Origin: a virus
Lineage: Duplodnaviria > Heunggongvirae > Uroviricota > Caudoviricetes
Virus record (IMG/VR): IMGVR_UViG_2639762884_000001
Reading direction: 5' to 3' (one strand)
Length of the DNA stretch: 64,000 nucleotides
Under the pieces are notes generated by a model. The model saw nothing but the letters and a program-made list of their open reading frames with translations. It was not told where the DNA came from and made no database searches. Below are positions 1-64,000 of this stretch, piece by piece. Each line of letters opens with the position of its first letter. Positions within the stretch are counted from its first letter, which is position 1. The position numbers and the translations under genes were made by a program.

Positions 1-136
1 AAAAACTAGTATTAAGACTATCACTTATTTAAGTGATATTGGTTGTCTGGAGATTCAGGGGGCCAGTCTAGTTGATGCCATCCAAAATATTTGATGTCGT
101 CAAATTTACGCCATCGCAACATACTGAGAGAGATAA

Positions 137-769
137 ATGAGCACGGTAGCGAAAGATCTCACAGAAGATATTCTCAATGAAATTATTGCTGGTGCAAATA
201 CCTCGCTTGAGCAACTTCTTGCGTTAGCACTGAGAGCCGAACGTCGAGACAGAAATCGTTTTTATGAACGATTACCAGGGAAACGACCAGATAGATCAGA
301 TGAAGAAGGTTGCGATATAGACTACATGGAGCCTTCAGAGATTTATCAACTTGGTAAAGATGACGGCTGGAACGCTTATCACGATGCTGTGATGAAGTTG
401 GATGAAAAAGTTAAACCTCTTTCTCGACCGGTAGATCACGGTTTCCGCGATAACTGCGAATGCTCTAGTTGCCAGACCACGGCCCGTATTTGTTCCGAAT
501 TGACAGATAAGTCCAGCCTAATCTACGAAGTTAATGTAGGCGGTAATACATGGGTCGAATGCACAAGAGCTGCATACGTAAGAGCAAAAGACAAGGGTGA
601 ATTAACCAGAGTTGTTGCCCATCACCCAAATAATGAGCTTAAAGATCACCAGATTAGAGAACTGGTGAATGAGTTGCGGGATATTGCGGTTCAGTACCAC
701 GGAACGCAGCAATTGCGGGAGAAAATTGCCAGAGCAGTGAACAACTCAATTAGATCAGAAAGTATGTAG
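137..769 (+). CDS. hypothetical protein (210 aa), Cys-containing, no recognisable domain
   Basis: Intact ORF with GAGAGAG purine tract upstream; stem-loop at 785-804 downstream. No motif recognised by eye. Confidence 0.45.
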
Positions 770-1206
770 TCAATACAATAAAATGGCCCCATTTGGATGG
801 GGCCGGTAACAACTAGCATTATGGGCGCTGGTTGACGTACTCAATGATCGCTTCGATGATTGCGAACATAGGCGGCACGATTTTGAAAAGTAAGTTAAGC
901 ACTATAGGCCTCACTTAGTTTTATCGCACCTAGCTGCAAATACCTTTGAGCTTGCCTTTGCAGTTGCAATATCTGTAGTCGCCAGATACTTACGGCACGA
1001 TTTCGAGTTAAGGTAAGGTTTTAGAGTCACCAAAAACCTGGACTTAAATCTTCTTTGAGAACAACGATGTTTGGTAAATGGTCATTATTACCTAGCATGA
1101 CGGCTCAACGTTTCTTGATGAATCCAGTACATTCGGTTAATCTTAGCTCAGTCGCCAGATACTTATGGCTCAGGAACAGAGGCGCAAACTCTGTTTCCTT
1201 TTAAAA

Positions 1207-1235
1207 AGCCCAGCCTAGTCAACTGGGCTTTTTTA
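1207..1235. terminator. bidirectional Rho-independent terminator-like hairpin
   Basis: AGCCCAG...CTGGGCT stem flanked by an A-run upstream and TTTTTT downstream. Confidence 0.7.
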
Positions 1236-1529
1236 ATGTCCGTTTTTAACCAAATGTACCCACAATACCGCAACATCAGTGTCTTGCGAATTAAGATAGG
1301 ATTTATAGAGACTATGTGCAAGTGCATAACTTTGTGGATAACTCGTAAAGGAAAAAGTGGTTTCCGCGGACATTAGTTCAGACAAGGAGTCTGGGAAAGT
1401 CAATGGGAAGTAAAAATTTGTTAAAAATAACGTTTGTTGGAATTGTATATATTTATGCCTTTCAATAGTTAGCATCTTATTAACATCTTTTTTAAGAGAT
1501 AGAGTTCAAAAATATATAGCTTCAACATA

Positions 1530-1549
1530 TACTGTATGCATATACAGTA
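1530..1549 (+). promoter_or_regulatory. LexA (SOS) box
   Basis: TACTGTATGCATATACAGTA: perfect CTGT-N8-ACAG palindrome with AT-rich spacer, 17 nt upstream of the ATG at 1566. Confidence 0.8.
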
Positions 1550-1565
1550 TTAAGAGGCGAGTATT

Positions 1566-1955
1566 ATGGGCTTCCCTTCTCCTGCGGCGGATTATGCTGA
1601 GAGCCGTATTTCTCTTGATCAGCAGATAATTAGACATCCTTCAGCGACCTACTTCATGAGGGCGGCTGATAGTCATCATCGTGAGGGAATATTGCAGGGT
1701 GCATTGCTGGTGGTCGATTCCTCACTGACTCCTGTTGATGGATCTCTTCTTGTATGTGCTCTGGATGGGGAATATCGCGTAAAAAGATACCGGAAGTATC
1801 CACGTCAGCATCTGGAGGATTTAAGAACTGGTAAGAAGGAAGCATTGCCAAAGGATGATGATGGATGCACGGGCAGCAATGCCGTGTTTGGTGTGATCAC
1901 TCACATTATCAACGACGCAAGAAGTGGCGAGTTTGATGATTGTCCTGTGATGTAG
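1566..1955 (+). CDS. UmuD'-like S24 (LexA/UmuD family) peptidase domain protein lacking the N-terminal arm
   Basis: GFPSPAADY...HPSATYF and retained Ser (AADSH) and Lys (RVKR) align with UmuD from its Cys24-Gly25 cleavage site onward; AAGAGG RBS at 1552-1557; in-frame stop at 1551-1553 prevents a longer N-terminus. Confidence 0.75.
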   Translation: MGFPSPAADYAESRISLDQQIIRHPSATYFMRAADSHHREGILQGALLVVDSSLTPVDGSLLVCALDGEYRVKRYRKYPRQHLEDLRTGKKEALPKDDDGCTGSNAVFGVITHIINDARSGEFDDCPVM

Positions 1956-1967
1956 GAGAACTGTTTA

Positions 1968-1992
1968 GGTGGTGCATTGCACCACCTTTTTA
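1968..1992 (+). terminator. Rho-independent terminator
   Basis: GGTGGTGC-ATT-GCACCACC hairpin followed by TTTTTA, between convergent umuD-like and apbC. Confidence 0.7.
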
Positions 1993-3093
1993 TCACACTG
2001 CGCGGAATGCGATTTCGCCAGGTATTACTTCACCTTGCCAATACATTTGGGCAGCAACGCGATCTGCGAGGTCACGATAAATAGCCGTAAATTCGCTATC
2101 TGGACGACTAATAACGGTTGGTGTTCCGTTATCCAGATCTTCACGAAGAGAGATATGAAGTGGCATTTGGCCTAACAACTGCGTGTTGTATTTCTCGGCC
2201 AGTTTCTGTGCGCCACCGGTGCCAAAAATTGGCTCGTGATGACCGCAGTTACTGCAAATATGCACACTCATGTTTTCGACGATACCTAGTACCGGCACTT
2301 CGACTTTTTCGAACATCACAATGCCTTTCTTCGCATCGATCAGCGCGATGTCTTGCGGCGTAGTTACCACAACCGCACCAGTTACAGGAATGTTCTGCGC
2401 CAGCGTCAATTGAATATCACCAGTGCCCGGCGGCATATCGAGAACGAGATAGTCCAGATCAGGCCACAGTGTTTCCTGCAACATCTGCATCAGCGCCTTG
2501 CTGGCCATCGGTCCACGCCACACCATTGCATTGTCGTCGGTGACCAGATAACCAATAGAGTTGGTTGCCAGGCCATGAGACATGATAGGTGCCATGTGAG
2601 TACCGTCCGGTGAGGTTGGACGTTGGTTTTCCGCGCCCAGCATGGTTGGAATTGATGGACCATAGATATCGGCATCCAAAATACCAACTTTCGCACCTTC
2701 AGCAGCCAAAGCCAGTGCCAAGTTTACTGCTGTGGACGATTTGCCTACACCGCCCTTGCCTGAGCTTACGGCGATAATATTCTTAACACCATTAATGCCT
2801 GGTTGGTTTTTGACGCGCTTAAGCGTGGCAATGTTGTACGACAGCTTCCAGTCAATAGCCTTTGCGCCAGTGATACGGAGCAGATCACCACTACATTGCT
2901 CTTTCAGGTCTTCAAAAGACTTATTCCACACGAAAGGCATGATTAGTTCGACATGCAGTGTGTCATCCATCAACGCAACATGGTGTAACGCTTTAAGCGT
3001 AGTCAGGTTGTGTTTCAGGGTTGGGTGCTGAAAATTAGCCAGCGTACCGGCTACCATTGCTCTCAGGGCATCCGGCGATTTGGACTCGCTCAT
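1993..3093 (-). CDS. apbC: Fe-S cluster carrier ATPase ApbC/Mrp
   Basis: 366-aa product nearly collinear with E. coli ApbC (Walker A SSGKGGVGKSS, CSNCGHH motif); divergent from metG as in enterobacterial chromosomes. Confidence 0.95.
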   Translation of the reverse strand: MSESKSPDALRAMVAGTLANFQHPTLKHNLTTLKALHHVALMDDTLHVELIMPFVWNKSFEDLKEQCSGDLLRITGAKAIDWKLSYNIATLKRVKNQPGINGVKNIIAVSSGKGGVGKSSTAVNLALALAAEGAKVGILDADIYGPSIPTMLGAENQRPTSPDGTHMAPIMSHGLATNSIGYLVTDDNAMVWRGPMASKALMQMLQETLWPDLDYLVLDMPPGTGDIQLTLAQNIPVTGAVVVTTPQDIALIDAKKGIVMFEKVEVPVLGIVENMSVHICSNCGHHEPIFGTGGAQKLAEKYNTQLLGQMPLHISLREDLDNGTPTVISRPDSEFTAIYRDLADRVAAQMYWQGEVIPGEIAFRAV

Positions 3094-3250
3094 CCCGTCT
3101 CCTTTATTTTAATTTGCGCAATTGTCGCCTTGTAGTGTACTCCAGCTACGACATTTAATCATTTATGAGAAATGCTGTTATCACATGGCAGACATAAGGC
3201 CATTTTGTTACTATCAAGCCCCTTTTCACTACAAAGAAGTAATGCCTACT

Positions 3251-5284
3251 ATGACCCAAGTCGCGAAGAAAATTCTGGTGACGTGCGCGCTGCCGTACGC
3301 TAACGGCTCAATCCACCTCGGCCATATGCTGGAGCACATCCAGGCTGATGTCTGGGTTCGTTACCAGCGAATGCGCGGCCACGAGGTTAATTTCATCTGT
3401 GCCGACGATGCCCACGGCACACCGATCATGCTGAAAGCACAGCAGCTTGGTATCACACCGGAACAGATGATTGGCGAAATGAGTCAGGAACACCAGACTG
3501 ATTTTGCAGGCTTTAACATCAGCTATGACAACTATCACTCGACGCACAGCGAAGAGAACCGTCAGTTGTCCGAGCTTATCTATACTCGCCTGAAAGAGAA
3601 CGGTTTTATTAAAAACCGCACCATCTCTCAGCTGTACGATCCGGAAAAAGGCATGTTCCTGCCGGACCGTTTTGTGAAAGGCACCTGCCCGAAATGTAAA
3701 GCACCGGATCAATACGGCGATAACTGTGAAGTCTGCGGCGCTACTTACAGCCCGACTGAACTGATCGAGCCGAAATCGGTAGTTTCTGGTGCTACGCCGG
3801 TAATGCGTGATTCCGAACACTTCTTCTTTGATCTGCCTTCTTTCAGCGAAATGTTGCAGGCATGGACCCGCAGCGGTGCGTTGCAGGAGCAGGTGGCAAA
3901 CAAAATGCAGGAGTGGTTTGAATCTGGCCTGCAACAGTGGGATATCTCCCGCGATGCGCCGTACTTCGGTTTTGAAATTCCGAACGCACCGGGCAAATAT
4001 TTCTACGTCTGGCTGGACGCGCCGATTGGCTACATGGGTTCCTTCAAGAATCTGTGCGACAAACGCGGCGACACTACCAGCTTCGACGAATACTGGAAGA
4101 AAGACTCCACCGCCGAGCTGTACCACTTCATCGGTAAAGATATCGTTTACTTCCACAGCCTGTTCTGGCCTGCCATGCTGGAAGGCAGCAATTTCCGCAA
4201 GCCGACCAACCTGTTTGTTCATGGCTATGTGACGGTGAACGGTGCGAAGATGTCCAAGTCTCGCGGCACCTTTATTAAAGCCAGCACCTGGCTGAATCAT
4301 TTTGACGCTGACAGCCTGCGTTACTACTACACTGCGAAACTCTCTTCGCGCATTGATGATATCGATCTCAACCTGGAGGATTTCGTTCAGCGCGTGAATG
4401 CCGATATCGTGAACAAAGTGGTTAACCTGGCCTCCCGTAATGCAGGCTTTATCAACAAGCGTTTTGACGGCGTGCTGGCAAGCGAACTGGCTGACCCGCA
4501 ACTGTACAAAACCTTTACTGATGCTGCTGAAGTGATTGGTGAAGCATGGGAAAGCCGCGAATTTGGTAAAGCGATTCGTGAAATCATGGCGCTGGCTGAT
4601 CTGGCTAACCGCTATGTCGATGAACAGGCTCCGTGGGTGGTGGCGAAGCAGGAAGGGCGCGATGCCGATCTGCAGGCGATTTGCTCTATGGGCATTAACC
4701 TGTTCCGCGTGCTGATGACGTACCTGAAACCGGTACTGCCGAAACTGACTGAACGTGCAGAAGCATTCCTGAATACAGAACTGACCTGGGATGGTATCCA
4801 GCAACCGCTGCTGGGCCATAAAGTGAATCCGTTCAAGGCACTGTATAACCGCATCGACATGAAGCAGGTTGAAGCACTGGTGGAAGCATCCAAAGAGGAA
4901 GTAAAAGCCGCTGCCGCGCCAGTAACTGGCCCACTGGCAGATGATCCGATTCAGGAAACCATCACCTTTGACGACTTCGCCAAAGTTGACCTGCGCGTGG
5001 CTCTGATTGAAAACGCGGAGTTTGTCGAAGGTTCTGACAAACTGCTTCGCCTGACGCTGGATCTCGGTGGCGAAAAACGTAATGTCTTCTCCGGCATTCG
5101 TTCCGCTTATCCAGATCCACAGGCACTGATTGGTCGTCACACCATTATGGTGGCCAACCTGGCTCCGCGTAAAATGCGCTTCGGTATCTCCGAAGGCATG
5201 GTGATGGCTGCTGGCCCCGGCGGGAAAGATATCTTCCTGTTAAGCCCGGATGCTGGTGCTAAACCAGGCCACCAGGTTAAGTAA
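3251..5284 (+). CDS. metG: methionine--tRNA ligase
   Basis: 677-aa product starting [26 protein letters not shown] (HIGH motif), KMSKS present, C-terminal tRNA-binding domain; near-identical to E. coli MetG as recalled. The track ORF start at 3122 is an upstream in-frame extension. Confidence 0.97.
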
Positions 5285-5303
5285 TTAAGCAACCATTCTT
5301 CAC

Positions 5304-5333
5304 AATGCCCGGCAATACGCTGGGCATTTTCAT
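5304..5333 (+). terminator. metG terminator hairpin
   Basis: AATGCCC...GGGCATT stem followed by a T-rich tract. Confidence 0.6.
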
Positions 5334-5445
5334 TTAGACACAATCCCTTCTGATTTACACATACCCTAAAACAATTTGTTTTCTGCCTTTTGTTGATTGA
5401 GATAATAAACCACATAAGAAAACAACTTGTTTTGGAGTGGTTTAA

Positions 5446-5745
5446 ATGTTGAACATTACCCAAGCCTACCAGGTGGCATTGATCAGCTCATCTCATACAT
5501 CAGAGGAAGATGCTCGCCGATTCATGATCGCAAGCAATGAGCTGGATTGGGTTTCACAAATTGAGTACGGTTGCATTGTCCACGCCGGGTTACAGGACGA
5601 TGACTGGAAAGATGAGTTGCGTCGATATGGTATATCCGAGGGCGCGATTGCGAACATTCAGAAAGTACTTGATGTAGGCTTTGACTCTGTACATTTTGAT
5701 TGTGGCGCACCGGTCGTTGAAGGGCTTGAGTGCTGGCAATGGTAA
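5446..5745 (+). CDS. hypothetical protein (99 aa)
   Basis: ORF with GGAG RBS; class A palindrome at 5418-5433 immediately upstream. Confidence 0.5.
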   Translation: MLNITQAYQVALISSSHTSEEDARRFMIASNELDWVSQIEYGCIVHAGLQDDDWKDELRRYGISEGAIANIQKVLDVGFDSVHFDCGAPVVEGLECWQW

Positions 5746-5781
5746 TCCGGCAATCGCTTCATACTAGATAACGGAGAATTT

Positions 5782-5967
5782 ATGCTTAAAGAAGACTCAT
5801 ATCTACTAAAGGCGCTTGAAATGCGTGGCGTTGAACCTACAGTGAAAAACGCCCACGATATCTACCTTCAGTTTTCACCGGAGCTGAAACGGCTCATAAA
5901 TCAATACGGGGTTAATGACTCAAGTGTTAAAGCGATGATAGATGATGAATTAGACCATCTTATCTAA
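5782..5967 (+). CDS. hypothetical protein (61 aa)
   Basis: ORF with ACGGAG RBS spaced 7 nt from ATG. Confidence 0.45.
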   Translation: MLKEDSYLLKALEMRGVEPTVKNAHDIYLQFSPELKRLINQYGVNDSSVKAMIDDELDHLI

Positions 5968-6119
5968 TCGTTATCCTATGATAATGGTTTCACTTTGAGA
6001 TTGTTATTTTTCATAGCCAAAGCTGATGTTTGTGGAAGGTGGATTGATAAACGGATGCGTATTTAGGTTATACAAGTGAGAAAATTGATAATATATAAAC
6101 GCGATTTTTATGTGATGGA

Positions 6120-6689
6120 ATGGATGTGATGGAAACCCAGAACCAACAAACAAAACCTCTGAATAACATTTATGCGTGGATTCTAGCGTTCATGCCTTTC
6201 TTCTTTGGAGTATTGCCGGAAGAGTATACCAATTACGCTATTATAATTGGGGGTGTAACTACCATCGGTTTGTTAGTAGCTGACAGAATGGCTCTATCGG
6301 AGTCTGGCTGTGAACCACCTTCAATTCTATGGGGGGTATTCCTCCTGCCTGTCTATCTCTGGAAGCGCGCGACTATTACAAAAGGCAGCAGAGTGCCATT
6401 TATCATAATCGTTGCGTCGCTGGCTTGGATTATCTTCATCGGCATCCCACACAAGGACGAGGTTGCTCTTGAAGAAGCAGCCTGCCCTCTCGTGACAACT
6501 ATTCTGAAAGAGAATAACGGTTCGACTGCACCAAAATGTATGAAGGTGACAATAGAGGACAAGGTGACGGATAAGTTCTATAGAGCAACGGCTACACTAG
6601 ACAATGGTAATGACATTAACATTACTCTGGAACTTACCGGTGACAGGAACTTCTACGTCCGTGTTCCAAATGTTTATCTGAACAACTAA
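6120..6689 (+). CDS. hypothetical membrane protein (189 aa)
   Basis: Several hydrophobic helices (AWILAFMPFFFGVL, IIIGGVTTIGLLV, WGVFLLPVYLW, FIIIVASLAWIIFIGI). Confidence 0.5.
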   Translation: MDVMETQNQQTKPLNNIYAWILAFMPFFFGVLPEEYTNYAIIIGGVTTIGLLVADRMALSESGCEPPSILWGVFLLPVYLWKRATITKGSRVPFIIIVASLAWIIFIGIPHKDEVALEEAACPLVTTILKENNGSTAPKCMKVTIEDKVTDKFYRATATLDNGNDINITLELTGDRNFYVRVPNVYLNN

Positions 6690-7079
6690 CGGTTGCAACT
6701 TATTGATAATGGCGGTCACAATTTGATTCTTTTCTATAAGAATCCGTTGATCGCCACTACTCCCCTTCCATACCTGCAATCATACCCTTAAATATCAATA
6801 GGTTATGGTTGTTTATACAAATAAGAAAACAACTAAATAACAGATCAACGAAACGTCAACGCTTTCACCCGATTTGGTCTAAAAAATTGATGTTTTCACA
6901 CATCACTTCTTATACCCGTAACTCTACGCAGCAGACAGCGCCACAGCGTCCAATTTTCACCACAGACGACTCAACACACCACCAACAAAAACACACGCTC
7001 AAAATCGCTCCCGTTGCGTTACATAACCATATAAACAACTTATTTTCAGGCATAACAAAACAACTAAATAACACACATG

Positions 7080-7200
7080 CCATTCCCCAAAACAACCAAC
7101 CTCTTTATGGCAGGCTACCGAAAAGACCCACCTCTTCTTCCCAGGCTACCGGACAACCAACCTAACTTTCACAGGCAATCCGAAAACATTCATACGCGCG
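7080..7200. repeat. C/A-rich direct repeats (CAGGCTACCG... units), first copy
   Basis: Units starting 7111, 7143, 7175 (caggctaccgaaaagacccacct / caggctaccggacaaccaacct / caggcaatccgaaaacattc) within a roughly 650-nt tract (about 6900-7560) almost devoid of G and T on the plus strand. Confidence 0.7.
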
Positions 7201-7757
7201 ATACCCACGATACGCCATTCCCCAAATAGCGAAGCACACCAGAATCACTGAAACCCCCAACGAAGCCTGTAACCGCAAGGTTTCTCTCAATCCCAAAAGA
7301 CACGAAACATAACAATCACGGGAAATGCCATTACCCAATACACGAATAACTACAAAAGCCTTTCACACACTCCAGACAAACAACTCAAACACAACAACGA
7401 AAGGAATCGCCCACCTGCCATTACTCCATACACAGAGAAGAACAATCACCAAAACGACGAGAACACCCCATAGAAGAACCACCGCAAAACTAACGAAACC
7501 ACATACACCGACAGAGAAAACAACACACCCAATTCACCAACAGAAATAGTCGCCGTATAGAACGTTCTGGAAGGAGTGAGCATTAACGCCTATAGAGAGG
7601 TTGAAACAGATAAAACACGAAGAAAACACAACATGTATAGCGAAGAAGCCAGGTATGTATAAGTGGGGGGGGAAGGAGGGGTGTCGCCTCCTTTTTCGTA
7701 TTTATTCAACTCCTGATTTTATCCCCCGTAACACCCCTACGGTCAGCCTCCGGTCCA

Positions 7758-7897
7758 TAAGGGAAAAGGCTGCATCCCGCTACAGAAACGGCTGGATTGC
7801 CTTCGGGGAACGGCTGGAGGTTTTCAGAGAAACGGTCGAGTTGCCTGTGTGAATTTCGGGAAAAGGTTCGATGCCGGTTCAGGAACGGCGGCGTACC
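7758..7897. repeat. iteron-like direct repeats (RGRAAMGGCTG), cluster 1
   Basis: Six copies: gggaaaaggctg 7761, agaaacggctg 7785, gggaacggctg 7806, agaaacggtcg 7827, gggaaaaggttcg 7858, aggaacggcgg 7881; spacing about 21-31 bp. Confidence 0.7.
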
Positions 7898-8231
7898 GGT
7901 ATAGCGTGAGGGAGAGTTGCGGCTGCCCACCTGTAATGTGCGGGAAGAAGAGAGGCGCTCACGTGCAGGCGGACTAACTTACCGCTGGATTCCCTCTGAA
8001 TGCCCAGCTACAGCGTAATTGTGCCAGACAGCCAACGGGTCACAATCGATTTCAGTAGGTTTTCGGGGAGATGATTATTCTGCCCACCAGCCACCTTAGG
8101 CCACTAAATCAGAATAATGTAAAAAGTGTACTCGGTACTGAACCTGAAAACTCACTGCCAAAACCACATTCACCGGAATAAAATCCTTTTTCGCCTGTGC
8201 GTTATTGCGATAATAACACCATCAAGAAAAC

Positions 8232-8582
8232 ATGTTGTTTAAGGATTGCTTTATGTTTGCAAATATCGACATCAACCAAATCAAGAAATTAACTCAAAAA
8301 GAGTTTGATCAGTTTTATGAGTTAGAAGGTTGGTCTTCCACTCTGATCAATTCGCGGTGGGTGCTTGAGCTGATGACTCGTGATGACGCACCTGCTTTGA
8401 TGATTTGCGACATGGGTGAAGATGCTGACTTTATGGATATGAGCGAATTTTGTGTGGACACATACAACCGCAGCCAGAAGTACTACTTCACATGCGATAG
8501 CGAAAATGACGTGATTTCTAAGGTCTATCTTCACCTTGTCCAGCATTGGGACGTTCAGGAGTTTCTTGAGGTATTCGCGTAA
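8232..8582 (+). CDS. hypothetical protein (116 aa; alternative start 8253 with AAGGA RBS)
   Basis: ORF; acidic Cys-containing product; hairpin 8593-8611 downstream. Confidence 0.5.
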   Translation: MLFKDCFMFANIDINQIKKLTQKEFDQFYELEGWSSTLINSRWVLELMTRDDAPALMICDMGEDADFMDMSEFCVDTYNRSQKYYFTCDSENDVISKVYLHLVQHWDVQEFLEVFA

Positions 8583-8735
8583 TCCCAACCAAAGCCAGCA
8601 TTGCTGGCTTAATTTCTCTATAGCCGCAGGGAGGAACCTGCATATCGATCATGCACCTGATCATTATGCTTTGTAGCCGTTTTCTTACTGGTATTATTTA
8701 CGCCATTGAGAAAACAAGTTGTTTACGGAGTTGTG

Positions 8736-9047
8736 ATGAAAAAATCATTGGTTCTTGGTCTGGACAAAGACCAGAAGAGAAAAGAGAAGCCTGCACTGGT
8801 TGCTCAATTAACTTTGCTAGACATCGTTGCCAATGGAACTTCTATTCGTCTGTTCCGTGAAACAGCGGTGTCTTTCGATAAAAACACCTTTACTCGTTAT
8901 GTAATGAATGTTCGTCGCCAGCGTGGAAAAGGATGGGTGGCATTTCAAAGAATGTGGCCGGAACATCAGCTCGAACTGGCCTTGATGGAAGTTAACCGCG
9001 TGGCCCAGCAAGAAATTCAGAGAGCATCAGTGATGGCAATAGCCTGA
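8736..9047 (+). CDS. hypothetical protein (103 aa)
   Basis: ATG at 8736 preceded by GGAG; class A palindrome 8711-8724 directly upstream. The track ORF starts at an upstream TTG. Confidence 0.5.
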   Translation: MKKSLVLGLDKDQKRKEKPALVAQLTLLDIVANGTSIRLFRETAVSFDKNTFTRYVMNVRRQRGKGWVAFQRMWPEHQLELALMEVNRVAQQEIQRASVMAIA

Positions 9048-9082
9048 TAATGTGCAAGTGGTAATTAGTCGACAGTACGACA

Positions 9083-9110
9083 GCCCCGCCATCCTTACGG
9101 GGCTTTTTTG
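9083..9110 (+). terminator. Rho-independent terminator
   Basis: GCCCCG...CGGGGC stem followed by TTTTTT. Confidence 0.8.
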
Positions 9111-9173
9111 TATTGTAAGTACATACTTATGATCATAGAATATAAAAATAACCAATACACTACGGAGAGTGAA

Positions 9174-9569
9174 ATGACCGTTAAACGCGAAAAACTGACA
9201 GTTGATGTTTACTATGCCTCTGAAACCGCCGAAGGTAAGAATGTGGCAAAAATCACCGTTGTTACGTACAACACCGAAACTGGTGCCGAAGTCCAGGCCA
9301 GTACGATCGTGCGTAAAGGTGATGCCTCCGGCGGCGAGTACGCGACTCAATACCAGTCCATTCTCGATGCAACTGACCCGCTGCTGCTGAAAATCGAGAA
9401 CTACTTCCGCCAGGTTGATGAAGAGGTGTTTGAAACCATGATGAATATGGTTAACACCGTATTCGCCTCCAGCCTGAACACCAGCACCACCTGGATTGGC
9501 CAGTACGGTCTGCGCATTACCTCTGGCATTCCTGCCGACACCTTAATCCCTGAAAGCGTATTCGCTTAA
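9174..9569 (+). CDS. hypothetical protein (131 aa)
   Basis: ATG at 9174 with GGAGAG RBS; terminator downstream. Confidence 0.5.
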   Translation: MTVKREKLTVDVYYASETAEGKNVAKITVVTYNTETGAEVQASTIVRKGDASGGEYATQYQSILDATDPLLLKIENYFRQVDEEVFETMMNMVNTVFASSLNTSTTWIGQYGLRITSGIPADTLIPESVFA

Positions 9570-9579
9570 TCCTCTTTAA

Positions 9580-9606
9580 ATGGCGCGCAAACCGCGCCAT
9601 TTTATT
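9580..9606 (+). terminator. Rho-independent terminator
   Basis: ATGGCGCG-CAAAC-CGCGCCAT hairpin followed by TTTATT. Confidence 0.8.
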
Positions 9607-9686
9607 ATGCCCGATAACAATTTGTTTTCTGCCTTATCTGATTTGTGAAAATGATTTCACTGAAGCAACTTAATAAGGAAACCATC

Positions 9687-10061
9687 ATGGGACTTGATAT
9701 CTATATCGAGACACAGCCTAAAAACGATCTGAATAACGAGGCATCCAGAAAGCAGGTTGCTTACTTCCGTAAGTTCAATGCGCTCGTGGGGTGGATGGAG
9801 CGCAACGTAGGTGAAGTCGAAAATTGTGAGCTTTTAGAATTAACGATGAATGACATTTGTCTTCTGAAAGCTCATTTGATGCACATAAACGAAAGCAATT
9901 GCGAAGAGTACTTGCCTACTCGGGAAGGTTTTTTCTTCGGCAGTCAGGAGTACGACGAAGGTTACTGGCATGACGTGGATAAGCTGAAAAAACTTGTGGA
10001 AGACCTGATCAGGAACCACGACTTTAACAATAACAGACTGACCTTCTGCGCCTGGTGGTAA
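9687..10061 (+). CDS. hypothetical protein (124 aa)
   Basis: ATG at 9687 with AAGGA RBS; class A palindrome at 9616-9628. Confidence 0.5.
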   Translation: MGLDIYIETQPKNDLNNEASRKQVAYFRKFNALVGWMERNVGEVENCELLELTMNDICLLKAHLMHINESNCEEYLPTREGFFFGSQEYDEGYWHDVDKLKKLVEDLIRNHDFNNNRLTFCAWW

Positions 10062-10063
10062 AT

Positions 10064-10207
10064 ATGGGCGATTTCAAGAAACGCCTGAAGGAAAGAGCCG
10101 AGATGGTCAGAAAGCAAAACGCCTCTTCTGTCATCAGATACGCAAGGCAGTTTAGTCGCAACAACAAATCAGTTGAGGAAAAGATCCTTAGCGTAATCGG
10201 TCGATAA
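10064..10207 (+). CDS. small basic hypothetical protein (47 aa)
   Basis: ATG one codon after the preceding stop, GGTGGTAA upstream; below the track size cutoff; hairpin follows. Confidence 0.3.
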   Translation: MGDFKKRLKERAEMVRKQNASSVIRYARQFSRNNKSVEEKILSVIGR

Positions 10208-10254
10208 TTATTAAGGCCATCAGCATTGGTGGCCTTAAATGACCATCCTGTTTC

Positions 10255-10345
10255 CCGCAGGCTAAAAACACCAACCTCTTACCTCCAGGCAACCGACAAA
10301 CCCACCTGTTCCCGTCCGGCTACCGCAACTTTCCACTTTGACGCC
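10255..10345. repeat. C/A-rich direct repeats, second copy
   Basis: caggctaaaaacaccaacct / caggcaaccgacaaacccacct / cggctaccgcaactttcc, paralogous to 7111-7195. Confidence 0.65.
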
Positions 10346-10411
10346 TTATTCGTACAACGATAATTAACACCAACAAGAAAACAATTTGTTATTTACGATA
10401 AGGAATTAATC

Positions 10412-10894
10412 ATGAATTTTATCGCTACTGTAAACGCACCCGCACATGGCAATATCGCTGTAACGTTCTCTGACATTGAAAAACGAGTACTTGGTGCATG
10501 GCGCGACAATGAGACGGTAGAACTGTCAGCACAAGAAAAATGCATTATTGCACGCGACATCATTGGCAATCGTCGTTACTCGCGGGTATTTGAGAAAGCG
10601 TATGTGGTAAATTCTGGATTCGGAACGTTCGTCTTTCCGGTGCGCTCCGGGCGATTCTGCCAGTCCAAGCTGATTGAGTTCGCTACGCAGATTTCTGTCT
10701 GGATTAAAACTCAATCGTCGTTCAAATTTTCCGACGATGAAGCAGTATCGCAGGGGATGCGGATCGCCAACAATGCAATTAAATGCAAAAACATTACGTA
10801 TACCGCTGGCGTTGATACATGGAAACTGTTTTGCGCTAACTTTATGTTGAATGTATACGCAAGCAACCGCATCCACATCCTTGATGGCGTGTAA
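10412..10894 (+). CDS. hypothetical protein (160 aa)
   Basis: ORF with AAGGAATTAATC ATG; class A site 10377-10390 upstream. Confidence 0.5.
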   Translation: MNFIATVNAPAHGNIAVTFSDIEKRVLGAWRDNETVELSAQEKCIIARDIIGNRRYSRVFEKAYVVNSGFGTFVFPVRSGRFCQSKLIEFATQISVWIKTQSSFKFSDDEAVSQGMRIANNAIKCKNITYTAGVDTWKLFCANFMLNVYASNRIHILDGV

Positions 10895-10940
10895 CTGAGA
10901 AGAGGGCCAGAAACGGCCCTTTCTCTATAGCCACCAGCTG

Positions 10941-11060
10941 CCGCAGGGAAATTTTCAGAGACGGCGAGGAACGTATTCATGAGCCGACGGGAAACGGCCA
11001 GGATTTTTTCGGGAAACGGCTGCATTCGCCTTTGTGTAGAAAAAACATCGGGAAGCTGGT
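10941..11060. repeat. iteron-like direct repeats (GGGAAACGGC), cluster 2
   Basis: agagacggcg 10957, gggaaacggcc 10989, gggaaacggctg 11011, gggaagctgg 11049; the ttttcagag and ggctgcat contexts match cluster 1. Confidence 0.65.
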
Positions 11061-11481
11061 GGAATCCAACCAGCGGTTGTCGGACAGGTGAGCGGGGAAA
11101 ATCATGATGACTTTCGTCGCCTGAGACATCCAGATTTCTTTCGTAGCGTAATCACATATGTGATTAAGTGGTGTGATTATGTGAAAAATCACGCGCACAT
11201 AATACGCGAGCGGATACGGAACAAAACAAAATGCCGATCCGCGCCGACAAATAAACGCGGATCATAAAGCAAGACTAAAAGCCAATGATTAACCATACTC
11301 TATAGCGCAATATAACGCGTTTTAAGCGCGTTAATGTGTTAAGTAATGGGTATGTACTGGTAAGGATATAAAATCGCGTCTATGGCGTTATTTTGGCGCT
11401 TATTTTTATGTTGTTGGAGTGAGTTAAAGACAATAAAAAACGTGCTAATGATGGCGCGTTATGGTGGGAGTATTGGAAACG

Positions 11482-11510
11482 AAAAAAGCGCCCATAGTGG
11501 GCGCTCGATT
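11482..11510. terminator. bidirectional terminator hairpin (GCGCCCA-TAG-TGGGCGC)
   Basis: Stem 11488-11494 / 11498-11504 flanked by an A-run and T-rich tract; ends the leftward operon. An identical hairpin recurs at 11983-11999. Confidence 0.75.
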
Positions 11511-11741
11511 TTATTTGTGTAAACTGATTTTAAATCCCATTTCTACAAACGCTTTTAACATTAAAAATATATCAGCGTCGTTCACGTCTGCTTTTTTTCG
11601 CTCCTGGTCGCTCAATAAGTCAATTTTGCGCGTCGTTTCATCTATAAGCTCGACTGCGCGCCCAGCGTAACCAGCGATCCCAGCGATGCGATTAACATAA
11701 TATTCGTTATGGACGTTAACGCCAGCGATAAGAACAAACAT
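11511..11741 (-). CDS. hypothetical protein (76 aa)
   Basis: ORF at the distal end of the leftward operon. Confidence 0.4.
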   Translation of the reverse strand: MFVLIAGVNVHNEYYVNRIAGIAGYAGRAVELIDETTRKIDLLSDQERKKADVNDADIFLMLKAFVEMGFKISLHK

Positions 11742-11761
11742 GATTAAGCTCCTTAAAAAAA

Positions 11762-11965
11762 TTAAATAGAATTTTGAAGTTTTCCGATTAATGCGCTTAA
11801 ACGTAAGTATTCACGTTTGCGCTTGCAATCTCGCTTGCTGTTAAGCAAATCAGAAAACGTAAAATTTAATTGGTCGCGTTGCGCGATCAAATCATCGATT
11901 AATTCCAGTTTATAAGCGCGATACTTTGCGCGATATTCCGCGCGGATCTTGTCATAGCTGACCAT
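11762..11965 (-). CDS. hypothetical basic protein (67 aa)
   Basis: Start moved to the ATG at 11965 (GGAG RBS) because the track N-terminus would be encoded by the hairpin at 11983-11999. Confidence 0.4.
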   Translation of the reverse strand: MVSYDKIRAEYRAKYRAYKLELIDDLIAQRDQLNFTFSDLLNSKRDCKRKREYLRLSALIGKLQNSI

Positions 11966-12013
11966 TTTTAAAGCTCCTTTAAAGCGCCCATAGTGGGCGC
12001 TTGATTCCATTAA

Positions 12014-12664
12014 TTACGCTTTGAAAGCATCAGCTAAATAATTGTAGAAATCATTTTTAATGAAGCGATATTGCTGAGTACCAGCTTTCGCGCTCCCAGC
12101 TCCTTTGACTTTTTCAACAAGTCCAAGACGTTCGCAAAGATTGATCAACTGGTTGGCTTGAGTATAGCCAGCGTCCAATTTAATTTCACACGCTTTTTTA
12201 GCTTCATTCATTAAATCGAAAACAGCGCCATTGGTGAACGTGTCGATCTCGTCGTTAATCATATCGATTAAAGCGAATACACGAGATCCTGACATATCAG
12301 CGATGGAATAAACGCATTTACCAGATTTAATTGATTTAACCAGATAAACCAGTTTTTCCAGAGAATAACTATTAGTCATTGCATCACGGAAAAATACTTC
12401 TGGCGCTTGTTTGCTTGCTTTAATCGCATAGTAAAAAACAGAGCATAATTTTTCGTCTTCTACAGCGTTTACAACGTTGTTGATGAAGTAAGCAAGTTTA
12501 GTGGTCGCAGCTTGCATATTTGCTTTGTCTGCTTTAGTGTGCGTACCATTTTTATAATGTTCGTTATATGTTTGAGTTGCCAGATCTGCTTTTTCGCGCA
12601 GCTCGTCGGATACAATAGATGCAGCTTCAATGATGGACTTTTTAGAAATGATAATGTTAGCCAT
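12014..12664 (-). CDS. hypothetical protein (216 aa)
   Basis: Long ORF; AT-rich promoter-like region 12665-12950 upstream. Confidence 0.55.
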   Translation of the reverse strand: MANIIISKKSIIEAASIVSDELREKADLATQTYNEHYKNGTHTKADKANMQAATTKLAYFINNVVNAVEDEKLCSVFYYAIKASKQAPEVFFRDAMTNSYSLEKLVYLVKSIKSGKCVYSIADMSGSRVFALIDMINDEIDTFTNGAVFDLMNEAKKACEIKLDAGYTQANQLINLCERLGLVEKVKGAGSAKAGTQQYRFIKNDFYNYLADAFKA

Positions 12665-12948
12665 GATAATTTTTCCTTATGTAAATTTAAAATTTATTGT
12701 CGTTAGCGTCTTCGCTTTCGACGAGTTCAATTATCGATACGCGAAAAAAGATTGCAAGTGTTTTTTTTAAAATTTTTTGCAGGGATGAAAGTCCTAGAAA
12801 TAAAAGCGAGATCGTCGAAGGTGTTCCCTAAATAAATAATCGATTCCGGCTTTAGACCTTATATATATTTAGGCTATTTGATTTGTAGATATAAAGAAGT
12901 GATGTGAAAAATAATAACCGGACTTAGCCGGTTATTAACCTTATAGAT

Positions 12949-13257
12949 TTATTGAACAGACTCTACAGCCTTACGATTGGTGTCAAATAGCGCATCAACG
13001 AACTGTGCCGATGACTCGCTAGATTCGCAATCCAACATTGCCCGTTCTTCATTTGCCACTTTCTTACACAGTTCCATATTCTCACCTATCGCTTTTCCTG
13101 CTTTTACGGCTGCCGAAAATTGATACATGCAAACTGATACATTCTGAGACGTTGAGCACACGTCATTCATCAGCGACTGAATGACAGGCTTATAGTCCAT
13201 TGCATTTGCCGCAACTGAGCAAAGTAAAAATAATGGTGGTAACAATATCGATTTCAT
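12949..13257 (-). CDS. secreted/periplasmic small protein with signal peptide
   Basis: N-terminus MKSILLPPLFLLCSVAANA is a typical Sec signal peptide; several Cys. Confidence 0.5.
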   Translation of the reverse strand: MKSILLPPLFLLCSVAANAMDYKPVIQSLMNDVCSTSQNVSVCMYQFSAAVKAGKAIGENMELCKKVANEERAMLDCESSESSAQFVDALFDTNRKAVESVQ

Positions 13258-13260
13258 AAC

Positions 13261-13863
13261 TCAAAAAGGCAAAATTCGTTCAACCCAATCGAACAAAACA
13301 ACTATTTTTCTACCGTTCTCGACACGTAGTGTAACCTGACAAGCATCTGCGCCTGCTGACACCCCCTCAATTTCACGGCCATCCGCCATGTACACCCTTA
13401 TAGATTTGTTTGCTTTATAGGCTTGGTTGCAAATTGCAAAAAAATCGCGGCGTGATGGCCGATTATCGACATAATCAGGGTGAACTGTTAATCGACCTTT
13501 GAAATCGTGAGCGATACTGTCAACCACACCTGATTCAATTGTACTAATGCGTTCAAGTGGGAGCCTTATACGATTTTCTTTGTCAAAAGGGGCTGGGCAA
13601 AGGTCAACTTTGTTGCGAGATGGCATGAGGCCATAAACGTACATGCAAAACGCCTGACCATCTTCGAGAGTGACCCTTACAGGAATTTGTTCTCTGCGCC
13701 AGAACATCAGTAGTTTTTCAACGTTAGTGTAATCTCGCGGCAAGAGTTCAGCTTGGATACCGTAGGTAATATCTTTGGTTGTCATGTCATCACAGAGTTG
13801 TTGGCAGAATGTCGATGTCACCAGAATTGCTGGTGAACACCCTGAACGCTTTTGTGTCTCCAT
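13261..13863 (-). CDS. hypothetical protein (200 aa)
   Basis: ORF; no motif recognised. Confidence 0.5.
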   Translation of the reverse strand: METQKRSGCSPAILVTSTFCQQLCDDMTTKDITYGIQAELLPRDYTNVEKLLMFWRREQIPVRVTLEDGQAFCMYVYGLMPSRNKVDLCPAPFDKENRIRLPLERISTIESGVVDSIAHDFKGRLTVHPDYVDNRPSRRDFFAICNQAYKANKSIRVYMADGREIEGVSAGADACQVTLRVENGRKIVVLFDWVERILPF

Positions 13864-14212
13864 TCTTCAGAGTCGTTTCTCGCTCTTGACGAGCGGGGTT
13901 TAGAGCACATAAACCTGCACCTTCAAGAGATGCACCCACAATTAATTCTCCGGCATTTAAATGGAAAGTCGCTTTTTCGCCTGTAGCCAGTTTTGCGACA
14001 GTTTCGCCATTGATGAAAATGGAAGCATCACATCCAGCTCCTACAAAACCTGTGTCTCTCATTACCACCAACGTAGCTGGCGCTGCGCTTTGATACTTGA
14101 ACACTTTGGCCTGCGGTGCTGGTTTGGCGTCATGGATTGATATTGGACGTGATTGGCACGCGGTAAGCATCAACACTGGTAACGTTAGTAGAGGGAGAAG
14201 CGAGTATTTCAT
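13790..14212 (-). CDS. putative lipoprotein
   Basis: MKYSLLPLLTLPVLMLTAC lipobox signal peptide from the ATG at 14212; alternative upstream start 14254 has an AGGGAG RBS. Confidence 0.55.
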   Translation of the reverse strand: MKYSLLPLLTLPVLMLTACQSRPISIHDAKPAPQAKVFKYQSAAPATLVVMRDTGFVGAGCDASIFINGETVAKLATGEKATFHLNAGELIVGASLEGAGLCALNPARQERETTLKNGDTKAFRVFTSNSGDIDILPTTL

Positions 14213-14280
14213 GTTAGTTTTAGAACAGAAAGTGAACAGTATGGGAGACTTCATCTTTGTCTCCCTAATTGATAGCGTGA

Positions 14281-14559
14281 TTATTTTAATCTGCTTAATA
14301 GCGTTTCGAGATCTTCCTTTGTCATATTAGAGTTCTCATAGATACGCATGATTTTCTCACGAGTCTTAGCGGAAGCCCCGACAGAAGATATAACCTTGTC
14401 AAAGTCGGCCATTGTCAATTGTTCCAGAATGGTATTAATGACTTCAGCCTTAGACATTTTGATATTTTTTTCTTTTAGTTTCACTTGAAACTTTCCAAGT
14501 TTGTCATTGGCCTTATCAGACAATGCTACCTGACAGTAAGTTGTTTTCTTTTCACTCAT
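14281..14559 (-). CDS. hypothetical protein (92 aa), Lys-rich
   Basis: ORF immediately downstream of the helicase gene on the minus strand. Confidence 0.45.
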   Translation of the reverse strand: MSEKKTTYCQVALSDKANDKLGKFQVKLKEKNIKMSKAEVINTILEQLTMADFDKVISSVGASAKTREKIMRIYENSNMTKEDLETLLSRLK

Positions 14560-14561
14560 AA

Positions 14562-16121
14562 CTAATCTCGTTTCAGAACTCCAAAATCGAATGCTCCATC
14601 AATAGGCAATACACCTTCTGCAAAGCCAGGTGTGGTGTCGATGATGTGTTTTCGCTCATAAGAGTGAGACAACAGGTATTTGTTGCTAATGTCAATGAAA
14701 TCAGTGATAAAACACACGTTTGCCTGATTTTTTTTGGCTCGTAAGCCACGACCGACACGCTGTCTCATTTCAACTTCTGCTTTCCCACCACCAGCAAGAA
14801 TGACCGCACCAACGCTTGGCACATCAACACCAACATCCAGAATAGTCGAGCCTATTAAAACATCTATTTCACCAGACGCTAAACTGTTCAGCTTTGCTTG
14901 CCTTGTCGTCTGGTTAGATTCCCCATAGATGAAATCAACTCTAAGACCTGACTCCTTCATCATCTCCATCAGGATTTGCCCGTGGCGTTTAAGACGAACC
15001 AGAGTCATGCAGTTGAGTGAATGTTGCTTATAAAGCAATGCCTCGCGCACTATGGCCTCGTTACGTCCCAAATTATACACGATCCCCAACTGATAAGCCT
15101 TTTGGTAGGCGGTGCTCATACCAACTCTAAAATTGAGATGTTTGTTGGCAAGTTCGGCCTTGATTCTGGCCTCGTCTGGCTTGTAGGCAACTTTATGATA
15201 AAGGAAGTACGGCTTTGCCAGAATGCCTCGATCAATCAGGTACTTTTCTGTGACTTTAATTTCAATTCGCCCGGCCACCGCCATCAGGCGCATGTTGGCT
15301 TCCGTCGAATCCTTCATGAACGGCGTGGCTGTAAGCGCCAGACGATAGTCTGCGTTCACACATAATCTGGCGATGTCATAGAAATTTGAGCCTGAAGACT
15401 CATGCGCCTCTTCCAGAATAAGAAGAGAGACACTTGAAAGGAAGCGTTTCACCAACTCCCGACGTTTGAGGTGGTAGCTTTTCTTATCTGGTGTTGCATC
15501 GCGTGGTGGTTCTTCGAGGAAACTTGCAAGAGTTTGAACTGTAGCGACGTTGATATGTCGTGATACCTGGAACTCACCCGAGCCAATGACTCCAACCTTT
15601 TGGTCTTTTAACCACGGTTCGCCATTTTTGGCGCGGTAGTCGATGGATCTCTGGAAGTTTTCGGCCATTTGAAACATCAGAACAGAGCGGGTTGTTAAAA
15701 ATAATGTCATTCGACCGATACGTGCAGCTGCTTTGCAGGCAACATTAGATTTCCCGCCACCAGTAGCGATCTGCGCAATCATCATTCCCTCTCGAACCAG
15801 TGTTTCCACAGTCTGATCCTGATACGCATAATCAGGATTGTATGGGAATGGGTTAACCGCCGGATTTGGTTTTCCAAGCGCCGGGGCTTTGTCTTTGCGG
15901 ATATGAACACATTTGATGCCCGCCTTGTTCAAGTTCGCCGCTACAGGCTTGGCAAAGCCTGCAGGGAACGAGTTTTTACTCCAGTTGAACATTGTGCTTG
16001 TGCCCTTCCAGTCGCCAGTCTCGACTTCGTAGCTCAACATCTGTTGCACCAGTTGCTTTACCTTGTCATCTGCGCCAGAAATAAGCGCATTAACTGCGTT
16101 AGATACAATCCGAACAGTCAT
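14562..16121 (-). CDS. superfamily 2 (DEAD/DEAH-type) helicase
   Basis: Walker A IATGGGKS, motif II LILEEAHE, motif III TATP, and a C-terminal helicase domain. Confidence 0.8.
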   Translation of the reverse strand: MTVRIVSNAVNALISGADDKVKQLVQQMLSYEVETGDWKGTSTMFNWSKNSFPAGFAKPVAANLNKAGIKCVHIRKDKAPALGKPNPAVNPFPYNPDYAYQDQTVETLVREGMMIAQIATGGGKSNVACKAAARIGRMTLFLTTRSVLMFQMAENFQRSIDYRAKNGEPWLKDQKVGVIGSGEFQVSRHINVATVQTLASFLEEPPRDATPDKKSYHLKRRELVKRFLSSVSLLILEEAHESSGSNFYDIARLCVNADYRLALTATPFMKDSTEANMRLMAVAGRIEIKVTEKYLIDRGILAKPYFLYHKVAYKPDEARIKAELANKHLNFRVGMSTAYQKAYQLGIVYNLGRNEAIVREALLYKQHSLNCMTLVRLKRHGQILMEMMKESGLRVDFIYGESNQTTRQAKLNSLASGEIDVLIGSTILDVGVDVPSVGAVILAGGGKAEVEMRQRVGRGLRAKKNQANVCFITDFIDISNKYLLSHSYERKHIIDTTPGFAEGVLPIDGAFDFGVLKRD

Positions 16122-16166
16122 AAACCTCTTTCCTTAGTGCCTTTTGTATGTTATTTGGCTATTATG

Positions 16167-16186
16167 ATAGGTAAGTGATTACTTAG
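16167..16186. promoter_or_regulatory. class B palindromic motif (ATAGGTAAGTgatTACTTAG)
   Basis: In the divergent intergenic region between the helicase operon and the ParB-like gene. Confidence 0.5.
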
Positions 16187-16884
16187 TGGATTGTAGCAAT
16201 AAAATGGATGTAAAAATCACGATTTTGCAGGTTGATGTTGCCAACCTTCGCCCGAATACCTGGAACACCAATTCGGTTGGTGCGCAGAATTTTGAAAAAC
16301 TGAAAGGTTCTATCGAAAAATTGGGCTTTTTTAAGCCAATTTTGGCTCGTGAACTTGAAGATGGATTTTTTGAAATCCTCGGCGGCGAACATCGCTGGCG
16401 TGCCGCTATTGAGCAAGGAATTTCAACGGTTCCAGTGCTTTCTGTGGGCAAAATTAGCGATGTCGTAGCTAAACAGATGTCACTGGTGGACAACGAGCGA
16501 TACGGTGAAGACGACCAAATCGCATTGCAACGCTTCATTGAAGAAATTCAGTCAGAACTTGACTATCAACTGTCTGAAATCGCCCCGTATGACGACGAAA
16601 TCTCGATGGTTTTAGCAAAAGAGGCGGCAATCGACCTTGAAGCACTGGAGGCGTTGTCTCGTGGTAGTGATGAGCCTGTCGATACCGACAAACGAGAGAA
16701 AACCGAACGTGTGGGGGCGGAACATCAGACCATGCGCTTCAAAGTAACTTTCGATGCGTCAGATCGTGTTGCAGAAACCATAAAAAACATCATCAAAGAG
16801 CAGGCTATTAACACCGGTAATGAAATGGAGAACGCTGGTGAGGCTCTGGTGTGGCTGGTCGACTACTACAAGGAGCGTATGTAA
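16186..16884 (+). CDS. ParB/Srx-like N-terminal domain protein 1
   Basis: ILGGEHRWRAA matches the ParB/sulfiredoxin GxxRxxA box; acidic C-terminal half. Track start is GTG; ATG at 16204 is an alternative. Confidence 0.7.
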   Translation: MDCSNKMDVKITILQVDVANLRPNTWNTNSVGAQNFEKLKGSIEKLGFFKPILARELEDGFFEILGGEHRWRAAIEQGISTVPVLSVGKISDVVAKQMSLVDNERYGEDDQIALQRFIEEIQSELDYQLSEIAPYDDEISMVLAKEAAIDLEALEALSRGSDEPVDTDKREKTERVGAEHQTMRFKVTFDASDRVAETIKNIIKEQAINTGNEMENAGEALVWLVDYYKERM

Positions 16885-17552
16885 TGACCAAAAAGTTTGA
16901 AATCGTATATCGCGACCCGGCAGATCTTATTCCCTATGAGATGAATGCCAAAAAGCATGATGAACAGCAGATCCGAGATCTAGCCGCAGCCATTAAAAAG
17001 CGCGGATTTGACCAGCCAATTACGGTCGATAAGAACGACGTAATTATTACTGGCCACGGCCGCCGTGAGGCTGCAATTTTTGCTGGACTTGAGCGCGTAC
17101 CGGTTATTGTTCGCGATGATCTCAGTGATGACGAGGTTCGTGCGAAGCGCCTTGAAGATAACCGACTTGCCAGCATTGATTACGATGCAATTAAGCTACA
17201 GAAAGAGCTTGAGTCGCTTGTTCTGGACGATATCGAGGTTTTCGGCTTTGAAGAGCGTGAGTTGAATGTTCTCGTTGGCAGCATGACAGAAGAAATGGAC
17301 ACCGACTCGCTAGTTATCGATCTTGGCGAAGAAACTAAACGACAGAAGGATGAACACACCGAGATCAGTCGTGAAGTTGCAGCGGAAGAAGTACGTGTTG
17401 TCGACGTATTGGGCTTTAAAACGCTTCCTGCTGGCTCTGCCATTGTTGTTGGTGATTTGCTTGCCCACATGGAAGAAATGACGGGAGAAAGCGGGGTAGA
17501 CGCATTTGTGGCATATGCGGAGAAGATCTCTTCCGGGGAGATGGCTGCATGA
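16884..17552 (+). CDS. ParB/Srx-like N-terminal domain protein 2
   Basis: IITGHGRREAA ParB box; AAGGAG RBS; start overlaps the preceding stop (TAATG). Confidence 0.7.
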   Translation: MTKKFEIVYRDPADLIPYEMNAKKHDEQQIRDLAAAIKKRGFDQPITVDKNDVIITGHGRREAAIFAGLERVPVIVRDDLSDDEVRAKRLEDNRLASIDYDAIKLQKELESLVLDDIEVFGFEERELNVLVGSMTEEMDTDSLVIDLGEETKRQKDEHTEISREVAAEEVRVVDVLGFKTLPAGSAIVVGDLLAHMEEMTGESGVDAFVAYAEKISSGEMAA

Positions 17553-18214
17553 GCAAATACATCATCAACGTATCGTTTCAGACACGCGTAAATAAAACCA
17601 CGCGCACGTTGGAAATCGCTGAGTCGTTCGGGCTTGGCCTGGACGAAAAAGAGTGGACGCTTTACGACAATCTGGAGCTGGAAGTGAAGCAGGGCGATGT
17701 GGTGTACATCACCGGCCAATCCGGTTCCGGCAAATCCGTTGTGCTGCGCGAGTTGCAACGACAGATGAAGGATGAAGGGCTGTCTGTAGCCTCCATCGAT
17801 GATTTTACCTTCGATAATGAGGTTAACGTCATCGATCAGTTGGGCAAAACGACCAGCGATGCGCTTGGGTTGTTATCTATGGCTGGTCTGAACGATGCAT
17901 ATCTGTTTGTTCGCAAGCCTTCTGAAATGTCAGACGGTCAGAAATATCGTCTCAAGATTGCCAAACTGATTGAGTCAGGCGCTAAAGTGTGGGCTGCTGA
18001 CGAGTTCGGTGCTGTTCTAGACCGTGTAACCGCTCAGGTTGTGGCATCTAACCTCCAGCGTGCCGCTCGAAAGGTTGGTGCGACGGTAATGGTGGCGACG
18101 ACTCACGAAGACCTGAAGAACGCGCTGCGCCCGGATATGCAGATCACCAAGCACTACAAAGAACGCGTGAAGGTGGAATATCACAATGGTAGTCATGATG
18201 AGGTTCATTTATGA
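17549..18214 (+). CDS. soluble ABC-type ATPase
   Basis: Walker A GQSGSGKS, signature-like MSDGQKYRL, Walker B VWAADEF, H-loop ATTHE; 221 aa with no transmembrane domain. Confidence 0.8.
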   Translation: MSKYIINVSFQTRVNKTTRTLEIAESFGLGLDEKEWTLYDNLELEVKQGDVVYITGQSGSGKSVVLRELQRQMKDEGLSVASIDDFTFDNEVNVIDQLGKTTSDALGLLSMAGLNDAYLFVRKPSEMSDGQKYRLKIAKLIESGAKVWAADEFGAVLDRVTAQVVASNLQRAARKVGATVMVATTHEDLKNALRPDMQITKHYKERVKVEYHNGSHDEVHL

Positions 18215-19101
18215 CGGACATCATCATTAAACGCTACCGCCCTGAAGAGTTTCCGCGTCATCTGGACTTTCTGGAGCGAATGACTGTCACAAAGGGAACT
18301 GTAGAGGACTGGCACGCTCTTAAGTCGCTTCACTACAAAACAGACGGCAAACCTTTCGCGCCAACTTACTATCGCTGCGAACTTGATGACCGTCTGGTGG
18401 GCGTCGTGGTTATGGCTTACCCGAAACTACTGCTGGCACCTCGCCACCGCATGTTTCCTAAGTTGAAACCAACCACTAATACCACCGTGGCTAACCAGTA
18501 CTGGGGTCGGTACGTGAATAACAACTTTGCGGTGATCAGTCGCTCAGTTGTGGATACTCAGTATCGTGGCGTAGGCGTCTCTTATCGAATGATTAACCTG
18601 GTTAGCAGGATGCATGACCGGCCAATCATTGAGATCCAGTCCTCGATGAGCAAATACAATCCCTTCGCCATGAAAGCAGGGTTTAAGTTCATCCGCCCTG
18701 AGCGACCGAAGAGCTATGAAAGTGCACTGCGTGTATTCCAGCGCCATTTCCGTTCCGACCCGGGTGATAACGAGGCGATCGTCAAAGAGTTGTTCGCAAT
18801 GAGCGAGTCTCGTCGTCGCCGTGCACTGCGTGATCTGGTGGCGGACTACCACAAGAACAGTTCCCTGGCAAAAGCTGGGCGGAATCGTGGCACGACGATT
18901 CAGGACATTGCCGACAGTCTGGTGGACGAGGCCAGCATTGTGAAGCTGCTCAAGGACATTCACAACCTGAGCTTTACGTCTCCGTTGTATGGTGTGTACC
19001 GAAACCCTGACTTTGGCCGTCGACTGCCTGACACGCTGCCACTGCTGGCATTCGACAAACAACCTTTGGATAAACCGTTAGAAATTGCTTTACCGGCATA
19101 A
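18211..19101 (+). CDS. GNAT-fold acetyltransferase-like protein
   Basis: Motif A QYRGVGVS (Q/R-x-x-G-x-G) and downstream NPFAMKAGFKF; roughly 120-aa C-terminal extension. Confidence 0.55.
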   Translation: MTDIIIKRYRPEEFPRHLDFLERMTVTKGTVEDWHALKSLHYKTDGKPFAPTYYRCELDDRLVGVVVMAYPKLLLAPRHRMFPKLKPTTNTTVANQYWGRYVNNNFAVISRSVVDTQYRGVGVSYRMINLVSRMHDRPIIEIQSSMSKYNPFAMKAGFKFIRPERPKSYESALRVFQRHFRSDPGDNEAIVKELFAMSESRRRRALRDLVADYHKNSSLAKAGRNRGTTIQDIADSLVDEASIVKLLKDIHNLSFTSPLYGVYRNPDFGRRLPDTLPLLAFDKQPLDKPLEIALPA

Positions 19102-19110
19102 GGATTTGCC

Positions 19111-19377
19111 ATGACGTTAACCGATAAACAAAAGGACATCATCAAAACGCTCAATCTCGGTTATGAGCGAGGTCATCTACTTGACCTGGACGAATTGCTT
19201 GAAGTTTTGCCGTACAAGACAACCAAGCAAAGTATCCAGTTCTCAATTCGCGCTCTGATAAAAAAGGGGCTGGTGGAGAAAGGGCATACGCGCCAACGCA
19301 GTGACAATCGCTATCACCGCCGAACTCTTGGGTTAACCACTTTAGGTCGAGCCAAAGCGAAGTTACTGGTGATGTAA
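19111..19377 (+). CDS. small winged-helix-like DNA-binding protein (putative regulator)
   Basis: 88 aa; helix-turn-helix-like segment TKQSIQFSIRALIKKGLVEK followed by a basic tail. Confidence 0.45.
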   Translation: MTLTDKQKDIIKTLNLGYERGHLLDLDELLEVLPYKTTKQSIQFSIRALIKKGLVEKGHTRQRSDNRYHRRTLGLTTLGRAKAKLLVM

Positions 19378-19400
19378 TCGGTCTGGGAGCTTATTTAAAG

Positions 19401-19457
19401 ACCTGCATCTGTATATATAAATAATAAGTAACTTATTAAATATATACGGAAGCAGGC
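19401..19457. repeat. 57-bp imperfect palindromic element, copy 1
   Basis: acctgcatctgtatatataaataataagtaacttattaaatatatacggaagcaggc; core ATAAGT-A-ACTTAT; near-identical copy at 51400-51455. Confidence 0.8.
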
Positions 19458-19492
19458 TTCGTAAGACATGCCAGACCTAATTAAACACCCCA

Positions 19493-19533
19493 GAAAACAA
19501 GTTGGTTAGCAGATGCAGTAAACAAGTTGTTTT
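19493..19533. promoter_or_regulatory. two class A half/full sites upstream of the small terminase gene
   Basis: gaaaacaagttgg (19493-19505) and gtaaacaagttgtttt (19518-19533). Confidence 0.5.
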
Positions 19534-19572
19534 AGAGCGCATGGACGCGCTCTGTGTGTTTTAGAGGGATCT

Positions 19573-20205
19573 ATGACGGTCGAAAAAGACGAGGTAAAAA
19601 CTCGCCTGACACCAGCGGAGTGGGCCGAAGCTGAAGCCAAATGGACGTCAGGCGAATATACACTCTCAAAGCTGGAGGAAGAGTACGGCATTCGTCGTGA
19701 AACACTCTCCAGACATTTCAAAAAGCGAGGATTAGAGAAAGGCGCGGACTCTGTTGGGAAGATGGTTCGTGAGTCTCTTAAATCTGACGCAGAGCTTCGC
19801 GCTAAAGCCCGTGCGGAAAAGATAGAAGAACGTCGTACACGTTATGACGGCTGGGCGTATGCGTTGGGGCAGATGGTGATGGTCGAAGTCACTACGGCCA
19901 AACGTGAGGGGAAGCCTTTAGGGGCGATTGAGGATTCTCTCAAGAGCTTACAGAGAGCCAGTAATACCCTTGCAAAATGCTTTGAAGTTTCGTCCAAAGC
20001 ATTGGGCATGGATCATGCGGAAAATGACGAGGAAGAAATTCCGAACCTGGTATTTGGTGAGCTTACGCCTTCCCAGGTGGCGAAATTACGTCAGGAAGAC
20101 GACGAGCCTGAAATCATCGATGACGAATTGCTTGAGACGTTGGAAGAAGAAGCTCTAAGCGAATTTGATGCGACAGATGATGGAAGTGAAGGGGAGGACG
20201 AATAA
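19573..20205 (+). CDS. terminase small subunit (putative)
   Basis: HTH-like N-terminus, basic middle, acidic C-terminus; directly precedes and overlaps the large terminase start. Confidence 0.65.
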   Translation: MTVEKDEVKTRLTPAEWAEAEAKWTSGEYTLSKLEEEYGIRRETLSRHFKKRGLEKGADSVGKMVRESLKSDAELRAKARAEKIEERRTRYDGWAYALGQMVMVEVTTAKREGKPLGAIEDSLKSLQRASNTLAKCFEVSSKALGMDHAENDEEEIPNLVFGELTPSQVAKLRQEDDEPEIIDDELLETLEEEALSEFDATDDGSEGEDE

Positions 20206-21461
20206 TGGCAATCCCGTCCTCGCTCAGTCTTGTGCAACTGCATTCTGGACAGATGAAAGTCTTCCAGTCTCCGCATCGATTTAAAGTTGTTTGTGCTGGT
20301 CGACGCTGGGGAAAATCCCGGTTGTCGATCTCCACTATTATTCGTGCGGCGGCAAAGGAAAAAAAGCAAAGGGTCTGGTATGTCGCTCCTACTTACCAGA
20401 TGGCTCGCCAGATTTTGTGGGACGATCTACAGGAAGTTCTGCCTCGTAAGTGGGTTAGGAAAAAGAACGACACCACGATGACAATCGTGTTGAAGAACGG
20501 TTCGGAGATCGCCCTCAAAGGTGCTGATAAGCCTGACACTCTACGCGGCGTAGCGTTGCATTTTGTAGTGCTTGATGAATTTCAGGATATGAAGGCTGAC
20601 ACCTGGTACAAGGTGTTACGACCTACTCTTTCATCGACACGCGGCGGTGCACTGATCATTGGTACGCCAAAAGGCTTCTCGGAATTTCACAAACTGTGGA
20701 CTATAGGCCAGAACGTAGAGCTGCAAAGAAAGGGACAGTGGAAGAGCTGGCAGTTTGTAACTGCCGATTCTCCGTTTGTGCCTACGGCGGAAATTGAAGC
20801 TGCTAAGAACGATATGGACCCGAAATCGTTCGCTCAGGAGTACCTGGCGAGCTTTGAGAACATGTCCGGGCGCGTTTACTACCCGTTCGATCGTAACGTG
20901 CATGTAAAACCGCTTCAGTTCAACCCTCGGTTGCCTATATGGGTAGGGCAGGACTTCAACATTGACCCGATGTCTTCCGTAATTTTGCAACCTCAGCCAA
21001 ATGGTGAGCTATGGGCAATTGATGAATTGGTGCTCTTTTCCTCTAACACGGCAGAGGTTTGTGATGAGCTTGAGAGACGCTTCTGGCGCTGGAAATCACA
21101 GATAACGGTATTTCCAGATCCGGCAGGTGCTTATCGCCAACATGCTCGCGGGGAGTCTGACGTCGACATATTCAAAGAGAAGGGATTCTTACGTGTCGAT
21201 TATTCGAAAAAGCACCCGCCAATTGCGGATCGTGTTAATGCTGTTAACCGAATGCTGATGACCGCATCTGGAGATATCCGGCTGTATATCGATCCGAAGT
21301 GCAAGCATTTGATTGATTCACTGGAAAAAGTCATCTACAAGCCTGGAACACGAGATATGGATAAGACAGGTGGCATTGAGCATAGTGCAGACGCATTGGG
21401 CTATCCAGTACATCGTAGGTATCCAGTCAAAAACCGTGTTATTCTTGGTGGTTCTCGATAG
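20205..21461 (+). CDS. terminase large subunit
   Basis: Walker A CAGRRWGKS, Walker B VLDEFQD, C-terminal nuclease-type acidic motifs (FPDPAG). Confidence 0.85.
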   Translation: MAIPSSLSLVQLHSGQMKVFQSPHRFKVVCAGRRWGKSRLSISTIIRAAAKEKKQRVWYVAPTYQMARQILWDDLQEVLPRKWVRKKNDTTMTIVLKNGSEIALKGADKPDTLRGVALHFVVLDEFQDMKADTWYKVLRPTLSSTRGGALIIGTPKGFSEFHKLWTIGQNVELQRKGQWKSWQFVTADSPFVPTAEIEAAKNDMDPKSFAQEYLASFENMSGRVYYPFDRNVHVKPLQFNPRLPIWVGQDFNIDPMSSVILQPQPNGELWAIDELVLFSSNTAEVCDELERRFWRWKSQITVFPDPAGAYRQHARGESDVDIFKEKGFLRVDYSKKHPPIADRVNAVNRMLMTASGDIRLYIDPKCKHLIDSLEKVIYKPGTRDMDKTGGIEHSADALGYPVHRRYPVKNRVILGGSR

Positions 21462-21478
21462 GTAAGTAATTATCTAAG
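21458..21478. promoter_or_regulatory. class B motif (ATAGGTAAGTAATTATCTAAG)
   Basis: Intergenic, 10 nt upstream of the portal ATG. Confidence 0.5.
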
Positions 21479-21487
21479 GTTATTCAA

Positions 21488-23062
21488 ATGGAATTGAACG
21501 ACAAACAAATTAAGGATCTGGTGGCGCGACGCCACCCGGAATACGAAAAGAAAAAAGAACATTGGGACTTCCTCGCCAGCACTTACGCTGGCGGGCGTGG
21601 TTGGTTTACAGACAATATCTTTCGTTACTTTAAAGAGGGAGATCAGGAGTTTAAGGAGCGAGTTGAACGTGCTTATCGCTTCAACCACACTCGTGAGGTG
21701 GTAAACCTCATCAACAAATATCTCTTTAAAGAAGACATTCATAGAAATATCGAAGAGGCACCAGAGCAGATCCGCAATTTCTGGAAACGTGCGACTCGCC
21801 AGAATGCCTCTATTGACTCATTTATGGCCGCTATTGATTTGCAGTCGTCTATTTACGGTCGCATATGGGTTGTTGTCGATAGCACGATGAGTGGTGATGT
21901 TGAGTCAGTAGCTGACGAGAAAAAGAAAGATGCTCGCGCCTACGCCTACTGGATTTCACCTCAGCAAATGCTGGATGTGGCATGGGACGACGACGGGAAT
22001 ATGTTATGGGCGTTAATTGTGGAAGTCGCTCGCGATGACGCAGATCCTTTTACTTCTACAGGTCAGGAATACCAACGTTATCGTCTGTGGACACAAAACG
22101 AGTGGTATCTGTTCCGTGAGGAAGTGAAGAAGGGCGCTGGTGGAGCAGGTCGCCGTCAGGCAAAAGTTATTTTAGAGGATAGCGGTGAGCATAATCTCGG
22201 CGTAGTTCCTGTGTTTCCTGTTGATTGTATTGGAGAAAGTGAATCACCGTATTTCAGCCCATCGTTGATCGATGATATCGCTTATCTTGATCGTGCGGTT
22301 GCAAACTATCTGTCAAACCTTGATGCCATTATTCAGGATCAGACATTTAGCCAGTTGGCTATACCAGTACAGTCGCTTTTACCTGGTGATGAAAACCACA
22401 CTAAAGTGCTTGAAATGGGCACAAAGCGAGTATTCACCTACGATTCTGAAGGTGGAAACCAGCCGTTTTATCTGTCACCAGACCCGAAACAAGCTCAGAT
22501 GATCATCACTACGATTAAGACGGTGATTAACGAAATCTACCATTCAGTTGGTGTAGCTGGTGAGCGAACGAAGCAGGACAACGCACAGGGAATCGATAAC
22601 TCATCTGGTGCCGCAAAAATGTATGACTTCCAGCGTGTAAATAGCTTGCTTGTCACAAAAGCAGAGCGTCTGGAAAGGGCTGAACGCCAAATCATGCTAC
22701 TGGTTGCGAAATGGATGGGGGTAGATCTGGACGAAGACCACTCTTTAATTGCGTATCCAGAAAGTTTCGATATTCGTGGCCTTACTGATGAATTTTCTGT
22801 TGCCGAGAAACTGTCATTACTTCAGGCACCGGACTCTGTACGTCGTCACCAGATGGAAATGCTTATTGAGAAGATTTTCCCGAACATTACTGAGGCGATG
22901 AAAAAGGAATTTGATAAAGATCTCTTGAATTTTCCTCCAAAAAATGATCTAAATACCCTTGAAAATAAGTCAGTACTTACTTATGATCGTGGTGCAGCCC
23001 AAGAAAGCGGGCAAGATCAACCCCGAGGGAATGGGGACTCATCTACTCAAGAGAACGAGTGA
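21488..23062 (+). CDS. portal protein
   Basis: 524-aa protein directly after the large terminase; size, position and acidic C-terminus typical of portals. Confidence 0.75.
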   Translation: MELNDKQIKDLVARRHPEYEKKKEHWDFLASTYAGGRGWFTDNIFRYFKEGDQEFKERVERAYRFNHTREVVNLINKYLFKEDIHRNIEEAPEQIRNFWKRATRQNASIDSFMAAIDLQSSIYGRIWVVVDSTMSGDVESVADEKKKDARAYAYWISPQQMLDVAWDDDGNMLWALIVEVARDDADPFTSTGQEYQRYRLWTQNEWYLFREEVKKGAGGAGRRQAKVILEDSGEHNLGVVPVFPVDCIGESESPYFSPSLIDDIAYLDRAVANYLSNLDAIIQDQTFSQLAIPVQSLLPGDENHTKVLEMGTKRVFTYDSEGGNQPFYLSPDPKQAQMIITTIKTVINEIYHSVGVAGERTKQDNAQGIDNSSGAAKMYDFQRVNSLLVTKAERLERAERQIMLLVAKWMGVDLDEDHSLIAYPESFDIRGLTDEFSVAEKLSLLQAPDSVRRHQMEMLIEKIFPNITEAMKKEFDKDLLNFPPKNDLNTLENKSVLTYDRGAAQESGQDQPRGNGDSSTQENE

Positions 23063-23083
23063 TAAGTAACAAAAGGAATTTTT

Positions 23084-23971
23084 ATGAATCTGTGGCAAAT
23101 GCTTTTGGCCCGTCGTGGTCTGATGGATGTCGCTGAAGCGCATGAGCGTGGAGGCGCTGGCGGTGTAGCTGCTGATAATGAGCAGAGTACACAAGATCCT
23201 GACAAACAGGGTGAACAAAAAGAGCAGCCGAAGGGCGATGACGAATACGCTGGCATGACTCAGGAAGAGTTACTGGCCGAACTTCGTAAAACCAAGAAAG
23301 CTGGTGCTGAACTGCTGAAGGAGAACATGAAGCGCAAAGAGAAAGAGCGCACATTGGCCGATCAGCTTGCTCAGTACGGTGATATCGATCCGGCTCGTGC
23401 TCGCCAGCTTTTAGAAGCTGAACAGGCCGCAGAAAACGCACGTCGTGAGGCGGAGCAAGCTGAACTGGAGCGTCGTGGTGAGTTCGATGCTGTTAAAAAA
23501 CAGATGATCGAAGCACACCAGGCAGAGCTGGCACAGCGTGACGAACGTTATGCAGCACTGGAAAGTGAAAACGCATCACTGAAATCTCAATTAGTCGAGA
23601 TGACCGTGGGCGCTTCCTTCAGTAACTCTCTCTTCCTACGTGACAAAGTTCTGATGACCCCGGCAAAAGCCCGCGTGATCTACGGTTCTCATTTTGAAGT
23701 GGGTGAAGACGGTAGCGTAGTGGGTTATGACAAACCGGCAGGTCACAAAGAACGAGCTGTTCTGGTTGACGGTGAAGGTAAGCCGTTGCCGTTTGAATCC
23801 GCGATTGAACGCATTGTGCGGGCAGATCCGGAAGCTGACGCATTGATGCGTAGCGAAGCCAAGCAGGGTGTAGGCTCACATTCCAAATCGACCTACACAA
23901 TATCCCAACCGAAGAACAAGTCGACTATGGATAAGTTGGCCTCCGGTCTGGGGAAAATTGGACTTAAGTAA
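23084..23971 (+). CDS. head scaffolding protein (putative)
   Basis: Charged, Ala/Glu/Gln-rich predicted coiled coil between portal and capsid genes. Confidence 0.6.
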   Translation: MNLWQMLLARRGLMDVAEAHERGGAGGVAADNEQSTQDPDKQGEQKEQPKGDDEYAGMTQEELLAELRKTKKAGAELLKENMKRKEKERTLADQLAQYGDIDPARARQLLEAEQAAENARREAEQAELERRGEFDAVKKQMIEAHQAELAQRDERYAALESENASLKSQLVEMTVGASFSNSLFLRDKVLMTPAKARVIYGSHFEVGEDGSVVGYDKPAGHKERAVLVDGEGKPLPFESAIERIVRADPEADALMRSEAKQGVGSHSKSTYTISQPKNKSTMDKLASGLGKIGLK

Positions 23972-23996
23972 CATCTAAATCAAAGGGAATTGATAG

Positions 23997-24872
23997 ATGC
24001 CATTACTGCGTGAAGAAGCTGAAAAGCTGTCTAACAACGAACTTGAACAGGGTGTGATCGAAACTATCATCGATCGCGATGACCTGTTTGCCATCCTGCC
24101 TTTTATGAAAATTAATTCAAAGGCATATCTGTACAACCGTGAAAAAACGCTGAGTGAAGCTACCTTCATCGACGTTAACGACACCATCCCTGAAGGTGCA
24201 GCAACCTTCGAAGAATGCGTTGCGAAACTGCGTATTCTGGCTGGTGACGTAGACGTTGATAAATTCCTGGCGACCACTATGGCCGACACCAACAACCAGT
24301 TGGCTATTCAGGTTCGTCAGAAAGTTAAAGGTCTGGCTCGTGCGTTCCGTCGCAACCTGATTTTGGGTGACTCCAGCTCCAACAACAAGGCGTTTGACGG
24401 CATTCCACGCCTGATGCACGCAGATCAGAAGATCGATATCGCCGGTGCATCTATGACTTTCTCTATGTTCGACGAACTGGTCGATGCGGTGAAAGATCTT
24501 GGTGCTGACTGCATCATGATGCGTTCAGAGCACCTGCGTGCTTATCGTGCGCTGCTGCGTACAGTAAACGTAGGTCCGTCTGAAATCATGATGGAGAACT
24601 TTGGTCGTCCGATGCTGTGTCATAACGGCGTTCCGTTCATCATCAACGACTTCATCCCGACCGATGCTGGCAAAGCAAGCATCTACTGCCTGCATCTGTC
24701 AGAAGAGAACGGCGTTACTGGTCTGTATGGCGGCGATAACGCAGGTATCGTTGTTGAAAACATTGGTACTGTACAGAACAAAGACGCAGTACGTACCCGT
24801 GTGAAGTGGTACTGCTCTCTGGCGAATAAGCATGATAAGGCTATCGCTGCACTGACCAATGTAAAAATTTAA
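23997..24872 (+). CDS. major capsid protein (putative)
   Basis: 291-aa ORF after the scaffold, followed by a strong terminator; call is by position and size. Confidence 0.65.
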   Translation: MPLLREEAEKLSNNELEQGVIETIIDRDDLFAILPFMKINSKAYLYNREKTLSEATFIDVNDTIPEGAATFEECVAKLRILAGDVDVDKFLATTMADTNNQLAIQVRQKVKGLARAFRRNLILGDSSSNNKAFDGIPRLMHADQKIDIAGASMTFSMFDELVDAVKDLGADCIMMRSEHLRAYRALLRTVNVGPSEIMMENFGRPMLCHNGVPFIINDFIPTDAGKASIYCLHLSEENGVTGLYGGDNAGIVVENIGTVQNKDAVRTRVKWYCSLANKHDKAIAALTNVKI

Positions 24873-24883
24873 TCAGTGTAGTA

Positions 24884-24899
24884 GATAAGTAGTTATCTA
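24884..24899. promoter_or_regulatory. class B-related palindrome (AGATAAGTAGTTATCT)
   Basis: Between the capsid stop and its terminator. Confidence 0.4.
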
Positions 24900-24906
24900 T
24901 GTTAAA

Positions 24907-24932
24907 GGGTGGGCTATACGCCCACCCTTTTT
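24907..24932 (+). terminator. Rho-independent terminator
   Basis: GGGTGGGC-TATAC-GCCCACCC followed by TTTTT. Confidence 0.85.
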
Positions 24933-24945
24933 GTAGGAGCGAGAA

Positions 24946-25866
24946 ATGCCAGAACAAAAGATGAAGATTACGGAAGAGGCATTTTCGGATTTTACGGGGC
25001 ATATGTGCCGTGCCGGATTTACCAATTCTATCTCCGATGAACCTTTAACCGAGCGGCAACAAAGTCAGCTATCTGCTTGTTTGCAGGCGGTTCCCCTCTC
25101 CCAATCCGTAAACATAACCCCGGCTTCACCGTCAGTTTTGGTTGGGAAAACTGTTCAACTTAGTGCAGGTATTAGTATGGGTAAGAGTGCCAGTTCATTC
25201 ACCTGGAAGTCAGCAAATGACCAAATTGCAACCGTTAACGGCACTGGATTAGTAACTGGCGTAGCACCAGGCAAAGTAAAAATTACTGCAACTGATCAGG
25301 AAACCCAGCTTTCCGCTTCAGTGGAAGTCACCGTAAATCCGGTAGCCGTTCAATCCGTAACGGTAACGCCAGAATCAACGTCTGTTGAGAAAGGGAAATC
25401 AGTCAGTCTGAAAGCGAATGTTCAGCCGTCAAATGCGACGAATAAGGCTGTTACCTGGTCTTCCAAAAATGAAGATAAGGCAACGGTAGACCAGAGCGGG
25501 AACGTTACTGGTGTAGAAGTTGGCACTGCGACGATTGAGATCGTTTCCCAAGATGGCAGCAAAAAGGCAACTGCAACGGTGGAAGTAACTGCGCCTGTTG
25601 TGGCTGTTACCGGCGTCGAAATCGACCCAAATAGCACAACCGTTGAGGCAAACAAAACTGTTCAGCTGACCGCAAATGTCGAGCCGGCAGGAGCAACAAA
25701 TAAAACCGTTACTTGGGAATCCAAAAATACCGAGTTTGCAACGGTGGATAGCGAAACCGGTGTTGTAACTGGCGTTGCGGCTGGTACTGCCACAATCGAG
25801 GTTACTACCCAAGATGGTAGCCACAAAGCGACAGCGACCGTAGAAGTCACTGCTGCACAGGAATAA
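24946..25866 (+). CDS. Ig-like (BIG2-type) repeat protein, probable capsid decoration
   Basis: Three tandem roughly 90-aa segments (...ATVD..G.VTGV..G.A.I...) typical of bacterial Ig-like group 2 domains. Confidence 0.6.
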   Translation: MPEQKMKITEEAFSDFTGHMCRAGFTNSISDEPLTERQQSQLSACLQAVPLSQSVNITPASPSVLVGKTVQLSAGISMGKSASSFTWKSANDQIATVNGTGLVTGVAPGKVKITATDQETQLSASVEVTVNPVAVQSVTVTPESTSVEKGKSVSLKANVQPSNATNKAVTWSSKNEDKATVDQSGNVTGVEVGTATIEIVSQDGSKKATATVEVTAPVVAVTGVEIDPNSTTVEANKTVQLTANVEPAGATNKTVTWESKNTEFATVDSETGVVTGVAAGTATIEVTTQDGSHKATATVEVTAAQE

Positions 25867-25910
25867 TCAATATTGGGCGGCGAAAGCCGCCCATGTAGAG
25901 AGAAAGCGTT

Positions 25911-26345
25911 ATGAAACCAGCAAAAATTGTTTTATTAGAACCGCAATTTTCCGGTTATTCGGGAATGCTGTGTGGCGTTCAGTTCGAGAACGGGGTATCC
26001 GTAGCGGAGTTGCCTTTTATCGATCAGCAGAGGATTTGTGCTTCAATGCGAGCGTCAACAGTAGAGGGCAAAAATGTTTCTCCGTCTGCCGCATACAGTG
26101 ATCGTGGTGAATTGACAGCAGACCTGATTACCGAGCCAGCAGCGCCTGACATTGTGCCAATGAAACGTGGGACACCAGATGAACCGGCCAAACAGATCCA
26201 GACTTTCACACGAGAAGAGCTGGAGTCAATTGCAGACAACGAAGGTATTGCCGGTCTACGTGTGATTGGTAATCAGGTTGGTGTCAAAGCGAAAGGAATT
26301 GTCGAAATGATTGACGGCATCCTGAAAGCACAAGGCGGTGAGTAA
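25911..26345 (+). CDS. hypothetical virion morphogenesis protein
   Basis: ORF within the head/neck gene block; function by position only. Confidence 0.4.
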   Translation: MKPAKIVLLEPQFSGYSGMLCGVQFENGVSVAELPFIDQQRICASMRASTVEGKNVSPSAAYSDRGELTADLITEPAAPDIVPMKRGTPDEPAKQIQTFTREELESIADNEGIAGLRVIGNQVGVKAKGIVEMIDGILKAQGGE

Positions 26346-27178
26346 TGGCGCAGATCGACTCGTATCGTAGCGGTGAAGCTGTTTCTCTTTCATTTGCCTT
26401 CAACGTGCTGGATATCGAATCTGCCACCTACACAGTAAAGGACAGCACCGGGGCTATTCTCGTTGATGGCGAGCCGCTAGAAATTACCAGCGGTCAAATG
26501 TCGATTCCGGTTGTCGTGTCGGCTGAATATAACCAGCTCTCTGAGAAAGAGCGAGATCTGCGGTACGTCATTGTGAAGGCTGTTGCATCGGGTCTGACGC
26601 ATGAAGAGCGGCAAATGTATGTTCTGCTGAATAGTTTTGAACTGTCGATACCAGAACAGTCGTTTGCAACTGTCGCTGATGCTCAAATGCAGGCGATCGA
26701 TATGCTGAATGGGGACACTTTGCTGTCGGATGGTGAAGGCTTAATGCGCAAGCGTCTCATTGAGGCTACCAGACGAATTAAAACTTTACCGTTCTCAATC
26801 CGCAAAATTCTACGTATCGACTTTGACCGATACGATCGCCCTCAAAATATGCTGAATGTGTATGACATTCCGTGGGGAGCAGATGGAGCGTACCGGCATG
26901 ATTTAGTCGATTGGGAAAAGATGACGCAGGAGAAGTTTGAAGAGTTCCCTGACTACTTCAAAGAAGCGTTGATGCTTGCCGTTGTCAACGAAGCGTGTGA
27001 GATCGCAAATGGCAATGATGTAGCCGCAGCACGAGAGGATGGCATTTTGTCAGAGTCCATCGGTGAAACAACCAACATGTACCGTACCGGTAAAGCTGCA
27101 AACGTGCATGTGGCTCGTAGTACCTGGCGCTTGCTGGTCAGTTACATCAACAACCGTATGATTGTTCGCCGTGCGTAA
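26345..27178 (+). CDS. hypothetical virion morphogenesis protein
   Basis: ORF overlapping the upstream stop (ATGG), typical translational coupling. Confidence 0.4.
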   Translation: MAQIDSYRSGEAVSLSFAFNVLDIESATYTVKDSTGAILVDGEPLEITSGQMSIPVVVSAEYNQLSEKERDLRYVIVKAVASGLTHEERQMYVLLNSFELSIPEQSFATVADAQMQAIDMLNGDTLLSDGEGLMRKRLIEATRRIKTLPFSIRKILRIDFDRYDRPQNMLNVYDIPWGADGAYRHDLVDWEKMTQEKFEEFPDYFKEALMLAVVNEACEIANGNDVAAAREDGILSESIGETTNMYRTGKAANVHVARSTWRLLVSYINNRMIVRRA

Positions 27179-27257
27179 CGCCAGTCGCATTATTTACTTT
27201 TGGTCTAAAGGGTTTTTGGTCAGTAATGAGAGCGACCGACAACAACAGGGAGAGAGC

Positions 27258-27602
27258 ATGAATATTTCATGGCAAACAGAAATTGCGATCTACCGCTTTG
27301 GCGCAAAGAACGTTTACGGGGAGGCGCAATTACAATTCGTCAGGAAGACGAATGTCGGCGTGGTTAAGTTCGAACAGAGTAATGAGAAATCGTCAGTTCG
27401 TGCTGATAGCTCTGGTAGTCGTGGTAAGGCGAGTCTGGAGCTGTTTGATGCTGTGTTAGTTGTCCCTTTAGAAGCGGCTGTACAACTTGATGATGTACTG
27501 ATCCTTGAAGGTCAAAAATTAAAGGTGTCCAGTGTTCATCGCCGCTGGGGGCTACGAGGAAGACCTGGGCATCTTGAAGTAGGGGCGAATATATGGGTCT
27601 GA
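27258..27602 (+). CDS. hypothetical head-tail connector-region protein
   Basis: ATG at 27258 with GGGAGAGAGC RBS; the track ORF extends upstream from 27162. Confidence 0.4.
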   Translation: MNISWQTEIAIYRFGAKNVYGEAQLQFVRKTNVGVVKFEQSNEKSSVRADSSGSRGKASLELFDAVLVVPLEAAVQLDDVLILEGQKLKVSSVHRRWGLRGRPGHLEVGANIWV

Positions 27603-28066
27603 AATACGATGCGCATCAGTTCAAACGTGCGGGGAATCGACTCAACAACAGCCAGAAAGCATTTAAGCGATATCTTATTCGGGACATGGAAAAGCTGGCG
27701 CGTTTGGTTGAGCGTCTCAGCCGTGCAATGGCCCCGCTGGAAACCGGATCTCTGGAGACAGCCATCTTTGCCAGGGTGATTAAAGAAGGTTATTCAGGGC
27801 TGCGCATTGAGCTTTCTGTGTCTGGAGCAAAACCACGTCAGGGGCATCCGGGCGTAGAAGTAGGTGACTATGCTAAGTACATGGAGCTGGGTAAATACCG
27901 ACTCGGTTATCTTTCTCGAATGAAGAACGTGACAAACCCACCAATTGCCGGTGTTAAACCTCGTGTTGGGCCGCACTTTCTGGAAAGAGCGGTGGAAATT
28001 AGCGAGAAGCAGTTCTCAGAAGCGATTCTTGAGGCTGCCAGAAAAGCCGGTTTTACGAGAGGTTAA
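27593..28066 (+). CDS. hypothetical head-tail joining-region protein
   Basis: ORF overlapping neighbours in the neck module. Confidence 0.4.
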   Translation: MGLKYDAHQFKRAGNRLNNSQKAFKRYLIRDMEKLARLVERLSRAMAPLETGSLETAIFARVIKEGYSGLRIELSVSGAKPRQGHPGVEVGDYAKYMELGKYRLGYLSRMKNVTNPPIAGVKPRVGPHFLERAVEISEKQFSEAILEAARKAGFTRG

Positions 28067-28067
28067 T

Positions 28068-28451
28068 GTGTTTATTGAAGCGTTTGCAAGTTTGATGCAG
28101 AAGGCAAAGATTGGCACGGTCGGGACTGACATTTTCTGTCACTACTTGCCTGCCAATGTGAAATCTGGCGTCCTGCTTATTAACCCAAATACCGGTATCA
28201 GCATCGATCATGAGCTACAGGGCTTTTATCACGAATCATTCACAATCATTGTGCGTGGTTCGTCAATTACTACGACGGTTGAGAAAGCCAATAAAATCAT
28301 TGAGATGTTTCCAGTAGAGGAAACGGAATCTGGTGGTGTTTATTTTCGACTTGTACGACCGATGGCGATGCCAATCATTTATCCCAAAAATGATGGGGCA
28401 TTAATAGAAGCAGGCATTCCTGTTGAATTTGCTGGCTATTTATTGAATTAA
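28068..28451 (+). CDS. hypothetical tail completion-region protein
   Basis: GTG at 28068 preceded by GAGAGG; the track ORF from 27945 overlaps the previous gene. Confidence 0.4.
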   Translation: MFIEAFASLMQKAKIGTVGTDIFCHYLPANVKSGVLLINPNTGISIDHELQGFYHESFTIIVRGSSITTTVEKANKIIEMFPVEETESGGVYFRLVRPMAMPIIYPKNDGALIEAGIPVEFAGYLLN

Positions 28452-28455
28452 GTTA

Positions 28456-28476
28456 ATCGGTAAGTATATACTTACT
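28456..28476. promoter_or_regulatory. class B motif (ATCGGTAAGTATATACTTAC)
   Basis: Upstream of the tail tube gene; perfect TAAGTA-TA-TACTTA. Confidence 0.5.
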
Positions 28477-28525
28477 ATTAGCGCAATGAATGCGTAGAAT
28501 TAACGGAAAAAGGAGTTTTCCATCA

Positions 28526-29272
28526 ATGTCTAATACCCATGTAAAAAACATCAAACTTGGTGCCTGTAAGGTGTCGTTTGGTGGTGTGGATTTGGGTTAC
28601 ACCAAAGGTGGTGTTCAGGTTGAAGTAGCCACTGAAACGCTGAAAGTCACCGTCGATCAGTTGGGGCAGACCGTAATTTCCGAATTAGTTCAGGGGCGCA
28701 ACATTACCATCACCGCGCCTCTGGCTGAGTCTGTACTCCAAAACATGGTTGACCTGATGCCTGGTTCTACTCTGAGCGAAGATGACAACTCTGTCACGAT
28801 CACATCTGCACAGGGCGTTAACCTGATTGATGTGGCGAAGGAGCTGGTTCTGACTCCGCAGGACACCACCGACTATGTGTTGACCATCCCGAAAGCGGCA
28901 ACCGCGGGCAACTTCACTATGACCTACCAGTCTGATGATGTTCGTGTGTTCTCTGTTCAGTTCAGCGCATACCCGGATGATGAAGGCGTTCTGGGCAAAA
29001 TGAGCGGTCCTAAACCGGTAAAAACTGTGTCGATCTCACCGGAATCTCCAACCGTAAAAGCTGGAGAAACTGTGCAACTGACAGCCGAAATCACTCCAGC
29101 TGATGCCGCAGACAAAACCGGTGTTTGGGAATCCGAAGACCAGGAAAAGGCCACGGTAGATCAAACGGGTCTGGTACGTGGTGTGGCGCAGGGTTCTACA
29201 AATATCTCCTTCACCAGCAATAGCGGTGGTAAGAAGGCAACTAAGTCAGTAACGATTAACCCCGCAGATTAA
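28526..29272 (+). CDS. major tail (tube) protein with C-terminal Ig-like domain
   Basis: ATG at 28526 with AGGAG RBS; C-terminal 80 aa resemble the BIG2-type repeats of 24946..25866, analogous to the Ig-like C-terminus of lambda gpV. Confidence 0.7.
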   Translation: MSNTHVKNIKLGACKVSFGGVDLGYTKGGVQVEVATETLKVTVDQLGQTVISELVQGRNITITAPLAESVLQNMVDLMPGSTLSEDDNSVTITSAQGVNLIDVAKELVLTPQDTTDYVLTIPKAATAGNFTMTYQSDDVRVFSVQFSAYPDDEGVLGKMSGPKPVKTVSISPESPTVKAGETVQLTAEITPADAADKTGVWESEDQEKATVDQTGLVRGVAQGSTNISFTSNSGGKKATKSVTINPAD

Positions 29273-29327
29273 TCAGTAATTAAGCAGAGGCTCAGGATGG
29301 GCCTCTCTTTTAAAAGGATTTTAACCA

Positions 29328-29645
29328 ATGACCAAATTACTCGATCTCGATTCCATTCTGCCTCCGAAGAAAAGCATCAAATTTGGCGGTCAGGAATATC
29401 CCATCGTTGAAATGACGGTAGGTCTGTTCGTTTCCATCAAGCAGATGGAAGGTAAAGATCTCATGAACATGTCTCCTGTTGAGCAAGTGACAGCTTATGC
29501 AGATCTGGTTCGTAAGGTTATCCCTTCAGTACCTGACGAAGTTCTTGAAAAACTGACTGTTCCGCAACTCCAGCAGATCTTCACCTTCGCTATGGAAGTG
29601 ATTGATGAAGAAAACGAAAAAGCGGCTGGCGAAGGGGCAAAGTAA
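29328..29645 (+). CDS. tail assembly chaperone (gpG-like, putative)
   Basis: Small acidic protein between tube and tape-measure genes. Confidence 0.5.
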   Translation: MTKLLDLDSILPPKKSIKFGGQEYPIVEMTVGLFVSIKQMEGKDLMNMSPVEQVTAYADLVRKVIPSVPDEVLEKLTVPQLQQIFTFAMEVIDEENEKAAGEGAK

Positions 29646-29725
29646 TTTCCCGCGATGAATCCGGGACAAGGACCGTCTCAATAGATCTCGGATTCTATTT
29701 CAGTCGTGTAGTTGCTCACTACGCC

Positions 29726-29995
29726 GTGTCGCCATTAGAGCTACTGAACGTTCCTCTCACGATGTTCTGGATGCTCAGTCGCAATATAGACCGTCTGCGT
29801 GCGGAAGAGGATGTCCGCAACTTACAAGTCGCTCGTGCGTCCCAGGCGGATGGCGAGGCTGTGAAGGCGTTCATGGAGGGTTTGCAACTCAGGATTGGAA
29901 GACCAGTCGTAACAGATAAAGTCTACGATCCAAGCCAGGATAAGGCAGACCCTGACGCCAAAGAGCAACTGATGCAAATATTTGGCAGAGGATGA
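29726..29995 (+). CDS. hypothetical protein in the chaperone position (gpT-like?)
   Basis: ORF in the -1 frame relative to 29328..29645 but separated from it by stops; ends at the tape-measure start. Confidence 0.35.
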   Translation: MSPLELLNVPLTMFWMLSRNIDRLRAEEDVRNLQVARASQADGEAVKAFMEGLQLRIGRPVVTDKVYDPSQDKADPDAKEQLMQIFGRG

Positions 29996-30002
29996 CAAGG
30001 GA

Positions 30003-33000
30003 ATGTCACAAAACGTAGAGTTTATCCTGTCGCTGGAAGACAAACAGTTTACAGCGTCAATCGATCGTGCGGGGAAACTGCTTACTCGATTTGGTGAGCA
30101 GGTAACAAAGCCTGCTCAAAAAATCCAAACCTTTGAACGCTCTTTGGGTTCGGTCGCCCGTATCATTGGCGTTCTGGAAAGCAAGCTCGATTCTACGGCA
30201 GATAAACTACAGGATGTAGCTGCCGGTTTTGAGCTTGCTTCAGATGCTACGCGTAAAATGCGTGGCAACATCACCAGCCTCAATTCTGGCCTTAAAGCCC
30301 TGATTGAGCGCGTCGATACGACAACTTCTTCAGTAGATAAACTCACCGCGTCATTACGTAAAGTGCAATCAGAGCTAAATGATTTCTCTGATTGGGCGAC
30401 CTATGCAAGCAAAAGCGCAAGCCGCTTTGGTACGGAGGTCAAAGAAGCCTCTGTGTCCGTGAGTGGCATGAATACGCGCCTTAATACCACGACGAAGCGA
30501 CTCAGTAATTGGGGTGTCACAACGAGTCAGGCTGCCGAGGGACTGAAAAAGGTTCGTGAGCAGATGGACGAAGTTATCGGACGTCAGCAACTGATTAGCA
30601 AGCCGGTACGCGTTCGTACATCTGGAAGTGGCGATGGTGGTAGCGGGCGGCGTAGCGGCGCTTCTGGCCATAGCGGTAAAAGTAACGAAGGAGGTATGTT
30701 CTCTGGCCTTCGTGGCAACATTTTCCTGCTTGGCGAGATCGGAGATGCAGCAAGAACGGTTACTGACATCATGTTTGGGTGGCAGAAGCCTATTGTTGAA
30801 GCTGCGGCCGAAATGGAACGTATGCGGGTGATGCTTCGAGGGTTGAATAAGGAGAAGTCCAACCCGGGCCAGGCTGCCGCTGATGATATGAAGTACATCG
30901 TAGACATGGCTCAAAATGCGCCGTTCGCGATGCAGGCGTTAACAGACTCCTTCGTGAAGTTTCGTTCTGCTGGCTTAGATCCAACCGATGGTTCTCTGAA
31001 GGCGCTGGTGGACTCCGTTGCTCGTTTTGGTGGTGATAGTGAGCTGTTGAAACGTGCGGCTGTGGCCGTTCAGCAGATGTCCGGTAAGGGCGTTGTGTCA
31101 ATGGAAGAGCTACGTCAGCAATTAGGTGAAGCCGTTCCTAACGCGATGCAGGCAATGGCAGACGCCGCAGGCATCACTATGGGGGAACTGACTAAAGCCG
31201 TTGCCAGCGGTACGGTTGAGGCAAAACAGGCGTTGTCTCTGATGTTTGTTGGTCTGCGTGCGGAGAATGAGAACGCAGCGAAAGACATGATGCAAACCTA
31301 CACAGGTGCGCTGGCGCAACTTCAGACGTCATTCACGTTATTTGCTGATCGGGTTGGTCAGGCCGGATATCTGGATTCTCTATCGAAGGGGATGAAAGAA
31401 CTGGCTTCAATCATGAATAGCGCCGAAGGGATTTCGTTTGCCAATTCTTTAGGTTCGGGGTTAACAACGGCAATCGATGGGTTGCGTCAGCTTGCTCAAT
31501 GGTTAGCAAAGAACCAAGAGCTGGTAATTAATCTCGGTAAGGTCGTGGCCGCGATGGTTGCGTTCAAACTGATGCGAGCAGGGATCATGGGGGTAGTTGG
31601 CGCTGGGAGCCAGATGGTTAGCACCTTTGCCACGATGGCGACCGCCATACAGACTCCATTTAACCTCGGCGCTACAGCAGTAACCCGATTCAATCGTGCG
31701 GCACGTATGGGGCTGGCTCCGATCCCCTCTCTTATTTTCGCCATCCGTGGGGCGATTACGGGGCTTAAAGGCGCTTTTGCTGGATTAACGGCGTTCATTG
31801 CAGCAAACCCTATAGGGGCAGCATTTACAGTTGCCACTGTAGCTGTTGCTGGCCTAATCACGTACATGACCATGCTCCGCAGCGAAACTTCAAAGGTCGT
31901 TGACGAGATTAGGAAAATACCAGAGGCGATGACGGCGGCCAAACGTGCACAAATGGCCGACCGCGCAGAAAAGCTCGAAAAGCAGATTCTTGCTGATCAA
32001 CGAGCATTAAAAACTGGTGAGGGTGTTAATTACGTATCTAACTCTGCCGGTGTTATTACTCACAAAGAGTCGAAGGCTGACATCGAAGCACGCCTGAAAA
32101 AAAATCAGGAAGAGTATCAAAAGATAACCGGCACGATAGCTCTTGGTGACGGCGCTGTAGCAAAGCGTTTGGCTAAAGAGGCTGCCGAATCTCAGATTGA
32201 GAAAATTCGAGCGGAAAACCAGATTTTTGCGGCAACATTCGTGAAAGCCCGGCAGGAGGCTCTGGACAAGATCCAGAAAATCAATGATGACGGTTCACTT
32301 TCAGATGACGAAAAGAACAAGCTATTGGCACCGTTACGTGAAACGGTAAACAAAAGCTATCTGGAGCCTGCGCAAAAACTGGTTGATTCACTTTCTTCTC
32401 GTAAGAATGCCACCGAGAAGCAAATAGCGACTCTTAATGATCAGCTTGAAAAAGCCAAAAAGGATGGAAATACCGAGCAAATCCAGAAACTGCAAGGCAG
32501 TATCCGTGGTTATCAGGAGCATTTGGAAGCCGTTGCTCAGGAGCTGACTCAGGCAGAGTTCGAGAGAGATAACGCTGCCAAAACTGGTAAGGGCGTAATG
32601 TCAAACCAGGGGACTGTTCTTGGGTTAGGTACAACTGATAAAGCTGCTCAGAAGGCGTTGGCGCAATATATGCGAAACCAGATGGATTCTGCGACTTATC
32701 AGCGTACTTTGCCTGACGGCACTCCGATGATGGACTTCGAAGGTAAGCCGATTATTGGGCCTAAACAACTCAAGACGCAGCTTAATTTGCAGAAAGCATC
32801 CAGCGCCAGCTCTCTGGAGAAAATGAGCGATGAAGAGCGTGCCGCAGCCATTGCTGCACTAACTAAAGCTCGTGAACAGGATGCAGCAGCTGCCGAGAAA
32901 GCAGCCCAACGATCAGCTAACGCCTCGCAGCGTGCGGCCAAGAAGGAACAGGCAGCGCAACAGAAACTGGCAGCCGGATACCAGAAGGCTCTGGACAAAG

Positions 33001-34574
33001 CCGATCAGCTTATGGGGCAAATGGGTGAAAGCTCTAAGGCTACGGTATCGTTTGATCAGTCTCTTCGCGATACAACGAAATCGCTGACAGATTTGGCTAA
33101 TGCGGTTCCTAACGAGTTCATCACTCAAGAGATGATCGACAAGGCGAAAAAACGTCTTGAGGACCTCAAAAATGCGACACCTGAATATCGCGAGATGTTT
33201 AATCGCCGCAATGTTGAGCAGATGATCTCCACTTGGGCACCGGAGGCGGATTCCATTATTAGTGCTGGCTATACGCCGTCTCGCGAAGAGAAAGTTGCTG
33301 ATTTCGAAGACACCTACAACCGCAATCTCAAAGCGTTGATAGAACTTCGTGATAAGGCGTCTGATCCTAAAGTCGTGGCGCTTTATACAAAGAAAATCAA
33401 TCAACTGATTGCTGCTGGCAATACCGCGCTTATTAAAGAGACGGGGACTGCGACGCAGAAGTTGGCACTGGAATACGAAAACTTGGCAGAGCAGATCGAA
33501 AGCACCTGGACTGATTTGTTTAGTGGCTTAACTGATGTCCTGACTGATTTCGTTATTAACGGGAAGATGAGCTTCTCCAGCCTATCTCAGTCCATTTTGA
33601 AAGATATCACCAATATGGTCGTGAAGTCGCAAATCACGCTGCCTCTAATGAACATGTTGGGGATGGGAACCACCGCAGCTGGTAGTTCACAGAGTGGCAA
33701 TTTGCTCACTGGAGTTGCTTCTGCCGTTGCCAATCAAGGTGTACGAATGGGCAACACTGTTAATGGCGACAAGTCGGTAGGAGAAGCCACGAAGGAGACG
33801 TCCAGTTCGGTAACTGGATTGGGGCAAACAACACAGCAGACCACCAGCGCAATTGGCACAGCAACAAATGCGATTGGTAGCTGGGTATCGGGGCTATTTG
33901 ATAGCACCGAAGCCAAAGATGCTGAGACAAAAGCAGTGAAGGACTCCATCTTCTCGATGCAGAACCTCAGCTCTGTTACCGGCGCTCTGTCTGCCGCGTT
34001 TGCAATGCTTGGAGCTAATGCTTCCGGCTCTGGTAATAAGTGGTTGAATTTCGGCGCGACAGTTGCATCTGGTTTGGTTTCAGTATGGGCTGGTGGTGGA
34101 TTCGATGGATTGATGTCCGGTTCTTCTGGCTCAACTTCCGGGTTCAACAATCTGACCAGTTCTGCTGCCGATGGCACGAATGGTATTCCTGCAATTCCGA
34201 AGTTTGCAAATGGTGGCATATTCGGAAAAGACGGCGTGATCCCGCTCCGGGCATACCAGAAAGGCGGTATCGCCAACTCACCTCAATTGGCGTTGTTTGG
34301 GGAAGGCGATATGAATGAGGCGTATGTTCCATTGCCTGATGGTCGAACAATCCCTGTAACGCTCAGTACCGATGGTATGAGTGGAGGAGGAAATGTTCTT
34401 TCTCCGGTATCAATTGAGATCAACGTCCATAGTGACGGTAGCACAACTGAATCCGGCGATACAGAAAGCATATGGAACAATGCCGCTCAACGGATGAAAG
34501 CAATCGCGCTTGAGACTATCGCTCAAGAGAAACGCCCTGGCGGATCACTCAACCCAAACACTCAACGTAACTAA
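30003..34574 (+). CDS. tail tape measure protein
   Basis: About 1520 aa, helical Ala/Gln/Lys-rich with hydrophobic central segments; position before the M/L/K/I/J homologues. The ATG at 30003 is preferred over the track TTG at 29982. Confidence 0.9.
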   Translation: MSQNVEFILSLEDKQFTASIDRAGKLLTRFGEQVTKPAQKIQTFERSLGSVARIIGVLESKLDSTADKLQDVAAGFELASDATRKMRGNITSLNSGLKALIERVDTTTSSVDKLTASLRKVQSELNDFSDWATYASKSASRFGTEVKEASVSVSGMNTRLNTTTKRLSNWGVTTSQAAEGLKKVREQMDEVIGRQQLISKPVRVRTSGSGDGGSGRRSGASGHSGKSNEGGMFSGLRGNIFLLGEIGDAARTVTDIMFGWQKPIVEAAAEMERMRVMLRGLNKEKSNPGQAAADDMKYIVDMAQNAPFAMQALTDSFVKFRSAGLDPTDGSLKALVDSVARFGGDSELLKRAAVAVQQMSGKGVVSMEELRQQLGEAVPNAMQAMADAAGITMGELTKAVASGTVEAKQALSLMFVGLRAENENAAKDMMQTYTGALAQLQTSFTLFADRVGQAGYLDSLSKGMKELASIMNSAEGISFANSLGSGLTTAIDGLRQLAQWLAKNQELVINLGKVVAAMVAFKLMRAGIMGVVGAGSQMVSTFATMATAIQTPFNLGATAVTRFNRAARMGLAPIPSLIFAIRGAITGLKGAFAGLTAFIAANPIGAAFTVATVAVAGLITYMTMLRSETSKVVDEIRKIPEAMTAAKRAQMADRAEKLEKQILADQRALKTGEGVNYVSNSAGVITHKESKADIEARLKKNQEEYQKITGTIALGDGAVAKRLAKEAAESQIEKIRAENQIFAATFVKARQEALDKIQKINDDGSLSDDEKNKLLAPLRETVNKSYLEPAQKLVDSLSSRKNATEKQIATLNDQLEKAKKDGNTEQIQKLQGSIRGYQEHLEAVAQELTQAEFERDNAAKTGKGVMSNQGTVLGLGTTDKAAQKALAQYMRNQMDSATYQRTLPDGTPMMDFEGKPIIGPKQLKTQLNLQKASSASSLEKMSDEERAAAIAALTKAREQDAAAAEKAAQRSANASQRAAKKEQAAQQKLAAGYQKALDKADQLMGQMGESSKATVSFDQSLRDTTKSLTDLANAVPNEFITQEMIDKAKKRLEDLKNATPEYREMFNRRNVEQMISTWAPEADSIISAGYTPSREEKVADFEDTYNRNLKALIELRDKASDPKVVALYTKKINQLIAAGNTALIKETGTATQKLALEYENLAEQIESTWTDLFSGLTDVLTDFVINGKMSFSSLSQSILKDITNMVVKSQITLPLMNMLGMGTTAAGSSQSGNLLTGVASAVANQGVRMGNTVNGDKSVGEATKETSSSVTGLGQTTQQTTSAIGTATNAIGSWVSGLFDSTEAKDAETKAVKDSIFSMQNLSSVTGALSAAFAMLGANASGSGNKWLNFGATVASGLVSVWAGGGFDGLMSGSSGSTSGFNNLTSSAADGTNGIPAIPKFANGGIFGKDGVIPLRAYQKGGIANSPQLALFGEGDMNEAYVPLPDGRTIPVTLSTDGMSGGGNVLSPVSIEINVHSDGSTTESGDTESIWNNAAQRMKAIALETIAQEKRPGGSLNPNTQRN

Positions 34575-34616
34575 CTATCGACTGCCCCGACCGGGGCAGT
34601 CTCACAAGGATGTGAG

Positions 34617-34952
34617 ATGGAAAGACAAACGTTTAATTGGTATCCAGATTACGAATCTGAAAAAAGCGTAAAACCGAATGTAACGGTACTTAATTTTGGT
34701 GATGACTACGAGCAGCGACAGGCTCAAGGTCTTAATCGTATTAAAGAAGAATGGTCGTTAACCTTTACCAGATCATACAACGAAATTAATGCAATCGATG
34801 ACTTCCTGACTGAGCGAGCAGGCGTTGAGTCGTTCTATTGGGTTAATCCAAGAGGAAAACGGATTGTAGTTGTATGTGACAGTCATACGGTCAAGCGATA
34901 TCAGGGGTACTGTGTCTTAACAGCTACATTCAGACAAGTATTTGAGGCTTAA
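34617..34952 (+). CDS. minor tail protein, lambda gpM-like
   Basis: 111 aa; pattern FGDDY...R...GLN... similar to lambda M (FGDGYSQRAPAGLN) by recall. Confidence 0.8.
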   Translation: MERQTFNWYPDYESEKSVKPNVTVLNFGDDYEQRQAQGLNRIKEEWSLTFTRSYNEINAIDDFLTERAGVESFYWVNPRGKRIVVVCDSHTVKRYQGYCVLTATFRQVFEA

Positions 34953-34980
34953 GTATCTAGATAAGTAAGTACTAATTTAC
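34948..34980. promoter_or_regulatory. tandem class B motifs (CTTAAGTATCTAGATAAGTAAGTACTAATTTAC)
   Basis: Intergenic spacer between the M-like and L-like genes. Confidence 0.45.
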
Positions 34981-35034
34981 TATCATTGTGGCGCTGACAG
35001 GATGTTAGCGCCTACTTATTTCAAGGATGAAACA

Positions 35035-35733
35035 ATGGGAATTAAAGCTGATATTCAGAGCTTATCTCCCTCTGCACTCATTGAGTTGTTCGTACTGGAT
35101 ATGTCGAACACAACTTCAGGGGGGAAGCTATTCTTCCACGCCGGAACAAACGAACTGATGCAACCGGTCGTCTGGCAAGGAGTGACATACGAGCCGTGGC
35201 CAATCAAAGCATCAGGCTTTGACAAAACTGGCCAGGGAACGTTGCCACGTCCAAAAATTCAGGTATCGAACTTTGCCGGAACTGTCTCTGCGGAAGTTCA
35301 GGCAAACGACGATCTTGTTGGCTGCCGCATTATTCGCAAGATGACGCTGGCTCGCTTCCTCGATGCCGTTAATTTTAAAGACGGCAACCCAACAGCAGAT
35401 CCAAACCAACATTTCCCGGATGAAATGTGGTTTATCGAACAGAAAACTCTCGAAACTCATCAGGTTGTCGAGTTTGAATTGTCCAGTGTGTTCGATTTGA
35501 TGGGGGTGCAACTGCCGTATCGTCAGATCATTAAAAACACCTGCCCGTGGAAATACCGAGGGCCAGAATGCGGCTATACCGGTCCATATTTCGACAAAAA
35601 TAACCAGCAGACGTCTATGTCTGGTGCGGATTACTGCACAAAACGTTATGACGCCTGTAATGCGCGTCGGAATTATTTTGCCGACGGTGTGATCCATTTT
35701 GGCGGATTTATTGGAGCTACGCGGTATGGGTAA
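35035..35733 (+). CDS. minor tail protein, lambda gpL-like
   Basis: RFLDAVNF and C-terminal Cys cluster CPWKYRGPECGY...C..RYDAC match lambda L motifs by recall; ATG at 35035 with AAGGA RBS. Confidence 0.9.
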   Translation: MGIKADIQSLSPSALIELFVLDMSNTTSGGKLFFHAGTNELMQPVVWQGVTYEPWPIKASGFDKTGQGTLPRPKIQVSNFAGTVSAEVQANDDLVGCRIIRKMTLARFLDAVNFKDGNPTADPNQHFPDEMWFIEQKTLETHQVVEFELSSVFDLMGVQLPYRQIIKNTCPWKYRGPECGYTGPYFDKNNQQTSMSGADYCTKRYDACNARRNYFADGVIHFGGFIGATRYG

Positions 35734-36523
35734 TAAAGCAATCCCTGAGCTTGGCTCTGACGTTATGCAGCAAATCTATCTCTGCGCCATAAATCGCTAC
35801 CCTAATGAAGCGTGTGGCTTTCTGGTTAGAACTAATGGCGACAAATATCGCTTTATGGAAGCGCGGAATGTTTCGGAGAACCCGCAGAACACTTTTGTAA
35901 TGCACGTTGACGACATTATGGCGGCAGAGGATGCGGGTGATGTTATCGCAATCTGGCATTCACATACTGATGAATCAGCAGAAGCATCTGATGCCGATCG
36001 TGCAGGCTGCGAAGCGACGGAAGTTCCGTGGATGATTCTGGCTATTCGCAAGAATGTTGAGGGAGATGCCCCTTTCCATTTTAGCGAGATGAATGTGATC
36101 ACACCTGATGGTTTCGAAATGCCATACCTGGGCAGACCGTATGTATTTGGCGTATTCGATTGCTGGATGTTGTGTCGGGACTATTTGAAGCGTGAGTTTA
36201 ACGTCGAACTAAACCCGAACGCACACCTGCATATTCCATCGTGGTACACCGGCGATAACGACATTCTCGACCAGAACTACCGAAACGAAGGATTGGTACG
36301 GCTTGCGCCCGGAACAGAACCTCAACGTGGGGACATCTTCTTTATCCAATACGGGAAAATGCCCGACCACTGCGCGGTTTATATCGGCGATGGAATGATT
36401 CTTCATCACCAGATCGACCGCCTTAGTTGTCGTGCTTATTACGGCGGAATGTATCAGAAACATACGACGCATCACTTGCGTCACAGAGACTTGCTCAAGG
36501 GAGATGAGACGTGTCTGAGTTAG
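35726..36523 (+). CDS. tail assembly protein, lambda gpK-like (MPN/JAMM plus NlpC/P60)
   Basis: NEACGF...WHSHT JAMM-like motif and a C-terminal Cys/His papain-like region; ATG at 35726. Confidence 0.85.
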   Translation: MGNKAIPELGSDVMQQIYLCAINRYPNEACGFLVRTNGDKYRFMEARNVSENPQNTFVMHVDDIMAAEDAGDVIAIWHSHTDESAEASDADRAGCEATEVPWMILAIRKNVEGDAPFHFSEMNVITPDGFEMPYLGRPYVFGVFDCWMLCRDYLKREFNVELNPNAHLHIPSWYTGDNDILDQNYRNEGLVRLAPGTEPQRGDIFFIQYGKMPDHCAVYIGDGMILHHQIDRLSCRAYYGGMYQKHTTHHLRHRDLLKGDETCLS

Positions 36524-37104
36524 TTCATGTGCAGCTTGGCGGCCCTATGGCCAAACATTTTGGCCGCCACTGGCATCTAAAGGTGCGCAATACAAAACAG
36601 GCTCTGGATTTAATTGAGGCCAACAAGCCTGGGTTTAAAGCATGGATGAAGCGCAATATCAAAACCTATGACCGTTACCACATCCAGATCACCAATAAAC
36701 AGGGCCACAAGTGGTCTGTTGACGAAAGTGAATATCAGATGATGGGGCAGTCTGACAACATTGCCAAAATCCGCATTACACCTGTTCCGCGAGGAAGCGG
36801 TGGATCTGCTTTTGGGTGGTTTCAGACGGTAGTAGGGGCCGCTTTGTTGGTTGTATCGGCGGTAGTGATGCCTGCTTTAGCACCTCTCGGTTTGTCACTG
36901 ATGATGGGCGGCATATCACAAATCATATCGCCGCAAGCCACTAACGAAAGTGTGAGACAGGCAGATAACTCGAACTCTTATTATTTCGACGGCCCTCAAA
37001 ATACAGAAAACCAGGGCAACCCAGTACAACTTATCTATGGCGAGGAAATTCTGGTTGGCTCACAGGTTGTGAGTTCTTCAATCACGATTGACCAGCTAAT
37101 GTAA
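36511..37104 (+). CDS. tail assembly protein, lambda gpI-like
   Basis: Central hydrophobic Gly/Ala-rich stretch and C-terminal LIYGEEILVGSQVVS resembling lambda I VLYGEMRVGSRVVS; GTG start with AAGGGA RBS. Confidence 0.8.
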   Translation: MSELVHVQLGGPMAKHFGRHWHLKVRNTKQALDLIEANKPGFKAWMKRNIKTYDRYHIQITNKQGHKWSVDESEYQMMGQSDNIAKIRITPVPRGSGGSAFGWFQTVVGAALLVVSAVVMPALAPLGLSLMMGGISQIISPQATNESVRQADNSNSYYFDGPQNTENQGNPVQLIYGEEILVGSQVVSSSITIDQLM

Positions 37105-37121
37105 ACAAGGATTTTTTGAAC

Positions 37122-40100
37122 ATGGAACAGTTCAAGAAGAAAAAGCTACCGCTGTTTATTGCCGGTGCGGGTGGTAAAAAAAGCAGCAAAAGCTCCAGCC
37201 GTACACCGGTTGAAGCCGACGATACCGTAAATTCTCGTGCAATGGCCGCTATCCTCGATCTTCTTGGGGAAGGGGTAATTGGCGGCTTAGTAAATGGCGC
37301 AAGATCTATTTTTATCGACGATCTGCCGATTGTAAATGAAGACGGTTCCTCCAACTTCAGCGGAATCACATGGGATTTTCGCGACGGTTCGCAAGACCAA
37401 ACTCCAATGTCTGGCTTTGATTTCGTTGAAACGCCTAAATCCGTCAATATCCAGTTAAAAAAAACACATTATGTAACGGTTTCAATCGATAACGATGAAG
37501 CTGATCGGGTTCGTGTCATCATGAAGTTTCCTTCTTTGCGAAGCATAGATAAAAAAACTGGTGACACGAACGGTACGACTGTTGAGTACAAGTTCCAGAT
37601 AGCAAATGGCGACTCAACATTTGTAGATGTGGTCGCGGAAGGTGAAAAAAGCGTTGGCATTAAGCTAACAGCAAAGAAGACCGGCGTTTATTACCGTAGC
37701 TACGAGCTGAAGCTGCCTAAGCCTGGACGCGCATACAAGGTTCGTGTAGTCCGTATTACCGATGATAACAGTAGCCAGTATCTCTATAACGATACATGGG
37801 TGGATTCAATCGGGGAAATTGTCGATACACCGATGAACTATCCAAACTCTGTTTTGGTTGGATTGAAGGTAAACTCTGAGCAATTCGGCAGCACCATGCC
37901 ATCTCGCTCTTATCTGGTGCGTGGCCTAAAAATTCGAGTACCTTCAAACTATAACGAGTCCAGTAACACTTACGCTGGGGTATGGGATGGCACTTTTAAG
38001 CTGTTGTCTTCTTCGAACCCCGCGTGGATTCTCTTTGATTTGCTGACCAATGCTCGATATGGCCTTGGTCAGTATGTGTCGGAATCTATGATTGACCTTG
38101 GCCAGTTGTACCAGATTGGTCGATATTGTGACGAAGAGGTCGATGATGGCTTTGGTGGCAAAGAGAAACGCTTTGCAATCAATACGCAGATCACCAGTCG
38201 ACAGGACGCATACCGACTAATTCAGGATATTGCTGGAGCATTCCGCGGCATGGTGTTTTGGGCTGGTGGGATGGTTAACATCATGCAGGATAGCCCATCA
38301 GATCCGGTAATGATGTTTACCAACTCTAACGTCAAAGATGGATTGTTTACCTATAAAGGTTCTGCGCGTAAAGATCGCCCATCCGTTGCGCTCGTAACCT
38401 ACAACAACAAGGAGGACGGTTATAAGCAAAACATCGAGTACGTTGAAGATCAGGACGCAATGCGCCGTTATGGTGAGCGTAAGACAGAAGTCGTAGCATT
38501 TGGCTGTACAAGCCGAGGGCAGGCTCACCGAGTTGGTTTGTGGCTTTTATATACCGCCAGAATGGAGTCGGATGTAATTACATTTACTGCCGGCTTAGAC
38601 GCGTCATTTCTGATGCCTGGTGAAACCGTTCTGATTCAGAACAAATATCGCGCAGGCAAACGTAACTCAGGTCGAATTGTGGCGTTTACCAAAAACAGCG
38701 TCACACTCGATGCGCCTGTTTCGTTAGCCAAAGGCGGCTGCTTTATTCGAATACTGAATCAGGAAGGCAAAATCGTTGAACGCGATGTTCTTGAAACTGG
38801 CGAAAATATAACAAAAGTTACGTTTTCAAAATCCCTGTCTTCGGCTGAAACGCCTGTTTTGAACGGCGTCTGGACTATTACAGAACCAGACCTCGAACCT
38901 ATGCGCGTTCGCATCGTTAACATCGCGCAGGGGGAAACGCCGGGTAGCTTTGACATCACCGCTGTTGAGAACAATCCGTCTAAATATGAGGCGATCGACA
39001 ATGGTGCAACGCTTATCCCGCAAAATACGACGGTATTGGACCCGACTTACTCCAAGCCGTCTAATTTGCAAATCACCGAAGGGACTTATCTCTCAAGCCC
39101 TGGCAACCTGTCAGTAAAACTGACTGCAACATGGGAAGGGAAATCTCCAGAGTATTGGATCAGTTGGCGACGTTCTGATGAAAACAATGTATCGAACTGG
39201 CAATCGGCGCGTGTAACCGAAGAGCAATACGAAATCGTTAATGTTGCGGAGAATGGACGCTACGACTTCCAGCTGTATGCGGTTTCATTCAACGGTAAAA
39301 AAACAGAGATTATCAGTACCGTTTATCAGGTGCTGGGCACAATGACACCGCCAGATGCCCCAACGTCATTAACGGCCGTTGGAGACTATCGTAATGTGAT
39401 ACTGAATTGGGTTAATCCAGATTCGGTAGACCTTGATCACATTAATGTTTACGCATCCCAGACCAACAATCTGGATACGGCGAAACTGATCGCAGAGTCT
39501 GCAAGCACCACCTTTACACATGCTGGTCTTGGGGATAGCGAAACGTGGTATTACTGGGTTCGAGCATCGAACAAGCGAGGTATGTTAAGTCCTCCGAACT
39601 CAAACTTGGGTACAGAGGCGACAACTCGCGATGTACTGTCGTTCCTGACTGGCAAAATTACATCTTCCGAGCTTGGTCAGGCTCTGCTTGAGGACATCAA
39701 CAGCAAAGCCTCTCAAGAAGCAGTTGACGAGTTAAATGAGCATATCAACCAGAGCGTCGAATCTTTGGAGGGGTCGGTAAACGACGTTAAGGAAGATATA
39801 GCTGAATTAGATAAGCAGTTCAGCGATAACCTCGCGGATTTTGAAATAAAATTCAACGAGCGTAGCGATGCTTTGGAGAACGCACAAACCGAGCTTAAAG
39901 GTGAGGTTTCGGCAACGATCGACAAGGTCAATGAAGCGTTTGAAAAAATTGATGCTACTGATGCTGCAATTGTTGAAATCGAAAACACCGTATCTGAACA
40001 CGATAAAGCTCTCGCTAATACAGTCGAGGCAATAAAGGCTGCAAGAGATGAAGCGGCGGCTCTTATTGCTAAGGAAAGCGAGGCTCGTGTTGAAGGCGAT

Positions 40101-41849
40101 GCTGCAAACGCTAAACAACTGGAAGTGTTGCAGTCAACGGTAGAGGAAAGCTCCGCTGCCGTTGAAGAAATGAAAAAGACGGTTGCAGAGGTCGATCGTG
40201 CAAGTGCAGAACTGACTACGAACATTGAGGCGTTAGCCAAAACAAATATTGACCTGGCTCTTCGTCAAGATGAAGACCAGCACAAGCAGATGGTCAATAA
40301 CGCGAAGATCGCAACAACACAGAAAACCTTTGCTGATGATATGTCTGCAATGGCCACGAAGGTTGAGGAAATTCGCGTAGAAATTGGCGAAGACATTAAG
40401 GCCAGTATTCTGGAAGAGTCCACCGCTCGTGCCGATGGCGATGAAGCGTTGGCAAAGCGTGTCACTCAGCTGCAATCTAAGTTTGAAGGAGATATCAGCG
40501 CGGCGATTAGTACAGAGCAGGAGGCTCGTACATCTGCCGATGAAGCTCTGACGACACAGATCACTCAGCTTGAGTCGAAAGTAAGCAACGATATCGTCGC
40601 AGCTATTAAGGAAGAGCAAGAAGCCCGAGCAACGGAAGATTCGGCTCTGGCAAGCCAGATCACCCAACTTCAGGCAAAGGTTGATGATGATATTTCTGCT
40701 GCAATACGTAGTGAGCAGGAGGCCCGAGCAAGCGGGGACTCTGCGTTAGCCAAACAAATAAACCAGCTTCAGTCAAAGGTTGACGGTGATATATCCGCGG
40801 CCATCACTCAGGAGCAGGAGGCCAGAGCAAGTGCTGACCAGGCGCTCTCACGAGAAATTAACAGCCTGCGAGCACAAACCGGAACTGATATTGCCGCAGC
40901 GGTTGCTGTAGAGACAAAAGCAAGGACTGATGCCGATAGTGCATTGTCTACCCAGATTACGTCTCTTACAGCAAAAGCTAATGATCTCGAGGCGTCTCTT
41001 GCCAGAGAAACAACGGCTCGTGCAGATGGTGATACCGCTTTAACAAAAGAGGTTTCAAGTTTAAAAGCACAGACAGCGAAAGATATTAGTGCGGCCGTTG
41101 CAGTTGAAACGCAGGCTCGAACTGATGCTGACTCGGCGTTGTCGTCTCAGATCACCAAGCTGACCTCTCAATACAAAGAGGATATTAAAGCGGCTGTAGC
41201 AACCGAAACGAAAACGCGTACAGAGCAAGATGCTGCATTGGCGACTCAAATCACAAACTTAGAGTCTCAAACGGCAGCCAACATTTCCGCGGCGGTCACA
41301 ACTGAAACGACAGCGAGAACGCAGGCAGATAATGCTCTGAGTGGGCGAATCGATACTCTGAAAGCAGAGGTGGATGGAAATACCGCGACAATTCAACAGC
41401 AGGCAACAGCTATTGCTGATACCAACAAAAAAGTGTCAACCGCGTGGACGTTGAAAATGGAGACTTCAACGAGCGGAGGGCAGAAGTATGTTGCCGGTAT
41501 TGCGCTTGGTATTGACACCACTGGGCTATCTCAGTTTTTGGTTCAGGCGGACAGGTTTGGTTTGGTCAACTCTGTTAACGGGAAGATCACAACGCCATTT
41601 GTTATCGAAAACAGTATCGCCTATATGAATGGAGCGTATATCAAGGATGGCACAATCACCAATGCAAAAGTAGGCGATCTGCAATCTACCAATTTTGTTA
41701 GCGGTAGATCTGGATGGCGGTTCGGCAAAAATGGAACGCTTGAGATCAACGGTAATAGCGGCGGCAATGGGCGATTGGTTATAAATGGTCAGCGGATTGA
41801 CGTTTATGACGATAACAACGTCCTACGAGTAAGAATTGGCCGTCTGTGA
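37122..41849 (+). CDS. tail tip / host-specificity protein, lambda gpJ-like, with a long inserted coiled-coil repeat array
   Basis: Several blocks match lambda J by recall (GQYCDEEVDDGFGG, FGCTSRGQAHRVGLWLL, FLTGKITSSELG, GGQKYVAGIALGI...SQFLVQADRFG); residues about 1090-1420 are roughly 28-aa repeats. Confidence 0.9.
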   Translation: MEQFKKKKLPLFIAGAGGKKSSKSSSRTPVEADDTVNSRAMAAILDLLGEGVIGGLVNGARSIFIDDLPIVNEDGSSNFSGITWDFRDGSQDQTPMSGFDFVETPKSVNIQLKKTHYVTVSIDNDEADRVRVIMKFPSLRSIDKKTGDTNGTTVEYKFQIANGDSTFVDVVAEGEKSVGIKLTAKKTGVYYRSYELKLPKPGRAYKVRVVRITDDNSSQYLYNDTWVDSIGEIVDTPMNYPNSVLVGLKVNSEQFGSTMPSRSYLVRGLKIRVPSNYNESSNTYAGVWDGTFKLLSSSNPAWILFDLLTNARYGLGQYVSESMIDLGQLYQIGRYCDEEVDDGFGGKEKRFAINTQITSRQDAYRLIQDIAGAFRGMVFWAGGMVNIMQDSPSDPVMMFTNSNVKDGLFTYKGSARKDRPSVALVTYNNKEDGYKQNIEYVEDQDAMRRYGERKTEVVAFGCTSRGQAHRVGLWLLYTARMESDVITFTAGLDASFLMPGETVLIQNKYRAGKRNSGRIVAFTKNSVTLDAPVSLAKGGCFIRILNQEGKIVERDVLETGENITKVTFSKSLSSAETPVLNGVWTITEPDLEPMRVRIVNIAQGETPGSFDITAVENNPSKYEAIDNGATLIPQNTTVLDPTYSKPSNLQITEGTYLSSPGNLSVKLTATWEGKSPEYWISWRRSDENNVSNWQSARVTEEQYEIVNVAENGRYDFQLYAVSFNGKKTEIISTVYQVLGTMTPPDAPTSLTAVGDYRNVILNWVNPDSVDLDHINVYASQTNNLDTAKLIAESASTTFTHAGLGDSETWYYWVRASNKRGMLSPPNSNLGTEATTRDVLSFLTGKITSSELGQALLEDINSKASQEAVDELNEHINQSVESLEGSVNDVKEDIAELDKQFSDNLADFEIKFNERSDALENAQTELKGEVSATIDKVNEAFEKIDATDAAIVEIENTVSEHDKALANTVEAIKAARDEAAALIAKESEARVEGDAANAKQLEVLQSTVEESSAAVEEMKKTVAEVDRASAELTTNIEALAKTNIDLALRQDEDQHKQMVNNAKIATTQKTFADDMSAMATKVEEIRVEIGEDIKASILEESTARADGDEALAKRVTQLQSKFEGDISAAISTEQEARTSADEALTTQITQLESKVSNDIVAAIKEEQEARATEDSALASQITQLQAKVDDDISAAIRSEQEARASGDSALAKQINQLQSKVDGDISAAITQEQEARASADQALSREINSLRAQTGTDIAAAVAVETKARTDADSALSTQITSLTAKANDLEASLARETTARADGDTALTKEVSSLKAQTAKDISAAVAVETQARTDADSALSSQITKLTSQYKEDIKAAVATETKTRTEQDAALATQITNLESQTAANISAAVTTETTARTQADNALSGRIDTLKAEVDGNTATIQQQATAIADTNKKVSTAWTLKMETSTSGGQKYVAGIALGIDTTGLSQFLVQADRFGLVNSVNGKITTPFVIENSIAYMNGAYIKDGTITNAKVGDLQSTNFVSGRSGWRFGKNGTLEINGNSGGNGRLVINGQRIDVYDDNNVLRVRIGRL
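40380..41380 (+). repeat. tandem roughly 84-bp coding repeats inside the J-like gene
   Basis: About 11 units encoding DISAAI..EQEARASADEAL..QITQLQSKV.. variants. Confidence 0.8.
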
Positions 41850-41880
41850 TGGTGGAAAAAAAATTTTATATCGGTAAAAA

Positions 41881-41899
41881 TAGGTAAGTATTTACTTAG
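41881..41899. promoter_or_regulatory. class B motif (TAGGTAAGTATTTACTTAG)
   Basis: Perfect TAAGTA-TT-TACTTA palindrome upstream of the tail fibre gene. Confidence 0.55.
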
Positions 41900-41942
41900 T
41901 TGCGGACAAGGATAACCCGCCAAATCAAGGAGCATATTCAAC

Positions 41943-44900
41943 ATGTGGTACAGGGAAGGTACTATCACATTTACACAGGGTAGCAATACTCTGGTTGGGG
42001 CAGGGACAGCCTGGAACGTAACAGCTAATGGTGTGTTGCCGGGGATGATCGTCATTGGCCCCGACAATAAGCTGTATGAGATCAAGCGCGTAATAAGCGA
42101 TACGAATATTGTTCTCTCAGAACCTTATACCGGCGAAACTCAGTCTGAGGTTCCGTGCCGAATCATTACGACCTATGAAGGCGACTTAACACAGTTTAGC
42201 GCGCGCTTTACTGCGCTAATGTCGCGTATGTCGGCTGATTCCAAGTCCATGCGCAGTTGGTTGACTGCGCTGGATGAGGTGACAATCGAGCGTGAAGACG
42301 GTACAGAAGTGACCGTTAAGCCGCTGATACAGATTGTCAACGAGCACAACGAAAACGTTGAGTGGTATAAAAATAACACCGACGCGATTGACGCTGCTGG
42401 CGACAAAGCTCGTGAGGCGGCGGCCAGTGCTGCCGCAGCAGCAGAAAGCGCCAATACCGCTGGAGAAAAAGCCTCTCAAGCGTCTCAAAGTGCATCCGCT
42501 GCAGAGTCCTCAAAAAGCGCGGCGGCCACCAGTGCCGGTGCCGCGAAAACGTCTGAAACGAATGCTGCAGCGTCACAAAAATCTGCAGCCACTTCTGCAT
42601 CCACCGCGACCACGAAGGCGTCAGAAGCTGCCACCTCAGCCCGGGATGCGGCGGCCTCAAAAGAGGCAGCGAAATCATCAGAAACGAGCGCAGCCTCGAG
42701 CGCCAGTAATGCCGCTTCCTCGGCAACGGCGGCAGGAAATTCCGCGAAGGCGGCAAAAACGTCCGAGACGAACGCCAGGTCTTCTGAAACGGCAGCGGGA
42801 CAGAGCGCCTCAGCTGCGGCAGGCTCAAAAACAGCGGCTGCATCATCTGCCAGTGCCGCGTCAACAAGTGCCGGGCAGGCCTCAGCCAGTGCCACCGCCG
42901 CCGGAAAATCGGCAGAAAGCGCCGCATCATCCGCTTCAACAGCCACAACGAAGGCTGGCGAAGCCACTGAACAGGCCAGCGCAGCAGCGAGGTCAGCTTC
43001 CGCAGCGAAGACATCCGAAACGAACGCGAAAGCGTCGGAAACCCGTGCAGAATCCTCAAAAACGGCAGCCGCATCGTCCGCCAGTTCGGCAGCGTCATCG
43101 GCATCATCTGCGTCTGCTTCAAAAGATGAGGCGACCAGACAGGCGTCAGCAGCGAAGGGCAGCGCCACGACGGCATCCACGAAAGCAACAGAGGCGGCAG
43201 GCAGTGCGACGGCAGCATCTCAGAGCAAAACTGCTGCTGAATCCGCTGCGACCCGTGCGGAAGCTGCTGCTGATCGTGCTGAAGAGATTGCCGGTGCAGT
43301 TGCGATGGAAGACGCAAGCCTTACAACTAAAGGTGTTGTGAAACTTAGCAGTGCTGTCGATAGCACCAGTGAATCGCTGGCCGCAACGCCAAAAGCAGTT
43401 AAGGCCGCATATGATAATGCTGAAAAAAGACTACAGAAGGATCAGAATGGTGCTGATATCCCAGACAAGGGCCGCTTCCTGAGTAACATTAATGTTTACA
43501 GCAAAGGTGAAGTGGATAAGAAAAAGGGGATGCGAAAATACACTTTCTCTGCTCCTGCAAATGCAGTAAGCGGTAAGTGGTATCCTGTAGTCTTTCGCCG
43601 AACTGGTGGTGGCACAGATGAATTAGCCTCACGAGTGGTTATCACCACTTATTCCTCAGCTGGCGGATACGCTATGAATAATTGTGAGTTTAATGGTTTT
43701 GTTATGCCGGGCGGTTGGTCTGATCGCGGTTCATATGCTGTTGGTTTTTTCTCAATATATTCAACCGTTGAACGATCTATACACTCGATTATCGCAAGCG
43801 TGAAAGATGATGATTTGTGTAGTGTATTTTACGTTGAGACAAGAGCATTCCCTATCCAGATTTTTGCTGAGGAAGGATTAAATGTGATTGTTCCAACGGC
43901 TGATTATGCAGTTGGTCAAACCACTTATAAGTGGGGGGCCACTGATCCTTTATCAGAAAGTACGAATGCACAGATAATTTTGGACTTTAAAAATGGACGA
44001 GGTTATTACTGTTCACATCCATTTATTTCAAGTCTTTCAGGAAATGCTGCTACAGCAACGAAATTACAGACGGCAAGATCTATCGGTGGAGTTGGTTTCG
44101 ACGGTTCTGCCAATATTAATCTTCCAGGTGTAAACACTACGGGTAATCAGAACACCACTGGTAATGCCGCAACTGCTACAAAACTACAGACGGCAAGAAC
44201 TATCGGCGGCGTGAGCTTTGATGGTACTGCAAATATTAATTTGCCAGGTGTTAATACGACTGGTAATCAGAATACAACAGGTAATGCGGCTACTGCTACG
44301 AAGTTGCAGACTGCGCGTACTATTAATGGGGTGTCGTTTGACGGTTCGGCAAATATTTCCTTGTCACCAGCAAATATAGGTTGCCCAGCATCTCCTACTG
44401 GTTGGTTAACTACAGGAAGTAATGGCGGAGCAATAACAACAGCCCAGTTAGTGACGTTATTGCAAAATAATGGAGCCTTTAACACAAAGGCATGGATTGC
44501 TCGATGTGCGTGGGCCTATGCCAATAGCGCAACCATACCAAATAGTGAAACTGGTTGTGGCGTTATTCCATTGGCAGGAGCTGTTATAGAAGTATTTAAT
44601 AACGGTAGTAGTTCAAATAATTATACGATCCGCATAACAACGGCCACAACGACAAGTGTTTCCGGTGCTCTCACTAATGCGGAGTTTATCTATGTATTTA
44701 ATGGCACAGATTATTCTCCAGGATGGCGAAGAGTATATAACACGAAAAACAAACCAACAGCCTCTGATGTCGGTGCATTACCTCTTACCGGTGGTACATT
44801 ATCTGGAGGTTTGACATCTTCTGGCGAGATCATTTCAAAATATGCAAATGGTTTCCGCATTGCTTACGGTAGCTTTGGGTTCTTTATCCGTAATGATGGA

Positions 44901-45980
44901 TCGAACACATATTTCATGCTAACAGCATCAGGAGACACATTAGGTTCATGGAACGGTTTGCGACCTATTACAATTAATAATACCAGCGGTGCTGTATCAA
45001 TTGGTAATGGACTAAATGTGACTGGTGGCGTAAATGGTAGTTTGAACGGTAATGCTTCAACAGCTACGAAGTTGCAAACAGCGAGAAACATCAATGGTGT
45101 TAAGTTTGATGGCTCAGGCGATATCAACATTAATACATTGGTATCTCGTGGCCGAGTTACGGCGTTAAGCGGTTCTACTCAAGGTACTGCTGGCATTCAA
45201 ATGTACGAGGCGTACAACAATAGCTACCCGACCACGTATGGCAACGTATTGCACATGAAAGGTGCGAGTGCTGCTGGTGAGGGCGAGTTGCTTATTGGCT
45301 GGAGTGGTACGAGCGGTGCACATGCGCCGGTTTTCATTCGCTCCAGAAGAGATACCACTGATGCGGCATGGTCAGCGTGGGCGCAGGTATATACCGCTAA
45401 GGATTCAATCCCTGGTGTGAATACAACCGGTAATCAGAATACTACTGGTAATGCCGCAACAGCCACAAAATTGCAGACAGCAAGGAAAATTGCTGGTGTG
45501 GCGTTTGATGGCTCTGCCGATATAACTTTGACTGCGGCTAACCTTAATGCTTACACGAAAACAGAGGTAACAAACCTTCTAAGTTCCTATGTGAAGAGCA
45601 GTGCTCTTCCAAGCATGACTGTGCGAACTTCCTCTGTTTCAGGTGGGGATATGGGCATGAGCTTGTCCGCATTCATTAGCCACCTAAAATCAAATGGGGC
45701 GTTTAGCAAAAGTTATTGGATTGGCTTTGGCGATGCTATGGGATTCAATGCTGGCAGTATCAACAATATAACGGGATTTGGTGCTGTAGAATTAGCAGAA
45801 TCTATAATCGAAGTTTTTAATCTACCTAACGGTGATTATACAATTCGTTTAACAACGTCACATAAAGCTGACTACGGTGGAGTTACAAACGCAATCCTCG
45901 TTTATCACTACCGTAGTAATAGAAGTCCGTCAGGTCAATGGCTGAAATTTGCAGGTACTGTTGGGGCAACAAGTAACTGA
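41943..45980 (+). CDS. side tail fibre protein
   Basis: 1345 aa; long Ala/Ser/Thr-rich low-complexity stalk (about 42400-43300) and repeated GNQNTTGNAATATKLQTAR-I-GV-FDGSANINL units typical of phage tail-fibre repeats. Confidence 0.8.
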   Translation: MWYREGTITFTQGSNTLVGAGTAWNVTANGVLPGMIVIGPDNKLYEIKRVISDTNIVLSEPYTGETQSEVPCRIITTYEGDLTQFSARFTALMSRMSADSKSMRSWLTALDEVTIEREDGTEVTVKPLIQIVNEHNENVEWYKNNTDAIDAAGDKAREAAASAAAAAESANTAGEKASQASQSASAAESSKSAAATSAGAAKTSETNAAASQKSAATSASTATTKASEAATSARDAAASKEAAKSSETSAASSASNAASSATAAGNSAKAAKTSETNARSSETAAGQSASAAAGSKTAAASSASAASTSAGQASASATAAGKSAESAASSASTATTKAGEATEQASAAARSASAAKTSETNAKASETRAESSKTAAASSASSAASSASSASASKDEATRQASAAKGSATTASTKATEAAGSATAASQSKTAAESAATRAEAAADRAEEIAGAVAMEDASLTTKGVVKLSSAVDSTSESLAATPKAVKAAYDNAEKRLQKDQNGADIPDKGRFLSNINVYSKGEVDKKKGMRKYTFSAPANAVSGKWYPVVFRRTGGGTDELASRVVITTYSSAGGYAMNNCEFNGFVMPGGWSDRGSYAVGFFSIYSTVERSIHSIIASVKDDDLCSVFYVETRAFPIQIFAEEGLNVIVPTADYAVGQTTYKWGATDPLSESTNAQIILDFKNGRGYYCSHPFISSLSGNAATATKLQTARSIGGVGFDGSANINLPGVNTTGNQNTTGNAATATKLQTARTIGGVSFDGTANINLPGVNTTGNQNTTGNAATATKLQTARTINGVSFDGSANISLSPANIGCPASPTGWLTTGSNGGAITTAQLVTLLQNNGAFNTKAWIARCAWAYANSATIPNSETGCGVIPLAGAVIEVFNNGSSSNNYTIRITTATTTSVSGALTNAEFIYVFNGTDYSPGWRRVYNTKNKPTASDVGALPLTGGTLSGGLTSSGEIISKYANGFRIAYGSFGFFIRNDGSNTYFMLTASGDTLGSWNGLRPITINNTSGAVSIGNGLNVTGGVNGSLNGNASTATKLQTARNINGVKFDGSGDININTLVSRGRVTALSGSTQGTAGIQMYEAYNNSYPTTYGNVLHMKGASAAGEGELLIGWSGTSGAHAPVFIRSRRDTTDAAWSAWAQVYTAKDSIPGVNTTGNQNTTGNAATATKLQTARKIAGVAFDGSADITLTAANLNAYTKTEVTNLLSSYVKSSALPSMTVRTSSVSGGDMGMSLSAFISHLKSNGAFSKSYWIGFGDAMGFNAGSINNITGFGAVELAESIIEVFNLPNGDYTIRLTTSHKADYGGVTNAILVYHYRSNRSPSGQWLKFAGTVGATSN

Positions 45981-46100
45981 TTTAGACATTATTTATATGG
46001 CTGTGAGGTTTAAAATGCGATCTCACAGCCGCAATCATAGGGATATATTAGTGAGTTACTAGATACGAATTTGAACAGCCGTTAAACGGCATATGCATAG

Positions 46101-46120
46101 ATAGGTAAGTATGTACCTAT
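46101..46120. promoter_or_regulatory. class B motif (ATAGGTAAGTATGTACCTAT) with adjacent TATAAT
   Basis: Intergenic, upstream of the putative lysis cassette. Confidence 0.5.
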
Positions 46121-46182
46121 AATTGAAAGGAGAAGTGTGATATAAATCCGCCATCCCGATTTGACTTTTCATGGAGGAAAAT

Positions 46183-46506
46183 ATGTCGAACGAGATGGCG
46201 GGCGTTACAACAGAGCAAGTTGAGCGTATTGCCGCGATCGTTGCTCGGGAGGTTGTTGGTAAATTAGGTAAAGAGCTACGTGAAGAAATTGGCCAGGAGG
46301 TCAATGATCAGCTGAAAACCTACTTTGGTGATATGACCCCGGCGCAACATAGTATTCAACACTCCAATCTGGACAAACTCCTTAACCGGTTAGATTCCAT
46401 CTCCAGTGGGTTCTTTGGCGGCATTGTTTCTAAAATAACGTCGTTCATTATTACTGCACTGCTTTTGGGGTTAGCCGCGTATGGCGTAAAAAATGGACTG
46501 CAATAA
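46183..46506 (+). CDS. small membrane protein with C-terminal transmembrane helix (holin candidate)
   Basis: ATG at 46183 with GGAGGA RBS; C-terminal ITSFIITALLLGLAAYGV; position ahead of the spanin genes. Confidence 0.4.
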   Translation: MSNEMAGVTTEQVERIAAIVAREVVGKLGKELREEIGQEVNDQLKTYFGDMTPAQHSIQHSNLDKLLNRLDSISSGFFGGIVSKITSFIITALLLGLAAYGVKNGLQ

Positions 46507-46519
46507 CAGGAGATCAAGG

Positions 46520-47212
46520 ATGAAGACTCCGAGAGGCATTCGTAATAATAACCCCGGTAATCTTGATAAAGGATCACCGTGGCAAGGTCTGGTTGCGAAT
46601 CCAGACGAACCGCGCTTTTGCACGTTTAAAGACCCTGTTTGGGGGATTCGTGCGCTGGCGGTGACTCTAATTACCTACCACGACAAACGTCGCGCAAAAG
46701 ACGGCTCAAGTATCGATACCATTCGTGAAGTTATTGAACGTTGGGCACCGCCGAATGAAAACAATACTGACGCCTACATTAATGAGGTGTCTAAAGCCGT
46801 TGGTGTAACCGCAGACATGATCATCGATCTGCATGATTACGACATCCTTCGACCTTTGGTTGAGGCAATCATTCGCCATGAGAATGGGCGAGGTCCGCTA
46901 AAAACGCTGAACACCTGGTATGCGGCAGAAGTTATTGAGGAAGGTCTGCGTCGAGCTGGCGTCGTTAAGCCGGTGAAAACCGTGAAGGCTGTTCCTGTAA
47001 CTAAAGAAACCGCAGGCGCAACTGTCACAGCAGGTATTGGTCTGGCGCAGCTGGCCGATGTTATGCAGCAGGTTTCCGCTGCTATGGATAAAGCACAAGG
47101 TCATATCTCTAGCGGGGATACAGTACGCATCATCTTCGGTATTGCCACTATTGTTGTGGCAGGATTCATTGCCTGGTCGCAGGTAAGAAAACACCAGAAA
47201 GGGATGGTCTAA
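46520..47212 (+). CDS. putative cell-wall-acting (endolysin-like) protein with C-terminal membrane segment
   Basis: N-terminal GIRNNNPGNL...W motif (domain family not firmly recalled), C-terminal hydrophobic helix; call is mostly positional. Confidence 0.35.
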   Translation: MKTPRGIRNNNPGNLDKGSPWQGLVANPDEPRFCTFKDPVWGIRALAVTLITYHDKRRAKDGSSIDTIREVIERWAPPNENNTDAYINEVSKAVGVTADMIIDLHDYDILRPLVEAIIRHENGRGPLKTLNTWYAAEVIEEGLRRAGVVKPVKTVKAVPVTKETAGATVTAGIGLAQLADVMQQVSAAMDKAQGHISSGDTVRIIFGIATIVVAGFIAWSQVRKHQKGMV

Positions 47213-47213
47213 T

Positions 47214-47465
47214 ATGCTAGGCAGCCTGATGACAAAGCTAAAAGTTGCTTTGATTACGCTGGCTGCCGTTCTTTTCGTTCTTGTCGGCGCTTACACGATG
47301 GGCGGAAATGCGGCGCGACGAGCAATGGAAGAGAAGGCAAAACAGGAAGACAGAAAACGACTTCAAAGCACAGTGGATGTCAAAAATGAAACGGTTAATG
47401 AAGTGCGGCAAAAAGATGCCTCTGGTGTTCATCGCGAGCTGTTTGATAAATGGGTGCGTGATTAA
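47214..47465 (+). CDS. i-spanin (Rz-like) candidate
   Basis: N-terminal transmembrane helix followed by a charged helical periplasmic region; an o-spanin-like ORF is nested in another frame. Confidence 0.55.
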   Translation: MLGSLMTKLKVALITLAAVLFVLVGAYTMGGNAARRAMEEKAKQEDRKRLQSTVDVKNETVNEVRQKDASGVHRELFDKWVRD

Positions 47466-47613
47466 GACGCAGGCTCCAGGCGTGCTATTCTGCGATGCTG
47501 CAAATCCTATCTATGTGAGTAGAGAGGATTTTATGACTGAGGAAACGGAGCGACAGTTGCTTATCCACAATACGATAGGTGAAAGGCTGTGTGAGTGGGG
47601 GCACCTGAACTGA
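47386..47613 (+). CDS. o-spanin (Rz1-like) lipoprotein candidate, overlapping and extending beyond the i-spanin gene
   Basis: MKRLMKCGKKMPLVFIASC signal peptide with IASC lipobox; starts inside 47214..47465 in a different frame. Confidence 0.5.
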   Translation: MKRLMKCGKKMPLVFIASCLINGCVIKTQAPGVLFCDAANPIYVSREDFMTEETERQLLIHNTIGERLCEWGHLN

Positions 47614-47837
47614 GTCGATGATTGATGAGTGGTCTCAGTTTACCTTTTATCCTAAAGATGGCATCTTCACTCATATACACGCCTGTTCACTCAAGCTCAT
47701 GTTGAATCATTTAGTAATTTGATGTAGATTTATTAGGCATCCACGTAAGTGGACACATACAGGCTACGCATCCTCGTAGCCTTCAACCCCGAGAGGGGTG
47801 CCGCAATGACACTTGTGTTAACGGCTAAGGTGGACAC

Positions 47838-48221
47838 ATGCTGAACGAGAAACGTTCTATACAAACTATTCGCGATTGCACGAGTATTATCGAGACTCAT
47901 GTGCTGAATCAGCACAAGCTTGAAGTACGTAAGCTCAATAATGACGCTATTGAACCGGAAGACTCACGCTTCATCGTTACCTTCAAAGACGATGTTGAGC
48001 GCGCTGGTGCAAGCGTGAAGCCATTAGCTGAAGCAATTTACCTGAATGGTCGTGTTCGTTTTGTAGTCAAGCCAGCTAAACAGTACCCTGAGCTGTCTCG
48101 TTTTATCGAGGCTTTTTCGGAGGTTATTGAACATTCTATTCGCCGCTTCTTACGCAATCATGGTAGCATTGTCAGCACGGTTAAGGCTGATGATTCTGCT
48201 ACAAAATGGCTCCTACACTAG
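47838..48221 (+). CDS. hypothetical protein (127 aa)
   Basis: ORF; upstream region carries direct repeats GTGGACACAT at about 47748 and 47826. Confidence 0.45.
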   Translation: MLNEKRSIQTIRDCTSIIETHVLNQHKLEVRKLNNDAIEPEDSRFIVTFKDDVERAGASVKPLAEAIYLNGRVRFVVKPAKQYPELSRFIEAFSEVIEHSIRRFLRNHGSIVSTVKADDSATKWLLH

Positions 48222-48958
48222 ATAGCGCATATTCAAAAGATCTAAGCGAGTTTCCTCATAAAGGGGAGACTCGTGTTGTTCGTTTTGGCTTTCTTATCAA
48301 TGAAGCCTCCCTCTATAAAATCTCAGAAATTGAAATCATTGAACCAGAAGATGACATTTGCCTGTATGTCTCTATGGAACGTGTAGGTGCGCGCGACCAA
48401 GGCGACCTGAGCGAATTCATCTTAGATCGAGCGGATGAAGATGCCCCTGAAGAAGAGATTATCAAAGAGGTGCTCCAGTCCGGGCTTCTGGACGAAAACA
48501 AAAATACGATCGCTGGTAGGATAGCTCTGCGTGAATATAGTTTTGTTGAAGACGGTAATGAGATCGAATGTTACCAGGTAGCCGGTGTCGAAACTGTCAG
48601 AGAGCGTCGTCAGCGAGGATTGTGTCACCGTACCTATCTCTTTCTTCTTCATTGGTATGAGCATTTAGTCTGCGACGATACACAAACCATTCCTGGTGCT
48701 AAGATCTGGGCAGGGCCTCTCATGCGAACCGGCGATGTGCGTATATACAATGCCAAAACAGAAACGTTCGAGGATGTGTTAGGTGAGTACGGGATGGGGA
48801 AAGAAACCGGATTTTTGCCGTGGAACAGAGGATTGTTGCTTGATGCAGAGTTAAGCTCTTGGCTCCCAAACAAAGTGCAAGTTAACGTTCAGAAATTTAT
48901 CGTACTTATCATCTCCCGCAAAACAAGAACTCCAGTAGGTTTATACCTAAAAGATTAA
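48206..48958 (+). CDS. hypothetical protein (250 aa)
   Basis: ORF overlapping the upstream gene end; strong terminator downstream. Confidence 0.5.
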   Translation: MAPTLDSAYSKDLSEFPHKGETRVVRFGFLINEASLYKISEIEIIEPEDDICLYVSMERVGARDQGDLSEFILDRADEDAPEEEIIKEVLQSGLLDENKNTIAGRIALREYSFVEDGNEIECYQVAGVETVRERRQRGLCHRTYLFLLHWYEHLVCDDTQTIPGAKIWAGPLMRTGDVRIYNAKTETFEDVLGEYGMGKETGFLPWNRGLLLDAELSSWLPNKVQVNVQKFIVLIISRKTRTPVGLYLKD

Positions 48959-48976
48959 AAATCAGGCGACTTTGGT
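48954..48976. terminator. bidirectional Rho-independent terminator
   Basis: AGGCGAC-TTTG-GTCGCCT flanked by AAAAA and TTTTT. Confidence 0.85.
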
Positions 48977-49083
48977 CGCCTTTTTGTTAACAGCCATTGA
49001 TTCTCGCCTAAAAATTCTAAGGCAGCACCTACCATTTAACCTTTACACCACAGCCGTAGGCATTTAGGCTATATCACATATAA

Positions 49084-49099
49084 GAAAACAAGTTGTTTC
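49084..49099. promoter_or_regulatory. class A palindrome (GAAAACAAGTTGTTTC)
   Basis: 35 nt upstream of the ParA-like gene. Confidence 0.55.
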
Positions 49100-49133
49100 A
49101 GACGATAATTATATACGCAAAGGGAACTCTCCA

Positions 49134-49802
49134 ATGACCAAGATCTTTGTGGTTGGCGGCACAAAGGGCGGGCCTGGCAAATCCACCGTTGCCCAGCAAA
49201 TTGCCGTTTGCCTGAAAGTCAAAAAGAAGAAGAAGGTTTATATCACCGATATAGATATTCAGCGCACGACAACGAGCTGGTGTGAAGACCGTCGACAGAA
49301 CGAAGATCTTGAGCTGATTCCTTTTGCATACGTTCAAGATGACATCATTAAGCACCTAAAATCGCTTCAGGGTAGAGCTGAGTATGTAGTGGTAGATGCT
49401 GGTGGCTTTGACTCCGAAATTCAGCGACAAGCGATGCTGATGGCCGACGTTATCATTATCCCGCTGCGTCCTAAGCGTCGTGATTTGAAATCTTTACGTG
49501 ACATCGATCCTATTATCGACAATGTTCGCAATGTAAACGACAAAGTGAAAGTCCGCGCGGTCATGAACCAATGCCCGGCTTTGCCATCACAAGTGTCTCG
49601 CATTCTAGCGGCTAAAGAGATTGTCGAGACGTTTGGCATCGAGTCTGCGCCAGTCAATCTATATAACCGCAACGTCTATGATGATGCGGAAGAGTCTGGT
49701 CGTTCTATCTTTGAAATGACCGGTAGCGAGCGCGACAAAAAGGCGGAAGCCGAGTTTGAAGAATTTGTAGATTATCTGTTGAGTCTGGAGGAAGAAGAAT
49801 AA
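49134..49802 (+). CDS. ParA/MinD-family partition ATPase (small type)
   Basis: Deviant Walker A GGTKGGPGKST, VVVDAGG Walker B-like region; 222 aa. Confidence 0.8.
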   Translation: MTKIFVVGGTKGGPGKSTVAQQIAVCLKVKKKKKVYITDIDIQRTTTSWCEDRRQNEDLELIPFAYVQDDIIKHLKSLQGRAEYVVVDAGGFDSEIQRQAMLMADVIIIPLRPKRRDLKSLRDIDPIIDNVRNVNDKVKVRAVMNQCPALPSQVSRILAAKEIVETFGIESAPVNLYNRNVYDDAEESGRSIFEMTGSERDKKAEAEFEEFVDYLLSLEEEE

Positions 49803-50161
49803 TGTCCATGAAAATGGGTGACCTAGCAAAGCGCAAAGAGCCTGATGCACCGGCTAAGAACACAACTCCTTTGCGCCAACCAATCAGACCACAGGGACGC
49901 CCGACTCGTGGCAAAGAGAAAATTAAAAGCCGCACGATGTCACTGGAAGACGAATACTTCGAACTGCTGGAGATGATGAAGTTCATCCCTCGCTTCGAGA
50001 AGTTCACCCGTTCTGACGTGATTCGCGCAGCCATTTTCCATCTGGCAGAGAAGTCACCGCAGGAAATCGAGGACATCGTGAAACTTAACGAGGCGATCAC
50101 TGCTGCCGATGTCACGATGCGTACCGATGAAATTAAACGCGAGTTAATGAAGAAAGGTTGA
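49802..50161 (+). CDS. small partition-associated DNA-binding protein (ParG/ParB-like, putative)
   Basis: 119 aa, basic disordered N-terminus and helical C-terminus; translationally coupled to the ParA-like gene (TAATG). Confidence 0.5.
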   Translation: MSMKMGDLAKRKEPDAPAKNTTPLRQPIRPQGRPTRGKEKIKSRTMSLEDEYFELLEMMKFIPRFEKFTRSDVIRAAIFHLAEKSPQEIEDIVKLNEAITAADVTMRTDEIKRELMKKG

Positions 50162-50221
50162 TATAAATCTCTAAGGCTGGTCTGCATTGGACAGCCTTAG
50201 AAATATTTCGTTCTATGAAAG

Positions 50222-51295
50222 CTATTCGTAGTTAAGCTCACCGAACAGACTGAACATCAAGTCACCATCCAAAATTTCAAAGGGCAACTCGACATACTCA
50301 TCCTTATGTCTCGGAATTGCGTTGCCGTCGTTAGGGGCATTCTTGGTATAACCTTTTACATGTTTACCGTTTTCTTTTGTATACGGCAGCACGACAATTC
50401 GACCGTGATTTTTTGAAATGATAGTTCCTTCTTTCCAGAGCGTATTGCCTCTTGAGGTGGTTTCGCTTTCGCTAGCAACTTTAACACTCCAACCTACCTG
50501 ATTTTTGTCCTCAAACCAGAAAACAAAGTTGCCAACAACCAGTACCTTTTGCCCATTCCTGAGAGCTTCATCCAGCATTCTTTTTACGCTGGCGAGTTGC
50601 AGTAACCGGTTAGCACGCGGCAGAAGCATTGAGCGAATAGTCGCTTTTGTTTTTCCCCAATGTGCAGCGCCTGATAAACCAAAACCTCTGGCTATGCGTT
50701 CTTGGTAGCAGATCTTCGCTGTCTTAGCTTTGTTGTTATATGAACATTCCCAAGTGTTAGGAGCAACGAGTTGAAGTGAAACTTGGAATTTGGGAAGAAA
50801 AACAAAATGTAAGTAAGGCATCTCGCTTAGCACGTCAAAAAGGGGTTGACGCAAAGTTTCGTAATCTGGGTTAATTATTAACTCATTTAATGTCACTCGC
50901 GGATCGTTGGCGTGTGCCTTAATTGCTTCGTTGAGCATTATATGCTCTTCATCCATGAGACGTGATTTGGCTTTGAGTGCTTTGTCAACTTTCAAACGCA
51001 ATGACTTCTTTTGAAACATAGATAGAGGAAGTTTTTCAATGTCAAAGCTCACGTTTTTATTCAGCTCTAATGCCGCTTTTCTTGCTTCAGGATAGTTATC
51101 GTAGTCGTCATCAAAAGCGTGGTTTGGCATACCACGATCAACATATCGCCGATACCAAGCAAGGGTTCCATCATTACGGAGTTTCAGACAGAACATCGAC
51201 CATTTATTCCGTTCATATTTAGGCTGAGGCCAAAAAGCCAGTTCGGGAAGGCCATATCCTGGAAGTCTATTCATGCGCATGGTGACAATATCCAC
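50222..51295 (-). CDS. hypothetical protein (357 aa)
   Basis: Long ORF convergent with the partition genes; no motif recognised. Confidence 0.5.
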   Translation of the reverse strand: MDIVTMRMNRLPGYGLPELAFWPQPKYERNKWSMFCLKLRNDGTLAWYRRYVDRGMPNHAFDDDYDNYPEARKAALELNKNVSFDIEKLPLSMFQKKSLRLKVDKALKAKSRLMDEEHIMLNEAIKAHANDPRVTLNELIINPDYETLRQPLFDVLSEMPYLHFVFLPKFQVSLQLVAPNTWECSYNNKAKTAKICYQERIARGFGLSGAAHWGKTKATIRSMLLPRANRLLQLASVKRMLDEALRNGQKVLVVGNFVFWFEDKNQVGWSVKVASESETTSRGNTLWKEGTIISKNHGRIVVLPYTKENGKHVKGYTKNAPNDGNAIPRHKDEYVELPFEILDGDLMFSLFGELNYE

Positions 51296-51399
51296 GAGGC
51301 TAAAACACTGATTCTAACATGATCTCCCTTGATAAATCTGTCAATGACATAGCATCTGGGGTTGGAGTCAAATTATGTTGTTCTTGGTATCCATTAGGA

Positions 51400-51455
51400 G
51401 CCTGTTTCTGTATATAAATAATAAGTAACTTATTAAATATATACGGAAGCAGGTC
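51400..51455. repeat. 57-bp imperfect palindromic element, copy 2
   Basis: gcctgtttctgtatataaataataagtaacttattaaatatatacggaagcaggtc; copy of 19401-19457. Confidence 0.8.
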
Positions 51456-51536
51456 TTTTAAAAGACACCACCAGACCAACTCCCTTCCGTTTTCACTTCC
51501 AAAAACTGACACCAGTCGCTATCATCCGCTCATTGT

Positions 51537-51557
51537 GATAAGTAAGTAACTACCTAC
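51537..51557. promoter_or_regulatory. class B motif (GATAAGTAAGTAACTACCTAC)
   Basis: Immediately upstream of 51561. Confidence 0.45.
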
Positions 51558-51560
51558 CAG

Positions 51561-52310
51561 GTGAGCCACATGAGCCAAATCTTTTTCGATACCATCGACA
51601 ACGACCAGTACGACTTCATGACAGAGTGGAATACCGCTGTTATGGACAAGTGGGTCGCTGAAAACATTGGTTTGTCGCGCTGTAAAGACGAGGCTGAACT
51701 CTTCGAGACGAAGTGGTTTGATTACCGCGACATGCATCCTCTGATGGCCACCTGTCTATTTACGGAGGCATACAAACGTCAGTACTCAAATATCATGCTG
51801 ACGCACGGTCGCGAACACTTTGAAACAGCTCCGTTCACCACCGGGTTAAAACGCCTGCCTTATCAGGAGTTGTCGACTGCCAATAAAACGTCGCTATGGA
51901 AAGCACGCCAGTTTGCTGACCGCTATTGCTGCTCATACGACTACTTTATCTCCACCGTTCTTTCCGCAGCTGCACGACGACTGTGGGACAAGCTGCCGCG
52001 TCCGCAGCATTTGTGGCAGCCAGAACTGATTGAGATATTTGAAGATAAATTAGCCAGACGCGCAACAACCCGTCTGGATGACTCTCTGGTTAGCTTTAAG
52101 CATATGGGAGACATGCAGTTCAACCCGATTCAGGAAAGCTATTTTGAGTGGATTCTGGAGCGTTTACGCGCCATCCCCCGCAGCAAGCGCATACGCGCAA
52201 TTTTCTCCGCTATCTGGCTAATGGAAATCGTTCCAGAGCGCCTTATTTCCGCCCACTTTCCAGAAGAACTGGAAGAAGCACGGCGGTTTATTGATCCCCT
52301 ATCTAATTAA
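51561..52310 (+). CDS. hypothetical protein (about 246 aa) at the head of the replication gene block
   Basis: Track start is GTG 51561; ATG at 51570 is an alternative. Confidence 0.5.
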   Translation: MSHMSQIFFDTIDNDQYDFMTEWNTAVMDKWVAENIGLSRCKDEAELFETKWFDYRDMHPLMATCLFTEAYKRQYSNIMLTHGREHFETAPFTTGLKRLPYQELSTANKTSLWKARQFADRYCCSYDYFISTVLSAAARRLWDKLPRPQHLWQPELIEIFEDKLARRATTRLDDSLVSFKHMGDMQFNPIQESYFEWILERLRAIPRSKRIRAIFSAIWLMEIVPERLISAHFPEELEEARRFIDPLSN

Positions 52311-52320
52311 CTAATACTAG

Positions 52321-52334
52321 AAAACAATTTGTTT
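52321..52334. promoter_or_regulatory. class A palindrome (AAAACAATTTGTTT)
   Basis: 20 nt upstream of the DnaB-like helicase ATG. Confidence 0.55.
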
Positions 52335-52353
52335 AAAAAACAAAGGAAAGCAC

Positions 52354-53694
52354 ATGACCGAACTTTGCCATACAGGACGCGGGCTGTCCGAAGAGTTTGA
52401 TGAAGATTTCCAGAACAGACTGACGGCATATTTTTGTCGTGATCACGAGTTTCTTACTCGTGCGGGAGATCTGGTTGTGCCTAGCCAATTTGCCAATGCG
52501 GCCAATGCCATATTGGTTAATATGGTTTCGGGCTATTACCGTATGTACAAGAGCGCGCCCTCTTCATCTGCAATTCTGGATATGCTTAAGCGTGCGAAAC
52601 GCGATAAGACTATCCGTGAGGAACTATTCGCCGATGTTGTTGCTGCGTTTAAGCGCATCCTTGCAGAAAAATTGTCCGATACCTCGTACATGGTTGACCA
52701 GGTATCAACCTTCGCAAAAAGCGTAGCGTTTGATGATGCTCTGATTAAGGCTGCTGAACTGAAAGAGAAAGGCGACTTTCAGGGGGCGATGGCAATCATG
52801 GCCAAGGTTCAGCAGATTGGATCGAACGAAGCGACCGGAATCTATGACTACTACACCTCCGCAAGTGAGCGATTGAAAGCGCGTGAATATGAGGCTTCAG
52901 AGGAGTATGTGCCAAACAGCATTACAACTGGACTCCCTCTGCTCGATAGGTTGTTGTACCAAAAAGGCTGGGCGAAGCGTGAAATGGTGCTCTTCATGGG
53001 GTTCGCTAAATCCGGTAAATCGACCGCAATGGGTGAGTTTTCCATAAACGCAACGCTTGCTGGCTACAATGTTCTGTATCTCTCGCTGGAGGTTCACACC
53101 ACCATTTTATCCGACCGTTTTGATGCAAGATTGTCGGAGACAGAAATGTCCAAGCTAGTGGAACGGCGCGATGAGGTTCATCGTAAGTTGGCAGAGTTGG
53201 GAGCCACGAAGGGGATTGGTAGTTTGTGGGTGGTTGAGCGTCCGTCAGGAAGTATGTCACCGGCAGATCTGGACCGTATGCTTAACAGCATGAAAGCCAA
53301 CGGCATGGTGCCTGACATGGTTGTTGTCGACTACGCAGATTTGATGCGTGCCAGTTATGACCTTCGTGATGATCGCGCCAACATTCGTAGTATCTACACC
53401 GATTTACGTGCTCTTTATGACAAACATAACGTTGCTGGAATCACGGCATCGCAGACAAACCGTGAAGGTGGCGCGTCAGAAGTTGCCACAATGATGCACG
53501 CCGCCGACAACATCGAAAAAGTACGTATTGCTGACCTGGTAATAACGATCAACAAAACCGAAGAAGAAGAAGCGAAAGGAGAGGCTCGTCTCTACTTTGC
53601 TGGTTCACGTAACCAGCAGGGAGGGATCAGCATTCGCGTTAAACAAAACCTCGAACAAATGCGCTTCATTGAGCGAATCTTAGACGTTACCTAA
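52354..53694 (+). CDS. DnaB-family replicative helicase
   Basis: RecA-like C-terminal domain with Walker A GFAKSGKST, VVDYADLM, SQTNREG; N-terminal helical domain. Confidence 0.85.
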   Translation: MTELCHTGRGLSEEFDEDFQNRLTAYFCRDHEFLTRAGDLVVPSQFANAANAILVNMVSGYYRMYKSAPSSSAILDMLKRAKRDKTIREELFADVVAAFKRILAEKLSDTSYMVDQVSTFAKSVAFDDALIKAAELKEKGDFQGAMAIMAKVQQIGSNEATGIYDYYTSASERLKAREYEASEEYVPNSITTGLPLLDRLLYQKGWAKREMVLFMGFAKSGKSTAMGEFSINATLAGYNVLYLSLEVHTTILSDRFDARLSETEMSKLVERRDEVHRKLAELGATKGIGSLWVVERPSGSMSPADLDRMLNSMKANGMVPDMVVVDYADLMRASYDLRDDRANIRSIYTDLRALYDKHNVAGITASQTNREGGASEVATMMHAADNIEKVRIADLVITINKTEEEEAKGEARLYFAGSRNQQGGISIRVKQNLEQMRFIERILDVT

Positions 53695-53775
53695 AAAATA
53701 AGCGTGGAGAACACCTCCACGCTTGATTCATTGGTGAAACAACTTTTCTTTTGCCAAACCACAAAAGAAAAACAC

Positions 53776-54957
53776 ATGAGCCTTTATGTTATATCAACAT
53801 TTAGGTTGGTCACAATATTGCCTGTTAAAAGTGGAATTATCGTGAGCGAGCTGAAAGAGCTAATTACCGAATTAGATTTTGAACAATGGTTGGACACTGA
53901 AGGTATCGTTTATCGACGTGGAGGCGTGAGTGCTCGCGGTCGTGAAGTGAATATCAAGGAGTGTCCGGTATGCGGCAGCTCCAACTGGAAGGTATATTTC
54001 AATCTGACCAGTGGCGTCGGCAAATGCTTCGCTGGTGATCATCCCGAAGAGATTCAGTTCAATAAGCTGGTCTTCCTCAAGCACTACAGCGGTAAATCAC
54101 GACGACAGTTCGAGGAATATGTGCAGAACGCTCTTCTTTCCCAGGGGTGGGCACCAAAGAAAGAAGAGATAGTGCTTACAAGCACAGTCGAGTTAGAGGG
54201 ACCACTTGCACTCCCTCGTCATTACGAACTTCCTATAGATGGCCGTCTTCCAGACTATCTGGTTGAACGAAACATATCGCCTGAAATGGCAAAGTATTTT
54301 GACCTACGATACTGCGTCGAAGGCAAGCACGCTTATGTAGATCCGTATACAGATCAGGTAAAAGGACAGATATTCGATATGCGAGTACTGATACCGGTTT
54401 ACGATCTGGATGGGGTAATGAAGACATTTCAGGGACGAGACATTACCGGTACAGCAGACCGCCGCTACCTCTTTCCTATGCAGCTTCCAGCTTCAGGTAA
54501 GTTTCTCTACAACGGCCATAATGCAGTTGGCAAACAGACTGTAGTTGTCTGTGAGGGGGCGTTCGATGTTATGGGAGTTAAACGAGCTATTTTTGACGAA
54601 GAAACATTACGTGATTACGTGGAACCAATAGGAACGTTCGGGATGCATCTATCTGGCAACACCACTCAGGATGCAGAAGATCAGCTGGGCGCGTTCCTGA
54701 CGCTCAAGGCGCGTGGATTACGTAATGTGATCATGATGTGGGATAGTGAAAAGCAAGCTATACGCAACACTATGGCCGCAGCCAGGCGACTCACAAGTAT
54801 TGGTCTTAATGTCAAAGTTGCGTGTTTGGGCGAGGAAGGACTCGACCCCGGCGATGCGACACCGGGGCAGATTATCAAAGCCTACTATTGCGCAAAACCT
54901 TATTCACGACAGCTTGAACTCTTAAGCAAGGTGAAAGGCATTGCAGCACTAGTTTGA
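53776..54957 (+). CDS. DNA primase (zinc-finger plus TOPRIM)
   Basis: CPVCGSSNW...GKCFAGDH zinc ribbon and VVVCEGAFD TOPRIM-like motif; the start is uncertain (track 53704). Confidence 0.75.
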   Translation: MSLYVISTFRLVTILPVKSGIIVSELKELITELDFEQWLDTEGIVYRRGGVSARGREVNIKECPVCGSSNWKVYFNLTSGVGKCFAGDHPEEIQFNKLVFLKHYSGKSRRQFEEYVQNALLSQGWAPKKEEIVLTSTVELEGPLALPRHYELPIDGRLPDYLVERNISPEMAKYFDLRYCVEGKHAYVDPYTDQVKGQIFDMRVLIPVYDLDGVMKTFQGRDITGTADRRYLFPMQLPASGKFLYNGHNAVGKQTVVVCEGAFDVMGVKRAIFDEETLRDYVEPIGTFGMHLSGNTTQDAEDQLGAFLTLKARGLRNVIMMWDSEKQAIRNTMAAARRLTSIGLNVKVACLGEEGLDPGDATPGQIIKAYYCAKPYSRQLELLSKVKGIAALV

Positions 54958-56094
54958 ACCAGTATTAGTCACATACACATTGACCGAAAATGATTTAACT
55001 TCTGTATTGAAGTTGTCAGTCATTACCGCGAGGTAGGCATTCTTGGTATCTCTGAATTGCTTCAGGATGATTTGAACGTTATCGGTGCAAACAAACGAGG
55101 TAGCCAGATTGCCTCCTTTCTCTGAAAAATCCTTCAGGAAGGTGCAGTCAACTTTGCCATCATTAGCGGTGAAGGTAGCATCATCACCCTGCCAGGTAAA
55201 TGTAGCGTTAACGCCCTTATCAATGGATTTAGCAATAAGTCGCTGGGTGGCGGATTTTGTTTTGGCTTTGGAAGCCGGCGCTCGATATTTGCCGCTTTCT
55301 TTCAGTTCTGCAATGTAATCGCAGCCTCTTTTTTCTCCTTTATCGCAAGCAGTCTGATAAAGGTCGGCTGCTTTTTTATAGTCCTTTTTTACACCTTCCC
55401 CATTCTCATACATAATGCCAAGATTGGTTATGGCGTCGGCGTTTCCAAGTTCCGCTGCCTTTTTATACCACTTAACTGCTTCTGCATCATTGCGTTTAAC
55501 GCCTAACCCATCATCGTATAGTATTCCTAATCCTATCATAGCTTCTGAACTGCCTTGGTCTGCCGCCTTTTTGTAATAAGTAAAAGCCTTTTTATAATTC
55601 TTTTTAACGCCTTTACCATATTGGTAATACGCCCCAAGAACTGAAGTTGCTTTAACATACCCGGCATCAGAGGCTAGTTTGAAGTATTTAATGGCGAGTG
55701 CATGATCTACTTTACCAAGCATCCCCTTTTGATAAATAGCACCAAGATTGTTGTAGGCTCTACCTTCACGAGCATCCCCCGCAAGTTTGTAGTACTCAAC
55801 AGCTTTATTTAGGTCTTTATCTACACCCTCGCCAAATGTGTACATAACTCCAAGTGCATAATATGCTACTTTATCTCCCTTTTCTGCAGCTAGATCAATC
55901 CACTTCTTGGCCTCAACTACATCCTTATCAAAACCATTGACACCATCAAAATAATTTGTACCTAACTCACTTTGTGCTGCGGTATCCCCTGCGGTAGCGG
56001 CTTCTATCAGCGTTTGTTTATTGTCTGCGTTAACGAATCCAGAGTTAAAAAGCAAAGTTAATGCCAGCAACGATGAAGATTTTATGTATTTCAT
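54949..56094 (-). CDS. secreted Sel1-like repeat (SLR/TPR-like) protein
   Basis: Signal peptide MKYIKSSSLLALTLLFNSGFVNA; at least eight roughly 36-aa repeats of type A..Y.KAA.QG...A...LG..Y..G.GV.KD. Confidence 0.75.
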   Translation of the reverse strand: MKYIKSSSLLALTLLFNSGFVNADNKQTLIEAATAGDTAAQSELGTNYFDGVNGFDKDVVEAKKWIDLAAEKGDKVAYYALGVMYTFGEGVDKDLNKAVEYYKLAGDAREGRAYNNLGAIYQKGMLGKVDHALAIKYFKLASDAGYVKATSVLGAYYQYGKGVKKNYKKAFTYYKKAADQGSSEAMIGLGILYDDGLGVKRNDAEAVKWYKKAAELGNADAITNLGIMYENGEGVKKDYKKAADLYQTACDKGEKRGCDYIAELKESGKYRAPASKAKTKSATQRLIAKSIDKGVNATFTWQGDDATFTANDGKVDCTFLKDFSEKGGNLATSFVCTDNVQIILKQFRDTKNAYLAVMTDNFNTEVKSFSVNVYVTNTGSN

Positions 56095-56327
56095 GTTTTT
56101 TTTTCTGTTGATATAGGATGAACAGTTTAGACGCGGCAAGCGTCAAGTGTGCGAAAAAGGGTACTTAAATTTAGTTAATATGTCAGCTTTGTTGATTTAG
56201 TTTAAGGTCGGTAAAGTTACTGGGAAACTAATAACCATAAGAAATAGTACGCCATTTAATTATTGTGGCACTGCTCGTGTTTTGATTAACTAATACCTGC
56301 GATAAATATAAATAAAGGGAAGCCAAC

Positions 56328-56741
56328 ATGAGCAAAAATAAGCTGATTTTAACAGGAGCTTTATTGTCTTTGTTTGCTTTAGTGGGGTGTAAGCCTACAG
56401 ACGAGAAGGCTATTGCTCTGGGCCAACAAGCAATTGCGGATGATATGAAAGATCCCACGTCGGTGATGTTTAGGAAAGATAAGTTTGTCAGGACTGATCA
56501 TGACGATGGGAGTGTGACAGGCTTTGTGTGCGGAGAATTGAACGCCAAAAATGGCTTTGGTGCATACGTGGGCTATCACTCATATGTTGTTGAACTCGAA
56601 ATGAAACCAAAGGGCATGTTTTCGAAAGGGGTGGTATACAAAATCCTATCGAAGTCGTTGGCACCTAATGATCCTCATGACTTACAGCGTTATAAGCAGG
56701 TCTACAGAAAGATGTGCAACAGTGAGGCTGTAGCTCATTAA
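56328..56741 (+). CDS. putative lipoprotein
   Basis: MSKNKLILTGALLSLFALVGC lipobox signal peptide; AAAGGGAAG RBS. Confidence 0.6.
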   Translation: MSKNKLILTGALLSLFALVGCKPTDEKAIALGQQAIADDMKDPTSVMFRKDKFVRTDHDDGSVTGFVCGELNAKNGFGAYVGYHSYVVELEMKPKGMFSKGVVYKILSKSLAPNDPHDLQRYKQVYRKMCNSEAVAH

Positions 56742-56804
56742 TGGTGAATGCCGGGCAGACTATAAGCCCGGCATCTTCGTATAGGGAACTATTGCGCCTA
56801 AAAT

Positions 56805-56825
56805 GATAAGTAGATACATACTTAG
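56805..56825. promoter_or_regulatory. class B motif (GATAAGTAGATACATACTTAG)
   Basis: Intergenic, upstream of 56867. Confidence 0.45.
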
Positions 56826-56866
56826 TTTTTTGTAAGAATACTTTCATCTGTTAGCTAGGAGTTGGT

Positions 56867-57643
56867 ATGAAAGACGAAATTCAGAAATTGGCCTGTGACA
56901 TCATTGATAAAACAGGTTTAGAAATCAGCGAGGGCAGTCGACTAGACATCATTGGAAAGGCCGTCAATACAGCAATGAATCATATCGCTGCTCGTATGGA
57001 CGAGATCCCGCTACCAGGGTTGCCTTATCTGAAAGTTGAGTTACACGTATGGGGCGAACCTTCTTGTGCACGGCGTTCTGCATTAGTTGTTTTTATTAGC
57101 AAAGAAAACCCGCTCAGTCTTAAAGTGCAGGTTGGAGCATGGCTTGATGGCAGAGTGATCTACACAAATACCGTTTTTTGTCTTTCAAACGACGAAACTA
57201 TTGAAGCGGCCATTCAAGAAGCAGTTCTAGCAATGCGCAGCAGCGGTTTGATGAAGAATAACTACGAAGAGTACTTGCGTTCGATAAGTGGTGAAAAGAC
57301 ATTATCTCTGAAAGCAGATTTCGTTACCCCGAAAAATCTGTTGGAAGTTTTGATTAATAAAGGGGCTAATAGTGCCGTAAATGTAATCAGAGAGAGTGAA
57401 TACGCGTCTCTTTGGGATATGTGCAAAAGCCAGTTGGATCTTGTGCATATCGTTGTTGATGCGGGGAAGGCTTGTGATGGCGTAATGGCGGAATTTGCTG
57501 GGAAGATGGTCAGGATTGCTAACGAATTACCGATGATTAAGCAAGAGGCTAAATCATACGCCACCAATCATATCACAGAGCTTCTTGCCCCTTATCGCTT
57601 AGAAAGCGATCAGCGCAAGATGATTAGCTGGGGAAGTTGGTAA
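56867..57643 (+). CDS. hypothetical protein (258 aa)
   Basis: ORF with GGAG RBS. Confidence 0.5.
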   Translation: MKDEIQKLACDIIDKTGLEISEGSRLDIIGKAVNTAMNHIAARMDEIPLPGLPYLKVELHVWGEPSCARRSALVVFISKENPLSLKVQVGAWLDGRVIYTNTVFCLSNDETIEAAIQEAVLAMRSSGLMKNNYEEYLRSISGEKTLSLKADFVTPKNLLEVLINKGANSAVNVIRESEYASLWDMCKSQLDLVHIVVDAGKACDGVMAEFAGKMVRIANELPMIKQEAKSYATNHITELLAPYRLESDQRKMISWGSW

Positions 57644-57675
57644 GCTCTCTGTGTGTCGTTTTTTACGCAAATAAT

Positions 57676-57688
57676 GATAGGTAAGCAC
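57676..57688. promoter_or_regulatory. class B half motif (GATAGGTAAGCAC)
   Basis: Intergenic, upstream of 57711. Confidence 0.35.
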
Positions 57689-57710
57689 AAGATTATTTCT
57701 GGCGGTAATT

Positions 57711-58181
57711 GTGAAAGCTGATTTGTCAAAAATCCCTTCTATTTCAGGAAATAACGGTTATTCACTTCGTTGTGAGGAAGTAAAGATAAACGGTGAGTCG
57801 GCATATTGCAGCTATTCCGTTTGCCAGCACACCATTCTTGCCTTCAAAGAAAACCGTCTTCCTCGAACTTCTTTCCAGTCGTGCGCAACCGCTATTAAAG
57901 CAGGCAAATGCAAGGCGTTAAAAATGATGGTTGAAGAGATTCGTAAAGGAGAATCTCTGTATTTCGAAGATATGACCGCACTCATTAAGGAGGTTGAAGA
58001 ACGGAATAAACAAGCCAGAACTATAAAACGAAAACGTGACAGTGTAACGATTAGTAGCATGGTTAAGAAGAGCGCCACATCACAAACAGCGATCACTGAC
58101 GTGTATGCGGCGTTGCTTGAAGAAACAACAAAAGAAACACATGAGCAAATCGATCAACATATGGAGGCAAAACAACAATGA
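57711..58181 (+). CDS. hypothetical protein (156 aa)
   Basis: GTG-start ORF; Cys-containing N-terminus and Lys-rich C-terminus. Confidence 0.45.
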   Translation: MKADLSKIPSISGNNGYSLRCEEVKINGESAYCSYSVCQHTILAFKENRLPRTSFQSCATAIKAGKCKALKMMVEEIRKGESLYFEDMTALIKEVEERNKQARTIKRKRDSVTISSMVKKSATSQTAITDVYAALLEETTKETHEQIDQHMEAKQQ

Positions 58182-59500
58182 AAAAGTTGATCGCACTTAA
58201 GCATAAGCTGGACGAAATGAAAGCTATGGGAACCAATGCAAAAAAAGAGGCATTGGCCAACATGGATGACTTTGAACAAAGCATGGTTTCATTGATGCTC
58301 AACCCTTTCATCCGTTTTGGGGTAAAGAAATACAAAGTGGCAGAGCCGCTTAGTGAGTCCGTCCCAAGTGACGAAAAAGCCATTGATGTACTGAATAAGC
58401 TGGCCTCTCGCGAGCTGACGGGGAACGCAGCAATAGCAGCTGTTGAGTCTATCGTGGCGTCAATGTGCGCCGATGGGCAGGACGTGTTCCGTCGTTTCCT
58501 CTTAAAAGACCCGAAAGCAGGTGTTGGGATTAGCCTATGCAACAAGGTTTTTGAAAATCCCATTCCGAAATTCGAGGTGCAGCTGGCGTCACCGTATAAA
58601 GAAAAAGGCGACAAATACCCCTTCAAGCCAAATCCTAAAGCAAAATGGCCGATGATTGGCAGTCTTAAGCTCGATGGTTTGCGAGTAATTTGCGAGGTTA
58701 TTGTTGACGAGGAAGAGGTTAACTTCCTTTCTCGTACTGGTAATCCAATCACGTCTCTCGATCACCTAAAGCCAGCAATGCTCGAATTAGGCAAACTTTC
58801 AGGCCACAAACACATCTTCTTCGATGGTGAAGGAACAGCCGGTTCATTTAACCAGTCTGTATCTGCATTGCGCAAAAAGAACGTGCAGGCAATTGGCGCT
58901 ATTTATCATGTTTTCGACTTCTTCCTACCGGAATGGCGGGCACAGGCTAAATCCAAAGAGTATGCAAAGACAGGTATGAAGCTGAAAGAGCGCCTGGCTA
59001 TGCTGGTGGCGTTGTTTAAAAACGATCGCAGTGAAGGCTACGCACAAGACATTCACCTGCATCCGTTCTATATCATCCATAGCCACGAAGATTTCATCGA
59101 ACGCTTCATGAAACGCCTAGACGATAACGAAGAAGGGGAGATGGGCAAAGATCCGAACTCTGTTTACGAGTTTAAACGTACCCGCAGCTGGTGGAAGTTA
59201 AAAGACGAAGATTCAGAAGATGGTGAAATTATCGACTTTGAGCCGGGCGACCCGGACTCTGGTTTTGCCAACACGCTTGGAAAAATTGTTATTCGCCTTG
59301 AAAACGGTGTGATTGTTCGTGCGAGCGGCATTAAGCATAAATATCTGGACGAGATCTGGAACAACAAAGAGAAGTACCGTGGTCGTATTGTCGAGGTTCA
59401 TTGTCACGAGAAAACGCCGGATGGCAGCTTACGCCACCCACGACTGAAATGGCCGCGTTGCTTACGCGATACAGAAGATCGAATCGGAGATAAAGAATGA
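58178..59500 (+). CDS. ATP-dependent DNA ligase
   Basis: Adenylation motif I SLKLDGLRV (KxDG), FFDGE, and WWKLK motif V. Confidence 0.8.
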   Translation: MKKLIALKHKLDEMKAMGTNAKKEALANMDDFEQSMVSLMLNPFIRFGVKKYKVAEPLSESVPSDEKAIDVLNKLASRELTGNAAIAAVESIVASMCADGQDVFRRFLLKDPKAGVGISLCNKVFENPIPKFEVQLASPYKEKGDKYPFKPNPKAKWPMIGSLKLDGLRVICEVIVDEEEVNFLSRTGNPITSLDHLKPAMLELGKLSGHKHIFFDGEGTAGSFNQSVSALRKKNVQAIGAIYHVFDFFLPEWRAQAKSKEYAKTGMKLKERLAMLVALFKNDRSEGYAQDIHLHPFYIIHSHEDFIERFMKRLDDNEEGEMGKDPNSVYEFKRTRSWWKLKDEDSEDGEIIDFEPGDPDSGFANTLGKIVIRLENGVIVRASGIKHKYLDEIWNNKEKYRGRIVEVHCHEKTPDGSLRHPRLKWPRCLRDTEDRIGDKE

Positions 59501-59676
59501 TGCTCGGCTGGATGATTGCATTTTTAGCAGTTGGTTTTTTCATAGGTATTGTGGTGATGTCCAGTTGCATCAATGACTACATTAAAAGCGGTGTTATAGA
59601 AAGACGCGGTCGTATTTATCGCATTGTAGAAATAACCAACACCCAGAAGGAGATTAAGGATGATCGTATTAAGTAA
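59497..59676 (+). CDS. small single-pass membrane protein (59 aa)
   Basis: ATG overlapping the ligase stop; hydrophobic N-terminus; paralogous to 59872..60024. Confidence 0.35.
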   Translation: MMLGWMIAFLAVGFFIGIVVMSSCINDYIKSGVIERRGRIYRIVEITNTQKEIKDDRIK

Positions 59677-59875
59677 ACGGGAGAAGGAAACGCTTCATGA
59701 AATCAGTAAGTGGCCGGAGTTCCCTGAGTACTGGAAGCCTAAAACGCGAGCTAAGTTAGAGCGTTTAGGGTTGGTTGCAAACGTTTCTGAAACGTGGTGT
59801 TCGGCCAACTACCAGTTAACTGATAAAGGGAAAGTATTGCTACAGCAATTAGTAGAATCAGGAGTGTTAAAATGA
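59660..59875 (+). CDS. hypothetical protein (71 aa)
   Basis: AAGGAG RBS; overlaps both neighbours by a few codons. Confidence 0.4.
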   Translation: MIVLSKREKETLHEISKWPEFPEYWKPKTRAKLERLGLVANVSETWCSANYQLTDKGKVLLQQLVESGVLK

Positions 59876-60024
59876 TTCCATACATCTCATTAGCTTTTAT
59901 GGGTGGCTTCCTTATCGGCTTCGGCATCTGTCGTGATTTAATTAAGCAGGAACTTAAAACCAAAACACTGTGCATCGGAAAGCGTGTGTATCGGGTAGTT
60001 CATGAAACAAAGGTGAAAAAATGA
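59872..60024 (+). CDS. small single-pass membrane protein (50 aa)
   Basis: AGGAG RBS; shares the transmembrane helix and GKRVYRVVHET tail (compare RRGRIYRIVEIT) with 59497..59676. Confidence 0.35.
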   Translation: MIPYISLAFMGGFLIGFGICRDLIKQELKTKTLCIGKRVYRVVHETKVKK

Positions 60025-60311
60025 GCAATTTAACTTCTTGGGAATGGTGGTTGGCCACCTATTTCTTAGCGGCCGGAGTCGCATTCGCCTTTTACGTAGG
60101 TCAGTTAGTCGTAAAACTGTTGCTGATTAAATTTGCTAGTCATAAACGTATCGATGATGGTCTGTGGCGTCTTGGCACCCTGGTGGAAACTCGCTACGGG
60201 CAACTTAAGGAGAACGAAACCATTACTATCCAGGCGAAACGATTCACTGCCACCATCACAAGAACACCTAGTCGTAGAGTGGCCTTGATCAAAAAAGTCA
60301 CAACCGAATAA
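60021..60311 (+). CDS. small membrane protein (96 aa)
   Basis: ATGA overlap with the upstream gene; hydrophobic N-terminal helix. Confidence 0.45.
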   Translation: MSNLTSWEWWLATYFLAAGVAFAFYVGQLVVKLLLIKFASHKRIDDGLWRLGTLVETRYGQLKENETITIQAKRFTATITRTPSRRVALIKKVTTE

Positions 60312-60320
60312 AAACATCAT

Positions 60321-60342
60321 GATAAGTATTTACTTACTTATC
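60321..60342. promoter_or_regulatory. class B motif (GATAAGTATTTACTTACTTATC)
   Basis: Directly after the 60311 stop, at the start of the structured noncoding region. Confidence 0.45.
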
Positions 60343-61086
60343 TTTTATGTATAAGATGACTTTGTTTTCGTTGAGACGCGACTGTTTGAACTTAAATACA
60401 AGTGCAAACGAAGAAGTCTATCTGGCAGTAGCCTAATAAGCCAAACACCAGCGAGGTCAGTTTCCAGCCTCGTTACCGAAATGGGACACACTGAGCGAGT
60501 GTGATTGCAGAACGCAGGAGGGAACATTCATGTTCCCTCCGATGAAGTAACAGAATGGGCGGTTGGTATATTTTCAACTCCATATGACTCCCGGATTCTT
60601 AGCCACTGACCGCCCATCCTGTTACGTCATTTTGTTCAATTATGTCGTTTATACTGGGTTAAAAAGCGGCGACGTAGCCCGGCTGGTATGGTTAGCCAGC
60701 ACACAACGTTGAGGCCATTACATTTTTATCAATTCTAAGGTTCTATTCACAGAGATACCGGCGAGCGTTGATATGTAACATGTTGGGCAAACATTCAATC
60801 GGAGTAGTGGCCTCAACGTTGTGAAGACAGGATTGTTGTGTAGGTTTAACCACTGTTGCCATTGGTGCCTGTTTTCACAACAAATGATTCCATACATCAC
60901 ATTGTATAAATTACAAAGTAGGTGCTGTCCTCAAAAACATCATCTACTTAAAGATTTTGCCTACTATTGAGCGAAGTCGAAAGCGTCTGGCACTAACGAA
61001 AAGTGCAAGTAGCGGTGCGTTTCCTGGCAGAAACTAAACCGTCGCGATTGGCACTGTTGAGTAATAAATACTGGCAGTGTCGAATT

Positions 61087-61161
61087 GATGGTGTAGCTCA
61101 GCGGTAGAGCAGTTGGCTGTTAACCAACTGGTCGGTGGTTCGAATCCACCCACCATCGCCA
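61087..61161 (+). tRNA. tRNA-Asn (anticodon GUU)
   Basis: Acceptor GATGGTG/CACCATC, D-arm TAGCTCAGCGGTAGAGCA, anticodon arm GTTGG-CTGTTAA-CCAAC, T-arm GGTGGTTCGAATCCACC; genomically encoded CCA. Confidence 0.85.
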
Positions 61162-61166
61162 ATTTA

Positions 61167-61253
61167 GGAGAGTTAGTCCGTAGAGGTAGCGGGGTAGACT
61201 GTAAATCTACTGTCATTGCGACTCGGGTGGTTCGACTCCATCACTCCCCACCA
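61167..61253 (+). tRNA. tRNA-Tyr-like (anticodon GUA), class II
   Basis: Anticodon arm GTAGA-CTGTAAA-TCTAC, T-loop TTCGACT, variable arm; acceptor stem has one mismatch; ends in CCA. Confidence 0.55.
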
Positions 61254-61257
61254 AATT

Positions 61258-61333
61258 GCCGGTTTAGCTCAGTTGGTAGAGCGCCTGCCTTGTAAGCAGG
61301 ATGTCAGCGGTTCGAGTCCGTTAACCGGCACCA
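61258..61333 (+). tRNA. tRNA-Thr (anticodon UGU)
   Basis: Acceptor GCCGGTT/AACCGGC, D-arm GCTCAGTTGGTAGAGC, anticodon arm CCTGC-CTTGTAA-GCAGG, T-loop TTCGAGT; CCA. Confidence 0.8.
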
Positions 61334-61557
61334 ATACAACGATAAGATCATTACGGTTAATCGTCGTTCATGTGCACAATGACTGGTCGAAAGGTAGTGA
61401 TCTTACCGTTGTGGTGGATTCGCAGACTGATGCGATAGCTTTCTTGGATGTTAGGGAAATGCGGCCGCAAATCTTCCCTTTCGCGAGCGGTGATCGTCCG
61501 TAGTCCTAATTGGCTGCACCGTATGCCGGAGATTCAGTACCGGCTATCACAACGGCC

Positions 61558-61644
61558 GGAGAGTAGGGAGCATGGTGCTCAAGCGGTCTTGAAAACCGTC
61601 CCATTGCGCAAGCGATGATGGTTCGATTCCATTACTCTCCGCCA
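61558..61644 (+). tRNA. tRNA-Ser-like (anticodon UGA), class II
   Basis: Acceptor GGAGAGT/ACTCTCC, anticodon arm GCGGT-CTTGAAA-ACCGT, long variable arm, T-loop TTCGATT; CCA; D-arm atypical. Confidence 0.55.
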
Positions 61645-61800
61645 GACACAGCGTTGAGCGGTTTGGCCTTTTAATCAACTCGATTAAGACTCCGCTAACA
61701 TAAACCAGACCGCTCAACGCTGTGATAGACAATTACGGCAGACGTTCTTAACCATAGCTTGCTAACATCCTAGCAACACTTTTTTTTCAGCGCAAAATTC

Positions 61801-61822
61801 AAAGGGGCTTCGGCCCCTTTTT
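61801..61822. terminator. bidirectional Rho-independent terminator (UUCG tetraloop)
   Basis: AAAGGGGC-TTCG-GCCCCTTTTT. Confidence 0.85.
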
Positions 61823-61829
61823 GGCTGGG

Positions 61830-63050
61830 TTAATTAAAACCGAATGAATTAAGTTCTGCTTTGAATTTATCGACCATTTTTTCAACTTCGTTTACAATTG
61901 CGTGAATCTCTTCGTCTTTTCTCGGATTAGAATTGAGGTCAAAATATGCCTTATATAAGGCATATTTTGACAAGCTTCCTTCAATATTTTCAGAGAAAAT
62001 ATTGGTACGACCATCAGTTAATAAGATATCAGCAGATCGGGAATTTAAATTATATTTATAGTAAATCTTTATTAGTCTGCTTATCTCTTTTTCATTCTTG
62101 ATTACCCTCTGTCTTTTACCAGCAATATTAAGACTCCAGCCTACATAACTAGTCAGATCGGAATTAAACTTACACACTTCCGCATCAGCTTTTTCCATAT
62201 TTAGATTAATATTATTTCTCATGTGTAGCGGTAATTCGTTGAATTTTTGCTGTAAATGCTGTTTGCAGGGATTGTTGTAAGACCACAGAATTGCGAACGT
62301 AGCTCTTTGCATCCGGGTATTCAGATCGATGTTAAAGTTCTCACGATCACGAATCATTTCATCTACATAAAACTCTACAGCTTTTCGGTATTCTTTGTTA
62401 AAGATCTCGGTAACATACATTTCTAAATAATGGACTTTCGAGATTGCCTCATCAAAAAAAAGCTCACTCTCAAAGAAGTTGTATTTATTTAAGAGATTAG
62501 AAAGTCTACTTAAGTCATAGGTTTTATTATTTTCAATATTAAGACCAAAAATGGCAATTAACAGACTTACTTTATGATTAATACTGCTACGTAATTGAGC
62601 TATATAAATTCTCTTTTCATCTTCTGCTGATGACAGTAGATAAAACTCTTTATCTAAATAATTTAAAATTAGAATTATGTGATTTACATATTTAATGTAA
62701 ATAGGTTGTTTTGTTACATAATAATAAATGCTTTTGATGGAATTAATGCTCAATTTCGTATTAAACTCTTTGTCATTCAACAAAGTGTTATTTACGTCCT
62801 CAAGTAATTTATCATGTTGCTCTAGTAATATTCCGTACCATTCTTTAAAAGAGGCTTTTTTCATTTCAAGAAGTGAATCTGCCGTTAATTGTGTTGCCTT
62901 CATTGCAGCTTTTGCACTATTTCTTGCCTCATAAGCAGCCCAAGCAGTAACAAAAGTAGCAAGTGAACCTATAGCCTCTTTGTATTCTTTAGCCACATCC
63001 CAAAAAATAATAGTTATTACACACAATATGAGAATTAATATTAAAGGCAT
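61830..63050 (-). CDS. AT-rich orphan protein with N-terminal transmembrane helix (406 aa)
   Basis: Low-G+C Lys/Asn/Ile/Tyr-rich ORF; N-terminus MPLILILILCVITIIFW; opposite in orientation to its neighbours and bracketed by terminators. Confidence 0.6.
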   Translation of the reverse strand: MPLILILILCVITIIFWDVAKEYKEAIGSLATFVTAWAAYEARNSAKAAMKATQLTADSLLEMKKASFKEWYGILLEQHDKLLEDVNNTLLNDKEFNTKLSINSIKSIYYYVTKQPIYIKYVNHIILILNYLDKEFYLLSSAEDEKRIYIAQLRSSINHKVSLLIAIFGLNIENNKTYDLSRLSNLLNKYNFFESELFFDEAISKVHYLEMYVTEIFNKEYRKAVEFYVDEMIRDRENFNIDLNTRMQRATFAILWSYNNPCKQHLQQKFNELPLHMRNNINLNMEKADAEVCKFNSDLTSYVGWSLNIAGKRQRVIKNEKEISRLIKIYYKYNLNSRSADILLTDGRTNIFSENIEGSLSKYALYKAYFDLNSNPRKDEEIHAIVNEVEKMVDKFKAELNSFGFN

Positions 63051-63256
63051 GTTATCTATATCGTTAGTTAATTTTGAACATAAATGATACTTAGTCCACC
63101 GCTAAATTTCATCAAATTTGATAATTTTCTTGACGATCATGTCTCAAAATTATTTATACTTGGCATATTTGAGATATATAATAATAGGTAATAACACACC
63201 TATCACATTTAAGCATCAACAAGATAAATTACGGACCCAGACCAGAAAGGAAACTA

Positions 63257-63505
63257 ATGAGAAATATACTTATCTACGGACGAGATAACTGCTCATACTG
63301 CAAACGTGCGGTCGAGCTGGCGAAGAAACTAAAGGGACATGGCTACGGTGATTATGAGTACATCGACATCACCACTGCCGGTATCGATAAGGAAAAACTT
63401 AGCGAAATTGTTGGTAAACCGGTAGAGACTATCCCCCAGGTGCTGATCGATGGCCAGCCGATTGGCGGATACACAGAACTGGCTGCATACGTCAGCACCC
63501 TCTGA
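63257..63505 (+). CDS. glutaredoxin (GrxA/NrdC-like)
   Basis: CSYC active site in GRDNCSYCKRAVELAKKL and GKPVETIPQVLIDGQPIGGYTELAAYV align with E. coli Grx1 as recalled; GGAAAC RBS. Confidence 0.85.
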   Translation: MRNILIYGRDNCSYCKRAVELAKKLKGHGYGDYEYIDITTAGIDKEKLSEIVGKPVETIPQVLIDGQPIGGYTELAAYVSTL

Positions 63506-63509
63506 TTTT

Positions 63510-63535
63510 AACGGCTCACAGGAGCCGTTTTTTAT
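63510..63535 (+). terminator. Rho-independent terminator
   Basis: AACGGCTC-ACAGG-GAGCCGTT followed by TTTTTT. Confidence 0.85.
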
Positions 63536-63717
63536 TCCCACCAAACTCACACCTGTTTCCATTAAAATTCAAAAAACAACGCCTGAATGATTCCATACCT
63601 ACTATGTATGGAATCATTGCTGAAAATGAGTTACTTTTACTCTTGATCCTATAAGAATCTATGCCTAATATACTGTTTACTTATACAGTGCATCGGCGTA
63701 ACTCGGTGATTGTCATA

Positions 63718-64000
63718 TGAAAAATAGCTTTGACAGAGCACGCGCTGCGGAGAACACCTCAAAAGAGGCGATAGAGTATCTCGAAAGAGCATCTCAAATG
63801 CAGGCCGTTATGATCTCCCAGGTCAGCAATGACATGAGATTCTCGGACGCATTCATGTTATTCACTCGCTTATCTCTGCTGATAACCAGACGTCGGCCAG
63901 AGATCGCTGTTCATTGTATTTTGATACATGTTTTGCCGCACATTGCCGATGTAAAAGTAAGTGACATTAATAGGTTCATGGTGAACCAACTGGTCAACCC
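63718..64000 (+). CDS. hypothetical protein, 5' part only (runs off window end)
   Basis: ATG at 63718 opens a frame with no stop through 64000; not in the track because it is incomplete. Confidence 0.35.

Follow-up and report, generated by a model that had tools for sequence, protein, structure and literature searches.

A three-copy palindrome at gene-block junctions of SSU5-type phage-plasmids as a candidate transcription-boundary element

Each of the four SSU5-type phage-plasmids that we scanned whole (Cyrano, the E. coli plasmid NZ_OZ369442, pVH1-2-1 and pCAV1099-111) carries exactly three copies of a nested, imperfect palindrome: one before terS, one before the helicase/primase block and one after the Dam methylase gene. 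In these four genomes nearly all genes point one way, and all three sites are junctions of co-directional gene blocks. Two of the copies lie in the 64-kb stretch of DNA analysed here (hereafter the window), which belongs to an E. coli SSU5-like phage-plasmid 99% identical to its Cyrano/pLF82 relatives, while the third is located in the relatives ~46 kb downstream of copy 2, past the window's right end, so that the spacing of the three copies is 32 and 46 kb. Tentatively, and on the strength of sequence comparison, we read the element as a transcription-boundary hairpin (terminator or insulator) whose arm may also serve as a recognition box for a putative factor; both the termination or insulation and the existence of such a factor are what we infer from its features. 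Phage-plasmids of the SSU5 type are frequent in Enterobacteriaceae, with resistance genes on some relatives, yet to our knowledge next to nothing has been learnt about the organisation of their lysogeny, late transcription and lytic replication. In the literature that we searched, a three-copy boundary element of this group is undescribed.

The initial annotation had pointed to two near-identical copies of a ~57-bp palindrome. The near-identity is fully borne out, both copies lying on the + strand and sharing exactly 43 nt (19414-19456 and 51411-51453), a match found in 0 of 100 dinucleotide-preserving shuffles (chance expectation 0). The CCTG...CAGG cores are likewise present, with lengths of 55 and 53 nt, but the size has to be revised, as the whole element is a nested palindrome of ~98 bp, in which outer arms (GGTCTGG/CCAGACC) enclose inner arms of 15-17 nt (CCTGyTTCyGTATATAT / ATATATACGGAAGCAGG) around an AT-rich centre. 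Together, the centre and the (TA)n stretches span ~37 bp with 3-4 G/C between inverted 14-nt boxes. Copy 1 (19380..19477) occupies the space between the stop of an 88-aa gene and terS and reads GGTCTGG(GAG), a 12-nt spacer, inner arm, AT-rich centre, inner arm, a 14-nt spacer and CCAGACC, the outer arms being at 19380-19386 and 19471-19477. Its core (19402..19456; CCTGCATCTGTATATAT / AAATAATAAGTAACTTATTAA / ATATATACGGAAGCAGG) has left and right arms that pair with one A.A mismatch and one T.G wobble, and the sequence 3' of it (CTTCGTAAG) contains no T-tract. Copy 2 (51380..51477) comprises a degenerate left outer arm (GTTCTTGG, 51380-51387), the core (51401..51453; CCTGTTTCTGTATAT / AAATAATAAGTAACTTATTAA / ATATATACGGAAGCAGG), a T-tract and the right outer arm CCAGACC (51471-51477), which follows both cores at an equal offset; the core has one TA repeat less than that of copy 1, and its only two arm mismatches are T.G wobbles on the + strand. 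The flanking 'taaaagac' similarity that had also been reported is real; it is itself part of the palindrome symmetry, since TTTAAAGACCTG on the left of copy 1 mirrors CAGGTCTTTTAAAAGAC on the right of copy 2.

Alignment with related genomes, proposed at the outset as a check, shows both copies to be conserved and revealed the third, and the earlier suggestion of a shared regulatory or boundary region gains from the recurrence of the element at three block junctions in every relative examined. The palindrome is kept at site 1 in 73 of 74 terS-anchored loci and at site 2 in all 73 loci anchored on the downstream gene. Every lineage examined has all three sites filled, including those of E. coli, Yersinia and Klebsiella and a clade whose TerS identity is only 59-64%. 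In PLSDB the element matched 798 plasmids, among them replicons of the Y. pestis pMT1 and Salmonella pHCM2 types, and in E. coli 861 places, all of them on plasmids and 0 chromosomal (260 of 5,426 complete genomes carry it). The 4-7 BLAST places per record need not represent extra copies: in NZ_OZ369442, the one such record that was scanned whole, the five places correspond to three palindromes matched on both strands, and one BLAST query also matches operator motifs. A scan of the collection with the 14-mer TATGGGAGCAAGGC, a pattern too short for this purpose, returned chance matches only, and a two-arm pattern detected in the same lineage only the known site 3 and one coding-region coincidence. 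The element carries no annotation; the Rfam 15 covariance models gave only chance-level matches to miRNA precursors (at most 17.5 bits, against gathering scores of at least 81), and no description was found in the literature on the arm sequence, SSU5 ends and packaging, or the palindromes of pHCM2 and pMT1.

Copies inside one genome share lineage-specific centres. In genome 2600255169, sites 2 and 3 are identical, arm variants included; the centre of Cyrano site 2 is inverted; and the (TA)n length varies among copies, which we read as slippage. Such traits would suit a functionless or selfish REP-like palindromic repeat, homogenised by gene conversion and quasipalindrome correction and tolerated between genes. 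REP/BIME and ERIC sequences, which can act as terminators or mRNA stabilisers, are also repeated, transcribed, intergenic imperfect palindromes that undergo concerted evolution. We nevertheless find this explanation improbable, as the element occupies the same three positions in every lineage examined, has spread neither to other intergenic regions nor to the chromosome, and has arms that are far better conserved than the adjoining spacers. It also differs from REP/BIME and ERIC in being restricted to one phage-plasmid family, in fixed number and positions, with no RAYT-type transposase; the 0 chromosomal places in the 5,426 E. coli genomes led us to discard its assignment to REP/ERIC-type repeats.

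Copy 1 separates the ParB/ABC operon from the late genes. Upstream of it lie the ParB/Srx-like genes (16186-17552) and the 88-aa gene (19111-19377, + strand), the last of this operon, while terS (19573..20205, + strand, ATG at 19573; 210 aa, phrog_867 'DNA binding domain') is the first gene of the late block and is followed by TerL (20205-21461). The interval 19478..19536, which we define as the promoter/operator context of copy 1, contains on the + strand a -10-like TAATTA (19478-19483) that adjoins the palindrome and may belong to the terS (late) promoter, as well as two operator-like palindromes, AAAACAAGTTGGTT (19490-19506) and AAACAAGTTGTTTT (19517-19533), which would be the terS (late) operators. 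This promoter/operator family has at least 10 copies in the window, at least nine of which lie elsewhere without the palindrome. A role of the element as an activator site for the copy 1 promoter was discarded for that reason, and because the arm-promoter distance is not conserved. Directly 5' of the Shine-Dalgarno sequence, a terS leader hairpin (TAGAGCGC-ATGGAC-GCGCTCTG, then TGTGTTTTAG; 19533..19564, + strand) was flagged as a terminator-like site and is, in the window's lineage, the sole hairpin-plus-U-tract from the 88-aa gene to terS, and its stem shows compensatory changes (GAGCAC/GTGCTC) in L157 and wobbles in L164 and L183.

The position of copy 1, 116 nt upstream of terS, was the basis for proposing a cos or pac packaging signal read by terminase, with copy 1 as the functional copy. 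In window numbering, the linear SSU5 record runs from 19439 round to 19438, that of Cyrano begins at 19440, and both records open inside the copy 1 palindrome; lambda cosN, too, is a partly symmetric site beside the small terminase gene. However, a cos site of the lambda/HK97 type occurs once per genome, whereas all four genomes have three near-identical sites, 32 and 46 kb apart, and their cleavage would yield sub-genomic pieces. Moreover, TerL is not of the lambda/HK97 cos clade: in Pfam it is matched best by Terminase_6N and Terminase_3, TerL_ATPase (PF03354) scoring below its cut-off, and the nearest characterised phage TerLs (Jersey-like, Dhillonvirus and T5-like) share ~25% identity with it. 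The record starts are 9-10 nt off the symmetry centre, with no base duplicated or missing, and a contig break at the palindrome explains them equally well; the Cyrano sequence is that of plasmid pLF82, re-oriented to allow comparison with SSU5, which would explain its start as well. It also tells against packaging that the contigs of relatives break at unrelated places. With three copies per genome and a TerL outside the lambda type, we consider a pac/cos site very unlikely. The palindrome would at the same time account for the breaks at this place in short-read assemblies and in the SSU5 reference record. A protelomerase target was also dismissed: N15 telRL is likewise a ~56-bp palindrome in a phage-plasmid, but it differs from the three-copy element, no protelomerase is among the 126 annotated Cyrano features, and the related plasmids are recorded as circular.

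Copy 2 is flanked on the left by a minus-strand cargo gene (50222-51295), beyond which lies ParA (49134-49802), and on the right by the first gene of the replication block (51570..52310, + strand), encoding a 246-aa all-alpha protein; the genes for a DnaB-like helicase (52354-53694) and a primase (53704-54957) follow. Of the locations initially given, that of copy 1 beside terS stands, while the divergent intergenic setting of copy 2 holds for the window only, as in SSU5 and others the gene to its left is co-directional. Across relatives, the left flank of site 2 behaves as a hotspot for cargo, at least 10 unrelated neighbours having been found there, and among the three sites only this one borders a variable region. 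The opposite orientation of the neighbouring gene in the window counts against a boundary function at this place, where only read-through from parA, or antisense transcription, would need stopping.

A candidate sigma-70-type promoter for the replication block, TTCCAA-17-TATCAT (51497..51525, + strand; 8/12 consensus matches), is situated ~45 nt downstream of copy 2 in a region conserved across lineages. The homologous positions at sites 2 and 3 of pCAV1099-111 were flagged as promoter-like, and promoter-like sequences are found downstream of each boundary. The consensus promoter scan of the window reported no sigma-70 promoter in or beside either copy and did not flag 51497..51525; the consensus terminator scan called neither copy, which is partly due to its 8-nt loop limit. 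Between copy 2 and the next gene, the + strand of the window has no other terminator-like site.

Both cores are predicted to form stable stem-loops. As single-stranded DNA, they fold on the + strand with z scores of -5.7 (copy 1) and -7.4 (copy 2) relative to shuffles, and the corresponding RNAs with -24.6 and -27.1 kcal/mol, the latter comparing with -18.6 kcal/mol on the - strand; for the whole of copy 1 (19378-19480, + strand) the RNA value is -44.2 kcal/mol. In the copy 2 hairpin, a lower stem of 17 bp is separated by a 2x2 internal loop from an upper stem of 7 bp, which is capped by a loop of 3 nt. Directly 3' of its stem, the T-tract TCTTTT (51454..51459, + strand) makes up, together with the hairpin, a terminator-like arrangement for rightward transcription. 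Among 41 unique site 2 sequences, the 8 nt past the right arm contain on average 5.2 T, against 3.7 on the - strand, and the corresponding means at site 3 are 4.6 and 2.9. The tract at site 2 is kept across lineages although the sequence 3' of it diverges. In the main lineages, site 1 has only 2.9 and 3.4 T in 8 nt, without a U-tract on either strand, and copy 1 is therefore not a canonical intrinsic terminator. Both copies lie at the end of a transcription unit, copy 1 after the + strand operon of the ParB/ABC and 88-aa genes, and copy 2 after the late, lysis and parA genes, with the minus-strand cargo gene intervening in the window.

Alignment of 105 unique elements allowed us to examine pairing within the arms. 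Watson-Crick combinations occupy 1502 cells, versus 178 that are non-Watson-Crick, and fully compensated variants occur at arm positions 5, 6, 8 and 9 (CTTCCG/CGGAAG, CTTCTG/CAGAAG, CGTCTG/CAGACG and CTTTCG/CGAAAG, as well as T-A at position 5 in L280). Over sites and lineages, positions 1-4, 7 and 10-14 are essentially invariant, the exceptions being two or three G.T or other combinations at position 4 and three at position 10. G.T wobbles fill 82 cells on the + strand and 23 on the - strand, a bias that is gone at site 3 (12 vs 16 cells) and that, counted as independent events, is roughly 2:1 and not significant. Symmetric arm changes could also arise by template-switch 'quasipalindrome correction' or gene conversion, with no selection on pairing, which weakens their value for the boundary reading.

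The same alignment bears on a pure DNA operator, in which a protein of the phage-plasmid or of the host would bind the arms on double-stranded DNA and co-control the three downstream operons, the hairpin being a by-product of the dyad. Such an operator would explain why CCTG and GTATA in the arms hardly vary among more than 100 unique elements, why every element lies upstream of an operon start, why the centres inside a genome evolve together and why a diverged clade keeps one arm without its partner. Compensated double changes at four arm positions are, on the other hand, unexpected for a protein half-site. In addition, the spacing of the arms is variable by up to 8 bp, the centre occurs flipped in Cyrano site 2, the arm-to-promoter distance differs by site and lineage (about 21, 45 and >100 nt), and the promoter family beside copy 1 dispenses with the palindrome in its other copies. 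The arms are neither a LexA box nor the IHF consensus, and the search for a candidate binder found none, all of which makes an operator alone unlikely. As for the former, the SOS box CTGT-N8-ACAG is represented only by half-boxes (CTGTATATA ... TATATACAG) ~25 nt apart, and the T critical for LexA alternates with C between lineages (CCGTATA); IHF and integron attC (GTTRRRY ends) were dropped as their motifs are not matched.

In the diverged clade, sites 2 and 3 have lost their left arm (RNA fold z of -1.3 and +0.4). There, a separate canonical GC hairpin with a T-tract is found within ~40 nt at both sites. At site 1 of the same clade, it is the palindrome that carries T5-T8, whereas the terS leader hairpin is without a U-tract, the reverse of the window's lineage, so that the element and canonical terminators have a complementary distribution. 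What persists in the clade without the hairpin is the right arm with its AT-rich part, in fixed orientation at all three sites, and in pVH1-2-1 the right arm is identical in 14 of 14 positions at its three sites. The retention of one arm without a hairpin tells against a pure boundary function, as pairing cannot be the whole story. Conversely, because the arm is kept in the same orientation at three sites even in the hairpin-less clade, we ascribe to it a putative role as a recognition box.

Taking these observations together, the boundary reading would work as follows. The junctions concerned are those between the ParB/ABC operon and the terS late genes, between the late, lysis, parA and cargo genes and the replication/DNA-metabolism genes, and between the genes ending in Dam and the RNase H block. 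The rightward transcript is predicted to fold into a long hairpin with a GC-containing base (CCUGyUUCyG / CGGAAGCAGG) and an AU-rich upper stem. At copy 2 and the third site, this hairpin is immediately followed by a U-tract and should therefore stop or insulate transcription of the upstream block before the promoter of the next lytic operon; upstream of copy 2, these would be parA and the cargo genes, presumably expressed in the lysogen. At copy 1, where the hairpin has no U-tract, termination would probably be left to the leader hairpin at 19533-19564, and the palindrome itself might act as an RNA-end, processing or insulating hairpin. The 14-nt arm with the adjoining AT-rich stretch would be a sequence-specific box for a putative trans-acting factor. 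If so, the element would delimit probable transcription units, provide a handle on the factor that reads the arm, and offer candidate sites for origin mapping; were it only a terminator family, it would still exemplify a terminator palindrome under sequence-level constraint.

Several features are shared with known terminators. As in intrinsic and promoter-coupled terminators, a transcription unit ends at copy 2 and site 3 in a hairpin with a T-tract, and within a few tens of nt there follows the promoter of the next co-directional unit. It has been documented that a terminator palindrome can also be a transcription-factor site, as with the yobI terminator/LexA site upstream of ruvA, and that a terminator can be coupled to the promoter that follows (Fletcher et al., bioRxiv 10.64898/2026.08.19.745784); the palindrome studied here is plausibly also a protein site. 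In contrast to intrinsic terminators, the hairpin of the element measures 49-57 nt, its upper half being AU-rich; it is nested in an outer inverted repeat, is used three times per genome with a sequence conserved across genera, lacks a T-tract at copy 1 and is outlived by one arm in the diverged clade. Terminators do not typically have hairpins of 53-57 nt whose top is AU-rich, which speaks against the boundary reading. The element resembles the RNase III sites of T7 early and late mRNAs (R0.3 to R18.5) and lambda sib in being an imperfect hairpin, at least ~20 bp long and interrupted by an internal loop, that lies between co-directional genes. Unlike these, it is present in three copies only, all at block borders, and has a two-fold symmetry at the DNA level and an invariant arm, the latter being nothing that RNase III sites require.

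The persistence of the 'AT-rich + 14-nt box' unit, in fixed orientation and beyond the loss of the palindrome, is also what would be expected of a lytic replication origin, where inverted initiator boxes flank an AT-rich melting centre or a T4-like replisome initiates from R-loops. The architecture of box, AT-rich segment (about 21-37 bp, 85-100% A+T) and inverted box fits this, copy 2 lies directly 5' of the helicase/primase genes, and the genome encodes T4-like UvsW and UvsY, a gp32-like SSB, a RecA/UvsX-like protein, an SbcCD-like nuclease and RNase H. Multiple palindromic origins are known from SPP1 (oriL/oriR) and HSV (oriL/oriS): in HSV-1, an AT-rich centre is placed between inverted UL9 boxes, and SPP1 has two G38P-bound copies, one by the replication genes and one in the late region. 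The element resembles them in having inverted boxes around an easily melted AT-rich centre and several copies, one beside the helicase/primase genes and a further one in the late region or close to it. Origins, however, predict neither the one-sided T-tracts nor the substitution by canonical terminators, the inter-arm spacing is variable (49-57 nt across elements), and the plasmid replicates from repA, located elsewhere. No origin-binding protein was found, and the 246-aa neighbour has no initiator-like fold, its only suggestive match being a weak one to the T4 gp59 helicase loader. Across the whole Cyrano genome, GC and AT skew show no inflection at the sites; as the skew tracks gene orientation, which dominates it, it is uninformative in this respect. 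We regard an origin function as possible but not likely.

A broader proposal, which is possible though we would not call it probable, is that the element represents a cis-acting master site of the SSU5-type lytic programme, with the 14-nt box and AT-rich segment heading three operons. A putative phage-plasmid factor would then either fire multiple lytic origins, as in HSV and SPP1, or switch the three blocks together, and the box would co-evolve with this factor from E. coli to Yersinia pMT1, Salmonella pHCM2 and the Klebsiella plasmids.

We also considered a programmed break or recombination site, at which an extruded hairpin or cruciform would be cut, for example by the element's own SbcCD/gp46-47-like nuclease, and the ends would feed T4-style recombination-dependent replication, or a hotspot of module exchange. 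SbcC/SbcD-like, RuvC-like and RecA/UvsX-like proteins, UvsY and UvsW are all encoded, an AT-rich centre favours cruciform extrusion, the left flank of copy 2 is the cargo hotspot described above, and some genomes are mosaic, combining an 'E. coli-type' site 1 with an 'SSU5-type' site 2. This is very improbable all the same, for the element has short arms and at least 20 nt of unpaired centre, palindromes known to be cut by SbcCD are far larger, the diverged clade has no hairpin at two sites, and only site 2 borders the variable region. Site-specific recombination between the direct copies was dropped because it would delete 32 kb, although the arrangement is preserved in all relatives.

Two resemblances to phage promoters were also weighed and rejected. 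Most copies have the motif TATAAATA of T4-type late promoters in the centre in + orientation, but it is inverted in Cyrano site 2 and several lineages lack it; no gp55-like factor is annotated among the 126 Cyrano features. The similarity to T7-like promoters (TATAGGAGCC, TATGGGAGCA) was likewise set aside, no gene for a single-subunit RNA polymerase being annotated. A last parallel concerns the centromeres of phage-plasmids. In the linear phage-plasmid N15, four sopC-like inverted repeats have an additional effect on the expression of late genes. As with these and P1 parS, a few palindromic copies of the present element are scattered among phage genes, with a ParA gene shortly before copy 2 and genes for ParB-like proteins shortly before copy 1. 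Compared with both, the element has no sequence similarity and is much longer, and the ParB-like proteins are of the ParB/Srx nuclease type.

The palindrome that the initial annotation had described as duplicated is present in the window as two copies, both on the + strand: copy 1, before the small terminase gene terS (core 19402-19456), and copy 2, before the helicase/primase block (core 51401-51453), each with CCTG...CAGG boundaries. The 43-mer TATATAAATAATAAGTAACTTATTAAATATATACGGAAGCAGG occurs exactly twice in the window (19414-19456 and 51411-51453, both +), and such a match arose in 0 of 100 dinucleotide-preserving shuffles. The inner left arm of each core reads CCTG(C/T)(A/T)TCTGTATAT(AT), the common 21-nt centre (AAATAATAAGTAACTTATTAA) is a small palindrome by itself (AATAAGT-A-ACTTATT), and the right arm, ATATATACGGAAGCAGG, is identical in both cores. 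CCAGACC follows both at an equal offset and, because the GGTCTGG preceding copy 1 is complementary to it, the element as a whole is a nested palindrome of ~98 bp; the imperfect, duplicated palindrome proposed earlier thus stands, but its outer arms carry it beyond the ~57 bp assigned to it. Both cores fold far better than shuffled sequences (z = -5.7 for copy 1 and -7.4 for copy 2).

Over 18000-22000, the window shares 99% identity with Escherichia phage CMS-2020a and Cyrano (= plasmid pLF82), and ~80% with Salmonella phage SSU5 and Klebsiella phage-plasmids, which identifies it as a segment of an SSU5-type phage-plasmid. In the Cyrano annotation, almost every gene lies on the same strand, in the order terS and terL, leading to tail and lysis genes; a toxin-antitoxin pair, parA and cargo; helicase, primase, ligase, Pol III alpha, recombination and nucleotide-metabolism genes, leading to the Dam methylase; an RNase H block; and a ParB/ParB-Srx/ABC-ATPase operon, leading back into terS. 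A 261-nt query around copy 1 matched 798 PLSDB plasmids from Klebsiella, Escherichia, Enterobacter, Yersinia, Salmonella, Citrobacter, Cronobacter and Shigella. Of 5,426 complete E. coli genomes, 260 carry the element, plasmid-borne in all cases, with no chromosomal copy and no annotation in any genome surveyed; no Rfam family describes it, and our literature search returned no description of it. In loci retrieved via neighbour genes (terS, the 246-aa gene downstream of copy 2, and the Dam gene), independently of the palindrome sequence, the element precedes terS in 73 of 74 anchored loci and the replication block in all 73, and it follows Dam in 65 of 74 (site 3, ~46 kb past copy 2 and beyond the window); eight of the nine misses at site 3 were later reassigned as diverged forms. 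Whole-genome scans of four relatives (Cyrano, E. coli plasmid NZ_OZ369442, K. pneumoniae pVH1-2-1 and K. oxytoca pCAV1099-111) found exactly three sites per genome, at the same three junctions. Alignment with related genomes, which the initial annotation had named as a check, therefore shows the copies to be conserved at block junctions. The left flank of copy 2 is a cargo hotspot (50222-51400), occupied in the window by a minus-strand 357-aa protein (phrog_22329, unknown function) and in relatives by at least 10 unrelated abutting sequences or genes, with the right side conserved.

The best supported reading, which we hold tentatively, is a dual-purpose boundary element: a long terminator/insulator hairpin in this lineage, whose arm and AT-rich flank would double as a recognition box. 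In the window lineage, copy 2 is clearly terminator-like, and copy 1 offers the hairpin alone. In concept, the proposed mechanism comes closest to promoter-coupled terminators, or to terminator palindromes that a transcription factor binds (bioRxiv 10.64898/2026.08.19.745784). By analogy with origins of the SPP1/HSV kind, the sites might instead be lytic origin(s), which we consider unlikely.

The right arm at sites 2 and 3 runs directly into a T-tract (TCTTTT, CTTTTT or CTGTTTT) in essentially all lineages; the bases beyond it diverge, and the other strand carries no such tract (mean T in 8 nt, + versus other strand, 5.2 versus 3.7 at site 2 and 4.6 versus 2.9 at site 3). Between copy 2 and the gene that follows it, the window has no further terminator-like structure on the + strand. 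A T-tract is missing from copy 1 and its orthologues; 77 nt past copy 1, directly before the terS Shine-Dalgarno sequence, stands a hairpin with a U-tract (19533-19564, +), which shows compensatory changes in relatives. An Acinetobacter relative (L488), whose TerS is only 32% identical, has an architecturally equivalent hairpin and T8 ahead of terS; such leader hairpins suggest that the late operon is controlled by attenuation or antitermination. Promoter-like sequences lie downstream of each boundary. Past copy 1 they belong to the TAATTA / AAAACAAnTTGTTT family; past copy 2 there is a putative TTCCAA-17-TATCAT promoter, with homologous positions flagged at sites 2 and 3 of pCAV1099-111. Elsewhere in the window, a canonical terminator-like hairpin (AAAGCGCCCATAGTGGGCGCT, then T-rich) is duplicated at 11485-11515 and 11981-12011, 496 nt apart and with 90% identity.

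The diverged clade (pVH1-2-1, pCAV1099-111 and IMG/VR loci L350-L356 and L359; TerS 59-64% identical) has the opposite terminator arrangement to the window lineage. Its site 1 carries T5-T8 on an imperfect palindrome, and no U-tract accompanies its leader hairpin; sites 2 and 3 have lost the left arm and fold no better than shuffled sequences (z -1.3 and +0.4), with a separate canonical GC-rich hairpin and T-tract no more than ~40 nt away. Every lineage thus has one hairpin-plus-U-tract per boundary, from the palindrome or from a conventional terminator. The canonical terminators at sites 2 and 3 (L496 6341-6369 and L497 ~8575-8615 in pCAV1099-111; also in pVH1-2-1) are mutually homologous, with compensatory changes (GGCAC/GTGCC versus GGCGC/GCGCC), and are flanked by CTCCCAGAA ... 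TCTGGGG, the outer-arm motif of the main lineage in swapped order.

The right arm and ~30 nt of AT-rich 5' sequence are kept at all three sites of this clade, in gene orientation throughout, despite loss of the partner arm at two of them. Right arms of all lineages fit a common TTAAATA-(N)-TAT-N-GGAGCAnGG pattern, and those of pVH1-2-1 are identical at its three sites (TATAGGAGCCAGGC); at site 2 of pCAV1099-111 and pVH1-2-1, two AT-rich plus arm units stand tail-to-tail around the canonical terminator. Locus L357 shares the nested architecture of the main lineage and differs in the sequence of its arms (15 bp and perfect, TGCCTTGCTCCCATA) and of its outer arms (CCGCAGTG/CACTGCGG). These sequence comparisons are evidence that arm pairing is not the whole story of the element; the co-evolution of an AT-rich segment plus 14-nt box as a unit across copies suggests that a trans-acting factor reads it. 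An operator acting purely at the DNA level is quite unlikely.

Among 105 unique element versions, arm positions 1-4 (CCTG/CAGG), 7 and 10-14 (GTATA/TATAC) are essentially invariant (exceptions, G.T or other: two to three at position 4, three at position 10). Fully compensated states occur at all four variable positions, 5, 6, 8 and 9 (CTTCCG/CGGAAG, CTTCTG/CAGAAG, CGTCTG/CAGACG and CTTTCG/CGAAAG; T-A at position 5 in locus L280). Intermediate states are mostly G.T wobbles, favouring the + strand in 82 cells versus 23 (53:2 at site 2, 17:5 at site 1, 12:16 at site 3); since the cells are not phylogenetically independent and the bias is ~2:1 by events, it would lend weak support to a single-stranded (RNA) form of the + strand. 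Core length varies from 49 to 57 nt via (TA)n slippage. Lineage-specific centres are often common to the copies of one genome: sites 2 and 3 are identical in genome 2600255169, arm variant included, as are sites 1 and 2 in many E. coli plasmids, and mosaics exist (site 2 of NZ_OZ369442 is SSU5-type). This sharing points to homogenisation between copies in addition to conservation; a homogenised palindromic repeat without function is improbable. At Cyrano site 2 (L361 ~31150-31215), the AT-rich centre is inverted relative to other genomes, with arms and flanks unflipped, evidence that the centre can flip; whatever the centre may do, it must work in either orientation.

A cos or pac packaging site at copy 1, a candidate of the initial annotation, has as its sole terminus hint that the SSU5 (NC_018843.1 / JQ965645.1) and Cyrano (OV696614.1) records start inside this copy, at the equivalents of 19439 and 19440, 9-10 nt from its symmetry centre. 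These starts likely reflect an assembly break or convention. Joining the SSU5 ends restores the relatives' palindrome with no base gained or lost, and Cyrano is a re-annotation of plasmid pLF82, whose sequence was compared with SSU5. The three copies per genome, the Terminase_6N/Terminase_3 type of TerL (Jersey-like, Dhillonvirus and T5-like relatives) and contig ends at unrelated positions in relatives all disfavour packaging, which we regard as extremely improbable. A programmed break or recombination site is very improbable.

The window holds two further palindrome families. Operator-like AGAAAACAAnTTGTTT palindromes, each ~10 nt past a -10-like TAATTA/GATAAT, lie upstream of + strand genes at 5349-5381, 5417-5436, 8225-8244, 8709-8728, 9595-9627, 10359-10391, 19490-19506, 19517-19536, 49083-49102 and 52319-52338; among the genes they precede are terS (with two copies), parA and the gene for the helicase. 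The palindromes look like a promoter regulon under one repressor or regulator. A 20-nt palindrome, ATA(A/G)GTAAGTAnnTAC(T/C)TAT, has ~12 copies versus 0.5 expected (9111, 16167, 21458, 22965, 28456, 34961, 41880, 46101, 51538, 56806 and 60322), just ahead of many gene or operon starts. It shows covariation (GGTA..TACC versus AGTA..TACT) with G.T intermediates on the + strand, and could form intercistronic RNA hairpins or a phage-specific promoter/operator. Its ATAAGT/ACTTAT half-sites recur, differently spaced, in the centre of the large palindrome. The tail-fibre gene (44004-45541) contains four to five 120-nt periodic repeats with 63-78% identity to the reference copy.

What the first reader, a model, noticed from the sequence alone, without database searches (positions are those of the whole stretch)
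49084..51295. ParA/ParG-type partition module inside the phage genome, with a convergent 357-aa unknown gene
A small ParA (deviant Walker A GGTKGGPGKST) is translationally coupled to a 119-aa basic protein and preceded by a class A palindrome. Partition modules are a hallmark of phage-plasmids, yet the element appears contiguous with chromosomal metG. The adjacent minus-strand 357-aa protein has no recognisable motifs and could be a replication initiator or accessory factor. The centromere is not obvious upstream of parA; the iteron clusters at 7.8 and 11.0 kb are candidates.
Basis: partly seen in the sequence, partly recalled or inferred. Interest (0 to 1): 0.55.

Follow-up and report, generated by a model that had tools for sequence, protein, structure and literature searches.

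The report
Phage-plasmid partition cassette with cargo gene
This is the plasmid-segregation cassette (a small ParA ATPase plus an uncharacterised small basic partner) of a common SSU5/pHCM2-type phage-plasmid of E. coli, and the neighbouring unknown gene is unrelated swappable cargo that elsewhere sits in anti-phage defence islands, so the finding is largely ordinary.

Summary
The genes are real and at the stated coordinates. The window is not a prophage next to chromosomal metG. It is an SSU5/pHCM2-type phage-plasmid, and relatives are deposited as circular plasmids of about 110 kb and as phage genomes. The metG-apbC segment is a diverged second copy carried on these plasmids.

The parA gene and the 119-aa gene form a discrete 1.14-kb block (49027-50164). 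This block is conserved in about 740-800 plasmid records, is under strong purifying selection, and has a variable cargo slot on each side. ParA is a small Walker-type ATPase of the type Ib class; its closest solved relative is ParF of TP228. The partner is a family restricted to this lineage, with a very basic disordered N-terminal tail. A ribbon-helix-helix (ParG-like) fold is plausible but not demonstrated.

No centromere repeat array was found. The best candidate is a par-specific, near-invariant 40-nt segment of the 107-nt leader. The 13-bp palindrome is not par-specific: it marks about 11 backbone promoters and persists in Yersinia pMT1, which lacks this cassette.

The "357-aa" gene (352 aa from its ATG) fills the downstream slot in only about a fifth of relatives. 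It matches no known domain or fold. Its homologues lie in prophage and defence hotspots, so it is a candidate defence gene and not a replication initiator.

The parts
48964..48981 (+). Terminator-like hairpin plus T-run ending the preceding cargo gene. It lies outside the conserved par block.
   Evidence: Terminator scan; sequence. Homology to relatives starts only at 49024-49027.
49027..49133 (+). The 107-nt par leader. It is the only non-coding DNA that travels with the par genes in all relatives, and it holds the promoter, the palindrome and the 5'-UTR.
   Evidence: The left boundary of homology falls at 49024-49027 in Cyrano, SSU5 and pJN2-26, although each has different DNA upstream.
49027..49066 (.). 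Par-specific, near-invariant upstream segment (ACCTACCATTTAACCTTTACACC.CAGCCGTAGGCATTTAGGC). It carries ACC and GGC boxes in 8-bp phase. It is the best candidate for the partner's operator or centromere (inferred).
   Evidence: At most 2 mismatches per sequence among five relatives whose parA synonymous sites are saturated (dS 1.1-1.9). It is not shared with the other palindrome-bearing promoters and is unique in the window.
49086..49098 (.). 13-bp palindrome AAACAAGTTGTTT downstream of a -10-like hexamer. It is one of about 11 copies of a backbone-wide operator-like element.
   Evidence: 26 strand-matches against 3.3 expected, with 0 of 100 shuffles reaching that number. In-register alignment of the sites. 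The element is retained in pMT1/pFra, which lacks this par cassette. No stable RNA hairpin is predicted (z = 0.2).
49134..49802 (+). parA: small (222 aa) deviant-Walker-A ATPase of the ParA/MinD superfamily, type Ib class.
   Evidence: phrog_164 2e-51. Pfam AAA_31, MipZ, CbiA, ParA and VirC1. Best solved relative is ParF of TP228 (4dzz), 3e-10 over residues 9-199. NF041546 ParA_partition scores 115 bits, below its cutoff of 180. dN/dS 0.04-0.05.
49802..50161 (+). Partner gene (119 aa; alternative starts at 49808 and 49814). The protein has a conserved N-terminal MGDLAKR peptide, a variable linker, a basic RPQGRPTRGK stretch and then a helical core with a ribbon-helix-helix-like pattern. It is the putative centromere-binding and ParA-stimulating protein.
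   Evidence: phrog_5111 1e-79. Only 47 clusters were found, all in SSU5-type elements and none with a Pfam domain. Alignment. AF2 model with residues 1-47 disordered and four helices. pI values. Weak aCcr1 (ribbon-helix-helix) hit at 2e-4. Weak similarity to the partner of a Pantoea type Ib ParA, which itself has a sub-threshold RHH_1 hit.
50170..50201 (.). Hairpin between the convergent genes, probably a bidirectional terminator. It belongs to the cargo slot, not to the par block.
   Evidence: Folding energy is -17.7 and -18.5 kcal/mol on the two strands, z = -3.5 and -4.0. Homology to relatives ends at 50163-50164.
50222..51280 (-). Cargo gene of 352 aa (the GTG ORF extends to 51295, giving 357 aa). 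It belongs to a widespread family of unknown function and is a candidate defence or accessory gene.
50165..51389 (.). Variable cargo slot between the par block and the replication module (249-aa gene, DnaB-like helicase, primase).
   Evidence: Homology breakpoints against Cyrano, SSU5 and pJN2-26. Across relatives the slot is empty, or holds a 160-aa gene, a PDC-S31/DUF2971 gene, or this gene.
47594..49026 (.). Second variable cargo slot, upstream of the par block. Here it holds two unknown genes of 127 and 250 aa.
   Evidence: Homology breakpoints. Cyrano carries a KacT toxin-antitoxin pair here, and SSU5 and pJN2-26 carry other genes.

Best explanation
The window is part of an SSU5/pHCM2-type phage-plasmid that lives as a circular plasmid prophage of about 110 kb. 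Positions 49027-50164 are its segregation cassette.

The cassette has one promoter and two tightly coupled genes. The first encodes a small Walker-type ParA ATPase (type Ib class). The second encodes a 119-aa partner specific to this lineage.

Inferred mechanism: the partner dimerises through its helical, probably ribbon-helix-helix core. It binds DNA in the conserved 107-nt leader, most likely the par-specific segment 49027-49066, and so both autoregulates the operon and marks the plasmid. Its basic, disordered N-terminal tail, with the conserved MGDLAKR peptide, contacts ATP-bound ParA on the nucleoid and stimulates its ATPase. Plasmid copies are thereby moved apart, as in ParF/ParG of TP228.

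The operon's promoter also belongs to a family of about 11 backbone promoters that carry the palindrome AAACAAnTTGTTT just downstream of the -10 element. Par expression is therefore also wired into a phage-wide regulator that is not the partner protein.

The convergent 352/357-aa gene is not part of the cassette. It is a stand-alone cargo gene, with its own terminator, in a recombination hotspot, and it is most likely an anti-phage or anti-mobile-element defence gene.

Shown here: gene identities, ParA class, block boundaries, conservation and selection, dispersal of the palindrome, and the variability and contexts of the cargo gene. Inferred: DNA binding by the partner, the site it binds, ATPase stimulation, and a defence role for the cargo gene.
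For: Identity of the element. The region is 100% identical to a circular 110-kb plasmid typed IncFIB and non-mobilizable. There are 737 plasmid and 11 phage records with matches, including SSU5. The literature places SSU5, pHCM2 and pMT1 in one phage-plasmid supergroup (PMC7969092), and SSU5 parB and the repB-parA region serve as recognition markers in a screening study (bioRxiv 10.1101/2025.09.12.675607).

ParA class. The protein is 222 aa with KGGPGKST and no N-terminal DNA-binding domain. Its best solved relative is ParF, at 3e-10 over nearly its full length.

Coupling and co-inheritance. The stop and start codons overlap or lie within 12 nt. The pair is present together in every relative inspected. 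tblastn finds the partner in 797 plasmids.

Selection. dN/dS is 0.02-0.12.

Partner architecture. A conserved N-terminal peptide, a variable linker, a basic stretch and a helical core. The partner of a 30%-identical Pantoea ParA shows the same core pattern.

Discrete block. Homology breakpoints fall at 49024-49027 and 50163-50164 in three independently rearranged relatives. The leader stays near-invariant while synonymous sites are saturated.

The palindrome is a backbone element.

Cargo status and defence contexts of the 352-aa gene.
Against: No repeat array typical of a centromere was found in or next to the block.

The ribbon-helix-helix fold of the partner has no significant support.

The ParA score is below the NCBIfam partition-ATPase cutoff.

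The 8-bp phased ACC/GGC boxes are low-information and are not recognisably conserved in the most divergent lineage (L013).

Nothing here shows function. The defence role of the cargo gene rests only on genomic neighbourhood, and PADLOC 2.0 has no model for it.

The window covers only 64 kb of about 110 kb, so other maintenance systems on the element were not examined.
Confidence: 0.75

Rival explanations
1. The dispersed palindromes AAACAAnTTGTTT are the centromere sites of this ParA/119-aa system. They would double as promoter operators, as in the dispersed sopC sites of phage-plasmid N15, the omega sites of pSM19035, or the KorB operators of RK2 (comparisons from own knowledge).
For: About 11 copies are spread over the window, including one in the par leader, far above chance. 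They sit at a fixed position in promoters. No other repeat family lies near par.
Against: Yersinia pFra/pMT1 lacks parA and the 119-aa gene and uses a type Ia ParAB. It still keeps the palindromes in the same promoter contexts: 7 matches against 1.6 expected in the first 50 kb. A backbone factor must therefore bind them. The FljA-like protein and two ParB_N-domain proteins are conserved backbone genes and are candidates.
Confidence: 0.12
2. ParA and the 119-aa protein do not segregate the plasmid. Instead they serve another positioning or regulatory role, for example organising phage replication or packaging, or acting as a transcription-factor pair.
For: No centromere was identified. The cassette sits between the lysis genes and the lytic-type replication genes (helicase, primase) rather than beside the plasmid replicon. 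Its promoter shares the phage-wide palindrome.
Against: pMT1, which has lost this region, carries a different, complete ParAB system. This suggests that the function being replaced is partition. The small ParA plus small co-translated partner arrangement is the canonical type Ib layout, and ParF is the nearest solved relative.
Confidence: 0.08
3. The 119-aa protein is a RelE/ParE-type toxin, as annotated in phage Cyrano. The locus would then be an addiction module rather than a partition module.
For: This rests only on the depositor's product name in OV696614.1.
Against: No Pfam, NCBIfam or PADLOC match to any toxin family. The protein has a disordered basic tail and a helical core. It always follows a ParA ATPase, never an antitoxin.
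Confidence: 0.02
4. The 352/357-aa protein is a replication initiator or an accessory factor of the par or rep machinery.
For: It lies between the par operon and the helicase-primase module. A Pantoea plasmid homologue lies within 5 kb of partition genes.
Against: It is absent from most relatives, which keep par and the replication genes intact. Homologues occur in chromosomal lambdoid, P2-like and Mu-like prophages and in defence islands. No Rep, HTH or nuclease domain was detected.
Confidence: 0.04
5. The element is an integrated, non-replicating prophage beside chromosomal metG, and its par genes are relics.
For: metG and apbC are normally chromosomal housekeeping genes, and they lie in the same window.
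Against: The metG-apbC copy matches plasmid-borne copies at 95% or more and the chromosome at only about 90%. The flanks are collinear with circular plasmids of 100-116 kb. The par genes are intact and under purifying selection. No chromosome junction is visible anywhere in the 64 kb.
Confidence: 0.02

Closest known systems
ParF-ParG-parH of Salmonella plasmid TP228 (type Ib partition)
   Same: A small Walker-type ParA without a DNA-binding domain; ParF is the best solved relative at 3e-10. The partner is a small protein encoded immediately downstream, with a flexible basic N-terminal tail ahead of a compact core. An operator or centromere is expected upstream of the ATPase gene.
   Different: The partner is 119 aa, against 76 aa for ParG as I recall the sequence. 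It shows no detectable sequence or profile similarity to ParG and carries two extra C-terminal helices. No array of tetramer boxes is evident; only a unique 40-nt conserved segment was found.
delta-omega system of pSM19035 (ribbon-helix-helix global regulator that is also the centromere-binding protein; own knowledge)
   Same: A small ParA with a small regulator-like partner, and operator-like sites at several promoters of the element.
   Different: Here the dispersed sites persist in an element that lacks the partner, so the partner is probably not the global regulator. The repeats are 13-bp palindromes, not heptad arrays.
Partition systems of other phage-plasmids: P1 ParAB-parS, N15 SopAB with dispersed sopC, pMT1 ParAB (own knowledge)
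   Same: The same biological role: keeping a low-copy plasmid prophage in both daughter cells. pMT1 is a member of the same supergroup.
   Different: Those systems are type Ia, with a ParA of about 400 aa and a ParB of more than 300 aa carrying HTH and ParB_N domains. This one is type Ib with a 119-aa partner.
Single-gene defence candidates in prophage hotspots (for example PADLOC candidate PDC-S31/DUF2971, and the P2 and P4 hotspot systems, the latter from own knowledge)
   Same: The 352-aa gene occupies the same slot that holds PDC-S31 genes in SSU5, pJN2-26 and Cyrano. Homologues lie beside Gabija, HEPN-Toprim, AbiTii, SLATT/SMEK, AAA_15/21 ATPases and SIR2-HerA, and in the gpA-portal gap of a P2-like prophage.
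   Different: It matches no defence model in PADLOC 2.0 and no known domain or fold. No phenotype is known.

Membership tests
Type Ib ParA partition system (ParF/ParG-like) | Small (about 200-230 aa) Walker-type ParA with the deviant Walker A motif KGGxxK[ST] and no N-terminal DNA-binding domain | tested here: met
   222 aa, with K11GGPGK16ST starting at residue 11 and Walker B YVVVD88. Pfam AAA_31, MipZ, CbiA and ParA match. ParF (4dzz) aligns over residues 9-199 at 3e-10. It scores below the NCBIfam ParA_partition equivalog cutoff (115 against 180 bits).
Type Ib ParA partition system (ParF/ParG-like) | Second gene immediately downstream, co-expressed, encoding a small centromere-binding protein | tested here: inconclusive
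   Gene position and coupling are met: TAATG overlap or a gap of at most 12 nt, with the pair always co-inherited. DNA binding itself was not testable.
Type Ib ParA partition system (ParF/ParG-like) | Partner has a ribbon-helix-helix fold (ParG or omega type) | tested here: inconclusive
   The sequence pattern SRTMSLEDEYFELL...FTRSDVIRAAIFHL and the helices at 48-59 and 70-82 fit. Weak aCcr1 hit at 2e-4. A weak chain runs through a Pantoea partner to RHH_1 at E = 0.09. Negative results: Pfam, a PDB profile search, Foldseek, and hhalign against ParG and CopG. The structure model was a monomer, in which the ribbon cannot form.
Type Ib ParA partition system (ParF/ParG-like) | Cis-acting centromere made of repeats adjacent to the operon | tested here: inconclusive
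   No repeat family was found within 48900-51600. The only co-inherited non-coding DNA is the 107-nt leader. Its 40-nt upstream part is near-invariant and unique, but its 3-nt boxes in 8-bp phase carry little information.
Type Ib ParA partition system (ParF/ParG-like) | Stabilises a low-copy replicon in a ParA-ATPase-dependent way | not testable with these tools
   This needs a plasmid-loss assay.
SSU5/pHCM2-type phage-plasmid | Collinear backbone shared with SSU5 and pHCM2-like plasmids: structural, lysis, par, helicase-primase and regulator genes | tested here: met
   Matches to SSU5, Cyrano, PhiR41_1 and 737 plasmids. L001 aligns to window 40900-54903 at 99.7%. pMT1 aligns to window 10.2-42.4 kb.
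SSU5/pHCM2-type phage-plasmid | Exists as an extrachromosomal circular replicon | not testable with these tools
   Near-identical relatives are deposited as circular plasmids of 100-117 kb. The physical state of the molecule from which this window came cannot be read from the sequence.
RelE/ParE toxin (annotation of the 119-aa homologue in phage Cyrano) | Match to a RelE/ParE toxin domain and pairing with an antitoxin | tested here: not met
   No toxin family in Pfam, NCBIfam or PADLOC. The upstream gene is a ParA, not an antitoxin.
Plasmid replication initiator (proposed for the 357-aa protein) | Rep-type domain, adjacency to iterons, and conservation in all members of the replicon family | tested here: not met
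   No domain was detected. The gene is absent from most relatives. Homologues occur in chromosomal prophages.
Known anti-phage defence systems (PADLOC-DB 2.0) | Profile match of the 352-aa protein to a described or candidate defence protein | tested here: not met
   No hit at E <= 0.1. Only neighbourhood evidence links it to defence.
Dispersed centromere-operator network (N15 sopC, RK2 KorB or pSM19035 omega type) | Dispersed palindromic sites whose presence depends on, and is bound by, this element's partition protein | tested here: not met
   The sites are dispersed. They persist in pFra/pMT1, which lacks parA and the 119-aa gene. Binding itself was not testable.

The most novel reading that the evidence does not exclude
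The 352-aa cargo protein defines an unnamed, widespread single-gene anti-phage or anti-mobile-element defence family. At least 346 homologues exist across Enterobacterales, Vibrio, Aeromonas, Shewanella and Pseudomonas. The confidently modelled N-terminal domain matches no known fold. The C-terminal motif (W..G.IISRN.G..I.LPY...G..V.GYT[RK]N) is nearly invariant and recurs in proteins with other N-termini. Phage-plasmids, P2-like, lambdoid and Mu-like prophages and defence islands all trade this gene through their cargo hotspots.
Probability: 0.4. Interest if true: 0.55.

Novelty: new member of a known kind. Interest (0 to 1): 0.33.

Why it matters
SSU5/pHCM2-type phage-plasmids are common in clinical E. 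coli, Shigella, Salmonella Typhi and Klebsiella, and they carry resistance and defence genes. How they are stably inherited has not been studied, as far as the searched literature shows.

This analysis narrows the segregation unit to a 1.14-kb block and a 40-nt candidate site that can be tested directly. It shows that the partner protein belongs to an unclassified family, and it corrects a toxin mis-annotation.

It also shows that the par block is bracketed by two cargo hotspots. One of the cargo genes is a widespread orphan family with the genomic signature of a defence gene. None of this is surprising to a plasmid or phage specialist, but it gives cheap experiments.

Tried and rejected
1. 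Ribbon-helix-helix fold of the 119-aa protein. A second database search with the family profile found only SSU5-type proteins.

3. Centromere search. Repeat finding in 48900-51600 gave only chance-level two-copy families. The large AT-rich palindrome at 51401-51453 was considered as parS. It was rejected because a copy sits at the late operon and persists in pMT1, and because it is degenerate or absent next to par in the L013/L015 lineage. The 13-bp palindrome was rejected as par-specific.

4. FljA link. E. coli K-12 fliC 5'-UTR shows no clear copy of the palindrome, so the idea that the FljA-like protein binds it remains unsupported by sequence.

5. RNA structure of the par leader: not stable.

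6. Integration next to chromosomal metG: rejected.
Full report
**What is at the coordinates**

ORF listing and direct reading confirm three genes.
- parA lies at 49134-49802 (+) and encodes 222 aa beginning MTKIFVVGGTKGGPGKST.
- A 119-aa ORF lies at 49802-50161 (+). Its ATG overlaps the parA stop codon (TAATG).
- A convergent ORF lies at 50222-51295 (-).

A hairpin at 50170-50201 sits between the convergent genes. It folds at -17.7 and -18.5 kcal/mol on the two strands (z = -3.5 and -4.0) and looks like a bidirectional terminator.

The small protein is basic: pI 9.6 overall and 11.4 for residues 1-45.

Two details need correcting.
- The third gene most likely starts at the ATG five codons inside the GTG ORF, giving 352 aa at 50222-51280. 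The deposited annotation, the PHROG profile and all database homologues start there.
- The small gene may start at 49802, 49808 or 49814. All three remain tightly coupled to parA.

**What the element is**

The 2.7-kb region is 100% identical to the circular 110,291-bp E. coli plasmid pRHBSTW-00849_2 (typed IncFIB, non-mobilizable). It matches 737 plasmid records from Klebsiella, Escherichia, Enterobacter, Salmonella and others. It also matches 11 phage records, including Salmonella phage SSU5, Escherichia phages Cyrano and PhiR41_1, and Klebsiella phage-plasmids.

The surrounding genes are a tail fibre, holin-endolysin-spanin, the par genes, a 249-aa protein, a DnaB-like helicase and a primase. 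Published work places SSU5, pHCM2 and pMT1 in one phage-plasmid supergroup (PMC7969092), and a screening study uses SSU5 parB and the repB-parA region as recognition markers (bioRxiv 10.1101/2025.09.12.675607). I found no paper in the library that characterises this par system functionally.

**The metG puzzle**

The window does carry metG and apbC at about 2.0-5.3 kb. This copy is at least 95% identical only to plasmid-borne copies (215 records; 222 places on plasmids). It is about 90% identical to the chromosomal metG-apbC locus present in every E. coli genome.

The first 12 kb of the window is collinear, at 97-99% identity, with replicons of 100-116 kb in 145 genomes. The remainder aligns with pMT1 (10.2-42.4 kb) or with pRHBSTW-00849_2 (40.9-61.7 kb). 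No chromosome junction is visible. The housekeeping genes are a diverged second copy carried as cargo.

**The par block is a discrete unit**

I aligned the window with five relatives. Homology begins at 49024-49027 and ends at 50163-50164 in Cyrano, SSU5 and pJN2-26, and each of these has different DNA on both sides.

- The upstream slot (47594-49026) holds two unknown genes here, a KacT toxin-antitoxin pair in Cyrano, and other genes in SSU5 and pJN2-26.
- The downstream slot (50165-51389) holds the 352-aa gene here and in Klebsiella phage p4727. It is empty in one Klebsiella lineage (L013) and holds a 160-aa gene in another (L015). It holds a PADLOC defence candidate (PDC-S31, DUF2971) in SSU5, pJN2-26 and Cyrano.

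Only 138 of 737 plasmid records cover at least 80% of the query that includes the 352-aa gene.

**ParA**

It is a 222-aa deviant-Walker-A ATPase with no extra N-terminal domain. Its best solved relatives are ParF of TP228 and an identical-length ParA (3e-10, residues 9-199), followed by MipZ and Soj. It matches phrog_164 'ParA-like partition protein' at 2e-51. It scores 115 bits on the NCBIfam partition-ATPase equivalog, below the cutoff of 180. By size and relatives it is type Ib.

Against relatives whose synonymous sites are saturated (dS 1.1-1.9), dN/dS is 0.04-0.05. The gene is therefore maintained, not decaying.

**The partner protein**

Two database searches found only 25 and then 47 clusters. 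All come from SSU5-type elements of Enterobacterales and none has a Pfam domain. tblastn finds the protein in 797 plasmids, always next to the ATPase.

The alignment shows this layout:
- an invariant N-terminal peptide, (K)MGDLAKR;
- a hypervariable linker;
- a conserved basic stretch, RPQGRPTRGK;
- a conserved core, SRTMSLEDEYFELL...FTRSDVIRAAIFHL;
- two further helices.

The AF2 monomer model has residues 1-47 disordered and helices at 48-59, 70-82, 86-97 and 101-118.

This is the layout of ParG or omega: a flexible ATPase-stimulating tail followed by strand, helix, helix. The core pattern resembles ribbon-helix-helix proteins, but the evidence is weak. It consists of:
- an NCBIfam aCcr1 hit at 2e-4;
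- a pairwise match (6e-4) to the 101-aa partner of a Pantoea plasmid ParA that is 30% identical to this one;
- a sub-threshold RHH_1 hit (E = 0.09) on the equivalent helix of that Pantoea protein.

Pfam, PDB profile, Foldseek and hhalign tests were all negative. I therefore call the fold probable but undemonstrated. The 'RelE/ParE toxin' label in phage Cyrano has no support.

**Where the centromere could be**

No repeat array exists in or beside the block. Because the block boundaries are so sharp, any cis site that moves with the genes must lie in the 107-nt leader or within coding sequence.

The first 75 nt of the leader (49027-49101) differ by at most two bases per sequence among five relatives whose coding synonymous sites are saturated. 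The 32 nt before the start codon vary freely.

The downstream half of that conserved stretch is a promoter-plus-palindrome unit shared with other promoters. The upstream 40 nt (49027-49066) are specific to par and unique in the window. They contain ACC boxes at 49031, 49039 and 49047 and GGC boxes at 49059 and 49067, in 8-bp phase and converging on a centre. This recalls the 8-bp phasing of ParG boxes (own knowledge), but the information content is too low to prove anything. This segment is my best candidate for the partner's operator or centromere.

**The palindrome is a backbone regulon mark, not a par feature**

AAACAAnTTGTTT, allowing up to 2 mismatches, gives 26 strand-matches against 3.3 expected, with 0 of 100 shuffles reaching that number. 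The strong sites are at 5369, 5420, 7033, 8228, 8712, 9615, 10379, 19495, 19520, 49086 and 52322.

In register, many of these sites (about seven of the eleven) show a -10-like hexamer about 20 nt upstream, then ..AC(C)A..AAGA, then the palindrome. At the six sites that precede an identified gene start, a Shine-Dalgarno sequence and a start codon follow 11-40 nt downstream. This places the palindrome early in the transcript or over the transcription start. No stable RNA hairpin is predicted, so a DNA operator is more likely.

Yersinia pFra/pMT1 provides a natural test. It lacks window 42.4-57.4 kb, including parA and the 119-aa gene, and uses a type Ia ParAB. It nevertheless keeps the palindromes in the same promoter contexts: 7 matches against 1.6 expected in its first 50 kb. 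The binding factor is therefore a backbone protein.

Candidates conserved in pMT1 are:
- a 200-aa homologue of the flagellin repressor FljA (PF03614, 1.7e-82; 77% identical in pMT1). FljA-type proteins are reported to act post-transcriptionally on fliC mRNA (PMC2652032).
- two ParB_N-domain proteins followed by an ABC-type ATPase.

I could not discriminate between them. The E. coli fliC leader has no clear copy of the palindrome.

**The 352-aa cargo gene**

It has at least 346 homologues of about 350 aa. Identity is 48% or more across Enterobacterales, Vibrio, Aeromonas, Shewanella, Colwellia and Pseudomonas, and all are labelled hypothetical.

An exhaustive profile search found 142 representatives. 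In about 25 of them the C-terminal motif (W..G.IISRN.G..I.LPY...G..V.GYT[RK]N) is joined to unrelated N-termini, and the ten of these that I scanned had no Pfam domain.

In the ten further neighbourhoods examined, beyond the phage-plasmid slot itself, the gene stands alone in mobile or defence DNA:
- beside Gabija-like genes in Vibrio and Pseudomonas, and beside HEPN-Toprim;
- beside a beta/cII pair like that of satellite P4;
- next to integrases in an Aeromonas island and a Salmonella lambdoid prophage;
- beside AbiTii in a Shewanella prophage;
- between SMEK and SLATT genes in a Pseudomonas prophage;
- in the gpA-portal gap of a Serratia P2-like prophage beside an AAA_15/21 ATPase;
- divergent from umuDC on a Pantoea plasmid and on a marine contig that also carries SIR2-HerA.

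This is the signature of a defence or accessory moron, not of a replication or partition protein. The mechanism is unknown.

**Verdict**

The core interpretation, a partition module of a phage-plasmid, is supported. The metG concern is resolved. The replication-initiator idea is rejected, and the palindrome is reassigned to a phage-wide regulon.

The par cassette is an ordinary component of a well-known element family, although its partner protein and centromere are uncharacterised. The most novel item is the cargo gene as a possible new defence family.

Noticed in passing
window 1993-5284: The phage-plasmid carries a complete second copy of the housekeeping genes apbC (1993-3093, -) and metG (about 3.1-5.3 kb, +). 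It is about 90% identical to the E. coli chromosomal locus and at least 95% identical only to copies on plasmids of about 100-116 kb (222 plasmid places). Why a phage-plasmid keeps a methionyl-tRNA synthetase is unexplained.
   Followed up: partly
window 5369, 5420, 7033, 8228, 8712, 9615, 10379, 19495, 19520, 49086, 52322: The 13-bp palindrome AAACAAnTTGTTT marks about 11 promoter and 5'-leader regions. Most copies lie 11-40 nt upstream of start codons. They include parA, the helicase gene, the late (terminase) operon and a cluster of small genes at 5-10.5 kb. The element is retained in Yersinia pMT1. It looks like the operator set of a phage-wide regulator.
   Followed up: partly
window 13261-13863 (-): A 200-aa homologue of FljA, the repressor of phase-1 flagellin (PF03614, 1.7e-82). 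It is conserved in 831 plasmids, including 62 Yersinia records. It is a candidate for the regulator acting at the palindromes, or it may repress host flagellin. Neither idea was tested.
   Followed up: partly
window 51401-51453 and 19400-19455: A 53-55-nt AT-rich near-perfect palindrome with GC clamps (RNA fold -30.8 kcal/mol, z = -8.4) occurs twice at about 93% identity. One copy lies upstream of the replication module and one upstream of the late operon. The late-operon copy is also in pMT1. It may be a regulated terminator or a protein-binding site.
   Followed up: partly
window 16186-18214: Two consecutive ParB_N-domain proteins (232 and 233 aa) are followed by an ABC-type ATPase (221 aa). 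These are backbone genes also present in pMT1. They may form a KorB-like or nuclease-like module rather than a second partition system.
   Followed up: no
window 7000-8200 and 10236-10329: A non-coding stretch of about 1.2 kb. Positions 7000-7700 are strikingly A+C-rich on the + strand. Three 30-nt repeats lie at 7089-7185 and are repeated at 10236-10329. Four 22-nt iteron-like repeats (..GAAACGGCTG..) lie at 7761-7889, with a lone copy at 11014. Their function (origin, incompatibility site or RNA) is unknown, and no link to par was found.
   Followed up: partly
window 47594-49026: The slot upstream of the par block is also variable. Here it holds two unknown genes (127 aa, phrog_2594; 250 aa, phrog_3307). 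In phage Cyrano it holds a KacT acetyltransferase toxin-antitoxin pair, and in SSU5 and pJN2-26 it holds other genes.
   Followed up: partly
L002 (phage Cyrano OV696614.1) 4776-5135: The homologue of the 119-aa ParA partner is annotated 'RelE/ParE putative toxin'. No toxin domain is detectable, so this is probably a mis-annotation.
   Followed up: yes
L004/L005/L006 (Pseudomonas), L026/L027 (Pantoea plasmid), L030 (marine contig): Homologues of the 352-aa protein lie directly upstream of a beta-protein/cII pair like that of satellite P4, in the position of gop, to which they are not similar. In two unrelated contexts they are divergently transcribed from a umuD-umuC operon, which hints at SOS-linked expression.
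   Followed up: partly
window 61087-61644 and 1566-1955: A cluster of four tRNA genes (Asn, Tyr, Thr, Ser) and a UmuD/HumD-like S24 peptidase gene are carried by the element.
   Followed up: no

What the first reader, a model, noticed from the sequence alone, without database searches (positions are those of the whole stretch)
54949..56741. Secreted Sel1-repeat protein and divergent lipoprotein as a moron pair inside the replication region
A signal-peptide protein with at least eight Sel1-like repeats, transcribed opposite to the flanking helicase, primase and ligase genes, is paired with a divergently transcribed lipoprotein gene. Secreted Sel1-repeat proteins in bacteria often mediate host interaction or envelope-associated protein-protein contacts; carriage by a phage suggests lysogenic conversion or superinfection exclusion.
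Basis: partly seen in the sequence, partly recalled or inferred. Interest (0 to 1): 0.45.

Follow-up and report, generated by a model that had tools for sequence, protein, structure and literature searches.

The report
Two exported accessory proteins in phage-plasmid
A variable slot behind the primase gene of an E. coli SSU5/pHCM2-type phage-plasmid holds two independently acquired genes for envelope proteins, a periplasmic Sel1-repeat protein and a small outer-membrane lipoprotein; their functions are untested, and they look like ordinary phage add-on ("moron") genes that may protect the carrier cell.

Summary
The two ORFs are real. The window is an SSU5/pHCM2-type phage-plasmid of E. coli.

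**Sel1 gene, 54949-56094 (-), 381 aa**
- Sec signal peptide, then six Sel1-like repeats with two capping helices (not eight or more).
- Ends in a conserved ~97-aa all-beta domain with no Pfam or PDB relative.

**Lipoprotein gene, 56328-56741 (+), 137 aa**
- Has a lipobox (LVG|C).
- Predicted cystatin/NTF2-like fold.
- Belongs to a large family with no Pfam model.

**Accessory but not a unit**
- Collinear relatives have the slot between primase and the next gene in five states: empty, lipoprotein only, Sel1 only, both, or unrelated cargo.
- One plasmid keeps only deletion scars of both genes.
- The lipoprotein family also sits at the classic HK97 gp15 moron site, between the tail chaperone and tape-measure genes, in unrelated prophages.

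**Selection and function**
- Both genes are under purifying selection (dN/dS 0.04-0.14).
- No function is known for either.
- The best guess, at low confidence, is that each protects the lysogen's envelope independently (superinfection exclusion or toxin/hydrolase neutralisation).

The "pair" reading and the repeat count are not. Interest is modest.

The parts
54949..56094 (-). Gene for a 381-aa exported Sel1-like-repeat protein. The mechanical ORF runs up to a TTG at 56139, but the ATG at 56094 is the likely start. Its stop codon (54949-54951) overlaps the 3' end of the convergent primase gene by 9 nt.
   Evidence: -: Pfam Sel1, E=1.1e-53.
- full-length match to phrog_8741, function unknown.
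- RefSeq annotates 381 aa.
- dN/dS 0.14.
56026..56094 (-). Sec-type signal peptide, aa 1-23 (MKYIKSSSLLALTLLFNSGFVNA), with predicted cleavage after VNA.
   Evidence: -: hydropathy and the -3/-1 rule.
- equivalent N-termini in all full-length homologues.
- pLDDT <50 for residues 1-21.
55294..56025 (-). Alpha-solenoid of six Sel1-like repeats plus N- and C-terminal capping helices (aa 24-267). Cys250 and Cys258 lie in and after the last repeat. Repeats 4-6 form a recombinant, mosaic block among alleles.
   Evidence: -: 14 helices, pLDDT >90.
- top Foldseek hits are c5321/EsiB (37% id), Oxalobacter Sel1 proteins, LceB, HcpC and LpnE.
- dS 0.63 in repeats 4-6 against 0.03 in the C-terminal domain between allele classes.
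54952..55245 (-). Conserved C-terminal all-beta domain (aa 284-381) with eight predicted strands and two invariant cysteines (C317, C336). It has no relative in Pfam or PDB and is the most conserved part of the protein.
   Evidence: -: strands, pLDDT 60-73.
- 64-78% identity across genera.
- only a sub-threshold DUF3617 hit, E=0.18.
- no PDB sequence match.
- dN/dS 0.05.
56095..56327 (.). 233-bp AT-rich (34% GC) divergent intergenic region. It has two conserved blocks, one next to each start codon, and a variable middle. It presumably holds the promoters of both genes.
   Evidence: -: GC content.
- alignment of six alleles.
- no strong sigma-70 consensus found, so promoter assignment is inconclusive.
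56328..56741 (+). Gene for a 137-aa lipoprotein. Signal peptide and lipobox L-V-G-C21 lie at 56328-56390. Lys at +2 suggests outer-membrane sorting. The mature part has a helix / 4-stranded sheet / helix (cystatin/NTF2-like) fold with conserved C68 and C130.
   Evidence: -.
- phrog_2320 and five other PHROGs, all of unknown function.
- 1346 representative proteins at E<=1e-3.
- motif LKDPxSAxFR...VCGEVNAKNxFGAYxG.
- no Pfam or PDB match.
- pLDDT 86.
- dN/dS 0.04.
56748..56774 (+). GC-rich hairpin (9-bp stem, 9-nt loop) 7 nt after the lipoprotein stop codon. It is terminator-like but lacks a U-tract. The hairpin travels with the lipoprotein gene in other phage-plasmids.
   Evidence: -: centroid -18 kcal/mol, z = -2.3.
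- a hairpin at the same place in pHCM2-like, Cronobacter and Enterobacter loci, with the arms swapped (GCCCGGC...GCCGGGC).
54943..56805 (.). The variable segment as a whole (1,863 bp). It is replaced by 29 bp in phage Cyrano. Its right edge abuts a conserved inverted repeat, ATAAGTA-GATACA-TACTTAG, at 56806-56825.
   Evidence: -: junctions.
- the conserved repeat.
- about 150 E. coli plasmids show the short, empty form.

Best explanation
SHOWN
- The window is an SSU5/pHCM2-type phage-plasmid.
- The short spacer between its primase gene and the next conserved gene (phrog_4248) is a cargo slot that turns over by insertion, recombination and deletion.
- In this E. coli lineage the slot holds two separately acquired accessory genes.
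- (i) The first is a lipoprotein gene with its own downstream hairpin. In other genera it sits alone in the sense orientation, directly behind the primase gene.
- (ii) The second is a low-GC, antisense gene for a Sec-exported protein made of six Sel1-like repeats plus a conserved disulfide-containing beta domain. It sits between primase and the lipoprotein gene and overlaps the primase 3' end by 9 nt.
- Both proteins are kept by purifying selection.

INFERRED (LOCALISATION)
- The Sel1 protein is a soluble periplasmic protein.

INFERRED (FUNCTION, LOW CONFIDENCE)
- Each acts alone as a stoichiometric binder that protects the carrier cell's envelope.
- The lipoprotein would mask or plug an outer-membrane component used by incoming phages (Llp/Cor-like logic), or otherwise block entry.
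- The Sel1 protein would use its solenoid groove to capture an envelope-acting enzyme or toxin, such as a tail-borne or host peptidoglycan lytic transglycosylase or a delivered toxin, with the conserved beta domain providing a fixed anchor or second contact.

My confidence in the anatomy and accessory status is about 0.9. My confidence in the protective, exclusion-type function is about 0.35. The single confidence value given for this explanation (0.4) reflects the functional claim, not the anatomy.
For: ELEMENT IDENTITY
- 99% DNA matches to ~110-kb non-mobilizable E. coli plasmids.
- 92-93% flank matches to phages Cyrano, CMS-2020a and PhiR41_1, and 80% to SSU5.

SLOT STATES
- Empty: Cyrano and about 150 plasmids.
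- Lipoprotein only: L007-L010 and L020.
- Sel1 only, with the same 9-nt primase overlap: L019.
- Both genes: about 55 plasmids.
- Unrelated antisense gene in SSU5 itself.
- Sulfatase, maturase and IS.
- Deletion scar that keeps the 3' ends of both genes: L003.

EXPORT AND SELECTION
- Export signals are present, and cysteines come in conserved pairs.
- Purifying selection acts on both genes.
- The Sel1 gene has foreign composition, GC3 37%.

MOBILITY
- Lipoprotein relatives lie between the tail-assembly chaperone and tape-measure genes in E. coli, Enterobacter and Serratia prophages.
- That is the site of the HK97 gp15 exclusion moron (PMC3594210).
- Another lipoprotein relative lies next to ogr in a P2-like prophage.
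- Sel1 homologues with the same C-terminal domain lie beside IS fragments together with a captured primase fragment (E. whittamii), behind prophage tail-fibre-like genes (Leclercia), on a Pantoea plasmid, and in a CdiA orphan-toxin island.

PRECEDENTS FOR THE PROPOSED LOGIC
- The periplasmic Sel1-like protein IltA directly inhibits lytic transglycosylase MltF (PMC10746161).
- Periplasmic T4 Spackle inhibits the tail lysozyme in superinfection exclusion (PMC7677548).
- T5 Llp is a small outer-membrane lipoprotein that blocks FhuA (PMC9586334).
Against: - There is no functional evidence of any kind.
- Neither protein hits any PADLOC defence model in a meaningful way. The only hit is a 22-bit repeat-type match to PtuA.
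- All PHROG matches are to families of unknown function.
- There is no detectable homology to Llp, Cor, Spackle, SieA or gp15.
- No convincing sigma-70 promoter was found in the spacer, so expression in the plasmid-prophage state is unproven.
- In relatives the lipoprotein gene appears co-transcribed with replication genes, which suggests early lytic expression rather than lysogenic expression.
- The C-terminal domain model has only moderate confidence (pLDDT 60-73, from 9 sequences).
- The closest solved relative of the repeat region is EsiB, a host-directed IgA-binding protein.
Confidence: 0.4

Rival explanations
1. Orphan immunity gene. The periplasmic Sel1 protein would neutralise a toxin delivered into the periplasm by competitors, in the manner of the Sel1-like Tli5/PA5086-5088 or Klebsiella Sel1 immunity proteins against T6SS phospholipase D effectors. 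The phage-plasmid would then spread resistance to interbacterial attack.
For: - The protein is a periplasmic Sel1-like protein of the right general kind.
- PA5086 and PA5087 appear among structural and sequence matches.
- Sel1-type immunity proteins for T6SS phospholipases are documented (PMC7108748).
- One homologue lies in an island of CdiA orphan toxin modules.
- The gene is stand-alone, mobile, and has mosaic repeats.
Against: - No phospholipase, T6SS or other effector gene lies next to any homologue I inspected.
- The PA5086/7 matches are far weaker than those to EsiB, HcpC and LpnE (E of 1e-11 to 1e-12 against 1e-65 to 1e-90). Any Sel1 protein would give such matches.
- The known Tli5 proteins matched here are 270-274-residue chains and their matches cover only the repeat region; I did not check whether they carry any C-terminal domain.
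- CdiI immunity proteins are normally cytoplasmic (my knowledge), so the CDI context is probably coincidental.
Confidence: 0.12
2. Host-interaction (lysogenic conversion) factor. The Sel1 protein would be released or surface-exposed and bind an animal host molecule, as EsiB/c5321 binds secretory IgA and as Helicobacter Hcp and Legionella LpnE act on host cells.
For: - The best solved relatives are c5321/EsiB of uropathogenic E. coli (37% identity over 246 columns), HcpC, LpnE and LceB.
- EsiB binds sIgA and impairs neutrophil activation (PMC3735183).
- Carrier plasmids come from human, poultry, pig and cattle isolates.
Against: - Full-length family members also occur in plant- and environment-associated Pantoea, Leclercia and Pseudenterobacter.
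- The protein has only a Sec signal and no recognisable route across the outer membrane.
- The similarity is confined to generic repeats, and EsiB lacks the conserved C-terminal domain that defines this family.
- The gene is present in only about 1% of complete E. coli genomes, with no evident pathotype link.
Confidence: 0.12
3. The two products are a functional couple after all, analogous to the IltA/LiiA inhibitor/anti-inhibitor pair. The Sel1 protein would inhibit a peptidoglycan lytic transglycosylase, and the outer-membrane lipoprotein would bind the Sel1 protein and tune that inhibition. This could serve the element's own lysis timing or block entry of rival phages.
For: - In P. aeruginosa a periplasmic Sel1-like protein (IltA) inhibits MltF, and an outer-membrane lipoprotein (LiiA) sequesters IltA (PMC10746161).
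- Here a periplasmic Sel1 protein and an outer-membrane lipoprotein are adjacent, share a divergent control region, and are co-inherited in about 55 E. coli plasmids.
Against: - Each gene is maintained without the other at the same site in other genera.
- The lipoprotein family spreads alone in prophages.
- The architectures differ. IltA has 3 repeats and no beta domain. LiiA is 262 aa with a helical domain plus an OmpA-like domain, against a 116-aa cystatin-like mature lipoprotein here.
- The PA3978-type homology was not tested directly.
Confidence: 0.1
4. The relevant product is the antisense transcript rather than the protein. Transcription of the Sel1 gene runs into the convergent primase gene and dampens lytic replication genes while the element is kept as a plasmid.
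For: - The Sel1 stop codon overlaps the primase 3' end by 9 nt in both E. coli and Enterobacter lineages.
- No terminator-like site was found on the minus strand downstream of the Sel1 stop.
Against: - Strong purifying selection on the protein sequence (dN/dS 0.05-0.14) and conservation of the protein in non-phage-plasmid contexts show that the protein itself is selected.
- Most relatives do without the gene.
- At best this is a side effect.
Confidence: 0.05

Closest known systems
Phage morons that encode envelope proteins (HK97 gp15, lambda Bor/Lom, phi80/N15 Cor, T5 Llp)
   Same: - These are dispensable genes inserted between conserved phage genes.
- They are present or absent among collinear relatives and differ in composition.
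- Their products are targeted to the envelope.
- Lipoprotein relatives occupy the very site of the gp15 moron, between the tail chaperone and tape-measure genes.
   Different: - There is no sequence homology to any of these proteins. All PHROG hits are to families of unknown function.
- Own promoter and terminator are not demonstrated.
- In related phage-plasmids the lipoprotein gene looks co-transcribed with the replication genes.
- No exclusion phenotype is known.
EsiB / c5321 of extraintestinal E. coli, and Helicobacter HcpC (secreted Sel1-like repeat proteins)
   Same: - The repeat fold is the same, and these are the best solved matches: 4bwr at 37% identity, TM 0.59; 1ouv.
- They have an N-terminal signal peptide.
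- A cysteine pair sits in a repeat, as in Hcp proteins.
   Different: - EsiB is 467 aa with more repeats and lacks the C-terminal beta domain.
- This family is defined by that domain and extends to environmental Enterobacterales.
- IgA binding was not tested.
IltA (PA3978) / LiiA (PA5502) lytic-transglycosylase inhibitor / anti-inhibitor of P. aeruginosa
   Same: A periplasmic Sel1-like protein plus an outer-membrane lipoprotein acting in the envelope. It shows that small Sel1 proteins can be direct enzyme inhibitors (PMC10746161).
   Different: - Domain architectures differ for both partners.
- The genes here are not obligatorily linked.
- No homology or interaction has been shown.
Tli5-type Sel1-like T6SS immunity proteins (PA5086-PA5088; Klebsiella Sel1 proteins)
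   Same: Periplasmic Sel1-like repeat proteins that work by stoichiometric binding of an incoming enzyme. The solved members give weak structural and sequence matches.
   Different: - No effector gene is nearby in any context.
- The matches to the solved members cover only the repeat region of this protein, not its C-terminal beta domain.
- The similarity is no better than to any Sel1 protein.

Membership tests
Sel1-like repeat (SLR) proteins, Pfam PF08238 | Tandem 36-44-aa repeats that score above the Pfam gathering threshold | tested here: met
   178.2 bits against a cut-off of 30.7, with six significant repeats.
Sel1-like repeat (SLR) proteins, Pfam PF08238 | Alpha/alpha hairpin solenoid structure | tested here: met
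   The AlphaFold model has 14 helices at pLDDT >90. Top Foldseek hits are all SLR crystal structures at E down to 1e-15.
Bacterial lipoproteins (Lgt/LspA substrates) | Signal peptide ending in a lipobox [LVI][ASTVI][GAS]C | tested here: met
   The sequence is MSKNKLILTGALLSLFALVG-C21. The Cys is invariant in 65 homologues. Two family members hit Pfam LPAM_1.
Bacterial lipoproteins (Lgt/LspA substrates) | Actual acylation, and outer-membrane sorting (no Asp at +2) | not testable with these tools
   The +2 residue is Lys, which by the Lol-avoidance rule (my knowledge) predicts outer-membrane sorting. Labelling or globomycin assays are needed.
Moron (Juhala/Hendrix sense) | Extra DNA between genes that are adjacent in related phages | tested here: met
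   Cyrano and about 150 plasmids lack 54943-56805.
Moron (Juhala/Hendrix sense) | Nucleotide composition different from the neighbours | tested here: met
   For Sel1, GC is 41.6% and GC3 37.4%, against a backbone of 46-49% and 45-51%. The lipoprotein is only marginally different, 43.2% and 46.4%.
Moron (Juhala/Hendrix sense) | Own promoter and terminator, with expression from the repressed prophage | tested here: inconclusive
   - No good sigma-70 match in the spacer, but there are conserved blocks next to both start codons.
- The hairpin after the lipoprotein gene lacks a U-tract.
- No terminator follows the Sel1 gene.
- Expression data are lacking.
Tli5-type SLR immunity proteins of T6SS | Encoded next to the cognate Tle5/PldB-type effector, or in an orphan immunity array | tested here: not met
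   No such gene is found beside the window copy or beside homologues in loci L005, L006, L014-L016 and L019.
IltA/LiiA inhibitor/anti-inhibitor system | A ~3-repeat SLR protein and a 262-aa lipoprotein with a helical N-domain plus an OmpA-like C-domain | tested here: not met
   Here there are six repeats plus a beta domain and a 137-aa cystatin/NTF2-like lipoprotein. The IltA/LiiA architecture is taken from PMC10746161.
Known superinfection-exclusion lipoproteins (T5 Llp, Cor) | Sequence or profile homology to the family | tested here: not met
   The only PHROG hits are six families annotated 'unknown function'. There is no PDB sequence hit. BFVD structural hits are unnamed.
Known anti-phage defence systems (PADLOC) | A match to a defence-protein model | tested here: not met
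   There is no hit for the lipoprotein. For Sel1 there is only a 22-bit repeat-type hit to PtuA, with no significant stretch.

The most novel reading that the evidence does not exclude
The Sel1/beta-domain protein would be a new class of phage-borne periplasmic 'gatekeeper'. It would capture the peptidoglycan-cutting or channel-forming tip of incoming phage tails, or a host lytic transglycosylase they depend on, and so block DNA entry. In the E. coli lineage the neighbouring outer-membrane lipoprotein would cooperate with it as a tether or modulator (IltA/LiiA-like). That would make a two-part envelope exclusion system spread by phage-plasmids.
Probability: 0.08. Interest if true: 0.7.

Novelty: new member of a known kind. 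Interest (0 to 1): 0.3.

Why it matters
- SSU5/pHCM2-type phage-plasmids occur in about 5% of complete E. coli genomes, and also in S. Typhi, Enterobacter, Citrobacter, Klebsiella and Cronobacter.
- The slot behind their primase gene is a defined cargo site. What it carries decides what these elements give their hosts.
- If either envelope protein blocks phage entry or neutralises a toxin, it would affect phage-therapy host range and strain competition.
- The lipoprotein family is large (more than 1,300 clusters at 50% identity), has no Pfam model, and recurs at classic moron sites. One functional assignment would therefore annotate many prophage genes.
- The conserved C-terminal beta domain of the Sel1 protein is an undescribed domain.
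- As it stands, this is an ordinary accessory-gene locus with unknown function.

Tried and rejected
**Family and structure searches**
- Pfam, NCBIfam and PADLOC scans of the lipoprotein and of the Sel1 C-terminal domain found nothing above threshold. There was only a sub-threshold DUF3617 hit at E=0.18.
- NCBIfam hits of the Sel1 protein to MerG, MotX, AlgK and ExoR are far below their cut-offs. They are generic repeat matches, so I rejected them as family assignments.
- Profile searches of both the lipoprotein family and the C-terminal domain against PDB sequences found nothing.
- The BFVD search returned unnamed proteins.
- AFDB50 was unavailable.
- The Foldseek search with the full Sel1 model is dominated by the repeats, so the beta domain could not be searched on its own.

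**Relationships and neighbourhood**
- hhalign of the C-terminal domain against the lipoprotein family shows no relationship (probability 0.6%).
- Gene neighbourhoods of Sel1 homologues outside phage-plasmids showed no recurrent partner gene. I judged the CDI-island context in Pseudenterobacter to be coincidental.

**Selection**
- I looked for positive selection in the repeats. The high divergence of repeats 4-6 is matched by very high dS (0.63) with dN/dS 0.12. That indicates recombination of a diverged block, not diversifying selection.

**RNA and regulatory signals**
- Rfam and tandem-repeat scans of the region found nothing relevant.
- Promoter scans were inconclusive.

**Literature**
- Full-text searches found no paper linking SSU5/pHCM2 elements with Sel1/TPR genes, or Sel1 proteins with superinfection exclusion.

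Full report
**What the element is.** The 2.5 kb around the finding matches about 110-kb, non-mobilizable E. coli plasmids at 96-99% over its full length. It matches the temperate phages Cyrano, CMS-2020a and PhiR41_1 at 92-93%, but only on the flanks. Salmonella phage SSU5 matches the primase part at 80%. The neighbouring ORFs are a DnaB-like helicase (52354-53694), a DnaG/Toprim primase (53704-54957), two conserved genes of unknown function (phrog_4248 at 56867-57643 and phrog_5055 at 57711-58181) and an ATP-dependent ligase (58178-59500), all on the + strand. The window is therefore an SSU5/pHCM2-type phage-plasmid, and the finding lies in its replication module.

**The observation.** Both ORFs exist at the stated coordinates. 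The Sel1 ORF runs mechanically from a TTG at 56139. The ATG at 56094 gives the 381-aa product that RefSeq annotates in all near-identical plasmids.

- Pfam Sel1 scores 178 bits with six significant repeats.
- The AlphaFold model (mean pLDDT 82, above 90 over residues 30-260) has 14 helices. That is six complete repeats plus one capping helix at each end.
- 'At least eight repeats' is therefore an overcount.
They form eight predicted beta strands (pLDDT 60-73) with two invariant cysteines.
- The N-terminus MKYIKSSSLLALTLLFNSGFVNA|DNK has the three regions of a Sec signal and V-x-A at -3/-1. Every full-length homologue has an equivalent signal.
- The mature protein has exactly two cysteine pairs (C250/C258 and C317/C336), which fits an oxidising compartment.

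The second ORF (137 aa) has the lipobox L-V-G-C21 and Lys at +2. The two genes diverge across 233 bp of 34% GC DNA.

**Accessory status and the 'pair' question.** In phage Cyrano the primase gene is followed after 75 bp by the phrog_4248 homologue. Homology with the window stops at 54942 and resumes at 56806, so 1,863 bp here replace 29 bp there. About 150 E. coli plasmids show the same short form. The slot is not simply filled or empty. I found these states:

- **Lipoprotein only.** pHCM2-like contigs (61% identical protein; the protein's cluster includes S. Typhi records), Cronobacter plasmids (59%) and an Enterobacter plasmid carry only the lipoprotein gene. It is in the sense orientation, 32-44 bp after the primase gene.
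- **Sel1 only.** Thirty Enterobacter/Citrobacter plasmids have the Sel1 C-terminal domain (72% identical) behind the primase gene. In the one I inspected (p4-20710) the 417-aa Sel1 gene stands alone, antisense, with the same 9-nt overlap with the primase 3' end.
- **Other cargo.** SSU5 itself has an unrelated antisense 321-aa gene (phrog_22938). One E. coli plasmid has a sulfatase, its maturase and an IS element.
- **Deletion scar.** Another plasmid retains only the 3' ends of both genes around a 1.6-kb deletion.

Both genes are thus genuine add-ons, but they are independent modules. The divergent pair is specific to an Escherichia sublineage, with about 55-60 plasmids in PLSDB. In complete E. 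coli genomes the cassette is found in 62 of 5,426, always on plasmids. That compares with 252 genomes carrying this primase.

**Are they functional genes?** Among six E. coli alleles, dN/dS is 0.14 for the Sel1 gene, 0.05 for its C-terminal domain, and 0.04 for the lipoprotein. Repeats 4-6 differ sharply between allele classes, but with dS 0.63 against 0.03 in the C-terminal domain. This is a recombined block, not positive selection. Homologues also differ in repeat number: 335, 381 and 409-422 aa. The Sel1 gene has GC3 of 37% against 45-51% in its neighbours. The lipoprotein gene is close to the backbone, which fits a longer residence at this site.

**The Sel1 protein family.**
- Only about ten database clusters share the full architecture, all from Enterobacterales (Escherichia, Enterobacter, Pseudenterobacter, Pantoea and others).
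- A genome scan with the C-terminal domain found five loci.
- In E. whittamii the gene sits with a fragment of an SSU5-type primase next to IS3 remnants, which is chromosomal capture of phage-plasmid DNA.
- In Leclercia a frameshifted copy follows prophage tail-fibre-like genes.
- In Pantoea it is on a 387-kb plasmid.
- In Pseudenterobacter it lies among CdiA orphan-toxin fragments.
- No partner gene recurs across these contexts.
- The repeat region resembles c5321/EsiB (37% identity), Oxalobacter Sel1 proteins, LceB, HcpC and LpnE. The T6SS immunity proteins PA5086/7 match much more weakly.
- The C-terminal domain has no Pfam, PHROG-annotated or PDB relative.

**The lipoprotein family.**
- An exhaustive search found 1,346 representative proteins at E<=1e-3.
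- They are mostly 110-140-aa lipoproteins that share LKDPxSAxFR...VCGEVNAKNxFGAYxG and two conserved cysteines.
- None has a Pfam domain and there is no PDB relative.
[quoted passage not shown] That is the position of the original HK97 gene 15 moron, whose product is a superinfection-exclusion protein (PMC3594210).
- Another member follows ogr in a P2-like prophage.
- A GC-rich hairpin follows the gene in the window. It is kept, with swapped arms, in pHCM2-like, Cronobacter and Enterobacter elements.

**Mechanism.**
- *Shown:* export signals, accessory status, independent inheritance, purifying selection and association with mobile elements.
- *Inferred:* periplasmic location for the Sel1 protein and outer-membrane (inner leaflet) location for the lipoprotein.
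- *Best guess:* each protein protects the carrier's envelope by binding something.
- For the lipoprotein, the phage-moron distribution and the Llp/Cor precedent point to blocking entry of other phages.
- For the Sel1 protein, documented activities of exported bacterial Sel1 proteins are inhibition of a lytic transglycosylase (IltA, PMC10746161), neutralisation of T6SS phospholipases (PMC7108748) and binding of host IgA (EsiB, PMC3735183).
- The family occurs in plant- and environment-associated genera, which favours a bacterial-envelope target over an animal one. The absence of any adjacent effector weakens the immunity reading.
- I put about 0.35 on a protective or exclusion-type role, and 0.1-0.12 each on the immunity, host-interaction and IltA/LiiA-like couple alternatives.
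- Promoters could not be assigned. In relatives the lipoprotein gene looks co-transcribed with replication genes, so the timing of expression is open.
- No terminator follows the Sel1 gene, so its transcript probably reads antisense into the primase gene. This is inference only.

**Comparison and novelty.** This is a new, uncharacterised instance of a well-known kind of thing: phage accessory genes that encode envelope proteins at a recombination-prone slot. Public records already annotate it as 'tetratricopeptide repeat protein' and 'hypothetical protein', and PHROGs lists both as unknown-function families. Full-text searches found no study of it. It is not a member of any known defence, exclusion, immunity or IltA/LiiA family by the tests I could run. 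What is new is modest:

- the definition of the cargo slot and its states;
- the undescribed C-terminal domain;
- the recurrent moron-site placement of a large lipoprotein family that has no Pfam model.

**Verdict.** Interest is 0.3.

Noticed in passing
window 61830-63050 (-): A 406-aa antisense ORF with an N-terminal hydrophobic helix and very low GC (~32%). It lies between the tRNA cluster and a glutaredoxin-like gene. It has no Pfam or PADLOC hit and matches phrog_18168 (unknown function). It looks like another moron and a candidate defence or exclusion gene.
   Followed up: partly
window 61087-61644 (+): A cluster of four tRNA genes (Asn-GTT, Tyr-GTA, Thr-TGT, Ser-TGA). Phage Cyrano has Asn, Thr and Ser at the equivalent place, so the Tyr gene is extra here.
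   Followed up: no
window 50222-51295 (-): A second antisense gene (357 aa, phrog_22329, unknown function) just upstream of the replication module. Relatives carry different genes at this position: a DUF2971 protein in SSU5 and L008, and other 255-351-aa proteins elsewhere. This is a second variable slot.
   Followed up: partly
window 56806-56825: An inverted repeat, ATAAGTA-GATACA-TACTTA(G/T), followed by TTTTxTGTAAGAATA. It is conserved in Cyrano and in pHCM2-like, Cronobacter and Enterobacter elements, directly upstream of the phrog_4248 gene. It marks the right edge of the cargo slot and may be an operator or promoter element.
   Followed up: no
L014 (Escherichia whittamii NZ_JACSQI010000004.1), locus 3500-7000: A chromosomal copy of the Sel1 gene (91% identical C-terminal domain). 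It sits with a fragment of an SSU5-type primase and IS3-family remnants between yciC/yciB-like and yciA/tonB-like genes. This is phage-plasmid DNA captured in a chromosome.
   Followed up: partly
L002 (E. coli p1919D62-2, NZ_CP046008.1), locus 6460-11700: The same slot behind the primase gene carries a sulfatase, an anaerobic sulfatase-maturating enzyme and an ISVsa5 transposase. The phage-plasmid slot can therefore take up metabolic cargo.
   Followed up: no
L005 (Pseudenterobacter timonensis), locus 3700-11900: The Sel1 homologue lies among truncated CdiA (Fil_haemagg_2, PT-VENN) orphan toxin modules with small downstream immunity-like ORFs and a NERD-domain gene.
   Followed up: partly
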